Of a stretch of DNA of 48,755 nucleotides, positions 1 through 48,755 are shown piece after piece (positions within the stretch are counted from its first letter, which is position 1; each line of letters begins with the position of its first letter). Source of the DNA: Armatimonadota bacterium. Its GTDB lineage: Bacteria; Sysuimicrobiota; Sysuimicrobiia; Sysuimicrobiales; Humicultoraceae. The stretch spans positions 1,250-50,004 of the forward strand of contig JBBIOM010000012.1 of assembly GCA_037443365.1 (NCBI GenBank), in the 5' to 3' direction. The notes under the pieces were generated by a model. The model searched no databases and was not told the origin of the DNA. It was given only the letters and a program-made list of their open reading frames with translations. The translations under genes and the position numbers were made by a program.

Positions 1-33
1 CCGCGGGCCGAGCGGATGCTCGTGGCCAGGTAG
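1..33 (+). CDS. 3' end of an upstream gene, probably a paralogous NMT1/THI5-type ABC substrate-binding protein (partial)
   Basis: Frame 1 reads PRAERMLVAR-stop, closely matching the C-terminus PKAERMLPER-stop of the SBP at 186-1220. Confidence 0.6.
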   Translation, partial: PRAERMLVAR

Positions 34-74
34 CCGCCGGCGCGGCGGTTCGCGCCCGCGCGCGGTTCGCGCGC
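32..74 (+). terminator. Two GC-rich hairpins after the upstream gene (possible terminator or mRNA stabiliser)
   Basis: AGCCGCCG/CGGCGGTT (32-50) and GCGCGCG/CGCGCGC (58-74); GCGGTTCGCGC occurs twice; no U-tract. Confidence 0.3.
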
Positions 75-81
75 AGGCCTG

Positions 82-108
82 GAAGGGGGGCGCTTGCCCG
101 ACCGCGAA
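82..108 (+). promoter_or_regulatory. Putative promoter, GAAGG-N19-GAA
   Basis: Same bipartite motif recurs upstream of six other transcription units in the window. Confidence 0.4.
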
Positions 109-124
109 GACTGTAAATTACACC

Positions 125-180
125 GGGATTCAAGCATACGCTCTGGCATCCGGAGAATCCCTATCCTGCTAAGGAGGGAC
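125..180 (+). ncRNA. Candidate cis-regulatory leader RNA (riboswitch-like, translational ON architecture)
   Basis: Stem GGGATTC(125-131)/GAATCCC(155-161) competes with anti-SD hairpin TCCC-ta-TCCT(158-167)/AGGAGGGA(172-179); lies upstream of an NMT1-family gene. Confidence 0.4.
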
Positions 181-185
181 AAGCT

Positions 186-1220
186 GTGAGAACCTTTGTC
201 GCCGTGCTGGCCGCGACGATGGCCGTCGTGGTGCTCGCCACCGGACTGGGCCTTGCCCAGCCGGCCAGGCAGACCACCTGGAAGTTCACCCTGGACTTCA
301 TCGTGCAGGGACCGCAGGCGCCCTTCCTGGTCGCCCTGGAGAAGGGCTACTACGCCAAGGAAGGCTTGAACATCACCATAGACCGCGGCTTCGGATCGGC
401 CGACGCCGTGAGCAAGATCGCCGGCGGCGCGTACAACCTGGGCTACGCCGACATCAACTCGATGATCGAGTTCAACGCCAGGAACCCAGGCCGGGAACTG
501 GTGGCCATCGCGGTCCTGCTGAACGAGCCGCCCTTCTCGATCATCACGCTGCGCCGGGAAGGCATCACGCGCCCGATCGAGCTCTACGGGAAGAAGCTTG
601 GCGCGCCGGCCGGCGACGCCCCGCGCCGCCTCTGGCCGCTCTTCGCCCGCGCGGTGGGCATGCACCCCGCCTCGGTGGAGTGGATCACCATGGACGTGCC
701 CCTGCGCGAGCCGATGCTGGTGCGGGGTGACGTCAACGCCATCTCCGGCTTCTACTTCACCTCGTTCATCAACCTGAAGGCGGCGCGCGTGGATCCGGCC
801 GAGATCATCGCGTTCATGTACAACGACCAGGGCCTCCCCCTGTATGGCAACGCCATCATGGCACCGCCCTCCCTGCTCGAGCGGGAGCCCGAGGCGGTCC
901 GTGGGTTCCTGAGGGCGTTCATACTCGCGCTGAAGGACACGATCACCAACCCCGCGGAGGCCATCGCCGTGGTCAAGCGGCGCGACCCGCTGCTGCGCGA
1001 GGACGTCGAGCTCGAGCGGCTGCAGCTAGCGCTGCGGCACAACATCCTGACAAGGGACGTCCGGGCCAACGGCTTCGGCGTGATCAAGGGCGAGCGCCTG
1101 AGCCGCTCCATTGACCTGGTGGCCGACGCGTTCGGCCTGCCGACGAAGCCCGCCTGGCAGCGTGTGTTCACGGACAAGTTCCTTCCTCCAAAGGCCGAGA
1201 GGATGCTTCCAGAGAGGTAG
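186..1220 (+). CDS. ABC transporter substrate-binding protein, NMT1/THI5-like (NitT/TauT family)
   Basis: Signal peptide; TLDF..QGPQAPF.VALEKGYY..EGL.I.I.RG.GS motif; GTG start with SD AAGGAGGG. Confidence 0.9.
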   Translation: MRTFVAVLAATMAVVVLATGLGLAQPARQTTWKFTLDFIVQGPQAPFLVALEKGYYAKEGLNITIDRGFGSADAVSKIAGGAYNLGYADINSMIEFNARNPGRELVAIAVLLNEPPFSIITLRREGITRPIELYGKKLGAPAGDAPRRLWPLFARAVGMHPASVEWITMDVPLREPMLVRGDVNAISGFYFTSFINLKAARVDPAEIIAFMYNDQGLPLYGNAIMAPPSLLEREPEAVRGFLRAFILALKDTITNPAEAIAVVKRRDPLLREDVELERLQLALRHNILTRDVRANGFGVIKGERLSRSIDLVADAFGLPTKPAWQRVFTDKFLPPKAERMLPER

Positions 1221-1226
1221 AACAGC

Positions 1227-1245
1227 GCTGGCCGGACTGGCCAGC
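1227..1245 (+). other. Intergenic stem-loop after the SBP gene
   Basis: GCTGGCC-ggact-GGCCAGC perfect 7-bp stem; such stems are common after ABC SBP genes. Confidence 0.4.
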
Positions 1246-1281
1246 CAGACGCACGGGGAGTCAACCTAGAGGAGTCAATCC

Positions 1282-2777
1282 ATGAGAAGACTGGGGCTCG
1301 AACGGGAGCTCGTAGATAAGAACGTTTATGCGCGCGCGGTAGGACGCTTCCGCGACGCCGGGATCGTGTTGCCCACCTTCGCGGAGCTGACGGATCCGGC
1401 CCGGATACCCGCGCGCATCCAGAAGGCCCTCTCCGGCGCAGACCCCGATGCTCCGCATCCGCTGAACCTCTTCAGGGTGCACTGGTTCAACGGCGCCGGC
1501 CGCGCCGCTCGCGTCGGGGTGCCCGAACACGTGGTGCTCCCCAAGGCGCTCACCGGCGTGGACGCGCGCATAGTGGTGGCGCTCGGCGACCGTTTCCCGA
1601 TGATCGGCGCCCACAAGGTGCTGGCCGCCTACGGGTGCCTGGCCCCGCGGATAGTCACCGGGCAGTTCGATCCCACCGCCCACCGCGCGGTCTGGCCGTC
1701 CACCGGCAACTACGCCCGGGGCGGCGTGGCCATCTCGCGCATCATGGGATGCCGGGGAATCGCCGTGCTGCCCCAGGGCATGAGCCGGGAACGTTTCGAG
1801 TGGCTCGAGCGCTGGATAGCCGATCCCGCGGACATCATCCGGACGCCCGGCACCGAGAGCAACGTCAAGGAGATCTATGACAAGTGCGCGGAGCTGGAGC
1901 GCGATCCGGCCAGCATCATCTTCAACCAGTTCTGCGAGTTTGGGAACCACCTGGTGCACTACCTGTGCACGGGCAGGGCGCTCGGGGTCGTCTTCGAGTC
2001 GCTTCAAACCGGCGAGCCGGGTCTGCGGCTGCGCGCCTTCGTGTCGGCCTCGGGCTCGGCCGGCACGCTGGGCGCCGGTGACTACCTCAAGGAGCGCTAC
2101 GGCGCGAAGATCGTGGCCATGGAGGCCCTCGAGTGCCCGACGATGCTCTACAACGGCTTCGGCGAGCACAACATCCAGGGCATCGGTGACAAGCACATCC
2201 CCTTGATCCACAACGTGACGAACACCGACGTCGTGACCGCGGTCTCGGATCAGAGCACCGACCGCCTCGACGTGCTGTTCAACACCCCGGCAGGACGTGA
2301 GTATCTGGTAAGCCGGCAGGGCGTGCCGCCCTCGGTGGTGGATCTGCTGCCGGCGCTGGGGCTCTCCAGCATCTGCAACGTGCTGGGCGCGATCAAGACC
2401 GCTAAGTACTTCGGGATGGGGCCCGAAGACGTGGTCGTCACCGTGGCCACCGACGGCGCGGCGATGTATGCCACCGAGAGGGAGAAGACGCTCCGGAAGC
2501 ACTTCCCGGCGGGGTTCGACGCGGTCGCAGCCGGCGCGACGTTCGCCGCGCACCTCGGCGGCGTCACCTGCGATCACCTGCTGGAGACGACGCGCGTGGA
2601 CAGGGACCGCATCTTCAACCTGGGCTACTTCACCTGGGTGGAGCAGCAGGGGGTCTCGCTCGAGGAGTTTGCGGCCAGGCGCGATCAGCGGTTCTGGACC
2701 GAGATGCGCTCGATCATCCCTGTCTGGGACGCGATGATCGAGGAGTTCAACGCCCAGACAGGAACGGCCCGCGCCCT

Positions 2778-2781
<4 letters not shown>
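1282..2781 (+). CDS. PLP-dependent enzyme, fold type II (cysteine synthase/TrpB-like), unknown substrate
   Basis: GAHK (PLP lysine), PSTGNY, GSAGTLG phosphate loop, IQGIG; SD GAGGAG. Confidence 0.85.
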
Positions 2782-4133
<1,352 letters not shown>

Positions 4134-4179
4134 GAGAATACATGGGCCGAACGGCTAGACCAATAGGGAGGGGAAGTTA

Positions 4180-5133
4180 ATGAGAAGCTTTCTCGGTAGG
4201 GATATCCTGTCGCTCAAGGAGTTCGAGCGCAACGAGTTCTTCCGGGTCTTCCAGGTGGCGGACGACCTGAAGCCCTACGCGCGGGACCGGAGCAACGGCG
4301 ATCTGCTCAAGAGGAAGACCCTGGTCACCGCCTTCTACCAGCCCAGCACGCGCACGCGCCTGGCCACCGAGGCGGCCATGCTGCGGCTGGGGGGCAGCGT
4401 GCTCGGGTTCTCGGACGCCAAGATGACCCGCGCCGGCGACTTCTATCAGGAGTCCATCAAGGACACGGTGCACATGCTCGAGTACTACGGCGACGTCATC
4501 GCCATGCGCCACTTCCAGCAGGGCGCCCCGCACGAGGCCGCGCGCTGGGCCTCGGTGCCGGTCATCAACTGCGGCGACGGCTGGGGAGAGCACCCTACCC
4601 AGGTGCTGATTGACCTCTACACGATCTACAAGGAGCTGGGCACGCTGGACGGGCTCAAGGTGCTGTGCGTGGGCGACATGCGCATGCGCACCATGCACTC
4701 CATCCTCTACGCGATGTCGCAGTTCGACATGGAGGCGTTCGTGGTCTCGCCGCCCGAAATGTCGCTGCTGCCCGAGTTCAAAGCCGAGCTGGACCTGCTC
4801 AACGTGCGCTACCGCGAGGTCGCCACGGCCGAGGAGGTCGTCGGCCAGGCGGACGTCATCTACATGGAACCCGTGGTCCAGCCCGACTACACGAAGTCGC
4901 GCGACGAACGAACGGGCGATTTGGGGCTCACCCCGGCCGCCTACAAGATCACGCGCCAGATGCTGCGCGAGCGGGGGAAGAGCGGCTCGATCGTGCTGCA
5001 CTCCCTGCCGCGCATGGACGAGCTTCCCCCGGACGTTGACGTCACGCGGCATGCCCGGTACTGGACCGAGGCGTTCAACGGCGTGGTGGTCCGCATGGCG
5101 CTGCTGGCCCTGGTATTGGGCGCGGCGGAATAG
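4180..5133 (+). CDS. Aspartate-carbamoyltransferase-like transcarbamylase with altered acceptor site
   Basis: STRTR, MRH, INCGDG.GEHPTQ, GD...RTMHS, LHSLPR; lacks the KGES and TRxQ motifs of true PyrB. Confidence 0.85.
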   Translation: MRSFLGRDILSLKEFERNEFFRVFQVADDLKPYARDRSNGDLLKRKTLVTAFYQPSTRTRLATEAAMLRLGGSVLGFSDAKMTRAGDFYQESIKDTVHMLEYYGDVIAMRHFQQGAPHEAARWASVPVINCGDGWGEHPTQVLIDLYTIYKELGTLDGLKVLCVGDMRMRTMHSILYAMSQFDMEAFVVSPPEMSLLPEFKAELDLLNVRYREVATAEEVVGQADVIYMEPVVQPDYTKSRDERTGDLGLTPAAYKITRQMLRERGKSGSIVLHSLPRMDELPPDVDVTRHARYWTEAFNGVVVRMALLALVLGAAE

Positions 5134-5144
5134 GAGGGACCAGG

Positions 5145-6122
5145 ATGCAGACACATCTACGCGGACGCGACCTCATCACGCTGCAGGAGTGGACCAAGGA
5201 GGAGATCGAGACCGCGCTGGACGTGGCCCTCGACCTCAAGCGCAGCCGGGCCCTCGGCCAGCCGCACGCCATCCTGCGCGACAAGGTGCTCGCGATGTTG
5301 TTCTTCTTCTCGAGCACGCGCACGCGCGCCTCGTTCGAGGCCGGCATGGCGCAACTCGGCGGGCACGCGCAGTTCATCGAGAGCCGCACCACACAGATCG
5401 CCCACGGCGACACCGCCAAGGAGATAGGCGAGATCCTGGGGCGCTACAACGACGGCATCGCGATCAGGCACGTGGACTGGCGGGCGGGCAACAAGTACAT
5501 CCGCGAGGTGGCCCAGGCCAGCCGGGTCCCGGTGCTCAACATGCAGTGCGACATCTATCACCCCTTCCAGGCGCTCGCGGATCTGCTGACCATCATCGAG
5601 AAGAAGGGCGACCCGCGCGGGAAGACCATCACCGTGAGCTGGGCGTACGCCGCCAGCTACCAGAAGCCGATCAGCGTGCCGCAGAGCCTGATCCTGCTGA
5701 TGCCCCGCTTCGGCATGAACGTGCGCCTGGTGCACCCGCCCGGATTCGAGCTCATGCCCGAGATCCTCGAGCAGGCCAGGGAGAACGCCCGCCGCGCCAA
5801 GGTGGGGTTCGAGATCATGGACGACTTCGAGGCCGGCTTCCGCGGCACGGACGTCGTCTACGCGAAGAGCTGGGGCGCCCTGCTGACCGTCAAGAACGAC
5901 GAGGAGGGCGCGAAGCTGTCCGCCAGGTACAAGGACTGGATCGCCGACGAGCGCCGCATGGCCATGGCCGGTGAGGACGCGATCTACATGCATCCCCTGC
6001 CCGCCGACCGCAACATCGAGGTCAGCGACGGCGTGATTGACGGCGCGCAGTCGGTCGTCTACGACGAGGCAGAGAACCGGCTGCACGGTCAGAAGGCCGT
6101 GATGGCCCTGACCATGAGCTAG
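5145..6122 (+). CDS. Ornithine-carbamoyltransferase-family protein, YgeW/knotted type
   Basis: SSTRTR, HPFQ, WAYAASYQKPISVPQS, YAKSWG, YMHPLPADR, EAENRLH; SD GGAGG. Confidence 0.85.
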   Translation: MQTHLRGRDLITLQEWTKEEIETALDVALDLKRSRALGQPHAILRDKVLAMLFFFSSTRTRASFEAGMAQLGGHAQFIESRTTQIAHGDTAKEIGEILGRYNDGIAIRHVDWRAGNKYIREVAQASRVPVLNMQCDIYHPFQALADLLTIIEKKGDPRGKTITVSWAYAASYQKPISVPQSLILLMPRFGMNVRLVHPPGFELMPEILEQARENARRAKVGFEIMDDFEAGFRGTDVVYAKSWGALLTVKNDEEGAKLSARYKDWIADERRMAMAGEDAIYMHPLPADRNIEVSDGVIDGAQSVVYDEAENRLHGQKAVMALTMS

Positions 6123-6153
6123 CGCGCGGCGCGGCAGCAAAGGGGGATTGAAC

Positions 6154-7104
6154 ATGGCCAGACGCACCGCCGTGGTCGCGATAGGCGGGAACTCACTGAT
6201 CAAGGACTCAAAACGCCAGACGGTACAGGACCAGTACGAGGCCGCGGGCGAGACCTGCCGGCATGTAGCATCCATGATCAAGGACGGCTGGGATGTGACG
6301 ATCGGGCACGGCAACGGCCCCCAGGTCGGCTTCATCCTGCGCCGCTCGGAACTGGCGGCCCACGAGCTGCACGAGGTGCCGCTCGACGTCTGCGGCGCCG
6401 ACAGCCAGGGCGCCATCGGCTACGCGCTCCAGCAGAACCTGTACAACGAGTTCCGCCGGCTCGGCCTGAACAAGAGCGCCGTCACCGTGGTGACCCAGGT
6501 CGAGGTGAGCGCGGACGACCCCGCGTTCCGAAACCCCACCAAGCCGATCGGCTCGTTCATGGACGCCGAGCGCGCCCGGCGCCGGCGTGAAGAGGAAGGA
6601 TGGACCGTGGTCGAGGACGCCGGACGGGGCTGGCGGCGGGTGGTGCCTTCACCTGCACCGATCCGCATCGTCGAGGAAGAGGCGGTCCGGCGCCTCATAG
6701 GCGAGGGCTTTGTCGTGATCACCGTCGGCGGGGGCGGCATCCCCGTGGTGTCCGATGCAAGTGGCAACCTGCGAGGCGTGGCCGCGGTCATAGACAAGGA
6801 CCTGGCGTCGTCGCTGCTGGCCACGGTCATAGGCGCCGACCTCTTCGTGATAACCACCGCGGTCGAGCAGGTCGCGCTCAACTTCGGCAAGCCCAACCAG
6901 CAGGCGATACGGCAGATGACGCTGTCGCAGGCCAGGGAGTACCTGGCCGAGGGCGTGCACTTCGCGAAGGGCAGCATGGCCCCCAAGATGGAGGCGGTCA
7001 TAGGATACCTGGAGCGGGGCGGGGGCGAGGCGCTGATAACCAACCCCGAGAACCTCGAGCGGGCGTTGCGCGGCGAGACCGGCACGCGCATCACCGCGGG
7101 TTGA
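6154..7104 (+). CDS. arcC: Carbamate kinase
   Basis: AIGGNSL, HGNGPQVG, QGAIGY, NPTKPIG, EDAGRGWRRVVPSP, GGGGIPV, AVIDKD, GSMAPK; ATG 6154 preferred over TTG 6148. Confidence 0.95.
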   Translation: MARRTAVVAIGGNSLIKDSKRQTVQDQYEAAGETCRHVASMIKDGWDVTIGHGNGPQVGFILRRSELAAHELHEVPLDVCGADSQGAIGYALQQNLYNEFRRLGLNKSAVTVVTQVEVSADDPAFRNPTKPIGSFMDAERARRRREEEGWTVVEDAGRGWRRVVPSPAPIRIVEEEAVRRLIGEGFVVITVGGGGIPVVSDASGNLRGVAAVIDKDLASSLLATVIGADLFVITTAVEQVALNFGKPNQQAIRQMTLSQAREYLAEGVHFAKGSMAPKMEAVIGYLERGGGEALITNPENLERALRGETGTRITAG

Positions 7105-7117
7105 AAGCGGCGGCGGG

Positions 7118-9766
7118 TTGAAGGCACTGGAGTTCGAGCTCAACGGGCATAGGGTCTCGCTGGAGGTCCGCGAGGACGCGAGCCTGCTGGAAGTGCTCCG
7201 CGAGCAGTGCGGCCTGACCTCGATGAAGAACGGGTGCGCGCCGGAGGGCTCGTGCGGCGCGTGCACGGTACTGCTCGATGGCAGGGCAGTGGTGTCGTGC
7301 GCCCAGCCGGCCACCCGGGCCGCGGGCCGGCGCGTCACCACCCTGGAGGGGCTCCCAGAGGAGCACCGCGCCCAGTGGGCGGACTGCTTCGTCGCCACGG
7401 GCGCGTCGCAGTGCGGGTTCTGCACCCCTGGCATCGTGATGAAGGCCGAGTCGCTCCTCGCGCGCAATCCCGATCCGTCGCGCGAGGAGATCACCCGGGC
7501 CCTGGCCGGCAACCTCTGCCGGTGCACCGGCTACGTCAAGATCATTGACGCCATAGGGCACGCGGCCGCGGCGCGGCGAGGGAAGCCGGTTCCATTGCCC
7601 GATCGCGGCGGCCGGGTGGGGACGCGCGCCGCGCGCTACCAGGGCCGCGACCTCGCGCTGGGGCAGAAGCAGTTCGTGGCCGACATGCGCGTCCCGGGCA
7701 TGCTCCACGCCGCGGTGCGGTGGTCCGATCACCCCAGGGCCAGGGTGCTGCGGATCGACGCCTCGAAGGCGCGCGCCGCTCCCGGCGTCGTCGCCGTGGC
7801 CACGTGGCGCGACGTTCCCGGAGAGCGCCGGGTGGGGTTGATCTTCAACGACTGGCGGCAGTTCGTGGCCGAGGGCGAGACCACGAGCTACGTCGGGGAC
7901 GTCCTGGCGGTCGTGGCGGCCGAGAGCCAGCACGAGGCCCGCGCGGCCGCGGCCCAGGTCGAGGTGGAGTACGAGGTGCTTCCTCCGGTCACCGATCCCT
8001 TCGAGGCGCTGGCAGAGGGCTCTCCCCAGATACACGCGATGGGCAACCTGCTCTCCACAACGAAGGTGCAGCAGGGCGACGTGGAGGCGGCGCTGGCGGG
8101 CGCGGCGTGCGTGGCCACCGAGACCTTCCGCACCCAGGCGATAGAGCATGCCTTCCTTGAGCCCGAGGCCTGCCTGGCGGTGCCCTCGGGCGACGGCGGA
8201 GTGCACTTCTTCTCGCAGGGGCAGGGCATCTGGGAGGATCGCCGTCAGGTGGCGTCGGTGCTGGGCCTCCCCCTGGAGAGGGTCCGGGTCACGCTTCACT
8301 CGAGCGGCGGCGGCTTCGGCGGCAAGGAGGACCTGAGCATCCAGGCGCACGCCGCGTTGCTGGCGGTCGCAACCGACCGGCCCGTGATGCTGGCGCTGTC
8401 GCGGAGGGAGAGCATACGCTTCCATCCCAAGCGCCATCCCATGACCATGGAGTACACCGTGGGCGCCGACGCCGAGGGTCGCCTGCTGGCGGTGCGCGCG
8501 CGCATCACGGGCGACACCGGCGCCTACGCCAGCGTCGGGGACAAGGTCCTGGAGCGGGCCGCCGGGCATGCCTGCGGTCCCTACCGCGTGCCGAACGTGG
8601 ACGTCGAGAGTAGGGCGGTCTTCACCAACAACCCGCCCTCGGGTGCCATGCGCGGGTTCGGGGTGAACCAGGTCTGCTTCGCCATGGAAGCGATGATGGA
8701 CATCCTGGCCGCGCGGACCGGGCTGGACCGCTGGGAGATCCGCTGGCGCAACGCGCTGGATGTGGGCGATACCTTCGCCACAGGGCAGCGGCTGGGTCAG
8801 GGCGTGGGCCTCAAGAAGACGCTCCTTGCCGTGCGCGACGCGTTTCGGTCGGCGCGCTACGCCGGGATCGCCTGCGCGGTGAAGAACACCGGCATCGGCA
8901 ACGGCCTGACCGAGTACGGCAGGGCGATACTGCGCGTCGAGGAGGATGGTGCGGTCACGCTGTTCCACTCGTGGACCGAGATGGGGCAGGGCGTCAACAC
9001 CGTCCTGGCGCAGGTGGCCTGCGAGGAGCTGGGCCTCGAACTGGGTCGCGTGCGCGTCGTGGTGGACACGGTGCGCGATCTGGATACCGGTGAGACCACG
9101 GCGTCGCGCGCCACGGTCCTGGGCGGGTTGGCGGTCATCGAGGCCGCTAAGCGCCTGCGCGCCGCGCTCGGGGAGGATCTGCCCGCAGACGCCGCAGGCG
9201 TCCATGCGCGCCTTGGGACGCTGGCCGGGCAGGAGTTCCGCGGGGAGGTCGTGATAGACTGGACGTCCAAGCCGACCCCGGGCGCAGCCGACCAGGTCAC
9301 GCACTTCGCGTACGGCTGGGCCACCCAGGTCGCGATCCTCGACGACGAAGGCCGCCTGGCCAGGGTGGTCGCATGCCATGACGTCGGCCGCGTCATGAAT
9401 CCGACCCTGCTCGAAGGGCAGATAGAGGGGTCCATCCACATGGGGATGGGCTATGCGCTTTCCGAGGAGCTGGTGCTGGAAGGCGGCGTGCCCATTACCG
9501 ACACCCTCAAGTCGCTGGGCATCGTGCCCCCGAGCGCGATGCCCAAGGTCGAGTGCATCTTCGTCGAGGAGTTCCAGCCCGAGGGTCCGTACGGCGCCAA
9601 GGGGGTCGGCGAGATCGGCAACATCCCCACGGCCGCGGCGATCGCAGGAGCGCTGTGGGCCTACGATGGCATCCGGCGGACCCGGCTGCCCATGAAGGAT
9701 TCCCCTGCGGCGCAGGGGCTCGCGCCCGCGAAGGCGCGGCCTGGGCGCCCCGACAGGCCGGGCTGA
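7118..9766 (+). CDS. Xanthine-dehydrogenase-family molybdoenzyme, fused 2x[2Fe-2S] + Moco domains (architecture of selenium-dependent Xdh/XdhD)
   Basis: [62 protein letters not shown]; no FAD domain; TTG start. Confidence 0.9.
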   Translation: MKALEFELNGHRVSLEVREDASLLEVLREQCGLTSMKNGCAPEGSCGACTVLLDGRAVVSCAQPATRAAGRRVTTLEGLPEEHRAQWADCFVATGASQCGFCTPGIVMKAESLLARNPDPSREEITRALAGNLCRCTGYVKIIDAIGHAAAARRGKPVPLPDRGGRVGTRAARYQGRDLALGQKQFVADMRVPGMLHAAVRWSDHPRARVLRIDASKARAAPGVVAVATWRDVPGERRVGLIFNDWRQFVAEGETTSYVGDVLAVVAAESQHEARAAAAQVEVEYEVLPPVTDPFEALAEGSPQIHAMGNLLSTTKVQQGDVEAALAGAACVATETFRTQAIEHAFLEPEACLAVPSGDGGVHFFSQGQGIWEDRRQVASVLGLPLERVRVTLHSSGGGFGGKEDLSIQAHAALLAVATDRPVMLALSRRESIRFHPKRHPMTMEYTVGADAEGRLLAVRARITGDTGAYASVGDKVLERAAGHACGPYRVPNVDVESRAVFTNNPPSGAMRGFGVNQVCFAMEAMMDILAARTGLDRWEIRWRNALDVGDTFATGQRLGQGVGLKKTLLAVRDAFRSARYAGIACAVKNTGIGNGLTEYGRAILRVEEDGAVTLFHSWTEMGQGVNTVLAQVACEELGLELGRVRVVVDTVRDLDTGETTASRATVLGGLAVIEAAKRLRAALGEDLPADAAGVHARLGTLAGQEFRGEVVIDWTSKPTPGAADQVTHFAYGWATQVAILDDEGRLARVVACHDVGRVMNPTLLEGQIEGSIHMGMGYALSEELVLEGGVPITDTLKSLGIVPPSAMPKVECIFVEEFQPEGPYGAKGVGEIGNIPTAAAIAGALWAYDGIRRTRLPMKDSPAAQGLAPAKARPGRPDRPG

Positions 9767-9777
9767 GGAGGCACGCG

Positions 9778-11103
9778 ATGCACCTTGCCCTGACCGGCGG
9801 CACCGTGCTCGTCTCCCTGGAGGAGCCCGCGCTGGTCCGGGCCGACGTGCTGATCGAGGGGGGCAGGGTGCGAGCGCTCGGGCAGGCCCCGGAGGGTGTC
9901 CCCCGCCGTGACTGCTCGGGCTGCCTGCTCATCCCCGGAAATGTCTGCGCGCACACGCACCTGTACTCGGCCCTGGCGCGTGGGATGCCCTATCGCCTGG
10001 ATCCGCCTTCCAACTTCACTCAGAACCTCCAACGCATCTGGTGGCGGCTGGATCGCGCCCTGGACGAGGAGACGGTGCGCACGTCGGCCCTGGCCGGCGC
10101 CATGGGCGCGCTGCTGTCCGGCACGACCACGGTGGTGGACCACCACGCTTCGCCGAATGCCATCTCGGGCTCGCTTGACGTCATCGCCGACGCCCTCGAG
10201 GAGATCGGGCTGCGCTCGGTCCTGTGCTACGAGACGACTGACCGCGACGGCCCCGAGCGGGCACGCGCTGGGATCGAGGAGAACCGGAGGTTCTTGAGGA
10301 CGCACCGCCCCTTGGCTGCGGGGCTGGTGGGCGCGCACGCGTCGTTCACTCTCTCGGAAGACACGCTGGCCGCCTGCGTCGAGGTCGCGCGCGCGGCGCG
10401 AGCGGGCGTGCACATCCACGTGGCCGAGGACCGCGCCGACCAGCGCGACTCCCTGGCGCGCTTCGGCCAGCGCGTGGTGGCGCGGCTGTCCCTGGCCGGC
10501 GCTCTCGACGAGCGGGCGGTCCTGGTCCACTGCGTTCACGTGGACGATACCGAGATCGGGTTGATTCGCCAGTCGGGCGCCGCGGTGGCGCACAACGCGC
10601 GCTCCAACATGAACAACTCGGTCGGGCGCGCGCGCGTGGGTCTGCTCGGGGACCGTGTGGTGCTCGGCACCGATGGCATCGGCGCCGACATGTTCGCCGA
10701 GTCAGCGGTCGCATACTGGCGAGGGCGCGAGGACGATCTCTCGCTGGGCTTCACCTGGCCGCTGCAGCGCATGGCCGCGGGCGCGCGCATGGCCGGGCGG
10801 ATCCTAGGCGAAGAGACGCTGGGACGCATACAGGCCGGTGCGCCGGCGGATGTCGCGGTGCTGGACTACGCGACCCCAACGCCGCTGCACGCGGGCAACC
10901 TGGCCGGTCACTGGCTCTTTGGCCTATCGGCGCTGCACGTGCGCGACGTGCTGGTGCGCGGCGAACTCGTGGTGGCCGACCGACGGCTGACGCGGGTGGA
11001 TCAAGACGGGCTCGCCGCGCAGGCCAGGGCGCAGACGGAGCGGCTGTGGCGCCGCCTCGAGGAGATTGGGCCTCACGAGTTCGAACCAGCGGGAGGAAGG
11101 TAG
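9778..11103 (+). CDS. ssnA: SsnA-like metal-dependent amidohydrolase
   Basis: [73 protein letters not shown] before ATG 9778. Confidence 0.85.
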
Positions 11104-11105
11104 CC

Positions 11106-12119
11106 ATGGCTTCCGGCAGCGGGCGCGTCGCCCTGTACCTGCAGGACAAGCATCCCATCCGTGAGGGAATGGAGTACGTGCGCTACGCCGAGGAGCGCGG
11201 GTTCGAGGCGGTGTGGCAGGCCGAGAGCCGGCTGGTGCGCGAGGCCACGATACCGCTGGCCGCGTTCGCCGCGGTCACCCGGCGGATCAAGGTCGGGACC
11301 GGGGTCATCAGCCTCTGGACGCGCAACGTGGGGCTGATGGCGGCCACGTTCTCCACCCTCGACGACCTGGCGCCGGGCCGGGTGATGCTGGGGATCGGCG
11401 CCTGGTGGGAGCCGCTGGCCACCAAGGTGGGCGTGGACCGGCGCAGGCCTCTAGAGGCGATGCGCGAGGTGGTCCTGGTCACGCGCCGGCTGCTGGCGAT
11501 GGAGCGGGTGACGTTTCACGGCGAGTTCGTGCACGTCACCGACATCGAGCTCGACATCGTGCACGGCGATCGCTCGCCCAAGAAGGTGCCGATCTACATC
11601 GGCGCCACCGGGATGAAGATGATGGCCCTCGCCGGCGAGATCGCCGACGGGGTGCTGCTCAACTACCTGGTAAGCCCTGCCTACAACGCGGCCGCGATGG
11701 AGGCCCTTGCCGCGGGCGCGGCCCGGGCCGGGCGGCGCGTCGAGGACATCGACCGGCCCCAGCTCGTGGTCTGCTCGCTGGACAGGGACCGCTCGGTGGC
11801 GCTCGACCGCGCGCGCGAGCTGGTGACGCAGTACCTGGGCCAGCAGCCGCACATCATGAAGGCCAGCGGGGTGGACCCGTCGCTGCTGGACGAGATCGGC
11901 AGGGTGCTCACCTGGCCGGCCGGGCCAGAAGAGATCCGCCGGGCGATGCGCCTCGTGCCCGACGAGGTGGTGCAGATGATCACAGCATCGGGCACCCCTG
12001 AGGAGTGCCGCGCCAAGGTGCGCGAGTACGCGGCCGCCGGGTGCACCTGCCCCATACTCTATCCCCTGGGAGACGATGTGCGCGCCATGATTGACGCCTT
12101 CGCGGAGGGACGGCTTTGA
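11106..12119 (+). CDS. LLM-class (luciferase-like) flavin/F420-dependent oxidoreductase, Mer-like
   Basis: [63 protein letters not shown]. Confidence 0.85.
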
Positions 12120-12922
12120 TCGAGCCCGCAGCCACGGAGGCCTTTGTCCGTCTCGACGGCGTCACGCTCGACTACCAGCACGAGGGCCAACCCGTCCGCG
12201 CCGTCGAGGACGTCAGCCTCAACGTGCGGCAGGGCGAGTTCGTGGTGGTGGCCGGGCCCAGCGGCTGTGGAAAGACCACGCTGCTCAAGGTCCTGGCCGG
12301 CCTGGTCGTACCCGGCAAGGGCAGCGCCAGCGTGGGGAGCGTGCAGGTGCGCGGACCCCAAAAGAACGTGGGCATGGCGTTTCAGAACCCGATCCTGCTG
12401 CCCTGGCGCAAGGTCATTGACAACGTCCTGCTCCCGATGGAGGTCGTCGCCCCGCACAAGGCGCGGTTCCGTCGGCACCGCGCGGAGTACGTCGCGCAGG
12501 CGCGGGAACTGCTCGCCTCGGTCGGCCTGGAGGGGTTCGGCGACCGCCATCCCTGGCAGATCTCAGGCGGGCAGCAGCAGCGGGCCAGCCTGTGCCGCGC
12601 CCTGATCCACAACCCTCAGATCCTGCTGCTGGACGAGCCCTTCGGCGCGCTGGACGCCTTCACGCGGGAGGAGCTCTGGCAGGTCCTGCAGGCCCTGTGG
12701 ATGCAGCGACGGTTCACGGTGCTGCTGGTGACCCACGACCTGCGTGAGGCGGTGTTCCTGGCGGATACGGTGTACGTCATGAGCACGCGTCCCGGGCGGA
12801 TCGTCTCGCGCACGCCCGTGGACATCCCCCGTCCGCGCACGCTGGAGGACACCTTCGGCGCGCAGTTCACCGATACGTATCACGAGATCAGGCGTCAGAT
12901 AGGCGAGGTGCTGGGACGATGA
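12116..12922 (+). CDS. NitT/TauT-family ABC transporter ATP-binding protein
   Basis: Walker [46 protein letters not shown]. Confidence 0.93.
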
Positions 12923-13695
12923 GGCGCGCTGGCCTGCTGGCCGAGTGGCTTCCTCCGCTGGTCGTGATCGTGCTCGCCTTCGCAATCTGGGAGGCCGGGG
13001 TCGCCCTGCTGCGCGTGCCCGATTTCATACTGCCCGCGCCCAGCAAGGTGTGGATGGCCCTGCTCAGATGGCGCGAGGCCATCTGGTTCAACGCGTCGCA
13101 GACGCTCTACACGACCCTTGTGGGATTCGCCATGGCGCTTGTCGGGGGAATGGGGCTCGGACTGGCCATCGGGTACTCCACCCTGGTTTACCGCGCGCTC
13201 TACCCACTGCTTGTGGGGTTCAACAGCGTGCCCAAGGCCGCGATCGTGCCCGTGCTCGTCATCTGGTTTGGAATCGGCACGGTGCCGGCGATCCTCACGG
13301 CGTTTCTCATCTCGTTCTTCCCCATAGTTGTGAACGTGGCGACCGGCCTGGCCACGCTCGAGCCCGAACTGCAAGACGTGCTCCTCTCGCTGGGCGCATC
13401 CAAGCGTGAGATCTTCACCAAGGTCGGCATCCCGCGGTCGCTTCCCTACTTCTTCGCGTCGCTGAAGGTGTCGGTCACGCTGGCGTTCGTGGGCGCCGTG
13501 ATATCGGAGACCGTGGCCTCGAACAAGGGCATCGGGTACCTGATGATCGCGGCCAGCTCGCGCTTCGAGGTGCCGCTCGTGTTCGCCGGCCTGATCGTGG
13601 TCGCCGCCATGGGCGTGGCGCTGTTTGCGTGCTTCGCGGTCATCGAGCACCGGCTCACGGGTTGGGCCTATCGGGGACCGGCGCTGACCGCCTGA
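12919..13695 (+). CDS. NitT/TauT-family ABC transporter permease
   Basis: Hydrophobic; ILPAPS, VPKAAIVP, WFGIG, FFPIVVN; ATGA coupling to the ATPase gene. Confidence 0.92.
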   Translation: MRRAGLLAEWLPPLVVIVLAFAIWEAGVALLRVPDFILPAPSKVWMALLRWREAIWFNASQTLYTTLVGFAMALVGGMGLGLAIGYSTLVYRALYPLLVGFNSVPKAAIVPVLVIWFGIGTVPAILTAFLISFFPIVVNVATGLATLEPELQDVLLSLGASKREIFTKVGIPRSLPYFFASLKVSVTLAFVGAVISETVASNKGIGYLMIAASSRFEVPLVFAGLIVVAAMGVALFACFAVIEHRLTGWAYRGPALTA

Positions 13696-13719
13696 TACTA
13701 ACGCCGAAGGGGTGCAGCC

Positions 13720-14346
13720 GTGGGAAAGCCGGCGCTGGTCATCGTTGACGCGCAGAACGACTCCTGCCTGCCGGGAGCGCCTTTCGAGGTGCGCGGCGCC
13801 TCGGGCGTGCTTCCCAACATCCGGAGGCTGCTCGACGCCTTCCGCAAGCACGGCCTGCCGGTCGTCCACGCGCTGAGGGAGTACCGGGCAGACGGCGCGG
13901 ACATCGAGATAACGCGGCGCGACCGGTTCGTGCGGGCCGGCGGCGCGTTCGTCCCGGGCACGCGCGGGCACGCGCCTGCGGACGGGCTCGAGCCGGCCCC
14001 CGGCGAGACCGTGGTGCCCAGGCAGCGCTGGAGCGCCTTCCACAAGACCGACCTGGAAGGCGCGCTTCTGGCGGCCGAGGTCGAGATCGTGGTGCTGGCC
14101 GGGATGGATACCGTGGGCAGCATACGGTGCACCGCGTTCGATGCGCTGGCCTGTGACTTCGAGGTCGTGGTGGCCTCCGATGCGACCGCCTCCGGCGACG
14201 CCGAGGCGCACAAGGCCAACCTGCGCGACATGGAGGCGTACGGCATCGAGGTCTCCTCGGCCGATCACATCACGTGGGCCCTGCCCAAGCGGTTGGGCCG
14301 GCGGCTCAAGGCGCGGCGCGACGAGGCGAAGTCCGGCCAGTCCTGA
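13720..14346 (+). CDS. Isochorismatase/cysteine-hydrolase-family protein with atypical catalytic residues
   Basis: LVIVDAQND, RWSAF..TDL, AGMDTVGSIRCTAFDA, VASDATAS. Confidence 0.8.
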   Translation: MGKPALVIVDAQNDSCLPGAPFEVRGASGVLPNIRRLLDAFRKHGLPVVHALREYRADGADIEITRRDRFVRAGGAFVPGTRGHAPADGLEPAPGETVVPRQRWSAFHKTDLEGALLAAEVEIVVLAGMDTVGSIRCTAFDALACDFEVVVASDATASGDAEAHKANLRDMEAYGIEVSSADHITWALPKRLGRRLKARRDEAKSGQS

Positions 14347-14605
14347 CCTGGGTCATCCCTCAGGAGCAGGGGCGTATCCAGGGTAACCTCCTTCCGGCGG
14401 CGTTGACCAACCGCACGTCCGCGGTCCACAGCTCGCATCCCAGCAGTTCGGCAGAGGCCAGGAGACAATTCGATACGGTGACAGGCAAGATGTGACGTCG
14501 TCAAGCACATGCCCGCCGACCGCCTGATCGAGTATTCCATTGCTGCCGGTCTTGGTCGTGTGGCGCGTCTTTGGTTGAAGGGCACGCTGTTTCACCCGGC
14601 ATCTG

Positions 14606-14829
14606 ATGCTGGCTGTTAGGCACACAGCGACCCGAAGATCCTCGGGGGTACGCCTGTGTTGGTAGGCGACCGCGTCCCCGTTCGGATTCTGTTCGACTGC
14701 CTGGAAGCTGGCGACCCGCTGGAGTGCTTCCTCGATCAATATCCGACCGTCAGCCGCGAGCAGGCGCTCGCCTCCCTCGGGACGCCTACAGGGTCAGTGG
14801 GACCGCTCGAACCTCCTGAGCGCCTCTAG
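14606..14829 (+). pseudogene. DUF433 (VapB45-like) antitoxin remnant, frameshifted or start-less
   Basis: Frame from 14623 reads HSDPKILGGTPVLVGDRVPVRILFDCLEAGDPLECFLDQYPTVSREQALASL; in-frame TAG at 14617-14619; ATG 14606 is in another frame. Confidence 0.7.
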
Positions 14830-16128
14830 AATCGCCCGCGCGCCGAACTCGACCGCCTCGACCGGAATGCGTTCGTCGGCCGCGTGCACTAATCGCGAGA
14901 AGTTCATCCCCTCGGGCAGGCGCATCGGCAGGAAGCCGTAGGTCTGGATTCCCAGCCGGGCGAAGAACCGCCCATCGGTGGCGCCGGGCATCAGATACGG
15001 CACCGGGATGCCGTCAGGATCCTCGTCGCGCAGAATCCCGGACAGCAGATCGAACATCCCCATGTCGGGTGACGCCGGACCGGGGTCGTGGCGGACCACG
15101 CCCATCTCGACGACCTCAATCAGAGCAACGCCGGCGCCCAGGATTGATCGCAGCTCGGCGATCAGGTCATCCGGACCGCACCCCGGCAGCAGCCGGCCGT
15201 CCATATCGAGTGTGATCTCGCTGGGGATCACGTTGAGCTTCTCGCCGCCGCGCACGATCGTGGCGTTGACGGTGTTGCGCAGCAGCGGGGAGAACGTCCG
15301 GCCGCGCTCGCCCATCAGCGCGAGCGCGCCGTCCGCGCGACGCGGGTCCAGCAGCGAGCGCAGGATCCAACTGGACGGCGGCCGCAGCGCGCCTGCAATC
15401 GCCTCTATCATCTGCCGGACCACCGGGGTCACGCGCACGGGCAGGTAGCGCCGGTCCATTGTCCTCAGTATGCGTCCGAGCCCTGCCATGGCGCCGCCGC
15501 GCATCGGCAGCGCGCCGTGCCCGCCGGGCCCGCGTATGGTCGCTCTCACCCAGCAGATCTCCTTCTCGGCGACCTGGATGGGATAGAAAGTACGGCCGCC
15601 GACCGGCATCGTGAACCCGCCGAACTCGCCGATGGCGTAGCGGATCCCGTCGAACAGCCCAGCGTGGCGCTCCACCAGGAACCTGGCGCCATCGTCGCCA
15701 TTGGCTTCCTCGTCGCTCAGGATCGCCAGTACGATGTCTCCGGCTGGCCGCAGGCCCTCGGCCCGGGCGCGCAGGAAAGCAGAAAGCAGCATTGCCACGC
15801 CGCCCTTCATGTCCAGGGCGCCGCGGCCCCAGACGAACCCGTCCACAAGCCGGCCCTCGAACGGCGGGTGCTGCCAGACCTGTCCCGCGGTGGTTACGAC
15901 GTCCACGTGCCCGTAGAGCAGTAGCGGCGGCGCGGTGCCTTCCCCGGCCAGGCGCGCAATCAGGTTGGGACGCTCCGGGTCGTGGGCGAGCAGCGTGGTC
16001 TCGAACCCGGCAGCGGTCAGCAGGTCGTTGATGTAGCCGACGCAGGCGGCTTCGCGGCCCGGGGGGTTGGTGGTGTCGAACTGGATCAGCCGCCGCAGCA
16101 GCTCGGCGGGGTGCTCGTGAACGGACAC
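14794..16128 (-). CDS. M20/M25/M40-family metallo-hydrolase (ArgE/DapE/Acy1-like)
   Basis: DTTNPPG, YGHVDVV, WGRGALDMKG, SDEE, GGHG, NVIP, GATDGRFF, HAADERI; SD AGGAGG. Confidence 0.92.
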   Translation of the reverse strand: MSVHEHPAELLRRLIQFDTTNPPGREAACVGYINDLLTAAGFETTLLAHDPERPNLIARLAGEGTAPPLLLYGHVDVVTTAGQVWQHPPFEGRLVDGFVWGRGALDMKGGVAMLLSAFLRARAEGLRPAGDIVLAILSDEEANGDDGARFLVERHAGLFDGIRYAIGEFGGFTMPVGGRTFYPIQVAEKEICWVRATIRGPGGHGALPMRGGAMAGLGRILRTMDRRYLPVRVTPVVRQMIEAIAGALRPPSSWILRSLLDPRRADGALALMGERGRTFSPLLRNTVNATIVRGGEKLNVIPSEITLDMDGRLLPGCGPDDLIAELRSILGAGVALIEVVEMGVVRHDPGPASPDMGMFDLLSGILRDEDPDGIPVPYLMPGATDGRFFARLGIQTYGFLPMRLPEGMNFSRLVHAADERIPVEAVEFGARAILEALRRFERSH

Positions 16129-16150
16129 GGAATCCTCCTGGGAATGTGGC

Positions 16151-18553
16151 CTACTCGGGCTCCATCAGCGTCCCCTGCCCGTGGGTCAGCCCCCAGTAGT
16201 GCGGGACCGCCTTGGGGCCGGGCACGTCGGGGAGGGGAGGCTCCCCGGCTGAGGCGGCCGGAGGCGAGAGGCCGATCAGATCGTCGGGCCGCACCGGCAC
16301 GCGGTTGAGCACGCGCCCGGTGGCGTTGCGCAGCGCGGCCACGATGGCCGCGGTTGAGACCACGGTGGGCGGCTCGCCCACGCCCTTGACGCCGTAGGGC
16401 GATCCCGGCTCGGGCTCCTCGACCAGCACCGCCTCCACGCGCGGCGCATCCAGGATCGTGGGGATCAGGTAGTCGGTGAACGACGGGTTCAGGATGCGGC
16501 CTTCCCTCACCTGGACCTCCTCCATCAGGGCGAACCCCAGCCCCATGGCAATACCGCCCTCTATCTGCCCGCGGACGGCCTGGGGATTGATGGCGCGCCC
16601 TACGTCCTGCGCCGTGGCGATCTGCACGACCCGGGCCAGCCCCAGCTCCTCGTCCACCTCAACCACCGCCCGCTGCGCGGCGAAGGCGAAGCAGACGTGC
16701 GGGTCGCCCTGCCCACGCGCGTCCATCGCGCGGGTGGGGCGGTGATGATAGGCGCGCGTGCGCTCGATCGGCTCGTCCAGATATGCCTCGATATGCCCCA
16801 CCGGGACGCCGCCTGATGTCACCATACCGCCTTCCAGCCCCAGGGCTTCGACAGGCGTCCCGGTGGCACCATCCCTGCGCGCACGCCGGCGCACGCGCTC
16901 GAACAACTCCTCCCGGATCGCCTGGCAGGCAAGTTGCACGGCCCCGCCCGACATCATGGTCTGGCGCGAGGCCGAGGTGGAGCCGGCCGAGCCCACGAGC
17001 GTGTCCGCCGGATGCAGCACGACGTGCTCGACGCCCAGCTCGGTGCGCGCGATCTGCGCCAGCACGGTGTGCACGCCCTGCCCCACCTCGGCCGCGGCGG
17101 AGTGCACCTCGGCGATCGGCCCGCCCGGCCCGGCAAAGAGGTGGACGCGTGCCTCTGCGTAGTCGTCGAAGCCGTCGCTGTAGGCGATGTTCTTGTAGCC
17201 GACGGCGAATCCCACCCCGCGGCGCAGCGCCTCCCCGCGCGAGACGCCCCCGGCACCGCCCGGGTAGGAGAGCCGATCGCGGCGCGCTTCCTCCTGCGGC
17301 ATGGGGATCGCGGCGCAGCGTTCGATCACCTCTCGCACCGGCGCGCTGCCCTGGATGACCTGCCCGGTGGGCAGGACCGAGCCCGTCCCAAGCGCGTTGC
17401 GCAGGCGCAGCGCGACCGGATCCACGCCCAGCGCAGCAGCCAGTTTGTCCATCTGCGCCTCGTACGCGAAGCAGACCTGCACCGCCCCGAAGCCGCGCAT
17501 CGCCCCGCAGGGCGGGTTGTTGGTGAAGACGCGCGTGCCCTCGATCAACGCGTTGGGTACCTCGTAGGGCCCGGCCGCGAAGGTCGAGGCGTTACCGATC
17601 ACCGCCGACCCCGACGAGGAGTACGCCCCGCCGTCCAGCAGCAGGCGTGCGCGCACGCAGACGAGCCGGCCGTCGCGCGTGGCGCCGTGGCGCATCCAGA
17701 TGCGCGACGGGTGCCTGTGCACGTGCCCGAAGAACGACTCCTCCCGGCTGTAGACCATCTTCACCGGCGCGCCGGCGCGCAGCGCCAGCATACAGGCGTG
17801 GATCTGCATGCTGACGTCCTCGCGCGCTCCGAACGCGCCGCCCACGCCTGCCAGATGCAGGCGCACCTTGTCGGCCGGCAGGCCGAGGCAGGGGGCCACC
17901 TGCTCGCGGTCAACGTGCAGCCACTGCGTGGCGACGTAGAGTTCCACCCCTCCATCGGATGCGGGTATCGCCAGGCCCGACTCCGGACCCAGGAACGCCT
18001 GGTCCTGCATGCCGGTCTCGTAGTAGCCTTCGACCCACACGTCGGCGGGCGCATCGGGGTCACCGTGCACGATGCGGACATGCCGCAGCACGTTGCCATA
18101 CTCGTGGATGCGCGGCGCGTCCGGGTAGAGCGCCGCCGCCATGTCCGTGACCGCGGGCAGGATCTCGTAGTCCACCACGATCCGCGCGGCCGCCCGCTCA
18201 GCCGTCTCGAGATCCACCGCGGCCAGAACGGCCACGGGCTCGCCGATGTACCTGACGCGCTCCCATGCCAGCACCGGCTGATCGGCAAACTCCAGCCCAA
18301 AGCACTTCTTCCCGGGGACGTCCGCGGCCAGCAGCACCGCGCGCACGCCCGGTACGGCCAGCGCGCCGGTGACGTTGATCGAGCGGATGCGCGCGTGCGC
18401 GTGCGGGCTGCGCAGCGTGTGTCCCCACAGCATGCCCTCGGCCCAGAGATCGCTCCCGAACTGGAACGCGCCCTTGACCTTGGGCACGCCGTCCACCCGC
18501 CGGACGCTCTCGCCCACGCCGCCGCGCGTCCTGGTCAGGGTTCCGATGGTCAT
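16151..18553 (-). CDS. pucD: Xanthine dehydrogenase molybdopterin-binding subunit
   Basis: RVDG.PKV.G, LRSPHAHARI, MQDQAFLGPE, GGAFGARED, TNNPPCGAMRGFG, EVGQG, SASRQT, GQIEGG, KGVGEPP. Confidence 0.9.
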   Translation of the reverse strand: MTIGTLTRTRGGVGESVRRVDGVPKVKGAFQFGSDLWAEGMLWGHTLRSPHAHARIRSINVTGALAVPGVRAVLLAADVPGKKCFGLEFADQPVLAWERVRYIGEPVAVLAAVDLETAERAAARIVVDYEILPAVTDMAAALYPDAPRIHEYGNVLRHVRIVHGDPDAPADVWVEGYYETGMQDQAFLGPESGLAIPASDGGVELYVATQWLHVDREQVAPCLGLPADKVRLHLAGVGGAFGAREDVSMQIHACMLALRAGAPVKMVYSREESFFGHVHRHPSRIWMRHGATRDGRLVCVRARLLLDGGAYSSSGSAVIGNASTFAAGPYEVPNALIEGTRVFTNNPPCGAMRGFGAVQVCFAYEAQMDKLAAALGVDPVALRLRNALGTGSVLPTGQVIQGSAPVREVIERCAAIPMPQEEARRDRLSYPGGAGGVSRGEALRRGVGFAVGYKNIAYSDGFDDYAEARVHLFAGPGGPIAEVHSAAAEVGQGVHTVLAQIARTELGVEHVVLHPADTLVGSAGSTSASRQTMMSGGAVQLACQAIREELFERVRRRARRDGATGTPVEALGLEGGMVTSGGVPVGHIEAYLDEPIERTRAYHHRPTRAMDARGQGDPHVCFAFAAQRAVVEVDEELGLARVVQIATAQDVGRAINPQAVRGQIEGGIAMGLGFALMEEVQVREGRILNPSFTDYLIPTILDAPRVEAVLVEEPEPGSPYGVKGVGEPPTVVSTAAIVAALRNATGRVLNRVPVRPDDLIGLSPPAASAGEPPLPDVPGPKAVPHYWGLTHGQGTLMEPE

Positions 18554-19944
18554 GCCAGAGCGCTCCCTGCCCGGCGTCCGGCGATGCGCAGGGCAACGCG
18601 CCGGCCCTCCCAGGCTATCGCGGCCTCATCGGCGCCGACCAGGCGCGCGTCGCGCACCACCGCCCGTCCTTCCACGAACAGGTGCCGCACGCGCCCCGGC
18701 GAGCAGTGCACGAGCGCGGCTACGGGATCGGCCTGGGCGCCGGCGTGCTCCAGCCCATCCACCCCGAATATGGCCACATCGGCCCGACACCCAGGCCGCA
18801 GCGACCCGATGTCGTCGCGCCCCAGGCAGTCGGCGCCGCCCCGCGTGGCCACGCGCAGCGCCTCGCGCGCGCTCAGGGCCCGGGCGCCGCCGGCGCGCGC
18901 GACCAGCAGGCCTGTGCGCGCCTCCTCCAGCAGGTGCCCGCCGTCGTTGGAGGCGGATCCGTCCACGCCCAGGCCCACGCGCGCGCCCGCATCCAGCAGC
19001 AGCCGCACCGGTGCTATGCCTGATCCCAGGCGCAGGTTTGAGGTCGGGCACCAGGCCACGCCGGTCGCGCTCGACGCGATCTGGGCGACGTTCCCATCCG
19101 AGAGGTGCACGCAGTGGGCCAGCCAGACATCAGGCCCCAGCCAGCCGAGATCGGCGAGCAGGTCCACGGGCCGCTTGCCGTACGTGGCGCGGCAGTAGGC
19201 GTCCTCGTCCTGGGTCTCGGCGATGTGCGTGTGCAGCCGCACGCCGAGGCGCCGGGCCAGCGCCGCGGAGTCCCGCATCAGGCGGCCGGTGACCGAGAAC
19301 GGCGAGCAGGGCGCCACCGCGATGCGCAGCATGGCGCCGGGCGCGGGATCGTGGAAGCGCCTGACGGCATCCTCTGTCTGCGCCAGGATCGCGTCCGCGT
19401 CCTGCACGATCGCATCCGGCGGCAGCCCGCCCGCGGACTCGCCCAGGTCCATCGATCCCCTGCAGGGATGGAAGCGGAGCCCTATCGCGCGGGCGGCCCC
19501 GATCTCGGCTTCCAGCAGGTCCAACCCGTTGCTCTTCCTTGGAAAGACGTAGTGGTGGTCGGTGCTGGTCGAGCAGCCAGAGAGCGCCAGCTCGGCCAGC
19601 CCCACGCGCGCGGCCGCGAACACCCACTCCTCATCCACCCCGGCCCAGATCGGGTAGAGCGCGCGCAGCCATCCGAAGAGCCCCTGGTCCTGGGCGCGTG
19701 CGCGCGTCAGCGTCTGGTACAGGTGATGGTGCGCGTTGACGAGGCCGGGCAACGCAACCGTACCGCGCCCGTCCACGCGCTCGAGGCCGCCGGGGGCAGC
19801 GCCGGGCGCCGCCTCAGGCGGAGACCCTTGTCCGACCCATGTGATCACCCCGTTCTCGATCAGGAGCGAACCGCCGGGAATCTCGGTCCCCGCGTCGTCC
19901 ATCGTGACGACGACGTCGCACGCCTCGATCAGGATCCTGCTCAT
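18550..19944 (-). CDS. 8-oxoguanine-deaminase-like amidohydrolase (AtzB/TRZ family)
   Basis: [80 protein letters not shown]; start MSRILIE at 19944. Confidence 0.88.
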
Positions 19945-20414
19945 GCAGTCCGCCCGCGCAGGCGCTCGGCGGCCAGTCGCACCGCGTCGAGGATCTTCAC
20001 GTAGCCGGTGCACCGGCACAGGTTGCCCGAGAGCGCCTCGCGCACCTCTGCCTCGTCGGGCGACGGATTGCGCGCGAGCAGGTCGGCCGCGGCCACCACC
20101 AGCCCGGGCGTGCAGAAGCCGCACTGCACCGCGCCTGCCTCCAGGAACGCCTCCTGCACCGGGTGCAGGCCCTCGGGTGATGCCAGGGCTTCCACGGTGC
20201 GCACCTCGCGCTCGTGCGCCTGCGCGGCCAGCACCAGGCAGGAGCACACCAGGTCGCCGTCCAGCCACACCGAGCACGCGCCGCACTCGCCCTGCTCGCA
20301 CCCGTTCTTGGAGCCGAGCAGCCCCAGGTGCTCGCGCAGGACGTGCAGCAGGCTGGCTTCGGGTGCCGGCCTGGCCTCGCGCCACTGGCCGTTGACCTTG
20401 AGGCGAATCAGCAT
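19941..20414 (-). CDS. Xanthine dehydrogenase 2Fe-2S subunit (CoxS/PucE type)
   Basis: [27 protein letters not shown]; start MLIRLKVNG at 20414. Confidence 0.93.
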
Positions 20415-21301
20415 CGCGCTCCCCGGCCTTCGGGGCCTGCTCTCCGGTCCTGGAGCGCCCAGTGCAACGCGCGGCGCGCCAGCACCGCGCAGGCATGCCG
20501 CCGGTAGGCAGCGGTTCCGCGCACATCGTCGATCGGCCTGGCAGAGGCGGCCACACGCGCGCCGAACTCCTCGAGCACCCCCGGGGGCAGCGGCGCGAAT
20601 GCGTCGTCCCACGCGCCTGCCTCGGCCAGCTCGCGCGCGGCGAAGGCCTCGGCCTCGTGCGCGCGCAGCACCACAGGGCCCACCGATCCGAGCGCGACCC
20701 GCACGGCGCGCCGGTCCTCGTCCAGCACCAGGCAGAGACTGGCGATCGCGATCACCATGGCGCTGCGCCGTCCTACCTTGGAGAACGAGGAGGGCCCGCG
20801 CGCCACCCGCCACCGGGCACCCAGGATCAGCTCGTCGGGTGCGATCGCGGTCTTCTTGGGGCCGATCAGGAACCGGTCCCAGGGCAGCGTCCGGGTGCGC
20901 CCGCCGGATGAGGCGAGCACCACCTCGGCATCCGAGGCGGCCAGCACAGGCAGCGCATCGCCCGCCGGCGAGGCGGTGCCCAGGTTGCCTCCGAGGGTGC
21001 CCCGGTTGCGGATCTGGGGCGAGCCCACCGAGCGCGCCGCCTGCGCCAGCGCCGCGATGTCGGGCAGTTCCCTGAAGATCCGGGCGTACGTCATGCCGGC
21101 CCCGAGGAAGAGCGCGTCGCCTTCGCGGCCCCACAGCTGCAGCTCGGGCAGGCGCGAGATGTCCAGGGCGACCTCCATCCGGCGGCGTCCCAGGTTCATC
21201 TCGACCATCAGGTCGGTCCCGCCGGCAAAGGGGGTGGCCTCGGGCTGGTCGGACTTCATCCCGAGCGCCTCGTCGAGCGTGCGCGGGCGCAGCATCTCCA
21301 T
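20408..21301 (-). CDS. Xanthine dehydrogenase FAD-binding subunit (CoxM/PucC type)
   Basis: [51 protein letters not shown]. Confidence 0.93.
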
Positions 21302-21314
21302 CTCTCGTCAACGT

Positions 21315-21342
21315 TTCAACAGGCGGTCGGCTGCTTTCCTGC
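21315..21342 (-). promoter_or_regulatory. Putative promoter GCAGG-N20-GAA for the xdh operon
   Basis: Minus strand GCAGGAAAG...GTTGAAAC, 13 nt before ATG 21301. Confidence 0.4.
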
Positions 21343-21377
21343 CGCGGCGTGCCGCCCGTGCGCCCCGGATGCGCTGC

Positions 21378-21403
21378 GCAGGAACCGGCGACGGCCCGCA
21401 GAA
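21378..21403 (+). promoter_or_regulatory. Putative promoter GCAGG-N18-GAA for ade (probably leaderless)
   Basis: GCAGGA...GAAAT ends 10 nt before ATG 21414; no SD. Confidence 0.45.
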
Positions 21404-21413
21404 ATCCAGTCCA

Positions 21414-23135
21414 ATGGACCTCGCACGGCTCATCCAGGTCGCACGGGGCAAGGAGCCCGCCGACCTCCTGCTCGCCAACGCGCGCGTCGTAGACCTCTTC
21501 GACCACGATGTGCTCTGCGCCGACGTGGCCATCCTGGGCGAGCGGATCGCCGGGATCGCAACGGACGCGGATCGAGGGGCGTACCAGGCGCGCCAGGTCT
21601 GCGACCTGGGGGGATCGTACCTGGCCCCCGGGCTCGTTGACGCGCACGTGCACATCGAGAGCGCGATGGTGAGCGTGCCGGAGTTCGCGCGCGCGGTGGT
21701 GCCCAGGGGAACCACCACGGTGGTAGCCGATCCGCACGAGATCGCCAACGTGCTGGGCATGAGCGGCATCCGCTACATGCTCCAGGCGGCCAAGTACAAC
21801 CCCCTCAGCGTCTACCTGATGGCTCCCTCCTGCGTCCCGGCCAGCCCGATGGAGAGTTCGGGCGCCGAGCTTTCGGCCTACGACGTTGAGACGCTGATGC
21901 AGGACAAGTGGGTGCTCGGGCTGGGCGAGATGATGAACACGCCGGGCCTGCTGGGCTCTGCCGAGGAGGTGGTGGCCAAGATCCGTTCGGCCGGGCGGCG
22001 CCCGGTTGACGGGCACGCGCCGGGGATCAGGGGAATGGACCTGAACGCCGAGGCCGCCTCAGGAATCGGCTCGGACCACGAGTGCACGACCGCGGACGAG
22101 GCGCGGGAGAAGATGCAGCGGGGAATGGTCATCATGCTGCGCGAGGCCACGGCCGCGCGAAACCTGGCCGACCTGCTGCCGCTGGTTACGCCCGGGAACG
22201 CGTGGCGCTGCCTCTTCGCGACCGACGACCGCAACCCGCGACACCTGGTCTCTGAGGGGCACATCGACTCGATGGTGCGGCAGGCGATCGGGTTGGGGCT
22301 GGATCCCCTGCTGGCCCTGCAGATCGCCAGCCTGAACGCGGCCGAGTACTTCGGGCTGCGCGACCGTGGCGCGGTCGCGCCCGGAAGGCTCGCCGATCTG
22401 ATCGTCTTCGACGACCTTCGCGCGCCGCGCCCACGCCTGGTGTACCGTCACGGACGCCTGGCGGCCCAGGACGGCGAGATGCTCCCCTACCAGCGGCCCG
22501 AGAAGTTGCCCACGCTTCGCGGCTCGGTCAACGTGCTGCGCAGCAGCCTGCGCTTCGAGATACCCGCGCGCGGGCGCCGCGTGCGCGTGATCGAGGTGAT
22601 CCCTAACCAGATCACGACAGGCGCAGGCGAGGCAGAGATCACCACGAGCGGCGGCCAGGCGGTCGCCGACCCCGGCAGGGATCTGCTCAAGTTGGCCGTG
22701 ATCGAGCGGCACACCGGAAGCGGACGGATCGGCCTGGGATTCGTGCGCGGCTTCGGGTTGAGGCGCGGCGCGCTGGCCTCGACCATCGCCCACGACGCGC
22801 ACAACCTGATCGTGCTGGGCGCCTCGGACGAGGCCATGCACGCGGCGGTGGAGCGCGTGCTCGACATGCAGGGCGGGCTGGTGGTCACCGACGGCGAGGA
22901 GATGATGTCGCTGCCGCTTCCAATCGCCGGCCTCATGTCGGACGAGCCGCTCGGCAGCGTGGCCGACAGGCAGCGGACGCTGCTTGCGACCGCCCACGGC
23001 CTGGGCGTTCCGCTGGCCGATCCGTTCATGACGCTGTCGTTCATGTCGCTCTCGGTGATCCCGGCCTTGAAGCTCACCGATCGAGGGCTGCTGGACGTGA
23101 ACAGGTTCGAGCTGGTCCCCCTGTTCCTCGACTGA
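21414..23135 (+). CDS. ade: Adenine deaminase
   Basis: [79 protein letters not shown]. Confidence 0.95.
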
Positions 23136-23857
23136 TGCCACCGCTGGCCGCCGTCATCTTCGACATCGGAGGCACGCTCATCTACCCATCCGCGGCGGCG
23201 CATGACAGCACCGCGCATCTGACCGCGTGGCTGCGGGCCACGGGCGGACCTGTGGAGCTCGGCGAGGCGGTCCGCGAAGCCCGCAACTGGATGTGGGAGA
23301 TGACCTGGGCCACCGGCCGGCAGTACACCACGGCCGAGGCGATCCGCCGGGCGGTGGCTCAGATGGGCCTTGAGACGCCTGACGATGGGTTTGTCGAGGA
23401 GGCAGAGCGCGTCTTCTTTGGCCCCGAACTGAGCGGGTACCGGGCATTCCCGGGCGCAGTGGAGATGCTTGAGCGGTTGAGCAAGGCCGGCATCAGGCTG
23501 GGAGTAATTTCGAATGCCTCTTCCCACTGGCTGATCGAGGAGATCGTCGAGCGGATGGGTTTCCGCCGGTACCTCGACCCGATCGTAACGTCCGCGGGGT
23601 TCGGACGCGTGAAACCCGACCCCGCGATCTTCCACTCCGTGCTCAACCGATGGGGCGTGGAGCCGGCGCGCGCCGCGATGGTCGGCGACACGCTGGAGGC
23701 CGACATCGGCGGCGGGCAGGCGGTGGGCATGCGCACGCTCTACGTGACCATGGCGCCCAATCCCGACAACATCAACCACAGCCACATCAGGCCCGATGCG
23801 GAGGCGGCGACGCTGGAGGAAGCGACAAGGATCCTGCTGGCCTGGCAGGGAGCCTAG
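23135..23857 (+). CDS. HAD-superfamily hydrolase
   Basis: FDIGGTL, ISNA, KPDPAIF, MVGDTLEADIGG; TGATG coupling to ade. Confidence 0.9.
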   Translation: MPPLAAVIFDIGGTLIYPSAAAHDSTAHLTAWLRATGGPVELGEAVREARNWMWEMTWATGRQYTTAEAIRRAVAQMGLETPDDGFVEEAERVFFGPELSGYRAFPGAVEMLERLSKAGIRLGVISNASSHWLIEEIVERMGFRRYLDPIVTSAGFGRVKPDPAIFHSVLNRWGVEPARAAMVGDTLEADIGGGQAVGMRTLYVTMAPNPDNINHSHIRPDAEAATLEEATRILLAWQGA

Positions 23858-23865
23858 GCCGCGGC

Positions 23866-25041
23866 CTACGCGGCGCGCAGGGCCTGATCGAAATCCGCGA
23901 TCAGGTCTTCCGCATCTTCCAACCCCACCGAGACGCGGATCAGGCCGTCGGTGATGCCGGACCGCTCCCGATCTTCCCTGGGAATCCCCACGCTGCTCGT
24001 TGAAGCGGGGTGCGTCACCAGGGTCTCGTGTCCGCCCAGGCTCACGGCCATGCTGGCGATCCGCAGGCCCTCAACCGTGCGCACGCCGGCAGAGAAGCCG
24101 CCGCGCGCCTCGAACGAGAGCATCCCACCGAACCCGCGCATCTGCCGGACGGCCAGGGCGTGGTGCGTGGACGAAGGCAGTCCCGGGTAGTGCACCCACT
24201 CCACTCGCGGGTGGTCCGCCAGGAAGGCGGCCAGGCGCGCCGCGTTGTGGTTGTGCCGCTCCATCCGCAGTCCCAGCGTGCGCAGCCCCCTCACCAGCAG
24301 CCACGCAGCGAACGGATCGAGCACCGGGCCCAGCGTCCGGAGCATGCGCGTGGCCCGCTTGATCAGGTCGCGCCGGCCCACGATCACCCCGGCGGTCACA
24401 TCGTGGTGGCCGCCCAGGTATTTGGTCGCGCTGTGCACGACCAGGTCCACGCCCAGGGCAAGCGGCATCTGGTTGAACGGCGACGCGAACGTGTTGTCGG
24501 CGATGACAACAGCGCCGATGCGTCGCGCCAGGGACACCACGGCCGCGATGTCGGTGACCTGCATGAGGGGGTTGTTGGGAGTCTCGATGTAGAGCAGCCG
24601 GGTGTTGGGGCGGAGGGCCTGCTCGTACGCCAGGGTGTCAACGGAGTCAACAAACGTCGCCTCGACCCCGTGGCCTGGCATCACGTCGCGCAGCAGCGTG
24701 AACGTGGCCTGGTACACGGCGCGCGGGCAGACGACGTGCATGCCGGGGGCAAGCACCGCCAGCACCGCCGTGGAGATCGCGCCCATGCCCGAGGATGCGG
24801 CCAGCGCGTCCTCGCCGCCTTCGAGCTCGGCCATGATCTCCTCGAAGAGGCGCGTCGTGGGATTGCCCCAGCGCGTGTAGTACCAGCCGCTGCCCTCATC
24901 TGCCCCCAGCCGGGCGCCCTCGTCCACCGAGTCGAACTGGAAGGTCGTGGTCTGGTAGATCGGAGGGCTCACCGCCTTGAGCGGATCGCGCACGGCTCCG
25001 CCGTGTATGGCACGCGTCTGAAAGCCCAAGGGTCCACTCAT
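23866..25041 (-). CDS. Cys/Met-metabolism PLP enzyme (cystathionine gamma-synthase/methionine gamma-lyase family)
   Basis: PPIYQTTTF, YTRWGNPT, SSGMGAI, ETPNNP, DNTFASP, HSATKYLGGH, SLGGHETL, IRVSVGLE. Confidence 0.92.
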   Translation of the reverse strand: MSGPLGFQTRAIHGGAVRDPLKAVSPPIYQTTTFQFDSVDEGARLGADEGSGWYYTRWGNPTTRLFEEIMAELEGGEDALAASSGMGAISTAVLAVLAPGMHVVCPRAVYQATFTLLRDVMPGHGVEATFVDSVDTLAYEQALRPNTRLLYIETPNNPLMQVTDIAAVVSLARRIGAVVIADNTFASPFNQMPLALGVDLVVHSATKYLGGHHDVTAGVIVGRRDLIKRATRMLRTLGPVLDPFAAWLLVRGLRTLGLRMERHNHNAARLAAFLADHPRVEWVHYPGLPSSTHHALAVRQMRGFGGMLSFEARGGFSAGVRTVEGLRIASMAVSLGGHETLVTHPASTSSVGIPREDRERSGITDGLIRVSVGLEDAEDLIADFDQALRAA

Positions 25042-25955
25042 CGCCTGACCTCCACCGGGATCTCCGCCCGGTCCTGATTGATCTCAGCCATCACGATTCC
25101 AACGAAGATCAGTGCCGCGCCCCAGGCCTGGCGGCCGGCCAGGACCTCGCCCAGGATGAAGAAGGCCGCGATCGCCGCGGCAACCGGCTCGAAGGTGAAC
25201 ATCAACCCGGTGTGCGCCGGGCTGGTGAAGCGCTGGGCCCATGCCTGGATCAGCAAGGCCGCAAGCGTGCCGGTGACGACCATGAAGAGGATCATGCCCC
25301 ACACCCGGGGAGTCGCGGCGGCCACCCCGGGCAGCGATCCCTCCGCCAGCGCGGCGATTGCGCTCAGCGCGGCCGCCACCACGACCTGCGCCGCGGTCAG
25401 CGTGATCGCGTCGAGCACCGGCGCCAGGCGACCCATGATGACGATGTGCATCGCGAAGCAGACCGCGCACGCCAGCACCAGCAGGTCACCGAGATTGACG
25501 CCGACCGCGCCGTTCAGGGTCAGCAGGGCGAGCCCCACCGTGGCCGTAGCGATGCCCGCGGTCACGCGCTGGTGCGGCACCCTGCGCATCCATGCAGCCG
25601 AGATCACCGGCACCATCGCCACCGACAGCCCGGTGATGAAGCCGGCCTTCGACGCCGTGGTCATGCGCAGCCCTATCGTCTGGAGGGCGAACCCAAGGAA
25701 CAGCACGGCGCCCAGCAACGCCGCCGAACCCAGGTCACGCCGGGTTGTGCGCCCCGAGCGCATCAACACCGCGGGCACGAGCACCGCGGCGGCAATCGAG
25801 AACCGCACCGTCATGTACGCGAACGGTGTGAGCGTCTCCAGCACTATCTTGCCGAACGGGAATGTCACGCCCCAGGCCGCCGCGACGCCCAGCAGCGCAA
25901 GGTCGGCGGCGAGCCGGCGCGGAGAGTACACCCCAGCGGCATCCGTGGCGTTCAT
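25038..25955 (-). CDS. DMT/EamA-family transporter
   Basis: WGVTFP, FALQTIGL..TTASKAGFITGL, GDLLVL, QAWAQR, FTFEPV; about 10 TM; start MNATD at 25955. Confidence 0.9.
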   Translation of the reverse strand: MNATDAAGVYSPRRLAADLALLGVAAAWGVTFPFGKIVLETLTPFAYMTVRFSIAAAVLVPAVLMRSGRTTRRDLGSAALLGAVLFLGFALQTIGLRMTTASKAGFITGLSVAMVPVISAAWMRRVPHQRVTAGIATATVGLALLTLNGAVGVNLGDLLVLACAVCFAMHIVIMGRLAPVLDAITLTAAQVVVAAALSAIAALAEGSLPGVAAATPRVWGMILFMVVTGTLAALLIQAWAQRFTSPAHTGLMFTFEPVAAAIAAFFILGEVLAGRQAWGAALIFVGIVMAEINQDRAEIPVEVRR

Positions 25956-25964
25956 AACCCCTAC

Positions 25965-25970
25965 ATCATA
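25965..25970 (-). promoter_or_regulatory. Putative sigma70-type -10 box (TATGAT) for the EamA/trans-sulfuration unit
   Basis: TATGAT 9 nt upstream of ATG 25955; weak -35. Confidence 0.35.
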
Positions 25971-26006
25971 GGAAACACGCAGCCGGAATGCCAGTTGCAC
26001 TCCGCG

Positions 26007-26033
26007 GCAGGCATCGCGGCTCCCCTGATGGAA
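26007..26033 (+). promoter_or_regulatory. Putative promoter GCAGG-N19-GAA
   Basis: Recurrent motif, 16 nt before ATG 26050. Confidence 0.35.
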
Positions 26034-26049
26034 GCAATCCACGTCGTCG

Positions 26050-27846
26050 ATGACCCACGAAGCCTGGATCGTGCTCGGTATCCTGGCCGCGGCCCTGGTG
26101 GCCTTTGCCTGGGGACGCCTGCGGCCCGAGATAGTCTCCATGCTGGTCGTCCTGGCCCTGGGCACATCAGGGGTTCTCTCTCCCGCAGCGGTGTTCGCCG
26201 GATTCGGCGACCCGGTGGTTGTTACCATTGCATGTCTCCTGATCGTCAGCGCGGCGCTCGAGCGCACGGGCGTGGCGGCGCTGGCCGCGCGCCTGCTCCT
26301 GCGCGCCGCAGGACCGCGTGAGGTGTGGCTCGTCGTGGCGTTGATGGCAGTCGCCGGCGCGCTGTCGGGGTTTGTCAACCTGGTGGGCGCCACGGCGATG
26401 CTCCTGCCGGTGGCGCTCGCGGTCTGCCGCCAGACCGGGATAAGCCCCTCCCGGCTCCTTATGCCGCTGTCGATCGCCACCCGGCAGGGAGGCTCGCTTA
26501 CGCTCATAGGCAAGGCCTCGAACCTGATCGTCAGCGGGCTGCTCGTGCAGGCGGGATTTGCACCGCTGGGGTTCTTCGCGTTCTTTCCGATCGGTTTCGC
26601 GATGCTGGCCGTGGCCGTCGTCTTTGCGGCCACGCTGGGACGCCGGCTCCTCCCGACGCGGACCCCCGCCGGGGCGATACCGCCCGCGGGTCCCCGCCGG
26701 GATCTGCTGGAGACCTACCGGCTCCCCGAGCGTCTCTTCCGGATCCGCGTCGAGCGCGGCGACGCGCTCGAGGGCAAGACCATCGCGGCGGCCTCGCTGG
26801 GCGCGGAGTTCGGGATGACCGTGCTGGCCATCACGCGCGGCGCCAGCACAATCTGGGCGCCCGCTCCGGACGAGCCGCTGCTGCCCGGAGACGCTGTGCT
26901 GGCCGGCGCGCGCCCCGAGGAGGTGGAGCGCCTCGGCAGCCTCGGGCCGCTGGCCGTTGAGCCCGAACCCGCCCAGGAACGCGGCGCGCTGGAGAACGAT
27001 GTCGTGGGGCTCGCCGAGGTGGTTGTTTCCCCGCGCTCCGACCTGGCCGGCAAGAGCCTGCGGGAAATTGAGTTCCGCCAGAGGTACGGGCTGAACGTCC
27101 TGGCCGTGTGGCACGCCGGGGCGCCGCGCCGGACCTGGCTGGCAGACCTGGAGCTCCACCACGGCGACGCCCTGCTGCTCCAGGGGCCGCACGAGCGGCT
27201 CAGGTTGCTGGAGCAGGACCCGGACCTGGTGCCCCTCGACGCGTCGCCGCCGCTCCGCACCGCGCAGGTTCCCTACGCTCTCGGCGCGCTGGGCGTGGTG
27301 ATCCTCTCCGGGGCCACGGGCGTGCTGCACGTGAGTCTGGCCGCGCTGCTGGCCGCTGGGATCGTGGTGATCGGGGGATGCGTGAAGGCCACCGAGGCGC
27401 CCCGCGTGGTGGACTGGCCCACGATAGTGGTGGTCGGAAGCCTTCTTCCGCTGGGAGCCGCGCTGCATGAGACCGGCGCCGCCGCGGCGGTTGCGGGCGC
27501 GGTGCTACCGCTGGCCGGGGATTCGCCGCTGGCGGTCCTTGTGGGAATCTGCCTGGCCACGTTCCTCGTCGGGCAGTTCGTGCCCGCTATTCCCACCACG
27601 ATCCTGATGGCGCCGATCGCACTGGGCGCCGCGGTGAGGCTGGGCCTGAACCCTGCGCCCTACGTGATCACCGTCGCGACGGCGACCTCGCTGACGCTGC
27701 TCACGCCGATCAGCCACCCGGCCAGCATGATGGTGATGACCCCCGGGGGATACCGGTTCAGCGACTACGCGCGGGTCGGCGCGCCGCTGGCGCTGCTGCT
27801 GGGCGTGACGCTGCTCCTGGTCGTCGTGGTGGTGTGGCGGTTCTAG
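26050..27846 (+). CDS. SLC13/CitMHS-type anion permease with two TrkA-C domains
   Basis: FAGFGDP, SPSRLLMPLS, two RCK_C repeats (GKTIAAASL, GKSLREIEFR..YGLNVLAV), TPISHP..MVMTPGGYRFSDY. Confidence 0.9.
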   Translation: MTHEAWIVLGILAAALVAFAWGRLRPEIVSMLVVLALGTSGVLSPAAVFAGFGDPVVVTIACLLIVSAALERTGVAALAARLLLRAAGPREVWLVVALMAVAGALSGFVNLVGATAMLLPVALAVCRQTGISPSRLLMPLSIATRQGGSLTLIGKASNLIVSGLLVQAGFAPLGFFAFFPIGFAMLAVAVVFAATLGRRLLPTRTPAGAIPPAGPRRDLLETYRLPERLFRIRVERGDALEGKTIAAASLGAEFGMTVLAITRGASTIWAPAPDEPLLPGDAVLAGARPEEVERLGSLGPLAVEPEPAQERGALENDVVGLAEVVVSPRSDLAGKSLREIEFRQRYGLNVLAVWHAGAPRRTWLADLELHHGDALLLQGPHERLRLLEQDPDLVPLDASPPLRTAQVPYALGALGVVILSGATGVLHVSLAALLAAGIVVIGGCVKATEAPRVVDWPTIVVVGSLLPLGAALHETGAAAAVAGAVLPLAGDSPLAVLVGICLATFLVGQFVPAIPTTILMAPIALGAAVRLGLNPAPYVITVATATSLTLLTPISHPASMMVMTPGGYRFSDYARVGAPLALLLGVTLLLVVVVVWRF

Positions 27847-27884
27847 AGGGCTGCACCGTGGCTCTAGAGAAGAACGAAGCGCGC

Positions 27885-28778
27885 ATGCGGTTGGGAGCGC
27901 ACACGTCCATAAGCGGATCGCTGGACCTGGCCGTTGACCGTGCGGTGGCCATCGGCTGCGACTGCCTGCAGATCTTCTACGGGTCGCCGCGGCAGTGGCG
28001 GAATGTCGTCTATCCCAACGAGGTGCTCGACCGGTTCATCCGCAAGCGCCGCGCCGCCGGCCTCGACCCGCTGGTGGCGCACGCCGCCTACCTGGTGAAC
28101 CCGGGTACGCCGGACCGCGATCTCCGCCGCCGGTCCGTTGGCTCGCTGCTCTTCACGCTGCGCGGGCTCGAGCGGCTGGAGGGCCTGGGCGTGATCACGC
28201 ACCTGGGCAGCCGCATGCAGTCTCCAAGGGGCGCGGCGCTGCGCCGCGTTGCCGCCGCTGTGCGGCACATCCTCGATGCCTCAGAGCACGCCATGGTGCT
28301 CCTCGAGAACAGCGCAGGACCTGGCGGCACGCTGGGCGCCACGTTCGAGGACCTGGCCGCGGTGCTGGACGCGGTTGGAGGCGATCCTCGGGTCGGCGTG
28401 TGCCTCGACACGGCGCACCTGTTCGCCTCGGGCTGGGACCTGCGGGATGCCCAGGGCGTCGCACAGATGATCGCCGAGGCCAACCGGGCCGTCGGCTGGG
28501 ATCGTGTGCGCGTGCTGCACCTGAACGACTCGAAGGAGGGCCTGGGCTCGCATCGCGATCGCCACGCCAACATCGGCGAGGGCCTGATCGGATCAGGGGG
28601 GTTTCGCGCGCTGCTGGCGCACCCGCGCATCCGCGCCCTGCCAGGCATCATCGAGACCCCTGGATTCGACAGGAAGGGGCCCGATGCCAGGAACCTGGCG
28701 CGCCTCAGGCGCCTGGCCGGCGTCGGGCGGGCTGCAACCCGAAAGGAGATCAGAGATGCCAGACGACCGGTTAGTTGA
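27885..28778 (+). CDS. nfo: Endonuclease IV (AP endonuclease family 2)
   Basis: LGAHTSISG, QIF..SPRQW, HAAYLVN, THLGS, LENSAG, CLDTAH, HLNDS, DRHANIGEG, IETP. Confidence 0.92.
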   Translation: MRLGAHTSISGSLDLAVDRAVAIGCDCLQIFYGSPRQWRNVVYPNEVLDRFIRKRRAAGLDPLVAHAAYLVNPGTPDRDLRRRSVGSLLFTLRGLERLEGLGVITHLGSRMQSPRGAALRRVAAAVRHILDASEHAMVLLENSAGPGGTLGATFEDLAAVLDAVGGDPRVGVCLDTAHLFASGWDLRDAQGVAQMIAEANRAVGWDRVRVLHLNDSKEGLGSHRDRHANIGEGLIGSGGFRALLAHPRIRALPGIIETPGFDRKGPDARNLARLRRLAGVGRAATRKEIRDARRPVS

Positions 28779-29592
28779 GGTGCTGGGCGCGCGCGTCCGT
28801 TACCGCGTCGAGGGCAGCGGTCCGCCCGCCGTCCTGATCCACGGCATCGGGGCCTCGCTGGAGTTCTGGCAGTGGACAACTCCGGCGCTGCGCAACCGGT
28901 ACACCACGATCGCGCTCGACTTCCCAGGGTTCGGGCTGTCCGATCCGATCGCCACCGCCCTGACACCCGAGGGCGCGGCCGCCGCCACATTGGCGTTCAT
29001 GGACGCCGTGGGAGTCCAGAAGGCGGTGATCATCGGATCGTCGCTGGGCGGCGCGATCGCGGTTCTGGCCGCGGGGACCGCGCCCGAGCGCACCGCGGCG
29101 CTCGTGGTGGCGGCGCCGGCAGGGTTCGGAACAGGCCTGAGCGCGACGCTGCGCCTGATGACGGTGCGCGGGGTGGGCGAGGGCTTCCTTGCGCTCACCC
29201 GCCGCTTCCCGCGCCTCGGGCTGCGCGAGGCCTTCGCCGACCAGCGTCGCATCCCAGAGGAGCTCGTCCTGGTCACCCGGCGCAACGCCAGCCGCAGCGT
29301 GGCGGGCGACACTTTCCTGAAGACGCTCCGGGCATCGGTTGGGCTTCGGGGCCTGCGCCCGGAGAGGGTGGAGCAGGTCAGATCGGTCGCGGCGCGCATC
29401 ACCGCGCCCACCCTGGTCGTCTGGGGTACAGGCGACCGCGTCATCCCGCCCGACCAGGCCGAGGTCGCGGGCCGGACGATCCCCGGCGCCCGCACGCACA
29501 TCATGCGCGGGCTGGGGCACGTCCCGTTCGTCGAGGATTCGAGCGCGTTCAACGCGGCCATGACCGCGTTCCTGGAGGAAGCAGGGCGGTGA
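28756..29592 (+). CDS. Alpha/beta-fold hydrolase
   Basis: LIHGIG, DFPGFGLS, GSSLGG nucleophile elbow, WGTGDRVIP, GHVPFVE; SD AAGGAG. Confidence 0.9.
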   Translation: MPDDRLVEVLGARVRYRVEGSGPPAVLIHGIGASLEFWQWTTPALRNRYTTIALDFPGFGLSDPIATALTPEGAAAATLAFMDAVGVQKAVIIGSSLGGAIAVLAAGTAPERTAALVVAAPAGFGTGLSATLRLMTVRGVGEGFLALTRRFPRLGLREAFADQRRIPEELVLVTRRNASRSVAGDTFLKTLRASVGLRGLRPERVEQVRSVAARITAPTLVVWGTGDRVIPPDQAEVAGRTIPGARTHIMRGLGHVPFVEDSSAFNAAMTAFLEEAGR

Positions 29593-29831
29593 GCGCGATT
29601 CCCTGCGCACATCACCCCGACCGCCTGGCGCTGGCCTACTGCTCAGGGTGCGGGAAGGCGCTGTGCGGGATCTGCGTGGTGCGCCTGAGTGCGGGCAACT
29701 ACTGCGCCGCCTGCGCCGAGACGCCCGACCTCCGGCCCAGGCGGGCGCGCGGCCGGGGTGGCCGGTGGTGGCTCTGGGCCGCGATCGCGGCGCTGGGCCT
29801 CGCCGCCTATGCGTTCTTGCGATTCCTGTAG
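29589..29831 (+). CDS. Small B-box-type zinc-finger membrane protein (80 aa)
   Basis: CAHHP...CSGCGKALCGIC...YCAAC plus C-terminal hydrophobic helix; GTGA overlap with upstream stop. Confidence 0.75.
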   Translation: MSAIPCAHHPDRLALAYCSGCGKALCGICVVRLSAGNYCAACAETPDLRPRRARGRGGRWWLWAAIAALGLAAYAFLRFL

Positions 29832-29847
29832 GCAAAAGGAGAGAGCC

Positions 29848-30267
29848 GTGTTCACGAGGATTCTCTACCCAACGGATGGATCGGATCATGCGCGCAAGGC
29901 GCTGCACATCGCCGCCGGCTTGGCCCGCCGGTGCGACGCACCGGTGGTTGTGATGACGGCCTTCGAACCGCTGCCCAGGGACCTGGGGTCGCCCTACCTG
30001 GAGGAGCTCATGACGACGCGCCTGACCGCGGGCGAGGCGCTCGTCCGGGAGGCGTCGGCGGTCTTGGAGAAGGAGGGCGTCGCGTTCGAGGAGGAGGTGC
30101 TGGAAGGGCCCGCGGCCACGGCCATCCTGGACGTGGCACAGACCCGCGGCTGCGACCTGATCGTGATGGGATCACGCGGGCTGGGCAGGGTGGGCGTGGC
30201 GCTGCTGGGCTCGGTCAGCACGCGTGTGATCCAGGAGGCGCATTGTCCCGTACTCGTCGTTCGGTAA
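29848..30267 (+). CDS. Universal stress protein (UspA family)
   Basis: ILYPTDGSDHA, DLIVMGSRGLG, LLGSVS..V...AHCPVLVVR; GTG start with SD AAGGAG. Confidence 0.93.
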   Translation: MFTRILYPTDGSDHARKALHIAAGLARRCDAPVVVMTAFEPLPRDLGSPYLEELMTTRLTAGEALVREASAVLEKEGVAFEEEVLEGPAATAILDVAQTRGCDLIVMGSRGLGRVGVALLGSVSTRVIQEAHCPVLVVR

Positions 30268-30286
30268 TGGCATACGAGAAGGAGGC

Positions 30287-31873
30287 ATGCAGATGAGGCG
30301 GTGGGGAACCTTCCCTGTTCTTCTTGTGGTCTTGGCCCTGCTTTCCGGACTCGCGGGCACCGGCGGCGCGGCGCCGGCGCGCGGGGGCACGCTCACGATG
30401 GTGATCGGCTCGGATCCTCCTTCGCTCGACCCGCACCGCACGCCGTCGGTCAACATCGCGCACGCCGTGATGTACGAGACCCTGGTGACCGTGGACCGGC
30501 GCACGGGCGAGTTCATCCCGGCGCTGGCGGAGTCCTGGGAGATCTCCCCGGACGGGACCGCGATAACCTTCAAGCTGCGGCGGGGAGTGAAGTTCCACGA
30601 CGGCACCCCATTCAACGCGGCGGCGGTGAAGGCCACCTTCGACCGCCTGGTGAGCAAGGAGACGAACGCGCCGGGCGCGTCCTGGGTGGGCACGCTGACG
30701 CGAACCGATGTCGTGGACGACTTCACCGTGCGCCTGGTTTTCTCCAAGCCGTACGCCCCGATCTTCTCGTCGCTGCGCATCTCCTTCCTGGCGATCCTCT
30801 CCCCGGCCGCCATCGCCAAGATGGGCGCCGACTACGGCCAGAACCCGGTCGGCACAGGGCCGTTCCGGTTCAAGCAGTGGGTCCCAAACGACCGCATCGT
30901 CTACGAGCGCAACCCGGACTACGCATGGGGACCCGCGCACTACAAGAACCGCGGCGCGCCCTACGTTGATCAGCTCATCATCCGGATCATCCCGGACGAG
31001 GCCACCCGGGTGATCGCGTTCGAGCGCGGCGACATCGACATCCTGCCGGGCGCGCCGGCACGGGACGCCCGGCGCATGATGCGCGACGGCAAGTTCCCGT
31101 TCATCCAGATACCGACCACCAGCGGCACCTACCTGGGGCTCAACGTCAAGCGGGCGCCCGTGAACGACGTGCGCGTGCGCCGGGCCATCGGGCACGCCAT
31201 CAACACCGACGAGGTGGCGCGCATCGCGCTGGAAGGCCTGGCTGTGCCGATGATGAGCCCGATCGCGCCGACGATCTGGGGATACTGGGACGGCGTCCGG
31301 CAGTTCGCCCTCAACCACGACGTCGAGCGCTCCAGAGCGCTGCTGGCCGAGGCCGGCTACCGGCCGGGCCCCGGCGGGGCGATGACAAAGGACGGCAAGC
31401 CCCTCGAGTTCACGGTCTGGACCTACGCCCGCATGACCAACGTGCGCATAGCCGTCGTCCTGCAGGCGCAGCTGCGGGCCGCCGGCATCAAGCTGAACAT
31501 AGAGCAGATGGAGCCGGCCACGCTCCTGGCCTCGACCCAGCGCGGGGAGCACGACGCGATCCTGATCTCGTACGGGTGGCCCGACGCCGACATCCTCTTC
31601 TACTTCTTCCACAGCAGCCGGCTGCCGACGACCAACCGTGTGCACTACGTCAATCCCCAGGTGGACAAGCTGCTCGAGGACGGTCAGACAACGGTGGATA
31701 CGGCCAAGCGGCTCGAGGTCTACAAGCAGCTCCAGCGCGTACTGCTGGCCGAGGTGCCCTGGGTGCCGCTGGCCTCCGAGCTCTCGGTCAACTTCAACCA
31801 GGCGTACGTGCAGGACATCTACTACGACAAGTACGGAAACCTGCTGCTGCTGGACGCGGTCCGGACGCGGTAG
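30287..31873 (+). CDS. Peptide/nickel ABC transporter substrate-binding protein (family 5)
   Basis: Signal peptide, SLDP, PALAESW, FKLRRGVKFHDGTPFNA, PVGTGPF, VRRAIGHAIN. Confidence 0.93.
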   Translation: MQMRRWGTFPVLLVVLALLSGLAGTGGAAPARGGTLTMVIGSDPPSLDPHRTPSVNIAHAVMYETLVTVDRRTGEFIPALAESWEISPDGTAITFKLRRGVKFHDGTPFNAAAVKATFDRLVSKETNAPGASWVGTLTRTDVVDDFTVRLVFSKPYAPIFSSLRISFLAILSPAAIAKMGADYGQNPVGTGPFRFKQWVPNDRIVYERNPDYAWGPAHYKNRGAPYVDQLIIRIIPDEATRVIAFERGDIDILPGAPARDARRMMRDGKFPFIQIPTTSGTYLGLNVKRAPVNDVRVRRAIGHAINTDEVARIALEGLAVPMMSPIAPTIWGYWDGVRQFALNHDVERSRALLAEAGYRPGPGGAMTKDGKPLEFTVWTYARMTNVRIAVVLQAQLRAAGIKLNIEQMEPATLLASTQRGEHDAILISYGWPDADILFYFFHSSRLPTTNRVHYVNPQVDKLLEDGQTTVDTAKRLEVYKQLQRVLLAEVPWVPLASELSVNFNQAYVQDIYYDKYGNLLLLDAVRTR

Positions 31874-31920
31874 GTGACCGTGCCGCAGGCCGGCCGATGC
31901 GGGATCGCGTGATCTGAGCC

Positions 31921-32841
31921 GTGCTTCGCTACGTCGTCCGACGGCTGCTGCACCTGGTCCCGGTTCTGCTGGGCATCTCGTTCCTGGTGTTCCTGCTGGT
32001 CCATCTGGTTCCGGGGGATCCGGTGCGCGTCATGCTGGCCGATGCCGGATCCCCGGAGCAGGTGGAGCGGATGCGCCATCAGCTGGGTCTGGACCGTCCG
32101 CTCCACGTTCAGTACGTCTCGTTCGTCGTGCGCGCCGCCCAGGGGGACTTCGGGCGCTCGATCCACACGCGCCGCCCGGTCGCCCATGAGATCGGGTTCC
32201 GCATCCCCTACACGGTGCGCATGGCGGTGGCTGCCACGCTGGTCGCGGTGGCGATGGGCGTCGTGCTGGGCGCGATCGCGGCGATCCATCACCAGTCGCC
32301 GCTCGACTATGGCACCATGGTGGTCGCGCTGGCGGGCGTCTCGCTGCCCAACTTCTGGCTGGGGCTGGTGCTCATCCTGATCTTCTCGCTCTACCTGCGC
32401 TGGCTGCCCCCGGCCGGCGCCGACAGTTGGCTGCACCTGATCCTGCCCGCGATCACGCTGGGCACAAGCTCGTCGGCCATCATCGCGCGCCTGACGCGTT
32501 CGTCCATGCTCGAGGTGCTGCGCCAGGACTACGTGCGCACCGCGCGCGCCAAGGGCGTGGGTCCCCGCCGGCTCGTGTACCGGCACGCGCTCAAGAACGC
32601 GATGATACCGGTGGTCTCGATCGTCGGGATGCAGTTCGCCAGCCTGCTCGGCGGCGCGGTGATCGTCGAGACCGTGTTCGGGTGGCCCGGGATAGGCCGG
32701 CTCGCCGTGGACGCGATCTTCACGCGCGACATACCCGTGATCCAGGCGGTGGTGTTGGTGGCGGCCGTGATCTTCGTCTTCACGAACCTGCTGGTGGATC
32801 TGCTCTACGGCCTGCTGGATCCCCGCATCCGGTACGCGTGA
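31921..32841 (+). CDS. Peptide ABC transporter permease (DppB/OppB-like)
   Basis: PGDP, LGLDRPL..QY, PNFWLG, RSSMLEVLRQDYVRTARAKG, ETVFGWPG, LDPRIR. Confidence 0.93.
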   Translation: MLRYVVRRLLHLVPVLLGISFLVFLLVHLVPGDPVRVMLADAGSPEQVERMRHQLGLDRPLHVQYVSFVVRAAQGDFGRSIHTRRPVAHEIGFRIPYTVRMAVAATLVAVAMGVVLGAIAAIHHQSPLDYGTMVVALAGVSLPNFWLGLVLILIFSLYLRWLPPAGADSWLHLILPAITLGTSSSAIIARLTRSSMLEVLRQDYVRTARAKGVGPRRLVYRHALKNAMIPVVSIVGMQFASLLGGAVIVETVFGWPGIGRLAVDAIFTRDIPVIQAVVLVAAVIFVFTNLLVDLLYGLLDPRIRYA

Positions 32842-33689
32842 TGGAAGCCGGGCGGTCGCACTGGGCGATAGGCCTCAGCCGGATTCGCCGCAACCGCGGC
32901 GCCGCGGCCGGCGTGGTCATCGTGCTGTTCTTCATCGCGGCCTCGGCGCTGGCCCCGTGGTTGACCGACGACGATCCGTTGGCGGTGCAGTTCGATCAGC
33001 GCTTCGCGCCGCCGTCGCTGCGGCATCCCCTGGGGACCGACTCGTTCGGTCGCGACCTGCTTAGCCGCGTGCTCTACGGCGGCCGGCTCTCGCTCTCGGT
33101 GGGGCTGATCGCCATCGGCATCTCGGACGTGGTGGGCATACCGCTCGGCCTCATCACCGGGTACCGGGGAGGCCGGTTCGACGACGTGGTCATGCGGCTC
33201 GTGGACCTGTGGCTGGCGTTCCCCGGGCTGCTCGTGGCGATAGCCATCGTGGCCGTCCTGGGTCCGGGCCTGCAGAACGTCATGATCGCCATCGGGATCG
33301 GCGGCATCCCCGGGCTGGTGCGGCTGGTGCGCGGCAACGTGCTCTCCGTGCGGGAGCAGGAGTTCGTGGAGGCCGCGCGCGCGATCGGGGGCGGCGACGC
33401 GCACGTCGTGCGCGTGCACATCTTCCCCAACGTGCTGGCCCCAATCATCGTGCTCACCACGCTGCGCCTGGCCGGCGCGATCCTCTCAGGGGTGGGGTTG
33501 AGCTTCCTGGGCCTGGGCGCGCAGCCGCCGTCCCCGGAGTGGGGCGCGATCGTGGCCGAGGGAAGGGCCTACCTGCGCGAGGCGTGGTGGGTCTCCACGC
33601 TGCCCGGTGTCGCGATCTTCGCAACCGTGATGGGCTTCAACCTTCTGGGGGATGGCCTCCGCGACGCGTTCGACCCGCGCCTGAGGTAG
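32841..33689 (+). CDS. Peptide ABC transporter permease (DppC/OppC-like)
   Basis: HPLGTDSFGRD, EFVEAARAIG, LSFLGLGAQPPSPEWG, FNLLGDGLRD. Confidence 0.93.
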   Translation: MEAGRSHWAIGLSRIRRNRGAAAGVVIVLFFIAASALAPWLTDDDPLAVQFDQRFAPPSLRHPLGTDSFGRDLLSRVLYGGRLSLSVGLIAIGISDVVGIPLGLITGYRGGRFDDVVMRLVDLWLAFPGLLVAIAIVAVLGPGLQNVMIAIGIGGIPGLVRLVRGNVLSVREQEFVEAARAIGGGDAHVVRVHIFPNVLAPIIVLTTLRLAGAILSGVGLSFLGLGAQPPSPEWGAIVAEGRAYLREAWWVSTLPGVAIFATVMGFNLLGDGLRDAFDPRLR

Positions 33690-34335
33690 CCAGCGCGCAC
33701 GCCACCAGATACCCGGCCGCGACAGGGTCCAGCACCGGCACACCCAGGGCGTCCTGCAGCCGCGATGCGGTCCCTGCCAGGGCCGCGCACCCCAGTATGA
33801 TCGCGCCGGCGCGATCCTCGTCGCGGGCGAGGAGCGCTTCCCTGTGGATCGCCCGGTAGCAGGCCTCCGGATCGTCCTGGATCGCCTGGACCGATAGCTC
33901 GATGGACCTCCAGGCGCACACGCGGTGCGCCATCCCGGTGTGGCGCGCGTTCTGCTCCATCTTCGGCAGCCACTTCCAGTCCCCGATCAGAACGGCCATC
34001 CGCGAGGCGAGGAAGCCGCCCAGCATGAGGCTCGCCTCGGCGATCCCCACGACCGGGACCTCCAGCACCTCGCGAAGAGCCCACATGCCGGGATCGTAGA
34101 AGCAGCCGATGCTGACCGCGCCTATGCCGTGGGCGCGCACATAGCCCGGCAGGATCCCAAGCATCTCGCCGACGGCAGCGTGCTCGTCCGTGAAGTGCTC
34201 GAGGTCCGCCGGGCCGCCTGGGAGGTCAATCACGTGCGCGTCAATCCCCGGGGCCAGGGCCGCCAGGTAGGCCCTCACCTGCTCGACCCGACCCGGGCGG
34301 GCGCGCACGGGAATTACGTGCAGAACGGACGGCAT
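33637..34335 (-). CDS. Asp/Glu/hydantoin racemase family protein (hydantoin/allantoin racemase type)
   Basis: Two-Cys motifs IGCFYDPG and ILGCAAL; PVVGIAEAS; GVPVLDPV. Confidence 0.88.
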   Translation of the reverse strand: MPSVLHVIPVRARPGRVEQVRAYLAALAPGIDAHVIDLPGGPADLEHFTDEHAAVGEMLGILPGYVRAHGIGAVSIGCFYDPGMWALREVLEVPVVGIAEASLMLGGFLASRMAVLIGDWKWLPKMEQNARHTGMAHRVCAWRSIELSVQAIQDDPEACYRAIHREALLARDEDRAGAIILGCAALAGTASRLQDALGVPVLDPVAAGYLVACALATSGAGRTRRGGHPPEG

Positions 34336-34350
34336 CGCTCCGGCGACCCG

Positions 34351-35415
34351 CTAGTAGCCCGGCACCCGGAGCGCCCGGCAGGCCGATGCGACCCCGGGAT
34401 GCACGTACCTGCCGTCGGTCTGCAGCGGCTCTCCGTCCAGGTAGATCGTGGGAGCGGGCAGCACGCAGTCGGTGTGCGCGGCCGCCTTCCATCCCGTGGC
34501 CTTCATCTGAGCGCCCTGCGTCCCGATCCCCATCGTGAAGCAGCCGAACATGCGCTCGTCCTCCACGATGCGCCCGGTGCGCCGGGTCACGCCCGGGTTG
34601 AAGCCCAGCGAGTAGTGCGCCACGCGGTACATGTTCGGGTCGCCAAACGCCGCCAGCCATCGCTCGTATATGCGCGCCTCGCTCCCGCCGTCAACGCGTC
34701 GCACGATTCCCGACTCGATGGTCAGGGTCACGGGAGAGCGAACCATCCCCACATCCGCGGGCGGCCAGATGGTGCCGTCAACCACCACGTGCCCGTTGAT
34801 CGTGCCCTCCAGCGGGCACCAGGATATCTGGCCTCCCAGCATGATCGGCTCTCCCGGCGTATCCGCCAGCTTGCCCGAGTGCCGGATGAAGCGGCCGCCG
34901 TTGTCCGCCACCAGGTCCGTCCCGGCGGCGTTGGTCAGCCGGACGACCCTGGCCCTACCCACGAGGGCCAGCAGCGTCTCTCCCAGCGCGATCACGCCGG
35001 GGTAGTCAACCTGACCGACCGACCTCACCAGCAGATCCGCGTCCACGCCCGAGAGGCAGATGTAGCGCGCGCCGTGTTGCATGGCGGCGTGGTACGCGTT
35101 GGAGTAGAGCAGGTAGCCCACCGCGTACTCGATCCATATGTCGGCCGCCGCTATCGCGGCGGCGACAGGCTGCGGCGGCTCCAGGCCGCTGCCCAGCCGG
35201 GTCGGATACCACAGGACCACCGGCACCGCGCCTGCCCCATGTGCCGCGGCGGCCGTGGCCTCCACCACGCGGGGATCGCTGCTCGTATCGGCGGTGATGG
35301 CCACCGTCTCGCCTGGCTTCGCCAGCATGACCTGCTCCACCAGCTTGCGGGCGGCGCCCGCAACCTCGAACGACAGGTACCCCTTCATCGCCTCCGTGCC
35401 TAGCGCGAACTCCAT
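34351..35415 (-). CDS. M29/aminopeptidase-T-fold protein (NicX-like His/His-x-Asp subgroup)
   Basis: AKPGETVAITADT, GTDL, INGHVVVDG, VAHYSLGFNP, EDERMFG, AHTDCVLPAPTIYLDG; SD GAGGAGG before ATG 35415. Confidence 0.75.
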   Translation of the reverse strand: MEFALGTEAMKGYLSFEVAGAARKLVEQVMLAKPGETVAITADTSSDPRVVEATAAAAHGAGAVPVVLWYPTRLGSGLEPPQPVAAAIAAADIWIEYAVGYLLYSNAYHAAMQHGARYICLSGVDADLLVRSVGQVDYPGVIALGETLLALVGRARVVRLTNAAGTDLVADNGGRFIRHSGKLADTPGEPIMLGGQISWCPLEGTINGHVVVDGTIWPPADVGMVRSPVTLTIESGIVRRVDGGSEARIYERWLAAFGDPNMYRVAHYSLGFNPGVTRRTGRIVEDERMFGCFTMGIGTQGAQMKATGWKAAAHTDCVLPAPTIYLDGEPLQTDGRYVHPGVASACRALRVPGY

Positions 35416-36422
35416 GACGGTTCCTCCTCGCCCGCGGCGACCGCCGCGCGGCCGTACAGGATGCAACTCGCGTGGTGGCTGCTCCCGACCGGAACGAGCC
35501 CTGGGACGATCCGGTCGCACTCCTCGACGCGCGCGTAGCACCGCGGGTGGAACGAGCACCCGGGCGGGACGTTGGCCGGGCTCGGGATCTCGCCGCCGAG
35601 CGCGATCTTCTCGGGCACCAGCGCGCTCTCCTCATCGGACACGGTGGGGATCGTCGAGAGCAGGGCGCGCGTGTACGGGTGCTTGGGGTCCGCAAACAGC
35701 CTGGCGACGGGGGCCATCTCCACAACCTTCCCCAGGTACATGACCGCGATCTCCTCCGCGAAGTTCCGCACAAGACTCAGGTCGTGGGAGATGACCAGGT
35801 ACGTCAGCCCCATGTCGCGCTGGAGCCGGCGCAGCAGCGTGATGATCTTGGCCTGGACCGACACGTCCAGGGCCGAGGTGGGCTCGTCCAGGACGATGAA
35901 ACGAGGCGAGAGGGCCAGGGCGCGCGCAATCGCCACGCGCTGGCGCTGGCCGCCGCTCAGCGCGTGCGGGTACCGGAACATGAAGTCACGGGGCGGGAGC
36001 TCCACGCGCTCCAAGAGCTCGCCCACCCTGCGGCGGCGCTCCGAGGGCGTGCCCCTGCGGTGGATCAGCAGCGGCTCCTCGATGATCTCACTGACGCGGC
36101 GGCGCGGGTTGAGCGACGAGGCCGGATTCTGGAACACGATCTGCATCTTCTGGCGCACGGGCCGCAGCGCCCCTTCGTCGAGCGCCGTGATCTCGCTGCC
36201 ATCAAAGGTGACGCGCCCCGAGGTGGGCGAGAGCAGGCGCAGGATCACCCGTGCAAGCGTGGTCTTGCCCGAACCGCTCTCGCCCACGAGCGCGAGCGTG
36301 GCTCCCTCTGGTATGCGCAGGCTGACCCCGTCCACGGCCCTGACCTCTCCCACCCTGCGGCGCAGGAAGCCTTGCGTTATCGGGAAGTGCTTGACGACCG
36401 AGGTGACCTCGACGAGCCCCAT
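35400..36422 (-). CDS. Oligopeptide ABC ATP-binding protein (OppF/DppF-like)
   Basis: AVDGVS, GESGSGKT, YPHALSGGQRQR, DEPTSALDVSVQ, HPYT, GCSFHPRC. Confidence 0.93.
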   Translation of the reverse strand: MGLVEVTSVVKHFPITQGFLRRRVGEVRAVDGVSLRIPEGATLALVGESGSGKTTLARVILRLLSPTSGRVTFDGSEITALDEGALRPVRQKMQIVFQNPASSLNPRRRVSEIIEEPLLIHRRGTPSERRRRVGELLERVELPPRDFMFRYPHALSGGQRQRVAIARALALSPRFIVLDEPTSALDVSVQAKIITLLRRLQRDMGLTYLVISHDLSLVRNFAEEIAVMYLGKVVEMAPVARLFADPKHPYTRALLSTIPTVSDEESALVPEKIALGGEIPSPANVPPGCSFHPRCYARVEECDRIVPGLVPVGSSHHASCILYGRAAVAAGEEEPSWSSR

Positions 36423-37426
36423 CACCCGATCTCCCCGCGCGGGGCGTGGAGGTGACAGGCCACCCAACGCCCCGGCTCGGCCTCAGCCAGGAGCGGCCGG
36501 TGGAGCCGGCACGCCTCCATGCGCAGCGGACAGCGCGGCTCGAACCGGCAGCCGGGCGGAGGGTTGATGTAGTCGGGGATGCGCCCCTCAATCCCCTCGC
36601 CCATCGCCCCGGTCAGGCGCGGCACCGCGGCCAGGAGTCCCCTGGAGTAGGGATGCAGCTGCCTTCGGAACAGCAGGGAGGCCGGCGCGGCCTCGGCGAT
36701 CTCGCCTCCGTACATGACGTAGATGCGATCCGCCACCTGCCGCGCCACCCCCAGGTTGTGGGTGATGTAGAGCACCGACAGGCCGCCGGTGCGGACCAGT
36801 TCCCGCACCTCCATGAGGATCTGATCCTGCACGGAAACATCCAGCGCCGTCCCCAGCTCGTCGGCGATGAGCAGCTCGGGCCTGCCCACCAGCGCCAGGG
36901 CAATCAGCACCCGCTGGCGCATGCCGCCGGAGAGCTCAACCGGGTAGCGCCCGAGGGTGCCCTCGGGGTCAGGGATCCGCACGCGGCGCAGGATCTCCAC
37001 GCACCGCTCACGCACCTCCCCGGTGACGCGCCGCCTCCCGGCCGCGAGCCGGGCGCCCTGCCAGAGCACGACGTCAACGAGCTGCTCGCCCACGGTGAAC
37101 ACGGGGTTCAGCGCCGTAGAAGGGTCCTGGAAGATCATGGCGATCTGGCTGCCGCGAATGCCGTGGAGCTCCTCCTCGCTTGCGCGCACCAGGTCGCGGC
37201 CCTTGAACAGGATCTTGCCCCCGACCGTCTCGGCGTTGGGAGGCAGCAGGCCGAGGACCGCCTTGGCCGTGACGGACTTCCCGCACCCGGTCTCGCCCAC
37301 CAGCGCCACGGTCTCGCCCCGCTGAATCGTGAGGCTGACGCCGTTGATGACGCGGGCCCGCCCCTCGTAGGAGAGCATGTGGATCCCCAGGTCCTGGATC
37401 GCCAGGAGCGGTTCGGTCGCGCTCAC
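36422..37426 (-). CDS. Oligopeptide ABC ATP-binding protein (OppD/DppD-like)
   Basis: GETGCGKS, IFQDPSTALNP, YPVELSGGMRQR, LIADE, GCRFEPRC; GTG start 37426. Confidence 0.92.
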   Translation of the reverse strand: MSATEPLLAIQDLGIHMLSYEGRARVINGVSLTIQRGETVALVGETGCGKSVTAKAVLGLLPPNAETVGGKILFKGRDLVRASEEELHGIRGSQIAMIFQDPSTALNPVFTVGEQLVDVVLWQGARLAAGRRRVTGEVRERCVEILRRVRIPDPEGTLGRYPVELSGGMRQRVLIALALVGRPELLIADELGTALDVSVQDQILMEVRELVRTGGLSVLYITHNLGVARQVADRIYVMYGGEIAEAAPASLLFRRQLHPYSRGLLAAVPRLTGAMGEGIEGRIPDYINPPPGCRFEPRCPLRMEACRLHRPLLAEAEPGRWVACHLHAPRGEIG

Positions 37427-38331
37427 GATCCCGTCTGCCACTGCTCGATGTGCACGTCGAACACATCGCGCAGGCCGTCGCCAAGCAGGTTGAAGCCCAG
37501 CACCGTCAGGAGGATGGCGAACCCCGGAAACGTCGCGGCCCACCAGTATCCCGGCAGGTAGATGCGCCCCTCAGCGATCATGGTGCCCCACTCGGCCGTC
37601 GGGGGCTGAGCGCCCAACCCCAGGAAGCTGAGCCCCGAAGCGGTCAGAATCACGAAGCCCATGTCGAGGGTGACCTTGATGAGGATGGTGGACCAGGCGT
37701 TCGGCAGGATCTCGCGAAAGGCGATCCGCAGCGGCCCCGCGCCCAGCCCGCGGCTGGCCTCCACGAACTGCTCCTCCTTGATCGACAGGACCTGGCCGTA
37801 CACCAGGCGCGTGTACCACGGCCACCAGGCAAACGCGATCGCGATCATCGCGTTTGTCAGGTTGGGGCGCAGCGCCGCGGTGACCGCCAGGGCCAGGGCG
37901 ATCGGGGGAACCGCCAGGAAGACGTCGGTGACCCGCATTATCGCGTCGCCGACCCGGCCTCCCCAGTAGCCTGCTATCAATCCCAGCGGCACGCCCACGG
38001 CCACGGCGATGACCAGCACCACGATGCCCAGAGTGACCGAGATGCGCGCCCCGAACAGCATCCGGGAGAGGACGTCTCTCCCGGCGTCATCGGTTCCCAG
38101 CAGGTTCTTGGGCGATGGCGGGCGCAGGCTGTTCTGGAAGTCCACGAACGACCCGGCGTGCTGGGGATAGGGGGCGAGGACCGGGGCGAACACCGCGGCC
38201 AGGGTGATCACTACCACGATGCCCAGGCCCGCCACCGAGAGGGAGGATTGGCGGAAGCGGAACCACATCTTCCCCCACTCCTGCGTGCGGGCGGCCCCGG
38301 GCGCGTCAGTCGCGGGCGATTCGGCGATCAT
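37423..38331 (-). CDS. Peptide ABC permease (OppC-like)
   Basis: LLGTDDAGRD, FVEASRGLG, LSFLGLGAQPPTAEWG, FNLLGDGLRD. Confidence 0.93.
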   Translation of the reverse strand: MIAESPATDAPGAARTQEWGKMWFRFRQSSLSVAGLGIVVVITLAAVFAPVLAPYPQHAGSFVDFQNSLRPPSPKNLLGTDDAGRDVLSRMLFGARISVTLGIVVLVIAVAVGVPLGLIAGYWGGRVGDAIMRVTDVFLAVPPIALALAVTAALRPNLTNAMIAIAFAWWPWYTRLVYGQVLSIKEEQFVEASRGLGAGPLRIAFREILPNAWSTILIKVTLDMGFVILTASGLSFLGLGAQPPTAEWGTMIAEGRIYLPGYWWAATFPGFAILLTVLGFNLLGDGLRDVFDVHIEQWQTGS

Positions 38332-39338
38332 CCCTCACCGTACCTGATCCTTGGGTCAATGTAGCCGTAGAGGATGTCCACGAGAAGGTTGATGATGGCG
38401 TACGCCACCCCGACCACCAGCGTCACGGCGATCACGCCGTTGAAGTCCTTGGCAAGCAGCGTGTCCACGCCGTAGAACGCCAGGCCGGGCCACGCGAACA
38501 CCCTCTCCACCAGGAAGGCGTTCCCCAGCAGGAACCCGTAGCTCAGCCCTATGATGGTCAGCGTGGACGTGAACGCGTTCTTCAGCAGATACCGGTAGAT
38601 GATCAGGTTCGAGGGGAGGCCGTAGGATCGCGCTGCCAGGGCGTGATCGCGTCGCATCTCGTCGATCATGCTGGCGCGGATCAGGCGCATGATCTGCGCC
38701 AGGGTTCCCACCGACAGGGCGAAGGCCGGCATGGCGATGTGCTTCAGCGCTACCATGAAGGCGCGGAGGTCGAGCACGAGCAGGCTGTCCAGCAGGTAGA
38801 GACCGGTGATCTGGGTGGCCGGGGCCGGTCCGCGCCCTATCGTGGGCAGCAGCCCCAGGTGGTAGGCGAAGGCGAGCTGCAGGAGGATCGCGAGCCAGAA
38901 CCTGGGCAGCGCCACGCCCGCCAGGGCCACCACCCTGTTCACGTGGTCCTCCATCGTGTCCTTGCGCACGGCGGCGCGCACTCCCAGGGGAACCCCCAGG
39001 AGTATGGCCAGGACCATGGCCAGGGTCGTGAGTTCCAGCGTCGCCGGGAAGAAGTCCTTGAGGTCCCGGGCCACGGGGCGGCGCGTGAGCAGGGAGTACC
39101 CGAAGTCCCCGCGGAAGACGCCCGAGACGTACGCCAGGTACTGCACGTGCAGCGGCCTGTCCAGCCCCATCTGGCGGCGCAGTTGCTCCACCTGCTCGAT
39201 CGTCGCCTCGGGCCCCAGGGCAAGCCGGACAGGATCCCCGGGCATGACCCTCGAGATGATGAAGATGAGGATGGACAGGCCCACCAACACCGGGACCATG
39301 TGGACGATCCGGCGCAGAACGTACGTTCGAAACGTCAT
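38328..39338 (-). CDS. Peptide ABC permease (OppB-like)
   Basis: MPGDP, GLDRPL..QY, FPATLEL, PRFWL, VERVFAWPG, IDPRIR. Confidence 0.93.
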   Translation of the reverse strand: MTFRTYVLRRIVHMVPVLVGLSILIFIISRVMPGDPVRLALGPEATIEQVEQLRRQMGLDRPLHVQYLAYVSGVFRGDFGYSLLTRRPVARDLKDFFPATLELTTLAMVLAILLGVPLGVRAAVRKDTMEDHVNRVVALAGVALPRFWLAILLQLAFAYHLGLLPTIGRGPAPATQITGLYLLDSLLVLDLRAFMVALKHIAMPAFALSVGTLAQIMRLIRASMIDEMRRDHALAARSYGLPSNLIIYRYLLKNAFTSTLTIIGLSYGFLLGNAFLVERVFAWPGLAFYGVDTLLAKDFNGVIAVTLVVGVAYAIINLLVDILYGYIDPRIRYGEG

Positions 39339-39367
39339 GGGCCTGGCCTTGTCGGCCTACCCCTGCG

Positions 39368-39391
39368 AGGGGGTGGCTTGCGCCACCCCCT
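39368..39391 (-). other. Stable intergenic stem-loop with GCAA (GNRA) tetraloop after the SBP gene
   Basis: + strand AGGGGGTGGC-TTGC-GCCACCCCCT, perfect 10-bp stem; loop reads GCAA on the transcribed strand. Confidence 0.6.
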
Positions 39392-39398
39392 GCGGGCT

Positions 39399-41012
39399 CT
39401 AGCGCGCAATGGTGTAGTCGTAGAACGCGCAGTCAAAACCCAGCAACCCGACATACTTGTACCCCTTGACGTAATCGCGATACGCGATGCGGTGCAGGGG
39501 GTTCGCGATGTAGATGCTGGGGGCGTCCCGGACGATCAGGATCTGCGACTCCCGGTAGAGCCTCATCTGCGTCGCCGGATCCACCGCGCGGCGGGCCTCA
39601 TCGAGGATCTTGGTGACCGCGGGGTTCTCGTAGAAGCTCATGCAGCGGAACGTGCCCCAGCAGCTCGGGTGGTACATCCCGTAGGTGTGGCTGTCGACGT
39701 GGGGGTACTTGAGCGTGTCGAAGATCGCCGTGATGTGCGGGGTGGTCTCCGCCTTGGCGGCGCGCTCCACCACGCGTCCCCACGGCTCGCCGATGATCTC
39801 GGTCTTGATGCCGATCTCCTCGAGGTCGCTCTTCAGGAGCAGGCCGATCAACCGCTCCATCGGCACCCCCGTGATCCAGAGGTACTCGAGCGTGATCTCG
39901 CCGGGCTTGAAGCCCGCCTCGCTCAGCAGTTGCCTGGCCTTGGCCAGGTTCCGGCCATAGACGGGCGTCTGCGGGTTCCATCCGGGCACCTTGACAGGCA
40001 CCGGCCCCCTCGCCTTGGTGGCGCCCACGAAGATCTGCTGGATGGCAATGTCGTAGTTGAACGCGTACGACACGGCCTGGCGCACCTTGACGTTGTCCAG
40101 CGGCGGCTTCTTGGTGTTCATCAGCAGGTGGAAGAGCTGAACGCTGGGATCTTCCTTCACGACGATGCCGGGCGTCTGCTTGAGTTCCAGGAAGCTGGGC
40201 GGCGAGAGCCACTGGTTCACCATGTCGGCCTGCCCGGCTATGATCAGCGTCTTGACCGTGGCTTCCTCGAGCACGGTCTTGTAGAAGACCTTGCTGATCT
40301 GCCCCGGCTTCCAGCCGCGCCAGTAGCCGTCGAAGCGCGCCATCACCATCTCGGTGGCGCGCTCCCACTTCTCCATGCGGTAGGGGCCCGATCCCGCGTC
40401 CTGCCGGTCGAGCATGGCCGCGCCGTAGTCCCCGAACTCCCCGAACGGTCCCGGGCGCAGGTTGGCCATGATAAGGTCCTTGTCCATGATGAACAGGAGC
40501 AGCAGCGTCCCGAGGAAGGGGGCGTAGGGCGCCTTCAGGTTGAACCGCACGGTGTGGCGGCCCGTGGCCGTCGTGCTTCCGGGCTCGAGCACGGGCGCCC
40601 ACACCCAGAAGAAGCCGCGCTTCAGGCGCAGCACGCGGTCCATGGTGAAGACCACGTCCTCGGCGGTCAACTCCCGTCCGGAGTGGAACTTGATCCCCGG
40701 GCGGATCTTGAACGTGTAGGTCTTGCCATCGGGGGAGATGGTCCACGACTCCGCGACGTGCGGCCTGGGATCCATCGTCCCCTTTTCGACGTTGGGATAC
40801 AGCAGCGGGTCGTAGAGGTTGATGGCCGCGTGCAGGCTGCTCTCGTCCACGGCCCCTGCCGGGTCGATCGAGGTGATGATCTGCTGCTCGATGTAGGTGA
40901 AGGGTACCTCTCGGGCCTGAGAGGAGACCGACGCGGGAAGCGCGATCAGCGTCACCGCCACGATCGCGGCCAGTGCGTTCGCCAGGTACCTGGATCGTCT
41001 CACCTGTATCAC
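39399..41012 (-). CDS. Peptide/nickel ABC transporter substrate-binding protein (family 5)
   Basis: Signal peptide, SIDPA, LYDPL, AESWTISPDGKTYTFKIRPGIKFHSG, GSGPY, VRQAVSYAFNY. Confidence 0.93.
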   Translation of the reverse strand: MIQVRRSRYLANALAAIVAVTLIALPASVSSQAREVPFTYIEQQIITSIDPAGAVDESSLHAAINLYDPLLYPNVEKGTMDPRPHVAESWTISPDGKTYTFKIRPGIKFHSGRELTAEDVVFTMDRVLRLKRGFFWVWAPVLEPGSTTATGRHTVRFNLKAPYAPFLGTLLLLFIMDKDLIMANLRPGPFGEFGDYGAAMLDRQDAGSGPYRMEKWERATEMVMARFDGYWRGWKPGQISKVFYKTVLEEATVKTLIIAGQADMVNQWLSPPSFLELKQTPGIVVKEDPSVQLFHLLMNTKKPPLDNVKVRQAVSYAFNYDIAIQQIFVGATKARGPVPVKVPGWNPQTPVYGRNLAKARQLLSEAGFKPGEITLEYLWITGVPMERLIGLLLKSDLEEIGIKTEIIGEPWGRVVERAAKAETTPHITAIFDTLKYPHVDSHTYGMYHPSCWGTFRCMSFYENPAVTKILDEARRAVDPATQMRLYRESQILIVRDAPSIYIANPLHRIAYRDYVKGYKYVGLLGFDCAFYDYTIAR

Positions 41013-41013
41013 C

Positions 41014-41862
41014 TCACCTCGCGAGATTGTGCGGAACGCTCGCCTGGGATGTCGAGGAGTCGCCTGCGCTTGGGCTTCCCAAAAGGAGCAACGATATCTT
41101 GCCGGCCGCCTGCCGGACCTCCCTGATCAGGTGCGGGAGGCGCTTGCCGGAGAACCGATGGGCAGGACCGCCGATGCTGACGGCGGCGATGACCTCCCTG
41201 CGCGAGTCCACGATGGGAGCGCTGATCGCGGCCACCCCGTCGTCGAACTCGCCCGCCGTGAACGCGTATCCATCGCGGCGAATCCGCGCGAGGTCACGGA
41301 GCAACCTGGGGCCGCTGGTGATGGTGCGCGCGGTGTGGGCAGGGAGGCCCCGGGCGATCACCTGCCGGATCACGTGGTCGGGCTGATACGCAAGGTGGAT
41401 CTTGCCGGCGGCGCCCGCGTGCCAGGGGGTGACCCTTCCCAGATGGAAACTCACCCGAATCCGCTGGGGGCTGTCAACCGTGTCCAGGCAGATCACGCCG
41501 TTCCGGCTGGGCGCGGTCAGTACCACCGACTCCCCGGTGTGCTCCGCGAGATCCAGCATGGCCGAGCGCGCGATCTGCCGGACGTCAAAGCGGCGGATGA
41601 CGACGCTTGCGAGCTCGAGCGGCCGCGTGCCGAGCGCGTACCGGCGGTCCTGCGCGCGCGCCACGTATCCGTGCTGCTCCAGCGTCCGCACGAGCCGGAA
41701 CACGACGGCCTTGCTCAGGCCCGCCGCGCCGGAGAGTTCGCTGATGCCCCAGCTGGCGTTCCCGTTGCCGAACAGGTCCAGCAGCCGGAGCGCCCGGTCC
41801 ACGGACTGGACCAGGCCCCGCGCGCCGGAGCGCTTCTCCCGCGGCCGGGCTGTGTTCCGCAT
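41014..41862 (-). CDS. IclR-family transcriptional regulator
   Basis: VQSVDRALRLLDLF, GLSKAVVFRLVRTL HTH, HAGAAGK, GVAAISAPI, AAVSIGGP. Confidence 0.93.
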   Translation of the reverse strand: MRNTARPREKRSGARGLVQSVDRALRLLDLFGNGNASWGISELSGAAGLSKAVVFRLVRTLEQHGYVARAQDRRYALGTRPLELASVVIRRFDVRQIARSAMLDLAEHTGESVVLTAPSRNGVICLDTVDSPQRIRVSFHLGRVTPWHAGAAGKIHLAYQPDHVIRQVIARGLPAHTARTITSGPRLLRDLARIRRDGYAFTAGEFDDGVAAISAPIVDSRREVIAAVSIGGPAHRFSGKRLPHLIREVRQAAGKISLLLLGSPSAGDSSTSQASVPHNLAR

Positions 41863-41899
41863 CGTGAAACCCCGTTTCTGCTTTACCTCGACACAGCGG

Positions 41900-41925
41900 T
41901 TCGCCGCCCTGTGCCAGATACCTGC
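41900..41925 (-). promoter_or_regulatory. Putative promoter GCAGG-N18-GAA for iclR
   Basis: Minus strand GCAGGTATCTGGCACAGGGCGGCGAAC. Confidence 0.4.
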
Positions 41926-41950
41926 CTCGGGGTATTGGGCGCCGTGCGCC

Positions 41951-43003
41951 TCAGTAGGGAGCCGCGGCCGGGGTCGACCCAAACGACAGGAAGAGCTTCT
42001 CCAGTGCCAGGCGGGCGTTCACGTTGCGGCGCAGCGACTCCTTCGCCGCCTCGACCGCCTCTATGCGCGCGCAGAGCGTCGCCTCGTCGTACTGCCCGGA
42101 CAGCCGTACGATCTGCGAGAGCCGGTCGCGGTTGACCAGCAGCGCGGGTGAGGCCAACTGCCTGTAGACCAGCAGGTCGCGGTACCACAGTACGGCCAGG
42201 TCGAGCATCTCGGGCAGCAGGTCGCCCGCCTTGCCCTGCGTCTCCTTGACCAGCGTCTCGGCCGCGTCGAGCCGCGCCAGCAGGTCGCCCTCCTCCAGCG
42301 CGGGCAGCAGGTCGAGGAGCCGGTCCCTGGCGGCCGTGCGCTCCTCGGAGTCGGCCCATTCCAGCGCGCGCCCGAGCCGGCCGTCGGCCAGCGAGGCGAG
42401 CACCCTGGCCCGGTCCTCCGGGATTCCCCGCCGCTCGACCAGCGCCCGCTCGATCTCGTCATACCGCAGGTACGTGCACCGCACGAGCTGGCAGCGGGAG
42501 GTGATCGTGGGCAGCAGCGCCACCGCGGACTCGGCGATCAGCACGAACGTGACGCGCGGGGGGGGTTCTTCCAGTATCTTGAGCAGGCTGTTGGACGAGG
42601 CCGGGTTCATCCTCTCGGCGTCGGCGATGATGTAAATCTTGCGGCGGCCCTGGTAGGGCGGGTACGCGGCGTCCTGGCGCAGGGCGCGGATCTGGTCAAT
42701 CGGGATCTCCTTGCCGCGGTAGTTGCGGTCGGGCGCCTCGAAGAACTTGCCGTGCGCCACGTCCAGGATGCGCACATCGGGGTGTGTGCCCCGCGCTATC
42801 CGGCGGCACGCGTCGCACTCCCCGCACGCGTCGCTGTCCGGACGCTCGCAGTTGAGGAACTGCGCGAACGCCAGCGCCAGCGATCGCCGTCCCACGCCGC
42901 CCGGGCCCACCAGGAGATAGGCGTGCCCGATCTTTCCTGCGCGCACCGCCGACCTGAACAGCAGGATGGCGTGATTCTGGTTGACGACGTCGCGGAACGC
43001 CAT
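41951..43003 (-). CDS. holB: DNA polymerase III subunit delta'
   Basis: HAYLLVGPGGVG, CGECDAC zinc motif, HPDV, IDQIR, NSLLKILEEPP, LLPTITSRCQ; next to tmk. Confidence 0.93.
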   Translation of the reverse strand: MAFRDVVNQNHAILLFRSAVRAGKIGHAYLLVGPGGVGRRSLALAFAQFLNCERPDSDACGECDACRRIARGTHPDVRILDVAHGKFFEAPDRNYRGKEIPIDQIRALRQDAAYPPYQGRRKIYIIADAERMNPASSNSLLKILEEPPPRVTFVLIAESAVALLPTITSRCQLVRCTYLRYDEIERALVERRGIPEDRARVLASLADGRLGRALEWADSEERTAARDRLLDLLPALEEGDLLARLDAAETLVKETQGKAGDLLPEMLDLAVLWYRDLLVYRQLASPALLVNRDRLSQIVRLSGQYDEATLCARIEAVEAAKESLRRNVNARLALEKLFLSFGSTPAAAPY

Positions 43004-43018
43004 GCCGGCTACCCGACC

Positions 43019-43348
43019 CTAGACCCGCTCCATCCGCTCGACGTCCAGCACGAAGACGATGGCGCCCCCGACCTCCACCTTAACCGGATACGTCACGTAG
43101 GAATCCACGGGTTCCACTACCGGCGGGATGGGCGTCATGAGCTGCTCGCGCCGCTCGCAGACGCGCCGGACCACATCGAGCACGCCCTCCACCTGAGCAT
43201 CGTCCACGCCGCTGAGGATCGTGGCGTTCCCCGCGCGGAGAAACCCCCCGGTAGAGGCCAGCATCGTCGCCTGCGCGCCGGCCTCGGTCAGCGCCTCGAT
43301 GAGCCGCCCCCCATCTTGCTCCTGCGCGATCACCAGCACGAGCTTCAC
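43019..43348 (-). CDS. darA: Cyclic-di-AMP receptor, PII-like (DarA/PstA/YaaQ)
   Basis: KLVLVIAQEQD, TMLASTGGFLRAGNATILSGV, VEVGGAIVFVLDVE; GTG 43348 overlaps the tmk stop. Confidence 0.9.
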   Translation of the reverse strand: MKLVLVIAQEQDGGRLIEALTEAGAQATMLASTGGFLRAGNATILSGVDDAQVEGVLDVVRRVCERREQLMTPIPPVVEPVDSYVTYPVKVEVGGAIVFVLDVERMERV

Positions 43349-44031
43349 GAGAACCACCCCCGGCAGCCCAGCAGGCGAAGGAAGGCGTCTGCCAGCGCCT
43401 TGTGAACCTCGTCAGCAGGCAGGGTGCCGTCTGCGACCACGAACCGCGAGGGCTCTTCGCGCGCCAGTTGCAGGAATCCTGCGCGCACCCGCCGGTGGAA
43501 ATCCAGCGTCTCCTGCTCCAGGCGGTCGCCGCGCCCTCGGGGGCCCTCCTTCCCGCCGGCGCCCCGCGCCCTTGGCAGGCCAACTTCCGGGTCCACGTCC
43601 AACAGCAGGGTCAGATCGGGCCGAAGGCCGCCTGTCGCGACCTCGTTCACGCGGCGCACCACCTCGACCGAAAGCCCCCTGCCGTAGGCCTGGTAAGCGA
43701 TCGAGGCGTCCACGAAGCGCTCGGAGAGGACGCAGGTGCCCGCCTCGAGCGCCGGGGTCACCACCTCGCGCACGTACTGCGCCCGGCTGGCGGCGAACAG
43801 CAGCATCTCGGTGGCGGCGGACATCCCGTGATGGCGCTCGTCGAGGAGCACCGCGCGGATGGCCTCGCCTATCGCGGTCCCGCCGGGCTCCCGCGCCAGC
43901 AGCAGGGGGACCTGGTCACGGAACCGCGCGTGCAGCCTGCGCGCGTGGGTGCTCTTCCCGGAGCCCTCCGGGCCCTCGAGCGTGATGAAGAGGCCGCGCC
44001 TGCGGGTGGGATTGGTGGGGTTCGTCACCAT
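43345..44031 (-). CDS. tmk: Thymidylate kinase
   Basis: FITLEGPEGSGKST, REPGGT, LLFAASRAQ, RFVDASIAYQ.YGRG, PDLTLLLD, DRLEQE. Confidence 0.95.
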   Translation of the reverse strand: MVTNPTNPTRRRGLFITLEGPEGSGKSTHARRLHARFRDQVPLLLAREPGGTAIGEAIRAVLLDERHHGMSAATEMLLFAASRAQYVREVVTPALEAGTCVLSERFVDASIAYQAYGRGLSVEVVRRVNEVATGGLRPDLTLLLDVDPEVGLPRARGAGGKEGPRGRGDRLEQETLDFHRRVRAGFLQLAREEPSRFVVADGTLPADEVHKALADAFLRLLGCRGWFS

Positions 44032-44039
44032 CGCTCCGC

Positions 44040-45581
44040 CTACCTGGGGTGGATGATCACGCGGCGGTAGGGCTCTTCGCCGTGGCTCTCCGACTGGAGC
44101 CCGTAGCGCCCGACGAGCTGGTGCTGCAGGCGCCGGATGTAGGCGTTCTGCGGCGCCAGCTCGACCGAACGGGAGGACTCGAGCACCTGCGCGACCGCTT
44201 CCTCGACCTCGTGCAGCGCCGCCTCGCCCTGGGCCTCCTCCTCTGGCAGCGCGAAGATCTCGCGGAGGAACTGCTGTATCTGCGTGACGGTGTTGCTGCG
44301 TAGCACGTGCACCTGCATCCCCCGCGCAGCCGCGTCGCGCAGCCGCCTGGGTTGGCGCTTCTCCTGCGACTTCAGCGTCAGCACAATGTCCGCCTCCCCC
44401 AGCGAGGCCACGATGTAGGCCGGGACGCGCAGCTCGCGGATCGCCCGTTCCAGCCGGTTATGGCTGACCGCGTACGGGAAGATGCGCAACACCTGGCGCG
44501 CGGGGCGTCCCGCGCCCGCAGGAGGCGACGCCGCGTACGGGCCTTCGGGCGCCCACGCCTGGGCGGGCGGCGCGGCCGGCGAGATCTCCACCTCGCCGCC
44601 GGCGGTGCGCGCGCGCAGCTCCGGCCGGGGCAGGGCTCCGCGCAGGTACCTGTCGACCACCGTGGCGACGTCGCGGTGCACGGCAAGGCGGTCCTTGTCC
44701 TGGATCTCGATCAACACGTCGAAGGTCGGCGGCGCCTTGCGCTCGAGCACCGTCTTCTGGGTGCCGCGCCGGCGGGCTTCCTCGTCGGAGAGCGTCACCG
44801 CCTGGATGCCGCCCACCAGGTCGCAGAGGGTCGGGTTTGCCAGCAGGTTGTCGAGCGTGTTGCCATGGGCGGTGGCGATCAGCTGCACGCCGCGCTCGGC
44901 GATCGTGCGGGCCGCCAACGCCTCGGCCTCGGTGCCTATCTCGTCAATGACCACGACCTCGGGCATGTGGTTCTCGACCGCTTCTATCATGACCGCGTGC
45001 TGCAGCGCGGGGATCGGCACCTGCATCCGTCGGGCGGCGCCGATCCCCGGATGCGGGATGTCCCCGTCGCCGGCGATCTCGTTGGAGGTGTCCACCACCA
45101 CCACGCGCTTGCGCAGCTCGTCCGCTAGCACCCGAGCGGCCTCGCGCAGGAGGGTCGTCTTGCCCACTCCCGGGCGCCCCAGCAGCAGTATCGAGTGCCC
45201 GGACTCGATGACATCGCGCACTATGTCCACCGTGCCGATCACGGCCCGACCCACCCGGCAGGTCAGCCCTATGATGTCGCCCTGCCGGTTGCGGATCGCG
45301 CTTATGCGGTGCAGGGTCCGCTCGATGCCGGCGCGGTTGTCCTTGCCGAACGCTCCAACACGCTCGGTGACGTACCGGATCGAATCGCGCTCGACGAAGG
45401 CCTCGTCCAGCGCCAGGACCTCGTTGGGGAAGCGGGCCTCGGGCCGCCGTCCCAGGTCCAGCACCACCTCCAGGAGCCCATCCAGGTCTGGACGCTGCTC
45501 CAGCGTGGCGCGCAGTTGGGGCGTGAGCACCTGAAGGAGCAGGTCGAGGTTGTCGGTGACGCGGGTCTGGCGGCCGATCAC
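44040..45581 (-). CDS. SpoIIIAA/Ycf45-like AAA ATPase with C-terminal R3H domain
   Basis: LDLGRRPEARF, LHRISAIRNR, GRPGVGKTT, VDTSNEIAGDGD, IDEIG, ELAPQNAYIRRLQH. Confidence 0.9.
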   Translation of the reverse strand: MIGRQTRVTDNLDLLLQVLTPQLRATLEQRPDLDGLLEVVLDLGRRPEARFPNEVLALDEAFVERDSIRYVTERVGAFGKDNRAGIERTLHRISAIRNRQGDIIGLTCRVGRAVIGTVDIVRDVIESGHSILLLGRPGVGKTTLLREAARVLADELRKRVVVVDTSNEIAGDGDIPHPGIGAARRMQVPIPALQHAVMIEAVENHMPEVVVIDEIGTEAEALAARTIAERGVQLIATAHGNTLDNLLANPTLCDLVGGIQAVTLSDEEARRRGTQKTVLERKAPPTFDVLIEIQDKDRLAVHRDVATVVDRYLRGALPRPELRARTAGGEVEISPAAPPAQAWAPEGPYAASPPAGAGRPARQVLRIFPYAVSHNRLERAIRELRVPAYIVASLGEADIVLTLKSQEKRQPRRLRDAAARGMQVHVLRSNTVTQIQQFLREIFALPEEEAQGEAALHEVEEAVAQVLESSRSVELAPQNAYIRRLQHQLVGRYGLQSESHGEEPYRRVIIHPR

Positions 45582-45607
45582 GTGGGCTCCGTCATGGTCC
45601 GATCCTG

Positions 45608-45613
45608 ATTATA
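45608..45613 (-). promoter_or_regulatory. Perfect sigma70 -10 box (TATAAT) upstream of the R3H-tmk-darA-holB unit
   Basis: + strand ATTATA in a short intergenic gap of a very GC-rich sequence; -35 not evident. Confidence 0.5.
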
Positions 45614-45615
45614 GG

Positions 45616-46863
45616 CTAGAACAGGCGCGTCTGCGAGGGCGGCTCGGCCACCTCCCGGATCTCCTCGCCGTCCTCGAAGATGCTTATCTCGCCGAAGACG
45701 CCGTCGTACCCGGCCGCGATGCGCACGCGGCCCTCGCGCACCCTGCGGAGGCCCTCGGCCACGCGCGGCGTGCTACACCTGCGCACCTCCTCCACCGGCG
45801 CGTCCAGCAGGACGTCAAACTCGCTCCCAAAGGCGCCACAGAGCTTGTAGTACTCCTCCCTCACCCCGACCGTCCCGGGCTTGGCGCCCAATGCCCCGGC
45901 CACTATCTCCTCCAGTGGAACGAGGTTGCGGTACGGCACCGCGCCCTCGGGCACGAAGCCCTCTTCGCGGTCGGCCAGGCGCTCCACGCGGTGCAGCACC
46001 CCGACGGTCGGCGGCTTCCCGCACACCGGGCACCTCCCGCCGGCTGCCGCGGTCTCCTTGGGCGACATGCGGCGGTTGCAGAGCCGGTGCCCGTCGTAGT
46101 GATACTTGCCCTCCTCCGGGAAGAACTCGATCGTGTAGAGGAACCGCGAGAGGTCCTTCTCGCGCAGGACCCGCATGATCTCGAAGTAGTCGGGATCGCA
46201 GGCGAACACGTTCGCCTCGCGCCCCATCTTGGCCGGCGAGTGCGCGTCGGAGTTGCTCATCAGGGCAACGCGGTCGAGCTCGGACAGGCGCCAGTTCATC
46301 GGCGGGTCGCTGGAGAGGCCCGTCTCCACGGCCGCGACGCGCGCGATCTGATCCCCGAAGCACTCGGCGATCGAGTCGAAGCCCGACATGCTGCCGTAGA
46401 GCGAGAACCAGGGCGTCCACGCGTGCGCGGGCACGACCATGCAGTCCGGTGAGATCTCCGTCACGTACTCGACCAGGCGGTCGGACGGCAGCGTCAGCGT
46501 CGGCCGGCCGTCGGCCATCAGGTTGCCGAAGCGCCCCAGCACCGCGTTGATCCGGTCTGCCGCCTCGAACGACGGCGCGAAGAGGATGTTGTGGATCTTG
46601 CGCAGCCTCCCCGCGGCCGAGTAGATGCTCGAGACCTCGGCGGACAGCATGAAGTGCACGCCGTCCCTGACGTACAGCCCAGGGGCGCCCGGCTCGAGCT
46701 TGTCGCGCAGTTCGCGCAGCCAGACAGGATGCGTGAAGTCCCCGGTACCCAGCACGCCGATGCCCTTGATCTTCGCCCAGCGGGCCATGTTCTCGACGTC
46801 CATGTCGCGGCTGGTGGCCCGGCTGTAGCGGGAGTGCAGGTGGAGATCGGCGATCAGGCGCAT
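45616..46863 (-). CDS. Endonuclease Q family protein (PHP domain + Zn ribbon)
   Basis: ADLHLHSRYSRATS, GTGDFTHP, PAHAWTPWFS, ETGLSSDP, NSDAHS..KMGREAN, EGKYHYDGHR.C, CPVCG, AGYDGVFG. Confidence 0.9.
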   Translation of the reverse strand: MRLIADLHLHSRYSRATSRDMDVENMARWAKIKGIGVLGTGDFTHPVWLRELRDKLEPGAPGLYVRDGVHFMLSAEVSSIYSAAGRLRKIHNILFAPSFEAADRINAVLGRFGNLMADGRPTLTLPSDRLVEYVTEISPDCMVVPAHAWTPWFSLYGSMSGFDSIAECFGDQIARVAAVETGLSSDPPMNWRLSELDRVALMSNSDAHSPAKMGREANVFACDPDYFEIMRVLREKDLSRFLYTIEFFPEEGKYHYDGHRLCNRRMSPKETAAAGGRCPVCGKPPTVGVLHRVERLADREEGFVPEGAVPYRNLVPLEEIVAGALGAKPGTVGVREEYYKLCGAFGSEFDVLLDAPVEEVRRCSTPRVAEGLRRVREGRVRIAAGYDGVFGEISIFEDGEEIREVAEPPSQTRLF

Positions 46864-48086
46864 GGGCGGCCAGGCGGCGCCAGGTGGAGGCCGCGCAGGG
46901 CGGAGCGCAGCCCGCATACCATCACGGGGCGCAGCAGGCGCGACTGGTACTGCGTGTCGCCATGCTCTTCCACCGCGCGGCGCAGGTCCTCGTCTGAGAC
47001 AAGCGCGCGGATGAGCGCGCTCACGTGCCGGTCGGTCAGACGGTTGAGCGCGCGCCGGACCAGGCGCGTGAACAGCAGCTCGCGCCCGAAGGCCGCGCGC
47101 CAGGAGCGCTCGTATCCGGCCAGCGCGCCTCGGGCTCCCCCCAGGTACGCGGCCGCGGCCCCCCCGGCGATCTCGCCCGCCTGCATCGCGAAGTAGACGC
47201 CGCCGCCGCTGGTGGCCTTCACGTGCCCTGCCGCATCGCCTGCGACCAGCATCCCGTCGGTGTAGGTCGGGCCGCGCCGCCCCCTTACGGGGATGCGCCC
47301 GCCGAACCTGCGCACGATCCTGGCGTTGCGCACGCGCGTGGATGCGGCCGGGTGCGCGGTGCGCAGGGCCTCGAGATAGTGGACCGCAGGACGGGAGGCC
47401 CACCTCGGGTCCACCGCCACCCCGAGACGCGCCCTGTCCTGGCCTGTGGGCACAAGCCAGCCGAAGAAGCCCGGGGCGACGTCCCAGCCGAAGTACAGCT
47501 CGGGCGCGTCCTCCTGCTCGATCGCGACGCCCTCGAGATCGTACTGCAGCGCGTGCACGAAGCCCGGCAGCGGCGCCAGGCCGAGTTGCGCCGGCAACAC
47601 CGGGGATGCGCCCTCGGCGTCAATGACCAGGGCCGCGGTGATCTCAAGGCGCGCGCCTTCGCGGTCCACCTCGACGCGCAACCCTCGTGAGAGCGGGCGG
47701 CCCCCTGCGCGAAGGGAGACGCGGGATACTGTGCGCGCACGCGCCCCTGTAATCACCTCTGCCCCCATTGCCGCGGCCTGCTCTGCCAGGAGCCGGTCGA
47801 GCGCCGCGCGGTCCACCATGTAGGAATCCGCCGAGGCGCGGCGCACCCGGGCGGCCGTGCCATCGGGGGCATGAAGCGACACGCCCCGCAGCGCGTTCTG
47901 CGCCAGCGAGGCCGGCAGGCCGAAGCGCGCGAAGGCATGCGCCGACAGCTTGCCGGCGCAGTGGACCGGACGCCCGACCTGGGCATGCTCCTCCAGCAGC
48001 ACCGTGCGCAGGCCGCGCGCGGCGCACGTGCGAGCCGCAGTCGAGCCCGCAGGCCCTGCCCCCACAACCAGAACGTCACAGAACAT
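46854..48086 (-). CDS. Geranylgeranyl-reductase-family FAD-dependent oxidoreductase
   Basis: DVLVVGAGPAGS, GRPVHCAG, DRAALD, IDAEG, APGFFGWLVP, AGDAAGHVKATSGGG; start may be 48086 or 48113. Confidence 0.88.
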   Translation of the reverse strand: MFCDVLVVGAGPAGSTAARTCAARGLRTVLLEEHAQVGRPVHCAGKLSAHAFARFGLPASLAQNALRGVSLHAPDGTAARVRRASADSYMVDRAALDRLLAEQAAAMGAEVITGARARTVSRVSLRAGGRPLSRGLRVEVDREGARLEITAALVIDAEGASPVLPAQLGLAPLPGFVHALQYDLEGVAIEQEDAPELYFGWDVAPGFFGWLVPTGQDRARLGVAVDPRWASRPAVHYLEALRTAHPAASTRVRNARIVRRFGGRIPVRGRRGPTYTDGMLVAGDAAGHVKATSGGGVYFAMQAGEIAGGAAAAYLGGARGALAGYERSWRAAFGRELLFTRLVRRALNRLTDRHVSALIRALVSDEDLRRAVEEHGDTQYQSRLLRPVMVCGLRSALRGLHLAPPGRPCA

Positions 48087-48100
48087 GTCTCTCCGCCCGG

Positions 48101-48155
48101 TTCGTTCCACCATCAGGGCTCTCCTGCATGCAGGGCAGCATCGCCGCCCGGCGAA
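48101..48155. promoter_or_regulatory. Back-to-back divergent promoter motifs sharing the palindrome CCTGCATGCAGG
   Basis: Minus: GCAGG(48127-48123)-N19-GAA(48103-48101). Plus: GCAGG(48130-48134)-N18-GAA(48153-48155). Confidence 0.5.
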
Positions 48156-48183
48156 CCCCAATCCCTGTGGAGGTGCACCACCC

Positions 48184-48684
48184 ATGAAGCGCGCTCTCTG
48201 CCTGCTGATCCTGGGGATTGCCGCGGGCGCAATCCCGGCCGCCGGATGCCGCGCGCAGGGCGCACCCGCCCCCCCGGGCGCGGCCCTGAGCGACGGTCGG
48301 GGCACGCTGCAGATCTACCAGAACGGCCTGCGCTCGACGCTGCAGGTGGAGATCGTGGCCTCGATCGAGACACGGTCCAGGGGCCTGATGTTTCGCACCT
48401 CGCTGCCCGAGGACGCCGGCATGCTGTTCGCCTTCGAGGCCGACGGCCGCTGGGGATTCTGGATGAAGAACACGCTGATCCCGCTCTCGATCGGGTTCAT
48501 CGACAGCGGCTGGCGCCTGCTGGAGGTGCTGGACATGGCGGTCGCGCCCGATCCCGCCAATGGGCCGTTCGTGATCTACGAGCCGGGCAGCCCCTACCGC
48601 TATGCGCTCGAGGTGAACCAGGGCTACTTCAGGCGCAAGGGCATCTCACCGGGAGCGCGCCTGGAGTTGATCCCGGGCAGGTAG
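48184..48684 (+). CDS. DUF192 domain-containing exported protein
   Basis: Signal-like N-terminus; VEI, RSRGLMFRTSL, GMLF, FWMKNTLIPLSIGFID, YALEVNQG; SD GGAGG. Confidence 0.92.
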   Translation: MKRALCLLILGIAAGAIPAAGCRAQGAPAPPGAALSDGRGTLQIYQNGLRSTLQVEIVASIETRSRGLMFRTSLPEDAGMLFAFEADGRWGFWMKNTLIPLSIGFIDSGWRLLEVLDMAVAPDPANGPFVIYEPGSPYRYALEVNQGYFRRKGISPGARLELIPGR

Positions 48685-48755
48685 CCGGCCAGCGGCCCGT
48701 GGCTCCGCGGTCCTAGCGCGCCTCGGCCCGGCCCCTCCCGACCAGCGCCGCCGCC

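Follow-up and report, generated by a model that had tools for sequence, protein, structure and literature searches.

A conserved variant of the reductive urate operon in an Armatimonadota bacterium, with unrelated enzymes predicted at several steps

Can an operon that carries the core genes of reductive urate degradation, and none for YgfK, HyuA, YgeX or YgeY, still encode that pathway? The question is raised by positions 186-14346 of the 48,755-nucleotide stretch of an Armatimonadota genome analysed here (the window). Pathway and gene roles follow Li et al. 2025 (PMC12507026) and Liu et al. 2025 (bioRxiv 10.1101/2025.04.24.650524). The operon proves to be real and conserved, a variant of the recently described oxygen-free (reductive) urate route in which unrelated enzymes would take several of the steps.

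Operon layout, core enzymes and purine setting

Twelve plus-strand open reading frames with high third-position GC were identified by ORF analysis between 186 and 14346. With start codons chosen by Shine-Dalgarno-like sequence, all gaps are 61 nt or less and 4-nt overlaps occur at three junctions (2778/2781, 12116/12119 and 12919/12922), in agreement with the co-directional, mostly coupled 12-gene operon described in the initial annotation; the gene families named there were also recovered by family profile matches. The operon begins outside the window, as a thirteenth gene, encoding a second NMT1 binding protein (119.6 bits), is located just upstream at contig C12:87-1127. Its paralogue, the second of these two tandem copies, is an ABC substrate-binding protein of the NMT1/THI5-SsuA type (186..1220, plus strand; PF09084, 108.4 bits), with a GTG start at 186 preceded by AAGGAGG. 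A TauB/SsuB-like ABC transporter ATPase (12116..12922, plus strand; PF00005, 106.7 bits; NF008421, 227 bits, under cut-off) and a permease (12919..13695, plus strand; PF00528, 87.2 bits) complete a predicted NMT1-type system for purine or urate uptake, as shown by homology and conserved linkage.

Three genes form the core. The first encodes a fused 2Fe-2S and molybdopterin hydroxylase of the "selenium-dependent XDH" (XdhAC/DOPDH) type (7118..9766, plus strand; TIGR03311, 979.8 vs 830.45) with Fer2, Fer2_2, hammerhead and MoCoBD_1/2 domains. Neither YqeB (by its model) nor YqeC (by tblastn) was matched in the genome, in which SelD was found, so that the hydroxylase may or may not depend on selenium. 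The second encodes an SsnA-type ring-opening amidohydrolase (9778..11103, plus strand), whose ATG at 9778 is preceded by GAGGAGG and which is 39% identical to E. coli SsnA over residues 14-441; its NF005540 score (435.1 vs a curated cut-off of 444), taken from a longer ORF, falls 9 bits short. The third encodes a carbamate kinase of the YqeA/ArcC type (6154..7104, plus strand; TIGR00746, 372.7 vs cut-off 358.25), 50% identical to E. coli YqeA. Homology and conserved linkage show the fused hydroxylase and SsnA to be the predicted signature pair of the reductive urate pathway, and this core supports the initial reading of the locus as a variant of the xdh-ssnA cluster.

A convergent purine operon adjoins at 14794-23135. 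It includes a PucD-type xanthine dehydrogenase molybdenum subunit (16151..18553, minus strand; TIGR03196, 884.4 vs cut-off 783.65), an 8-oxoguanine-deaminase-like amidohydrolase (18550..19947, minus strand; NF006055, 625.4 vs cut-off 532), the XDH 2Fe-2S (~19980-20417) and FAD (20408-21301) subunits (19980..21301, minus strand; 47% to E. coli XdhC and 27% to XdhB by tblastn; PF00941, 146.2 bits) and an adenine deaminase (21462..23135, plus strand; TIGR01178, 585.9 vs cut-off 472.5). Its last gene encodes an M20 peptidase (14794..16128, minus strand; PF01546, 100.8 bits; NF005913, 368 vs 382), which is not of the YgeY type (only 29% identity in a 150-aa alignment with YgeY, E 6e-7). The adenine deaminase, the 8-oxoguanine-deaminase-like protein and the PucD-type XDH are, on the strength of homology and conserved linkage, predicted to funnel purines to urate.

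The substrate of the fused hydroxylase, urate or another oxopurine, is assigned here from family and context. It is improbable that the operon bypasses urate and 2,8-dioxopurine and instead breaks down another N-heterocycle, be it xanthine (directly), 8-oxoguanine, a pterin or a pyrimidine. Such a reading could draw on the low identity (26%) of the hydroxylase to E. coli XdhD, on SsnA scoring just below its cut-off and on NMT1/THI5-type binding proteins carrying no assigned ligand. However, the hydroxylase exceeds the TIGR03311 equivalog cut-off, and the C. difficile XdhD, by the figure given in Li et al. (PMC12507026), is likewise ~26% identical to the E. coli enzyme; furthermore, the full set of downstream ureido-cleaving enzymes suits a C3-diureido compound such as the purine route yields, and the neighbouring genes lead from adenine, from 8-oxoguanine or guanine and from xanthine towards urate.

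Canonical enzymes, the candidate LLM reductase and neighbourhood conservation

None of YgfK, HyuA, YgeX and YgeY is encoded within the operon, as initially annotated. A genome-wide HMM search of the 97.7% complete genome extended this result to YgfK (best 259 bits vs cut-off 835), YgeY (95 vs 321.5) and YgeX (40.5 vs 532), and YgeX was over its cut-off in none of 21 related genomes. HyuA is the exception: a HyuA-type D-hydantoinase is encoded, unlinked, at C13:16227-17585 (TIGR02033, 540.6 bits vs cut-off 393.25) and is 37% identical to E. coli HyuA. Hydantoinase homologues (at least 43% identity) were present in 11 of 11 cluster-bearing relatives. In sister genera the gene is located inside the cluster, adjoining PALP-A (see below) in G008 and lying 3.5 kb upstream in G009, and it also adjoins PALP-A in loci L029, L031 and L032. 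Since the gene is present here and lies within the cluster in sister genera, HyuA appears to have been displaced, not replaced. Of the non-orthologous replacements proposed initially, those of YgfK, YgeX and YgeY are supported, these three being absent and the LLM, PLP pair and CT1 conserved.

The last gene of the operon had been suggested to encode an atypical cysteine hydrolase replacing HyuA as ring-opening or ureido-cleaving enzyme. It encodes an isochorismatase-fold protein (13720..14346, plus strand; PF00857, 137 bits), whose PDB relatives include N-carbamoylsarcosine amidase, biuret hydrolase and RutB, each of which breaks a ureido or an amide group. The gene occurs in six of seven congeners at the same distance from CT1, and its position is kept in the three genomes with both genes on one contig (G004, G005 and G006). 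Against such a role, it was found in 0 of 13 other relatives, some of which have the cluster, and in 0 of 80 PALP-A loci, so that it is a genus-specific accessory and not a conserved part of the cluster. Aligned to 3hu5, moreover, the protein carries Arg and Ser at what we take to be the Lys and Cys positions of the catalytic triad, and a substitute for HyuA is unnecessary given the hydantoinase, which this genome encodes and which sister genera have inside the cluster. We regard the suggested replacement as very improbable.

The 80 PALP-A loci, kept for neighbourhood counts, come from many phyla and share 65-93% PALP-A identity. PALP-B was present in 71, SsnA in 53, XDH in 47, CT1 in 35, CT2 in 27, carbamate kinase in 26 and the LLM gene in 23, while in the 21 relatives PALP-A and CT1 were found in the same 11 genomes. 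These profiles confirm that other genomes, too, keep the LLM gene, the PLP pair and the PyrB-like gene beside xdh-ssnA.

The candidate 2,8-dioxopurine reductase is a Mer-like luciferase-like (LLM) oxidoreductase of the F420-dependent group (11106..12119, plus strand; PF00296, 237.7 bits). Its top NCBIfam matches are all F420 LLM families, all under their cut-offs (best 176.3 vs 276), and nine of nine PDB matches at E<=1e-10 are F420 enzymes. The F420 biosynthesis markers CofD and CofH were not matched in the genome, and CofD was over its cut-off in only one of eight genomes of the genus; the cofactor of the LLM may thus be scavenged F420 or another flavin. Fno is encoded elsewhere in the genome (189.2 vs cut-off 149.8). 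Among the 23 LLM loci, 22 have SsnA, 22 CT1, 17 CT2 and 23 PALP-B, while YgeW-like genes occur in none and YgeY-like genes in two. Sixteen of these loci are labelled Actinomycetota, two Sysuimicrobiota, one Armatimonadota and four unclassified bacteria.

The branch had been considered undescribed, which is only partly true: an F420-type LLM in place of YgfK beside SsnA has been published for Chloroflexota, from bioinformatics only (Li et al., PMC12507026). None of the 23 LLM loci is labelled Chloroflexota, in contrast to that system. In that study neighbours were scored by Pfam only, PF00291 as "YgeX" and PF00185 as "YgeW", and its main text does not distinguish the PALP pair or the two carbamoyltransferases.

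Two carbamoyltransferases and the PALP pair

Two adjacent genes encode proteins of the OTCace fold. CT1 (4180..5133, plus strand; TIGR00670, 248.5 vs cut-off 236.95) is derived from aspartate carbamoyltransferase, and shares with PyrB the fold, the STRTR, HPTQ and LPR motifs and a score above the equivalog cut-off. It differs from PyrB in an altered 80s loop and in the replacement of TR(V/I)QKER by EPV(V/I)Q(P/A)DY in 33 of 33 family members, and in the tree it forms its own clade (support 100/100) on a long stem. The lost TRxQxER motif is the one which we take to hold the aspartate-binding residues R229 and Q231 of E. coli ATCase. CT2 (5145..6122, plus strand; 325 aa) is a short carbamoyltransferase, 36% identical to E. 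coli YgeW, in which KSWG and HPLP stand where OTC has the motifs DxxxSMG and HCLP, in 26 of 26 members; in the tree its clade groups with that of YgeW (support 100/99) and not with OTC. The "YgeW-type" label therefore stands for CT2 as a sister clade and is otherwise a loose fit, with 198.7 bits against the YgeW model (cut-off 453).

The two genes could belong to a housekeeping mosaic with no purine role, CT1 being the PyrB of the cell and CT2 plus carbamate kinase serving citrulline or arginine fermentation, and CT1 is indeed the only ATCase-like gene of the genome and above the PyrB cut-off. However, PyrF was not found in the genome, PyrD only as a weak partial PF01180 match with no full gene, and CT1, lacking TRxQxER, stays beside the PALP pair at 71-93% identity across phyla. 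As for CT2, it lacks the OTC motifs, and a true ArgI-like OTC, 67% identical to E. coli ArgI, is encoded elsewhere in the genome. The mosaic is hardly credible. Judged from the absence of PyrF, the replaced motif and the separate long-stem clade, CT1 is not a housekeeping enzyme.

We infer that CT2 matches YgeW in role and CT1 matches YgeY, and the presence of two carbamoyltransferases suggests that both ureido groups are phosphorolysed. In favour of these roles, YgeW-like and YgeY-like genes co-occur in seven loci, and CT2 is found with a YgeY-like M20 gene and no CT1 in locus L100. Against them, both CT1 and CT2 are joined by a YgeY-like M20 gene in L031, and CT1 stands without CT2 in nine loci, some of them truncated by contig ends.

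PALP-A (1282..2781, plus strand) is a 499-aa fold-type II PLP enzyme with a PF00291 score of only 40 bits. Helical extensions at both termini flank its CysK/CBS-like core (AF2 pLDDT 94.8), and H111-K112, S140-T-G-N143 and G258-S-A-G-T262 are conserved. PALP-B (2778..4133, plus strand; 451 aa; PF00291, 134.2 bits) is of the same fold type and has an N-terminal Cys-rich element (C10, C13, C27, H38) and invariant SGSHK139, S173-C-G-N176 and G284-G-G-A287 (pLDDT 93.1). Both retain the PLP lysine, Asn loop and Gly loop, and each is ~100-150 aa longer than its own solved relatives. The two genes are translationally coupled, sharing 4 nt between the PALP-A stop and the PALP-B start; of 54 loci whose starts were set by script, 36 show this overlap.

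The pair is inferred to match YgeX in role. YgeX resembles them in belonging to the PLP fold-type II superfamily and in its last-step position, but has no significant BLASTP similarity to PALP-A or PALP-B (E 0.084 and 0.54), and the window genes are not matched by TIGR03528; one protein would be replaced by two of different clades, CysK/CBS-like and ThrC/racemase-like. A YgeX-like gene occurs in only one of 80 PALP-A neighbourhoods. There, in L072, it is 36% identical and directly adjoins the pair, which is hence not a strict substitute for YgeX. In L094 and L095 the order is PALP-A, PALP-B, YgeY (72%) and YgeW (63-65%).

Within the same pathway, the pair might not act on diaminopropionate. 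PALP-A could take albizziin (beta-ureidoalanine) or another beta-substituted alanine and, by beta-elimination or water replacement, free urea or ammonia to give aminoacrylate or serine, and the dehydratase/racemase-like PALP-B would then carry the product on to pyruvate. This agrees with the nearest sequence and fold matches of PALP-A (the beta-replacement enzymes cysteine synthase, CBS and beta-cyanoalanine synthase) and of PALP-B (threonine synthase, serine racemase and threonine deaminase), with the co-existence in L072 and with an Fe-S L-serine dehydratase within the cluster in the proteobacterial loci L099 and L103, which hints at a serine intermediate. On the other hand, these are only two loci, and with CT1 and CT2 (or YgeW and YgeY) both ureido groups are served, leaving diaminopropionate in need of an enzyme. 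We consider this alternative possible but unlikely.

Predicted pathway and comparison with known systems

A variant of the reductive uric-acid (2,8-dioxopurine) pathway, with the following predicted steps, is the reading of the operon to which we assign a probability of roughly 60%. The hydroxylase would take the C6 oxygen off urate to give 2,8-dioxopurine, which the Mer-like LLM with F420H2 would reduce in place of YgfK/UacX, Fno re-reducing F420 from NADPH. SsnA would then open the pyrimidine ring, and the unlinked hydantoinase would open the hydantoin to 2,3-diureidopropionate. Both ureido groups would be phosphorolysed by the YgeW-like CT2 and by CT1, an ATCase offshoot without the aspartate side-chain motif standing in for the M20 hydrolase YgeY, and the single carbamate kinase would use both carbamoyl phosphates to make ATP, so that each urate would yield two ATP and not one. 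Finally, PALP-A and PALP-B would take the place of YgeX and break down 2,3-diaminopropionate, the C3 amino acid that is left, to pyruvate and ammonia, possibly as racemase and lyase, by beta-replacement to serine followed by dehydration, or as a heteromer.

The closest systems described are the E. coli cluster xdhD-ygfM-ygfK-ssnA-hyuA-ygeW-yqeA-ygeY-ygeX (Li et al. 2025, PMC12507026) and the C. sporogenes 2,8-dioxopurine pathway (Liu et al. 2025, bioRxiv 10.1101/2025.04.24.650524). As these sources present them, both resemble the present operon in placing a Moco hydroxylase beside SsnA and carbamate kinase after a YgeW-related carbamoyltransferase; purine-funnelling genes nearby and a genome-encoded HyuA-type hydantoinase are shared as well. 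The present operon differs in having an F420-type LLM and no YgfK or UacX, a second, ATCase-derived carbamoyltransferase and no M20 YgeY, and two unrelated PALP-fold proteins and no YgeX. In addition, the hydantoinase is unlinked here, YqeB and YqeC were not found, and uptake is by an ABC system instead of a permease. With the Chloroflexota LLM system (PMC12507026) the same LLM-for-YgfK substitution beside SsnA is shared. PALP-A itself is encoded in at least 589 stretches of species genomes, and the putative PALP pair is found in hundreds of environmental bacteria.

Gene content of the operon and its surroundings

The operon at positions 186-14346 of the window is genuine: it encodes a variant of the reductive urate pathway that is conserved widely, rather than a system of a new kind. 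This pathway was elucidated only in 2025, in gut bacteria, by Li et al. (PMC12507026) and Liu et al. (bioRxiv 10.1101/2025.04.24.650524). According to the available text of Li et al., urate is converted into 2,8-dioxopurine by XdhD; 2,8-dioxopurine is reduced by YgfK (UacX in C. difficile), and ring opening by SsnA leads to ureidomethylhydantoin, which is converted into 2,3-diureidopropionate by HyuA; the two ureido groups are taken off by YgeW (or UacY) and YgeY, and diaminopropionate is finally converted into pyruvate by YgeX. In the available text of Liu et al., ATP is made by YgeW together with the carbamate kinase YqeA, and the pathway is linked to SelD and YqeB/YqeC. The order of ureido removal differs between the two accounts.

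The window (G+C about 70%) is part of contig C12 of a 2.22-Mb genome in 69 contigs, estimated to be 97.7% complete. The operon consists of twelve open reading frames on the + strand, whose third-position G+C is as high as expected for real genes. With gene starts placed after a Shine-Dalgarno-like sequence, the intergenic gaps are, in order, 61, -4, 46, 11, 31, 13, 11, 2, -4, -4 and 24 nt, and the twelve genes are spaced like a single transcription unit. Based on Pfam and NCBIfam, they encode: a binding protein of the NMT1/SsuA type; two fold-type II PLP enzymes, PALP-A (499 aa, PF00291 at only 40 bits) and PALP-B (451 aa, PF00291 at 134 bits); two carbamoyltransferases, CT1 (TIGR00670, 248.5 bits versus a cut-off of 236.95) and CT2 (best match an OTC subfamily, 255.7; YgeW model 198.7 versus 453); a carbamate kinase (372.7 versus 358.25); a fused 2Fe-2S/Moco hydroxylase (TIGR03311, "selenium-dependent XDH", 979.8 versus 830.45); an SsnA-like amidohydrolase and, directly after it, a Mer-like luciferase-like oxidoreductase (LLM); an ABC ATPase and a permease (genes 10 and 11); and an isochorismatase-fold protein (13720-14346; PF00857, 137 bits). 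The ORF, Pfam and NCBIfam scans confirmed the twelve co-directional, packed genes and the families that the initial annotation had read from the sequence. A second NMT1 binding-protein gene is located just upstream of the window (C12:87-1127), which brings the unit to 13 genes or more and places its promoter beyond the window. The window and 1.5 kb of upstream sequence were scanned with Rfam for a purine or xanthine riboswitch, the "NMT1 motif" among them, and gave no match at the gathering score.

A second purine operon is found downstream, convergent with the urate operon. It includes an M20 peptidase (14794-16128), a PucD-type XDH (884.4 versus a cut-off of 783.65), an 8-oxoguanine-deaminase-like protein (625.4 versus 532) and the Fe-S and FAD subunits of XDH, and it is adjoined by an adenine deaminase gene on the + strand (585.9 versus 472.5). 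A promoter and terminator scan of positions 13600-14900 found nothing, and the 447-nt spacer between the convergent operons (14347-14793) showed neither an Rfam match nor, in a simple scan, a terminator-like hairpin. Elsewhere in the window (33637-35559, - strand), a gene of the Asp/Glu/hydantoin racemase family adjoins a 402-aa ORF without Pfam or NCBIfam match, the two being flanked by genes for peptide-type ABC transporters and for an IclR regulator.

Conservation of the cluster in other genomes

PALP-A is unusually conserved, with more than 120 clusters that are more than 70% identical, and its relatives are encoded in at least 589 stretches of one-genome-per-species contigs (589 of 600 among the matches listed). 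Eighty PALP-A loci, many of which end at contig edges, were kept for neighbourhood counts by tblastn with the window and E. coli proteins. These loci are labelled as Actinomycetota (25), Pseudomonadota (17), Chloroflexota (9), Acidobacteriota (8), Myxococcota (4), Gemmatimonadota (3), Eisenbacteria (2) and Sysuimicrobiota (2), with one each for Armatimonadota (Ca. Nitrosymbiomonas), NC10 and Planctomycetota, and seven unclassified. PALP-B is present in 71 of the 80 loci, followed by SsnA (53), the fused XDH (47), CT1 (35), CT2 at 60% identity or more (27), carbamate kinase (26) and LLM (23), while HyuA-like (18), YgeW-like (13) and YgeY-like (11) genes, YgfK (6) and a YgeX-like gene (1) are less frequent and the isochorismatase is absent (0). 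The ranking is nearly the same in the 42 loci with at least 9 kb on each side: PALP-B 39, SsnA 32, XDH 31, CT1 22, CT2 19, carbamate kinase 17, LLM 15, HyuA-like 9 and YgeX-like 0.

All 23 loci with an LLM gene contain PALP-B, 22 contain CT1, 22 contain SsnA and none a YgeW-like gene. Across the 80 loci, the LLM, the PLP pair and the PyrB-like CT1 are kept together with xdh-ssnA, in line with the initial annotation. Other combinations were also identified. Two loci (L041 and L072) have YgfK and a YgeW-like gene with the PALP pair, L041 additionally a YgeY-like M20 gene; two (L094 and L095) have an operon of PALP-A, PALP-B, YgeY (72%) and YgeW (63-65%); and three (L060, L063 and L076) have a bare set of XDH, SsnA, PALP-A and PALP-B. 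Of 21 related genomes, the same 11, which belong to four genera, carry both PALP-A and a CT1-type gene.

Further genes accompany the PALP pair in some clusters. In seven loci (L034, L039, L046, L050, L053, L058 and L079; five labelled Chloroflexota and two Actinomycetota) the pair occurs with a protein of about 730-800 aa carrying a transketolase-like N-terminal domain; a class I/II aminotransferase is also present in five of the seven, and most have a Bmp/PnrA-type ABC system as well. In two proteobacterial clusters (L099:2578-5989 and L103:2308-5750), the HyuA-like gene and XDH are separated by two genes. One encodes an Fe-S L-serine dehydratase (SDH_alpha/beta), the other a protein of about 686 aa, in which a 4Fe-4S dicluster motif is the only recognisable part. 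The family of this second protein occurs in 8 of the 80 loci and is a candidate for a reductase or electron carrier of another type.

Canonical pathway genes in the genome

The fused hydroxylase falls within TIGR03311, used here as the test for XdhD/XdhAC (DOPDH), at only 26% identity to E. coli XdhD. SsnA scores slightly below the cut-offs of both NF005540 (435.1 versus 444) and TIGR03314 (414.8 versus 455.5); it shares 39% identity with full-length E. coli SsnA, whose best match in the genome it is. By tblastn, with E. coli K-12 proteins (locus L113) as queries, YqeA is 50% identical to the carbamate kinase of the operon.

The initial annotation had recognised no YgfK, HyuA, YgeX or YgeY in the operon. 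In the whole-genome search this held for ygfK, ygeX and ygeY, but not for hyuA. For YgfK, the best TIGR03315 match in the genome reached 259 bits versus a cut-off of 835, in a GltD-like part, and PF01180, used in the test for a YgfK or UacX (PydA-like) reductase, gave only a partial match of 60.6 bits elsewhere in the genome. The best matches to the YgeY model (TIGR03526, 95.3 versus 321.5) and the YgeX model (TIGR03528, 40.5 versus 532.25) were both outside the window, E. coli YgeX and YgeY found only 24-25% identity elsewhere in the genome by tblastn, and YgeX was above cut-off in none of the 21 relatives. The M20 gene of the downstream operon was considered as YgeY; this is unsupported, since identity is 29% over 150 aa and the best-matching model is NF005913; the protein may be a carbamoylase. 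With respect to the genes linked to the pathway, SelD is encoded at C21:18065-18988 (379.7 bits). Its gene contains one in-frame TGA, so that SelD itself may carry selenocysteine and the organism may decode Sec. The YqeB model had no match in the genome, with only a partial tblastn match (36% identity, residues 91-265, contig C3), and YqeC had no tblastn match.

The HyuA-type gene encodes a D-hydantoinase located outside the operon (C13:16227-17585; TIGR02033, 540.6 versus 393.25) that, by tblastn, shares 37% identity with full-length E. coli HyuA. It is 37-46% identical to an amidohydrolase of 15 of the 80 loci, which is found directly upstream of PALP-A in L029 and L032 and inside the cluster also in L031. 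Homologues at least 43% identical are present in all 11 cluster-bearing relatives, adjoining PALP-A in one (G008) and lying 3.5 kb upstream of it in another (G009). These homologues, in-cluster in some relatives, indicate that HyuA has moved rather than vanished. Directly beside the C13 hydantoinase, a CN-hydrolase of the carbamoylase/beta-ureidopropionase-like type is encoded (C13:17598-18470; PF00795, 206 bits), which could be a hydrolytic alternative to CT1 or CT2.

The isochorismatase-fold gene was considered as a replacement for HyuA. It does lie within the operon, and in three genomes of the genus (G004, G005 and G006) it keeps the same distance of 9.2-9.5 kb from CT1. This role is unlikely: the gene occurs in none of the 80 loci and is restricted to the genus (6 of 7 congeners at E<=1e-20, 0 of 13 other relatives), and a hydantoinase exists on C13 and is in-cluster in relatives. 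In an alignment of this one sequence to the solved relative 3hu5, the Lys and Cys positions of what we take to be the Asp-Lys-Cys catalytic triad of isochorismatase-like cysteine hydrolases are Arg and Ser. A Cys is present three residues past the aligned Ser. The gene is regarded here as a genus-level accessory.

Candidate enzymes for the replaced steps

Throughout the operon, we infer enzyme roles from sequence. For the LLM, the sixteen best NCBIfam matches are F420-dependent LLM families, all under cut-off (best 176.3 versus 276), and nine of nine PDB matches are F420 enzymes. The F420 biosynthesis markers CofD and CofH were not found in the genome, and CofD is above cut-off in one of the eight genomes of the genus; Fno (F420H2:NADP oxidoreductase) is present (C5:79753-80361, 189.2 versus a cut-off of 149.8). 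Given that the best matches, by family and by structure, all belong to F420 enzymes and that Fno is encoded, the hydride donor is likely F420H2, possibly scavenged. Fno and the reductase being encoded where the biosynthesis markers are not found, the organism may be an F420 scavenger. The LLM would reduce 2,8-dioxopurine, the hydride being transferred, by analogy with Mer, to the carbon of a C=N bond. The substitution of an LLM for YgfK has already been published, as a neighbourhood observation, in the available text of Li et al. (PMC12507026), where neighbourhoods were coloured by Pfam only, with PF00291 as "YgeX" and PF00185 as "YgeW". The available text of Liu et al. (bioRxiv 10.1101/2025.04.24.650524) has no mention of F420, luciferase or Chloroflexota.

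Three OTCace-fold genes were identified in the genome: CT1, CT2 and a third gene that is a true OTC, sharing 67% identity with ArgI of E. coli. As the sole gene above the PyrB cut-off (TIGR00670), and retaining the STRTR, HPTQ and LPR motifs in alignment with solved ATCases (STRTR and HPTQ in 33 of 33 members), CT1 might be taken for a housekeeping PyrB. We reject this possibility on three grounds. First, PyrF (PF00215) has no match in the genome versus matches in 14 of 14 control genomes, and PF01180 (DHO_dh) has only a weak partial match of about 60 bits, so CT1 does not serve pyrimidine synthesis. Second, the ATCase segment TR(V/I)QKER, in which R229 and Q231 of the E. coli enzyme (TRxQxER) presumably bind the aspartate side chain, is EPVVQPDY in CT1 and EPV(V/I)Q(P/A)DY in 33 of 33 family members examined; the 80s loop is also altered compared to solved ATCases. 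Third, in a maximum-likelihood tree of 38 rows, the CT1 clade (100/100) is placed on a long stem (1.25, where according to a tool warning long branches meet) within the ATCase group, where it is separate from both PyrB of E. coli and four PyrB-like genes of relatives. With no PF00215, a weak partial DHO_dh and no canonical PyrB, de novo pyrimidine synthesis appears to be missing from this genome. Four related genomes (G011, G013, G014 and G019) have no gene above the PyrB cut-off either.

In the same tree the CT2 clade (100/98) joins the YgeW clade (together 100/99), outside the OTC clade; identity between CT2 and E. coli YgeW is 36% by tblastn. DxxxSMG and HCLP, which we take to be the ornithine-site motifs of OTC, are replaced by KSWG(AL) and HPLP in 26 of 26 CT2 members. 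As a sister of YgeW with replaced OTC motifs, CT2 would perform the ureido removal of YgeW. CT1 resembles an enzyme for alpha-N-carbamoyl acids without the motif for the second carboxylate of aspartate, which suggests that it would phosphorolyse the other ureido group, in place of the hydrolase YgeY. A locus with CT2 and a YgeY-like M20 gene but no CT1 (L100) agrees with this exchange of CT1 for YgeY, and one with CT1, CT2 and a YgeY-like M20 gene together (L031) fits it poorly. If this role of CT1 is true, each urate would give two ATP through a single carbamate kinase. For annotation, CT1 is a trap, since it passes the PyrB equivalog cut-off.

The conserved segments of the PLP pair, which we take to be the PLP lysine, the Asn (carboxylate) loop and the Gly-rich phosphate loop, are K112, S140-T-G-N143 and G258-S-A-G-T262 in PALP-A and K139, S173-C-G-N176 and G284-G-G-A287 in PALP-B, all invariant or at least 90% conserved. 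The predicted fold of PALP-A (pLDDT 94.8) has extra helices at both ends; its closest structural matches, at 20-29% identity and a TM to target of about 0.75-0.86, are CBS, cysteine synthase and beta-cyanoalanine synthase. For PALP-B (pLDDT 93.1) the closest are threonine synthase, serine racemase and threonine deaminase; the N terminus of PALP-B carries an invariant C10/C13/C27/H38 element. Neither protein has BLASTP similarity to E. coli YgeX (E 0.084 and 0.54). The PALP-A stop and the PALP-B start overlap by 4 nt in the window and in 36 of the 54 loci with both genes complete, with starts placed by script. In the ESM Atlas, PALP-A is found only in generic "PLP-dependent enzyme" clusters. 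A search of protein representatives gave 417 at E<=1e-30, many of them fragments. For PALP-A we found no name beyond "PLP-dependent enzyme" or the automatic label "cysteine synthase".

The pair reads as the terminal step, from a C3 amino acid to pyruvate, judging from its position: it sits where YgeX is expected in every cluster type, and a YgeX-like gene is found in a single locus. In that locus (L072) the YgeX-like gene lies directly beside the PALP pair, which counts against a simple one-for-one swap. The chemistry could be, for example, that of a diaminopropionate racemase and a lyase, or of a ureidoalanine lyase. Given the Fe-S L-serine dehydratase of the two proteobacterial clusters, the route may also run via serine.

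The branch had been proposed as undescribed. The substitution of the LLM for YgfK is already in print; for the PALP-A/PALP-B module, the ATCase-derived CT1 and the double phosphorolysis that it implies, and the presence of the operon in a small genome without pyrimidine and F420 biosynthesis markers, no earlier description was found in the literature text searched, which brought up only the papers of Li et al. and Liu et al. and reviews of these; a drawn cluster with the PALP pair or the two carbamoyltransferases may exist in figures or supplements. The most far-reaching interpretation, to which we give a probability of roughly one in three, is that of a distinct form of the pathway in environmental bacteria from many phyla: a Mer-like reductase would draw hydride from F420H2, scavenged in this organism; the sister of YgeW and a re-tooled aspartate carbamoyltransferase would release both ureido groups as carbamoyl phosphate; and the PALP-A/PALP-B pair would provide a new end. 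The points at stake are an F420-type LLM that would dearomatise 2,8-dioxopurine, ureido phosphorolysis by CT1, and the role of the highly conserved PALP pair. If true, a re-tooled offshoot of the ATCases that phosphorolyses ureido-propionate would double the ATP yield. The cluster shows the signature pair of hydroxylase and SsnA in combination with a different set of downstream enzymes in soil, subsurface and other environmental phyla.

Follow-up and report, generated by a model that had tools for sequence, protein, structure and literature searches.

The locus described here raises the question of why a bacterium would keep two different carbamoyltransferases in front of a single carbamate kinase. 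The window, which is the whole stretch of 48,755 nucleotides analysed from an Armatimonadota bacterium (GCA_037443365.1 JBBIOM010000012.1:1250-50004), carries the genes CT1, CT2 and carbamate kinase with spacings of 11 nt and then 25 nt, and GGGAGGGG was found 8 nt upstream of the ATG of CT1. An initial annotation had proposed that a substrate with two ureido groups, such as 2,3-diureidopropionate, could be phosphorolysed at both positions to give two carbamoyl phosphates and two ATP, and had offered a heteromeric transcarbamylase as the alternative.

Gene layout and pathway context

The Se-type XDH, SsnA, the F420-type oxidoreductase and the carbamate kinase belong to one plus-strand operon, in which the spacings from PLP1 to XDH run from a 4-nt overlap (PLP2 with the stop of PLP1) to gaps of 46 nt (Table 1). 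Both PLP enzymes are divergent: the nearest solved structures to PLP1, which has a GAHK lysine motif, are cysteine synthases (60 bits), and the GSHK of PLP2 lines up with the PLP lysine motif of threonine synthase.

Table 1. Features of the window, with profile scores in bits given against the cut-off where there is one.
Feature	Position	Strand	Remarks
ABC substrate-binding protein (NMT1/SsuA-like)	186..1220	+	Operon's first gene; Pfam NMT1 108 bits
PLP1, divergent cysteine-synthase-like fold-type II PLP enzyme	1282..2781	+	499 aa; PALP 40 bits
PLP2, divergent threonine-synthase-like PLP enzyme	2778..4133	+	451 aa; PALP 134 bits
CT1, pseudo-ATCase-type carbamoyltransferase	4180-5133	+	317 aa, P0001
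CT2, compact YgeW-like carbamoyltransferase	5145-6122	+	325 aa, P0002
Carbamate kinase	6148-7104	+	318 aa, P0003; possible true start ATG at 6154
Se-dependent-type molybdenum hydroxylase (XDH), fused 2Fe-2S domain, XdhD/XdhAC counterpart	7118..9766	+	TIGR03311 979.8 vs 830.45
SsnA-type amidohydrolase	9778..11103	+	ORF opens 9553, start uncertain; NF005540 435 vs 444
Luciferase-like F420-type oxidoreductase (LLM)	11046..12119	+	Bac_luciferase 238 bits; matches F420 LLM families
ABC ATPase (12116-12922) and permease (12919-13695)	12116..13695	+	
Isochorismatase-family hydrolase	13720..14346	+	Pfam 137 bits
M20 peptidase	14794..16128	-	NF005913 368 vs 382
Second purine operon	16151..21298	-	Four genes
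PucD-type XDH large subunit, second purine operon	16151-18553	-	TIGR03196 884 vs 784
8-oxoguanine deaminase, second purine operon	18550-19899	-	NF006055 613 vs 532
2Fe-2S subunit, second purine operon	19941-20450	-	
FAD subunit, second purine operon	about 20480-21298	-	YgfM-like tblastn match
Adenine deaminase	21399..23135	+	TIGR01178 587 vs 472.5

With the Se-type XDH, the SsnA-type amidohydrolase (39% identical to E. coli SsnA) and the F420 LLM as its marker genes, the cluster represents the published 2,8-dioxopurine (reductive urate) pathway in an F420 variant, and the initial guess of 2,3-diureidopropionate had pointed to the right pathway. [quoted passage not shown] The F420-type LLM of the window is likely the reductase in place of YgfK. 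As in E. coli and C. sporogenes, one cluster brings together a Se-type XDH, SsnA, a carbamoyltransferase of the YgeW type and a carbamate kinase, and coupling of carbamoyl phosphate to ATP is predicted here as well. Apart from using the F420 LLM for YgfK, the window cluster differs in having no YgeY, YgeX or clustered HyuA; where E. coli has these three, it has a second carbamoyltransferase derived from aspartate carbamoyltransferase (ATCase) and two divergent PLP enzymes. YgeY is the hydrolase that takes off the second ureido group in E. coli, phosphorolysis by YgeW is weak in vitro (Li et al., 2025, PMC12507026), and the two papers (PMC12507026; 10.1101/2025.04.24.650524) disagree on which ureido group YgeW cuts.

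HyuA, the hydantoinase that makes diureidopropionate, was not found in the window, and among the 80 best CT1 loci, many of which end early, it is present in 16 and missing from 64. The genome's sole HyuA homologue lies elsewhere and adjoins a CN-hydrolase, a pair that looks like pyrimidine catabolism. Either this CN-hydrolase or the M20 peptidase of the window could hydrolyse a ureido group; the latter was found in 1/80 CT1 loci, and was rejected as a YgeY orthologue (40.8 bits to E. coli YgeY).

The two carbamoyltransferases and the kinase

Both CT1 and CT2 have the Pfam domains OTCace_N and OTCace. The translation of CT1 holds STRTR, MRH, HPTQ, RTMHS, RAGDFYQES, YMEPVVQ and HSLPR, so that every motif quoted for the PyrB-like protein in the initial annotation was indeed present and its residue reading was right. 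CT1 was aligned with E. coli PyrB (A1, six sequences, MAFFT), with 15 graded relatives (A3), and with 92 cluster representatives. All three alignments have S52, T53, R54, T55, R105, H134, Q137, R167 and L267 retained, while A3 and the 92-sequence alignment give the substitutions S80 to R, K83/K84 to F/Y, R229 to P, Q231 to V and P266 to S. A gapped reading of A1 with an eight-residue insertion and K/R at positions 229/231 was disfavoured by HMMER comparison against solved ATCases, by the larger alignments, and by the AF2 model, in which a strand (226-229, VIYM) is followed by a low-confidence loop. By these alignments CT1 retains the site for carbamoyl phosphate and has lost the one for the aspartate side chain. 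Of the 92 nearest representatives, 43 have all three aspartate-binding residues (K84, R229 and Q231) and 42 have none of them. CT1 retains R167 and R105, which I take from the ATCase literature and the Shi et al. table to be the alpha-carboxylate binders of ATCase, and has lost the beta-carboxylate site.

The AF2 model of CT1 (pLDDT 94.3) has ATCases as its best Foldseek matches (TM 0.86-0.89), and CT1 is accordingly modelled with the ATCase catalytic-chain fold (TM 0.88). CT1 scored 248.5 against the ATCase equivalog TIGR00670, just above the cut-off of 236.95, and 217.9 against NF002032, which is under the cut-off of 263. It fits the signature in Table 1 of Barba et al. (2013, PMC4016543), with STRT and HPTQ kept, RxQ lost and HP[LG]P changed to HSLP, and by these motifs it is a member of their "pseudo-ATCases". 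Its neighbours are the PLP enzymes, CT2, the carbamate kinase and XDH, and not pyrC, pyrI or carAB.

Within this class a precedent in function is the ureidoglycine carbamoyltransferase Rxyl_2847 of Rubrobacter xylanophilus, which belongs to group 1 and phosphorolyses allantoate (Barba et al., 2013). Like CT1 it is ATCase-derived with STRT and HPTQ kept and RxQ lost, and has a carbamate kinase as its neighbour within a cluster for purine catabolism; it cleaves the alpha-ureido group of a diureido acid, as is proposed for CT1. Unlike CT1 it acts on allantoate in an oxidative pathway with a uricase/allantoinase context, whereas no uricase or allantoinase match was found among the window ORFs scanned with Pfam and NCBIfam, and it keeps the equivalents of S80 and K84 (Shi et al. 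table) where CT1 has R80 and no K84. The same source places a pseudo-ATCase of Nocardioides sp. JS614 in group 2, with a ygeW homologue next to it and genes for xanthine dehydrogenase nearby, and gives it no function. CT1 shares this ygeW-homologue and xdh context and the H[ST]LP motif (HSLP in CT1), although hyuA is not in the window and, compared by published motifs only, CT1 has PVV where group 2 has GX[SC] at R230-Q232; the group 3 signature would fit the VQP two residues further on.

CT2 is 39% identical to E. coli YgeW, to which two ornithine carbamoyltransferases (OTCases) in the same alignment (A2) are 24-26% identical, and it has the proline-rich YgeW loop WAYxxSYxKPxSVPQ. Nine substrate-site positions of the YgeW family (YTCase) were checked, of which CT2 shares seven; among the eight proposed second-substrate residues Q160, S200, K203, K270, D334, E344, L331 and D124 it keeps seven, with D124 changed to V, whereas the OTCases differ at Q160, S200, K203, K270 and D334. 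The YgeW-type motifs claimed for the second enzyme are therefore borne out by identity, loop and substrate-site residues. CT2 falls under all curated NCBIfam cut-offs (NF005538, 198.7 vs 453; TIGR03316, 186.8 vs 500). An assignment as OTCase was rejected, with YAKSWGALL and HPLP in place of DxxxSMG and HCLP and an NF001986 score of 255.7 vs 306. At 325 aa against the 396 aa of YgeW, CT2 comes without the terminal helices and the long two-helix 240s insertion (A2); extra N- and C-terminal helices and this insertion are features of YgeW/YTCase (Shi et al., 2015). A trefoil knot is a further YTCase trait, and the best structural matches of the CT2 model are a knotted N-acetylornithine carbamoyltransferase (AOTCase; TM 0.89) and an unknotted OTCase (TM 0.87). 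Judged by its alignment, CT2 is a compact relative of YgeW. The third gene encodes a carbamate kinase (Pfam AA_kinase; TIGR00746, 372.7 vs 358.25; NF009007, 404 vs 266) that is 50% identical to E. coli YqeA.

Linkage of CT1 across genomes and its relation to YgeY

Members of the CT1 family from several phyla share 76-93% identity, and the family gave 586 genome hits. In 49 of the 80 best loci a CT2 of at least 74% identity follows within 143 nt downstream of CT1, and since this gene pair recurs in dozens of genomes the arrangement is not chance. The same 80 loci, of which many end early, hold a carbamate kinase in 48, XDH in 59, SsnA in 47 and PLP1 in 60. A PLP2 or ThrC-like gene abuts CT1 in 45 of the 74 loci with enough upstream DNA, planctomycete loci included, and PLP2 is present in 19 of the 20 CT1-bearing genomes of the surveyed phylum. 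A further 11 loci have a CT2-like gene of 48-54% identity at a distance of 4.9-8.6 kb, with CT1 remaining 77-80% identical, and some planctomycete loci have CT1 without any CT2.

In the own genome neither a YgeY orthologue (best match 54 bits) nor a YgeX (best match 38 bits) was found, and a YgeY-like gene occurs in only two of the 80 CT1 loci (L012 and L017), there with both CT1 and CT2. In the phylum scan, 30 of 94 genomes had a CT2-type gene; among these, YgeY-like genes were present in 1/20 CT1-bearing versus 7/10 CT1-lacking genomes, a contrast between kin that perhaps reflects two or three independent events. The one exception (G014) holds CT1, CT2 and a YgeY-like gene, and the three genomes with a CT2-type gene but neither CT1 nor YgeY are 68-85% complete. 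A single genus shows both states, with YgeY but no CT1 in four genomes and the reverse in one, and in a CT1-less cluster LLM, XDH, SsnA and a CT2-like gene are joined by a YgeY-like gene. These distributions suggest that CT1 probably replaces the hydrolase YgeY. What is new here is the conservation of the CT1 family, its linkage to CT2, the two unusual PLP enzymes and the near-exclusivity with YgeY; that a pseudo-ATCase can stand beside a ygeW homologue is not, because Barba et al. (2013, PMC4016543) already noted it.

Proposed mechanism and alternative explanations

I infer the substrate of CT1 and CT2 from gene context. The best-supported reading, which I consider slightly on the probable side, is that both ureido groups of 2,3-diureidopropionate are phosphorolysed by CT2 and CT1 with one kinase yielding two ATP. 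CT2 would act like E. coli YgeW on one ureido group, CT1 would phosphorolyse the remaining one in place of YgeY, and both carbamoyl phosphates would pass to the single carbamate kinase, giving two ATP per urate versus one in E. coli. The arginine deiminase pathway is alike in that a carbamate kinase pulls ureido phosphorolysis towards ATP, but involves a single carbamoyltransferase and a single ureido group. Several points weigh against double phosphorolysis: HyuA is missing from the window, the CN-hydrolase or the M20 peptidase could act on a ureido group instead, CT1 passes the TIGR00670 cut-off and has no PyrB-like gene beside it in this genome, L012, L017 and G014 combine CT1, CT2 and a YgeY-like gene, CT2 stays under the YgeW cut-offs with OTCase and AOTCase as the best matches of its model, and YgeW phosphorolysis was weak in vitro. 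The double phosphorolysis of the initial annotation gained comparative support from the missing YgeY, the 1/20 versus 7/10 split and the allantoate precedent, while which group falls to which enzyme is, with lower confidence, a guess, because the two 2025 papers disagree on the group cut by YgeW. By analogy with ATCase and ureidoglycine carbamoyltransferase acting on their own substrates, CT1 may take the 2-ureido (N-alpha-carbamoyl) group, which would free the alpha-amino group required by PLP1 and PLP2, the proposed replacements of YgeX, and CT2 may take the 3-ureido (side-chain) group. A hint for CT1 comes from its retained R167 and R105 with the lost beta-carboxylate site, and from the alpha-amine-needing PLP enzyme that abuts it.

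The most serious rival, though a rather unlikely one, is that CT1 is catabolic but acts on another ureido compound, either ureidomethyl-hydantoin or 5-ureido-dihydrouracil, at the exocyclic ureido group and before the ring is opened, or an N-carbamoyl amino acid that has nothing to do with urate. A ThrC-like PLP enzyme and CT1 would then be a general unit recruited by the urate cluster. The lack of HyuA from the window and from most CT1 loci, the constancy with which CT1 travels with PLP2, and the size and variety of the pseudo-ATCases (42 of the 92 nearest cluster representatives) speak for it. Moreover, the planctomycete locus L073 has only CT1 and a ThrC-like gene, with no purine genes (XDH, SsnA) within 10 kb, so the substrate of CT1 may be more general, and L046, L055 and L082 have a carbamate kinase and CT1 without XDH or SsnA; gene absence within 10 kb is nevertheless weak evidence because many loci are cut off early. 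Against it stand the frequency of XDH and SsnA in the loci and the exclusivity with YgeY, which fits the diureidopropionate step specifically.

That CT1 is the organism's aspartate carbamoyltransferase, perhaps using carbamoyl phosphate from purine breakdown, is the view of the automatic annotations and appears very unlikely, even though its TIGR00670 score passes the cut-off and the family goes by 'aspartate carbamoyltransferase' in public records. The own genome (97.7% complete) has no PyrB-like gene besides CT1, which is half of what the initial annotation had named as refuting its own proposal, whereas a bona fide OTCase gene lies on another contig; genus mates and G013, G019 and G021 likewise have no second PyrB-like gene, and G013 also carries CarB and PyrF. 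I do not regard this as refuting, because all five CT1-lacking genomes of the same family are also without ATCase, with one carbamoyltransferase gene each, so that the lack of PyrB is a lineage trait not tied to CT1, and because three of three complete actinobacterial genomes (G001-G003) carry a PyrB-like gene beside CT1. G010 does so too, and in two of the four (L099; L115 of G010) the gene was seen to carry the canonical ATCase motifs, such a paralogue being found neither in the own genome nor in most of the family. The own genome yielded neither PyrF nor CarB, CarB was absent in 3/3 genus mates tested, K84, R229 and Q231 are all substituted, the NF002032 score falls short, and catabolic operons are the setting of CT1 in the loci examined. 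An above-cut-off PyrB equivalog score here would thus mark what is, by its residues, a non-ATCase, which is a warning for annotation.

The heteromeric transcarbamylase found no support and is extremely unlikely. Here 11 nt separate the two genes, which are neighbours in 49/80 loci, and active sites in this enzyme family lie at subunit interfaces, but the known members are all homotrimers, 10 genomes have a CT2-like gene and no CT1, CT1 occurs without CT2 in some planctomycete loci, and the unequal divergence of CT1 and CT2 in the 11 distant-CT2 loci is not the pattern of co-evolving obligate partners. There is just as slim a chance that CT1 works in the carbamoylating direction, for example making a ureido amino acid from the product of a PLP enzyme and the carbamoyl phosphate of CT2. 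The equilibrium of these enzymes favours carbamoylation, anabolic diaminopropionate transcarbamylases exist, and PLP1 has a weak likeness (29.8 bits) to enzymes of the SbnA type, which form diaminopropionate; on the other hand, a carbamate kinase is present in 48/80 loci, the neighbourhood consists of catabolic genes (XDH, deaminases, transporters), and the scan of window ORFs found no biosynthetic cluster genes nearby.

Returning to double phosphorolysis, a broader version of it is possible but doubtful: in a urate fermentation-type pathway of environmental Actinomycetota, Chloroflexota and their neighbours, with no ureido nitrogen-carbon bond going to waste, a horizontally spread, unusually conserved PLP1-PLP2-CT1 module would replace both YgeY and YgeX, yield two ATP per urate, and settle the cut of YgeW as the 3-ureido group, because the scaffold of CT1 is alpha-amino-acid-specific (ATCase) and that of CT2 side-chain-specific (YgeW). 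Should CT1 prove to be a second decarbamoylase that works by phosphorolysis, there would be a variant of the reductive urate pathway with double ATP yield, which would help to explain the conservation of the module (76-93%) and its wide sharing among soil, peat, hot-spring and sediment bacteria, and a function would be given to a large family whose named records, as far as seen, all read 'aspartate carbamoyltransferase'. The CT1/CT2 pair would also serve as a natural experiment on where and in which order the ureido groups are cleaved, a point raised by Percudani (2025), and probiotics engineered to degrade urate might gain fitness from a second step that yields ATP.

Among the flanking genes, the isochorismatase-family gene is not conserved with the cluster, as only the closest locus (L008) has one, and the NMT1/SsuA-like substrate-binding gene is kept alongside the cluster in several loci.

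Gene cluster and the urate pathway

CT1, a pseudo-ATCase-type carbamoyltransferase, CT2, a compact YgeW-like carbamoyltransferase, and a carbamate kinase belong to a run of head-to-tail genes that also includes two divergent PLP enzymes (PLP1 and PLP2), a xanthine dehydrogenase (XDH) and a luciferase-like (LLM) oxidoreductase, and in which the intergenic spacing from PLP1 to XDH ranges from a 4 nt overlap up to 46 nt. Together with a second purine operon on the other strand, this makes the region, in a window of ~70% G+C, a purine catabolism island.

Genes of the purine catabolism island, with family-model scores against their cut-offs
Feature	Coordinates or place	Strand	Score vs cut-off
NMT1/SsuA-like binding protein	first of the run 186-14346	+	
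PLP1, fold-type II, cysteine-synthase-like, with lysine motif	1282-2781	+	
PLP2, fold-type II, threonine-synthase-like, with lysine motif	2778-4133	+	
CT1	4180-5133	+	
CT2	5145-6122	+	
Carbamate kinase	6148-7104	+	TIGR00746, 372.7 vs 358.25
XDH, selenium-dependent type	7118-9766	+	TIGR03311, 979.8 vs 830.45
SsnA	after XDH	+	435 vs 444
LLM oxidoreductase, F420-type	after SsnA	+	
ABC ATPase, then permease	after LLM oxidoreductase	+	
Isochorismatase-family protein	last of the run, which ends at 14346	+	
FAD subunit, 2Fe-2S subunit	second purine operon	-	
8-oxoguanine deaminase	18550-19899, second purine operon	-	613 vs 532
PucD-type XDH	second purine operon	-	884 vs 784
M20 peptidase	14794-16128, end of second purine operon	-	
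Adenine deaminase	beyond second purine operon	+	

In the reductive urate pathway, as laid out in the available text of Li et al. (2025; PMC12507026) and Liu et al. (2025; bioRxiv 10.1101/2025.04.24.650524), 2,8-dioxopurine is formed by XdhD and reduced by YgfK, and the rings are then opened by SsnA and HyuA to give 2,3-diureidopropionate. One ureido group is phosphorolysed by YgeW, with the carbamoyl phosphate converted to ATP via YqeA, the other is hydrolysed by YgeY, and the resulting diaminopropionate is turned into pyruvate by YgeX. Li et al. further describe Chloroflexota clusters in which an F420-type luciferase-family enzyme replaces YgfK, and in their neighbourhood analysis every protein with PF00185 was scored as 'YgeW'. 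The two studies conflict over which ureido group is cut by YgeW, and the cleavage position is treated as an open question in the accessible part of a commentary (Percudani, 2025; PMC12990295).

The genome that carries the window (2.22 Mb, 97.7% complete) yielded no orthologue of YgeY (best match 54 bits) or YgeX (best match 38 bits), and its operon differs from the E. coli-type pathway in that CT1, PLP1 and PLP2 stand in place of YgeY, YgeX and a clustered HyuA. PLP1 and PLP2 (1282-4133) occupy the place where YgeX would be; a search of the ESM Atlas with PLP1 returned no function beyond 'PLP-dependent enzyme'. The genome's sole HyuA homologue, a dihydropyrimidinase (37% identical; TIGR02033, 541 vs 393), lies on another contig (L108:9210-11471, - strand, on contig C13) and adjoins an AguB-like CN-hydrolase (249 vs 410). 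This pair probably serves reductive pyrimidine catabolism and could also act on urate-derived hydantoin and ureido acids; the CN-hydrolase was found in none of the 80 CT1 loci compared. Two candidates within the window were rejected, namely the amidohydrolase at 18550-19899 as the missing hydantoinase, as it is an 8-oxoguanine deaminase, and the M20 peptidase as a YgeY equivalent, given its 40.8 bits to YgeY and its presence in 1/80 loci, the closest relative's being the only one in which it is conserved.

The initial annotation proposed that both ureido groups of a substrate such as 2,3-diureidopropionate could be phosphorolysed, for a yield of two ATP. Under this scheme CT2 would perform the YgeW step, CT1 would remove the second ureido group by phosphorolysis, and the single kinase would convert both carbamoyl phosphates to ATP. 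[quoted passage not shown] The arginines in question are R167 and R105, which I take to be the alpha-carboxylate binders in ATCase. Such an assignment would agree with the order given in the available text of Liu et al. (10.1101/2025.04.24.650524), where the 3-ureido group is the one cleaved by YgeW. No earlier statement of a double phosphorolysis was found in the texts that the literature searches brought up; the supplements of Li, Liu and Barba et al. may show such clusters.

Residues, folds and class of the two carbamoyltransferases

The motifs quoted in the initial annotation are all present in the translations. CT1 was compared with E. coli PyrB (from NC_000913) and graded relatives in alignments of six, 17 and 94 sequences, and retains S52-T55, R105, H134, Q137, R167 and L267, while S80 is replaced by R, K83/K84 by F/Y, R229 by P, Q231 by V and P266 by S. 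The six-sequence MAFFT alignment instead placed K/R at 229/231 after an 8-residue insertion; this was rejected for the ungapped reading, which is preferred because of HMMER alignments against solved ATCases, the 17- and 94-sequence alignments and the strand boundary in the model. The AF2 model (pLDDT 94.3) has a strand at 226-229 followed by a low-confidence 240s loop, and matches ATCase chains with TM scores of 0.86-0.89. Among the 92 full-length representatives closest to CT1, 43 carry S80, K84, R229 and Q231, and 42 carry R80 with the other three absent. A FastTree phylogeny of the representatives nearest CT1, from which four truncated rows had been left out beforehand, placed CT1 and its two close representatives in a clade (support 1.0) within the R80 class.

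Enzymes of this kind are called 'pseudo-ATCases' in the available text of Barba et al. (2013; PMC4016543), where they are defined by retained STRT and HPTQ motifs, loss of RxQ and an altered third motif. Rxyl_2847, a member of their group 1 whose gene adjoins a carbamate kinase, phosphorolyses allantoate to ureidoglycine and carbamoyl phosphate in vitro. The group 2 gene of Nocardioides sp. JS614, to which that text assigns no function, has a ygeW homologue, xdhABC and hyuA as its neighbours, while group 3 is marked by HSLP and VXP. CT1 has HSLP and a genomic context in keeping with group 2, but its motif (PVV, or VQP two residues on) fits neither group 2 nor group 3 cleanly when compared with the published motifs of the groups. 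H(T/S)LP is ascribed to the Rubrobacter enzyme in the accessible part of Shi et al. (2015), against HPLA for group 1 in Table 1 of Barba et al., a mismatch that may reflect differing sequence versions.

For CT2, the YgeW-type motifs noted initially were borne out by an alignment with E. coli YgeW, to which it is 39% identical and with which it shares a proline-rich loop. Of the residues included among those proposed for the second substrate of YgeW in the available text of Shi et al. (2015), CT2 retains Q160, S200, K203, K270, D334, E344 and L331, while D124 and C330 are changed. It is 71 residues shorter than YgeW, without the terminal helices and the long 240s insertion, and scores under every curated cut-off (YgeW model, 198.7 vs 453). 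The best structural matches of its model (pLDDT 89) are OTCase and AOTCase, and Foldseek did not separate YgeW from these two. CT2 is therefore called YgeW-like rather than a member of the YgeW family; database labels of its own family read 'ornithine' or 'N-acetylornithine carbamoyltransferase'.

Linkage across genomes and the distribution of CT1 and YgeY

The CT1 family comprises more than 120 clusters at 81-94% identity, and the labels seen all read 'aspartate carbamoyltransferase'. In a 50%-identity clustered library, just two full-length representatives are >50% identical to CT1 and the next are at or below 50%. A genome scan returned 586 relatives, and linkage was counted for the best 80 of these (76-93% identical), drawn from MAGs with the labels Acidimicrobiales, Gaiellales, Thermoleophilia, Streptosporangiaceae, Chloroflexia, Limnocylindrales, Phycisphaerae and others. 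CT2 (74% identity or more) lies no more than 143 nt downstream of CT1 in 49/80 loci, a CT2-like gene (48-54% identical) lies 4.9-8.6 kb off in 11/80, and CT2 was not found in 20/80, 15 of which have <6.4 kb of downstream DNA; one of the others has a CT2-like gene 12 kb away in its genome. PLP1 (60/80), XDH (59/80), carbamate kinase (48/80), SsnA (47/80) and the LLM oxidoreductase (39/80) are common in these loci, HyuA-like genes occur in 16/80, and YgeY-like, YgeX-like and YgfK-like genes in 2/80 each, a third, partial YgfK match being left out. PLP2 or a ThrC-like gene abuts CT1 in 45 of the 74 loci with enough upstream DNA.

Across these loci (L008-L087), from MAGs of several phyla, CT2 is 74-96% identical, and such identity of both enzymes, judged from sequence, suggests strong constraint, a module that spread horizontally, or both. 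In two planctomycete MAGs, a ThrC-like PLP enzyme of a more ordinary type (TIGR00260, 215 vs 167) lies directly upstream of CT1: at L073:8597-10954 purine genes are absent within 10 kb, and the pair standing alone there may mean a broader substrate, while L046:6828-10375 has a carbamate kinase upstream and also, close by but on the opposite strand, a gene for a YgeW with 59% identity to the E. coli protein.

Replacement of YgeY by CT1 was assessed in 94 genomes of the window's phylum, with E 1e-88 or better as the threshold for a YgeY-like gene. CT1 is present in 20/94 genomes and a CT2-type gene in 30/94, that is, in all 20 with CT1 and ten more; PLP2 was found in 19 of the 20 CT1-bearing genomes and in one incomplete genome, and YgeX in none of the 94. 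YgeY-like genes occur in eight genomes, comprising 1/20 with CT1 and 7/10 with a CT2-type gene but no CT1, a contrast drawn from kin genomes that represents perhaps two or three independent events. The three genomes with a CT2-type gene and neither CT1 nor YgeY-like are 68-85% complete, and the pattern is the same without G022, a counted genome that is unpublished. In a single genus, YgeY occurs without CT1 in four genomes, and CT1 together with PLP2 occurs without YgeY in one. One CT1-less cluster runs LLM-XDH-SsnA-CT2-like, adjoined by transporter genes and a YgeY-like gene, with unrelated genes beyond. Exceptions are L012, L017 and G014:C42, in which one cluster combines CT1 and CT2 with a YgeY-like gene at 40-55% identity to the E. 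coli protein.

CT1 as a candidate aspartate carbamoyltransferase

The initial annotation's reading was to be abandoned if these were the genome's only pyrB and argF, and here the outcome was split. Of the genome's three carbamoyltransferase genes, two are CT1 and CT2 and the third, on another contig, encodes a bona fide OTCase (NF003286, 562 vs 515), so that a separate argF exists and CT1 is the only PyrB-like gene. This, and a score narrowly above the TIGR00670 cut-off, would suit CT1 being the organism's PyrB, yet such a role is very improbable. The aspartate-site residues are absent from CT1. Nearly every genome in three sister families has canonical PyrB (>265 bits), against a single genome (G010) in the window's family, and the five CT1-lacking genomes of that family (G006, G007, G012, G027 and G031; 93-98% complete) each have just one carbamoyltransferase gene and gave no match to ATCase, so the absence of PyrB belongs to the lineage, with or without CT1. 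Where a third carbamoyltransferase accompanies the pair in G013, G019 and G021, it is a canonical OTCase. In three of three complete actinobacterial genomes, CT1 coexists with a CT2-like gene as well as a PyrB-like gene and an OTCase, and in one of them (L099) the PyrB-like gene has canonical KGE and LRVQ motifs.

PyrF and CarB were also not found in the genome itself, and CarB was absent from 3/3 genus mates tested. As proof of pyrimidine auxotrophy this absence is weakened by pyrD-pyrF-pyrE being present in 3/7 genus mates, once beside transposases. The window's family seems, from its gene complement, to be without a recognisable ATCase, and its members would either rely on an enzyme not recognised as such or import a pyrimidine precursor. 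All five CT1-lacking genomes have PyrF, and G006 has CarB. In the genus mate with transposases (L113, contig C2 of G032, ~8777-17952), three transposase-like genes lie directly upstream of pyrD-pyrF-pyrE, where pyrB/pyrC/carAB often lie, and the locus looks like a pyrimidine operon in the course of being lost.
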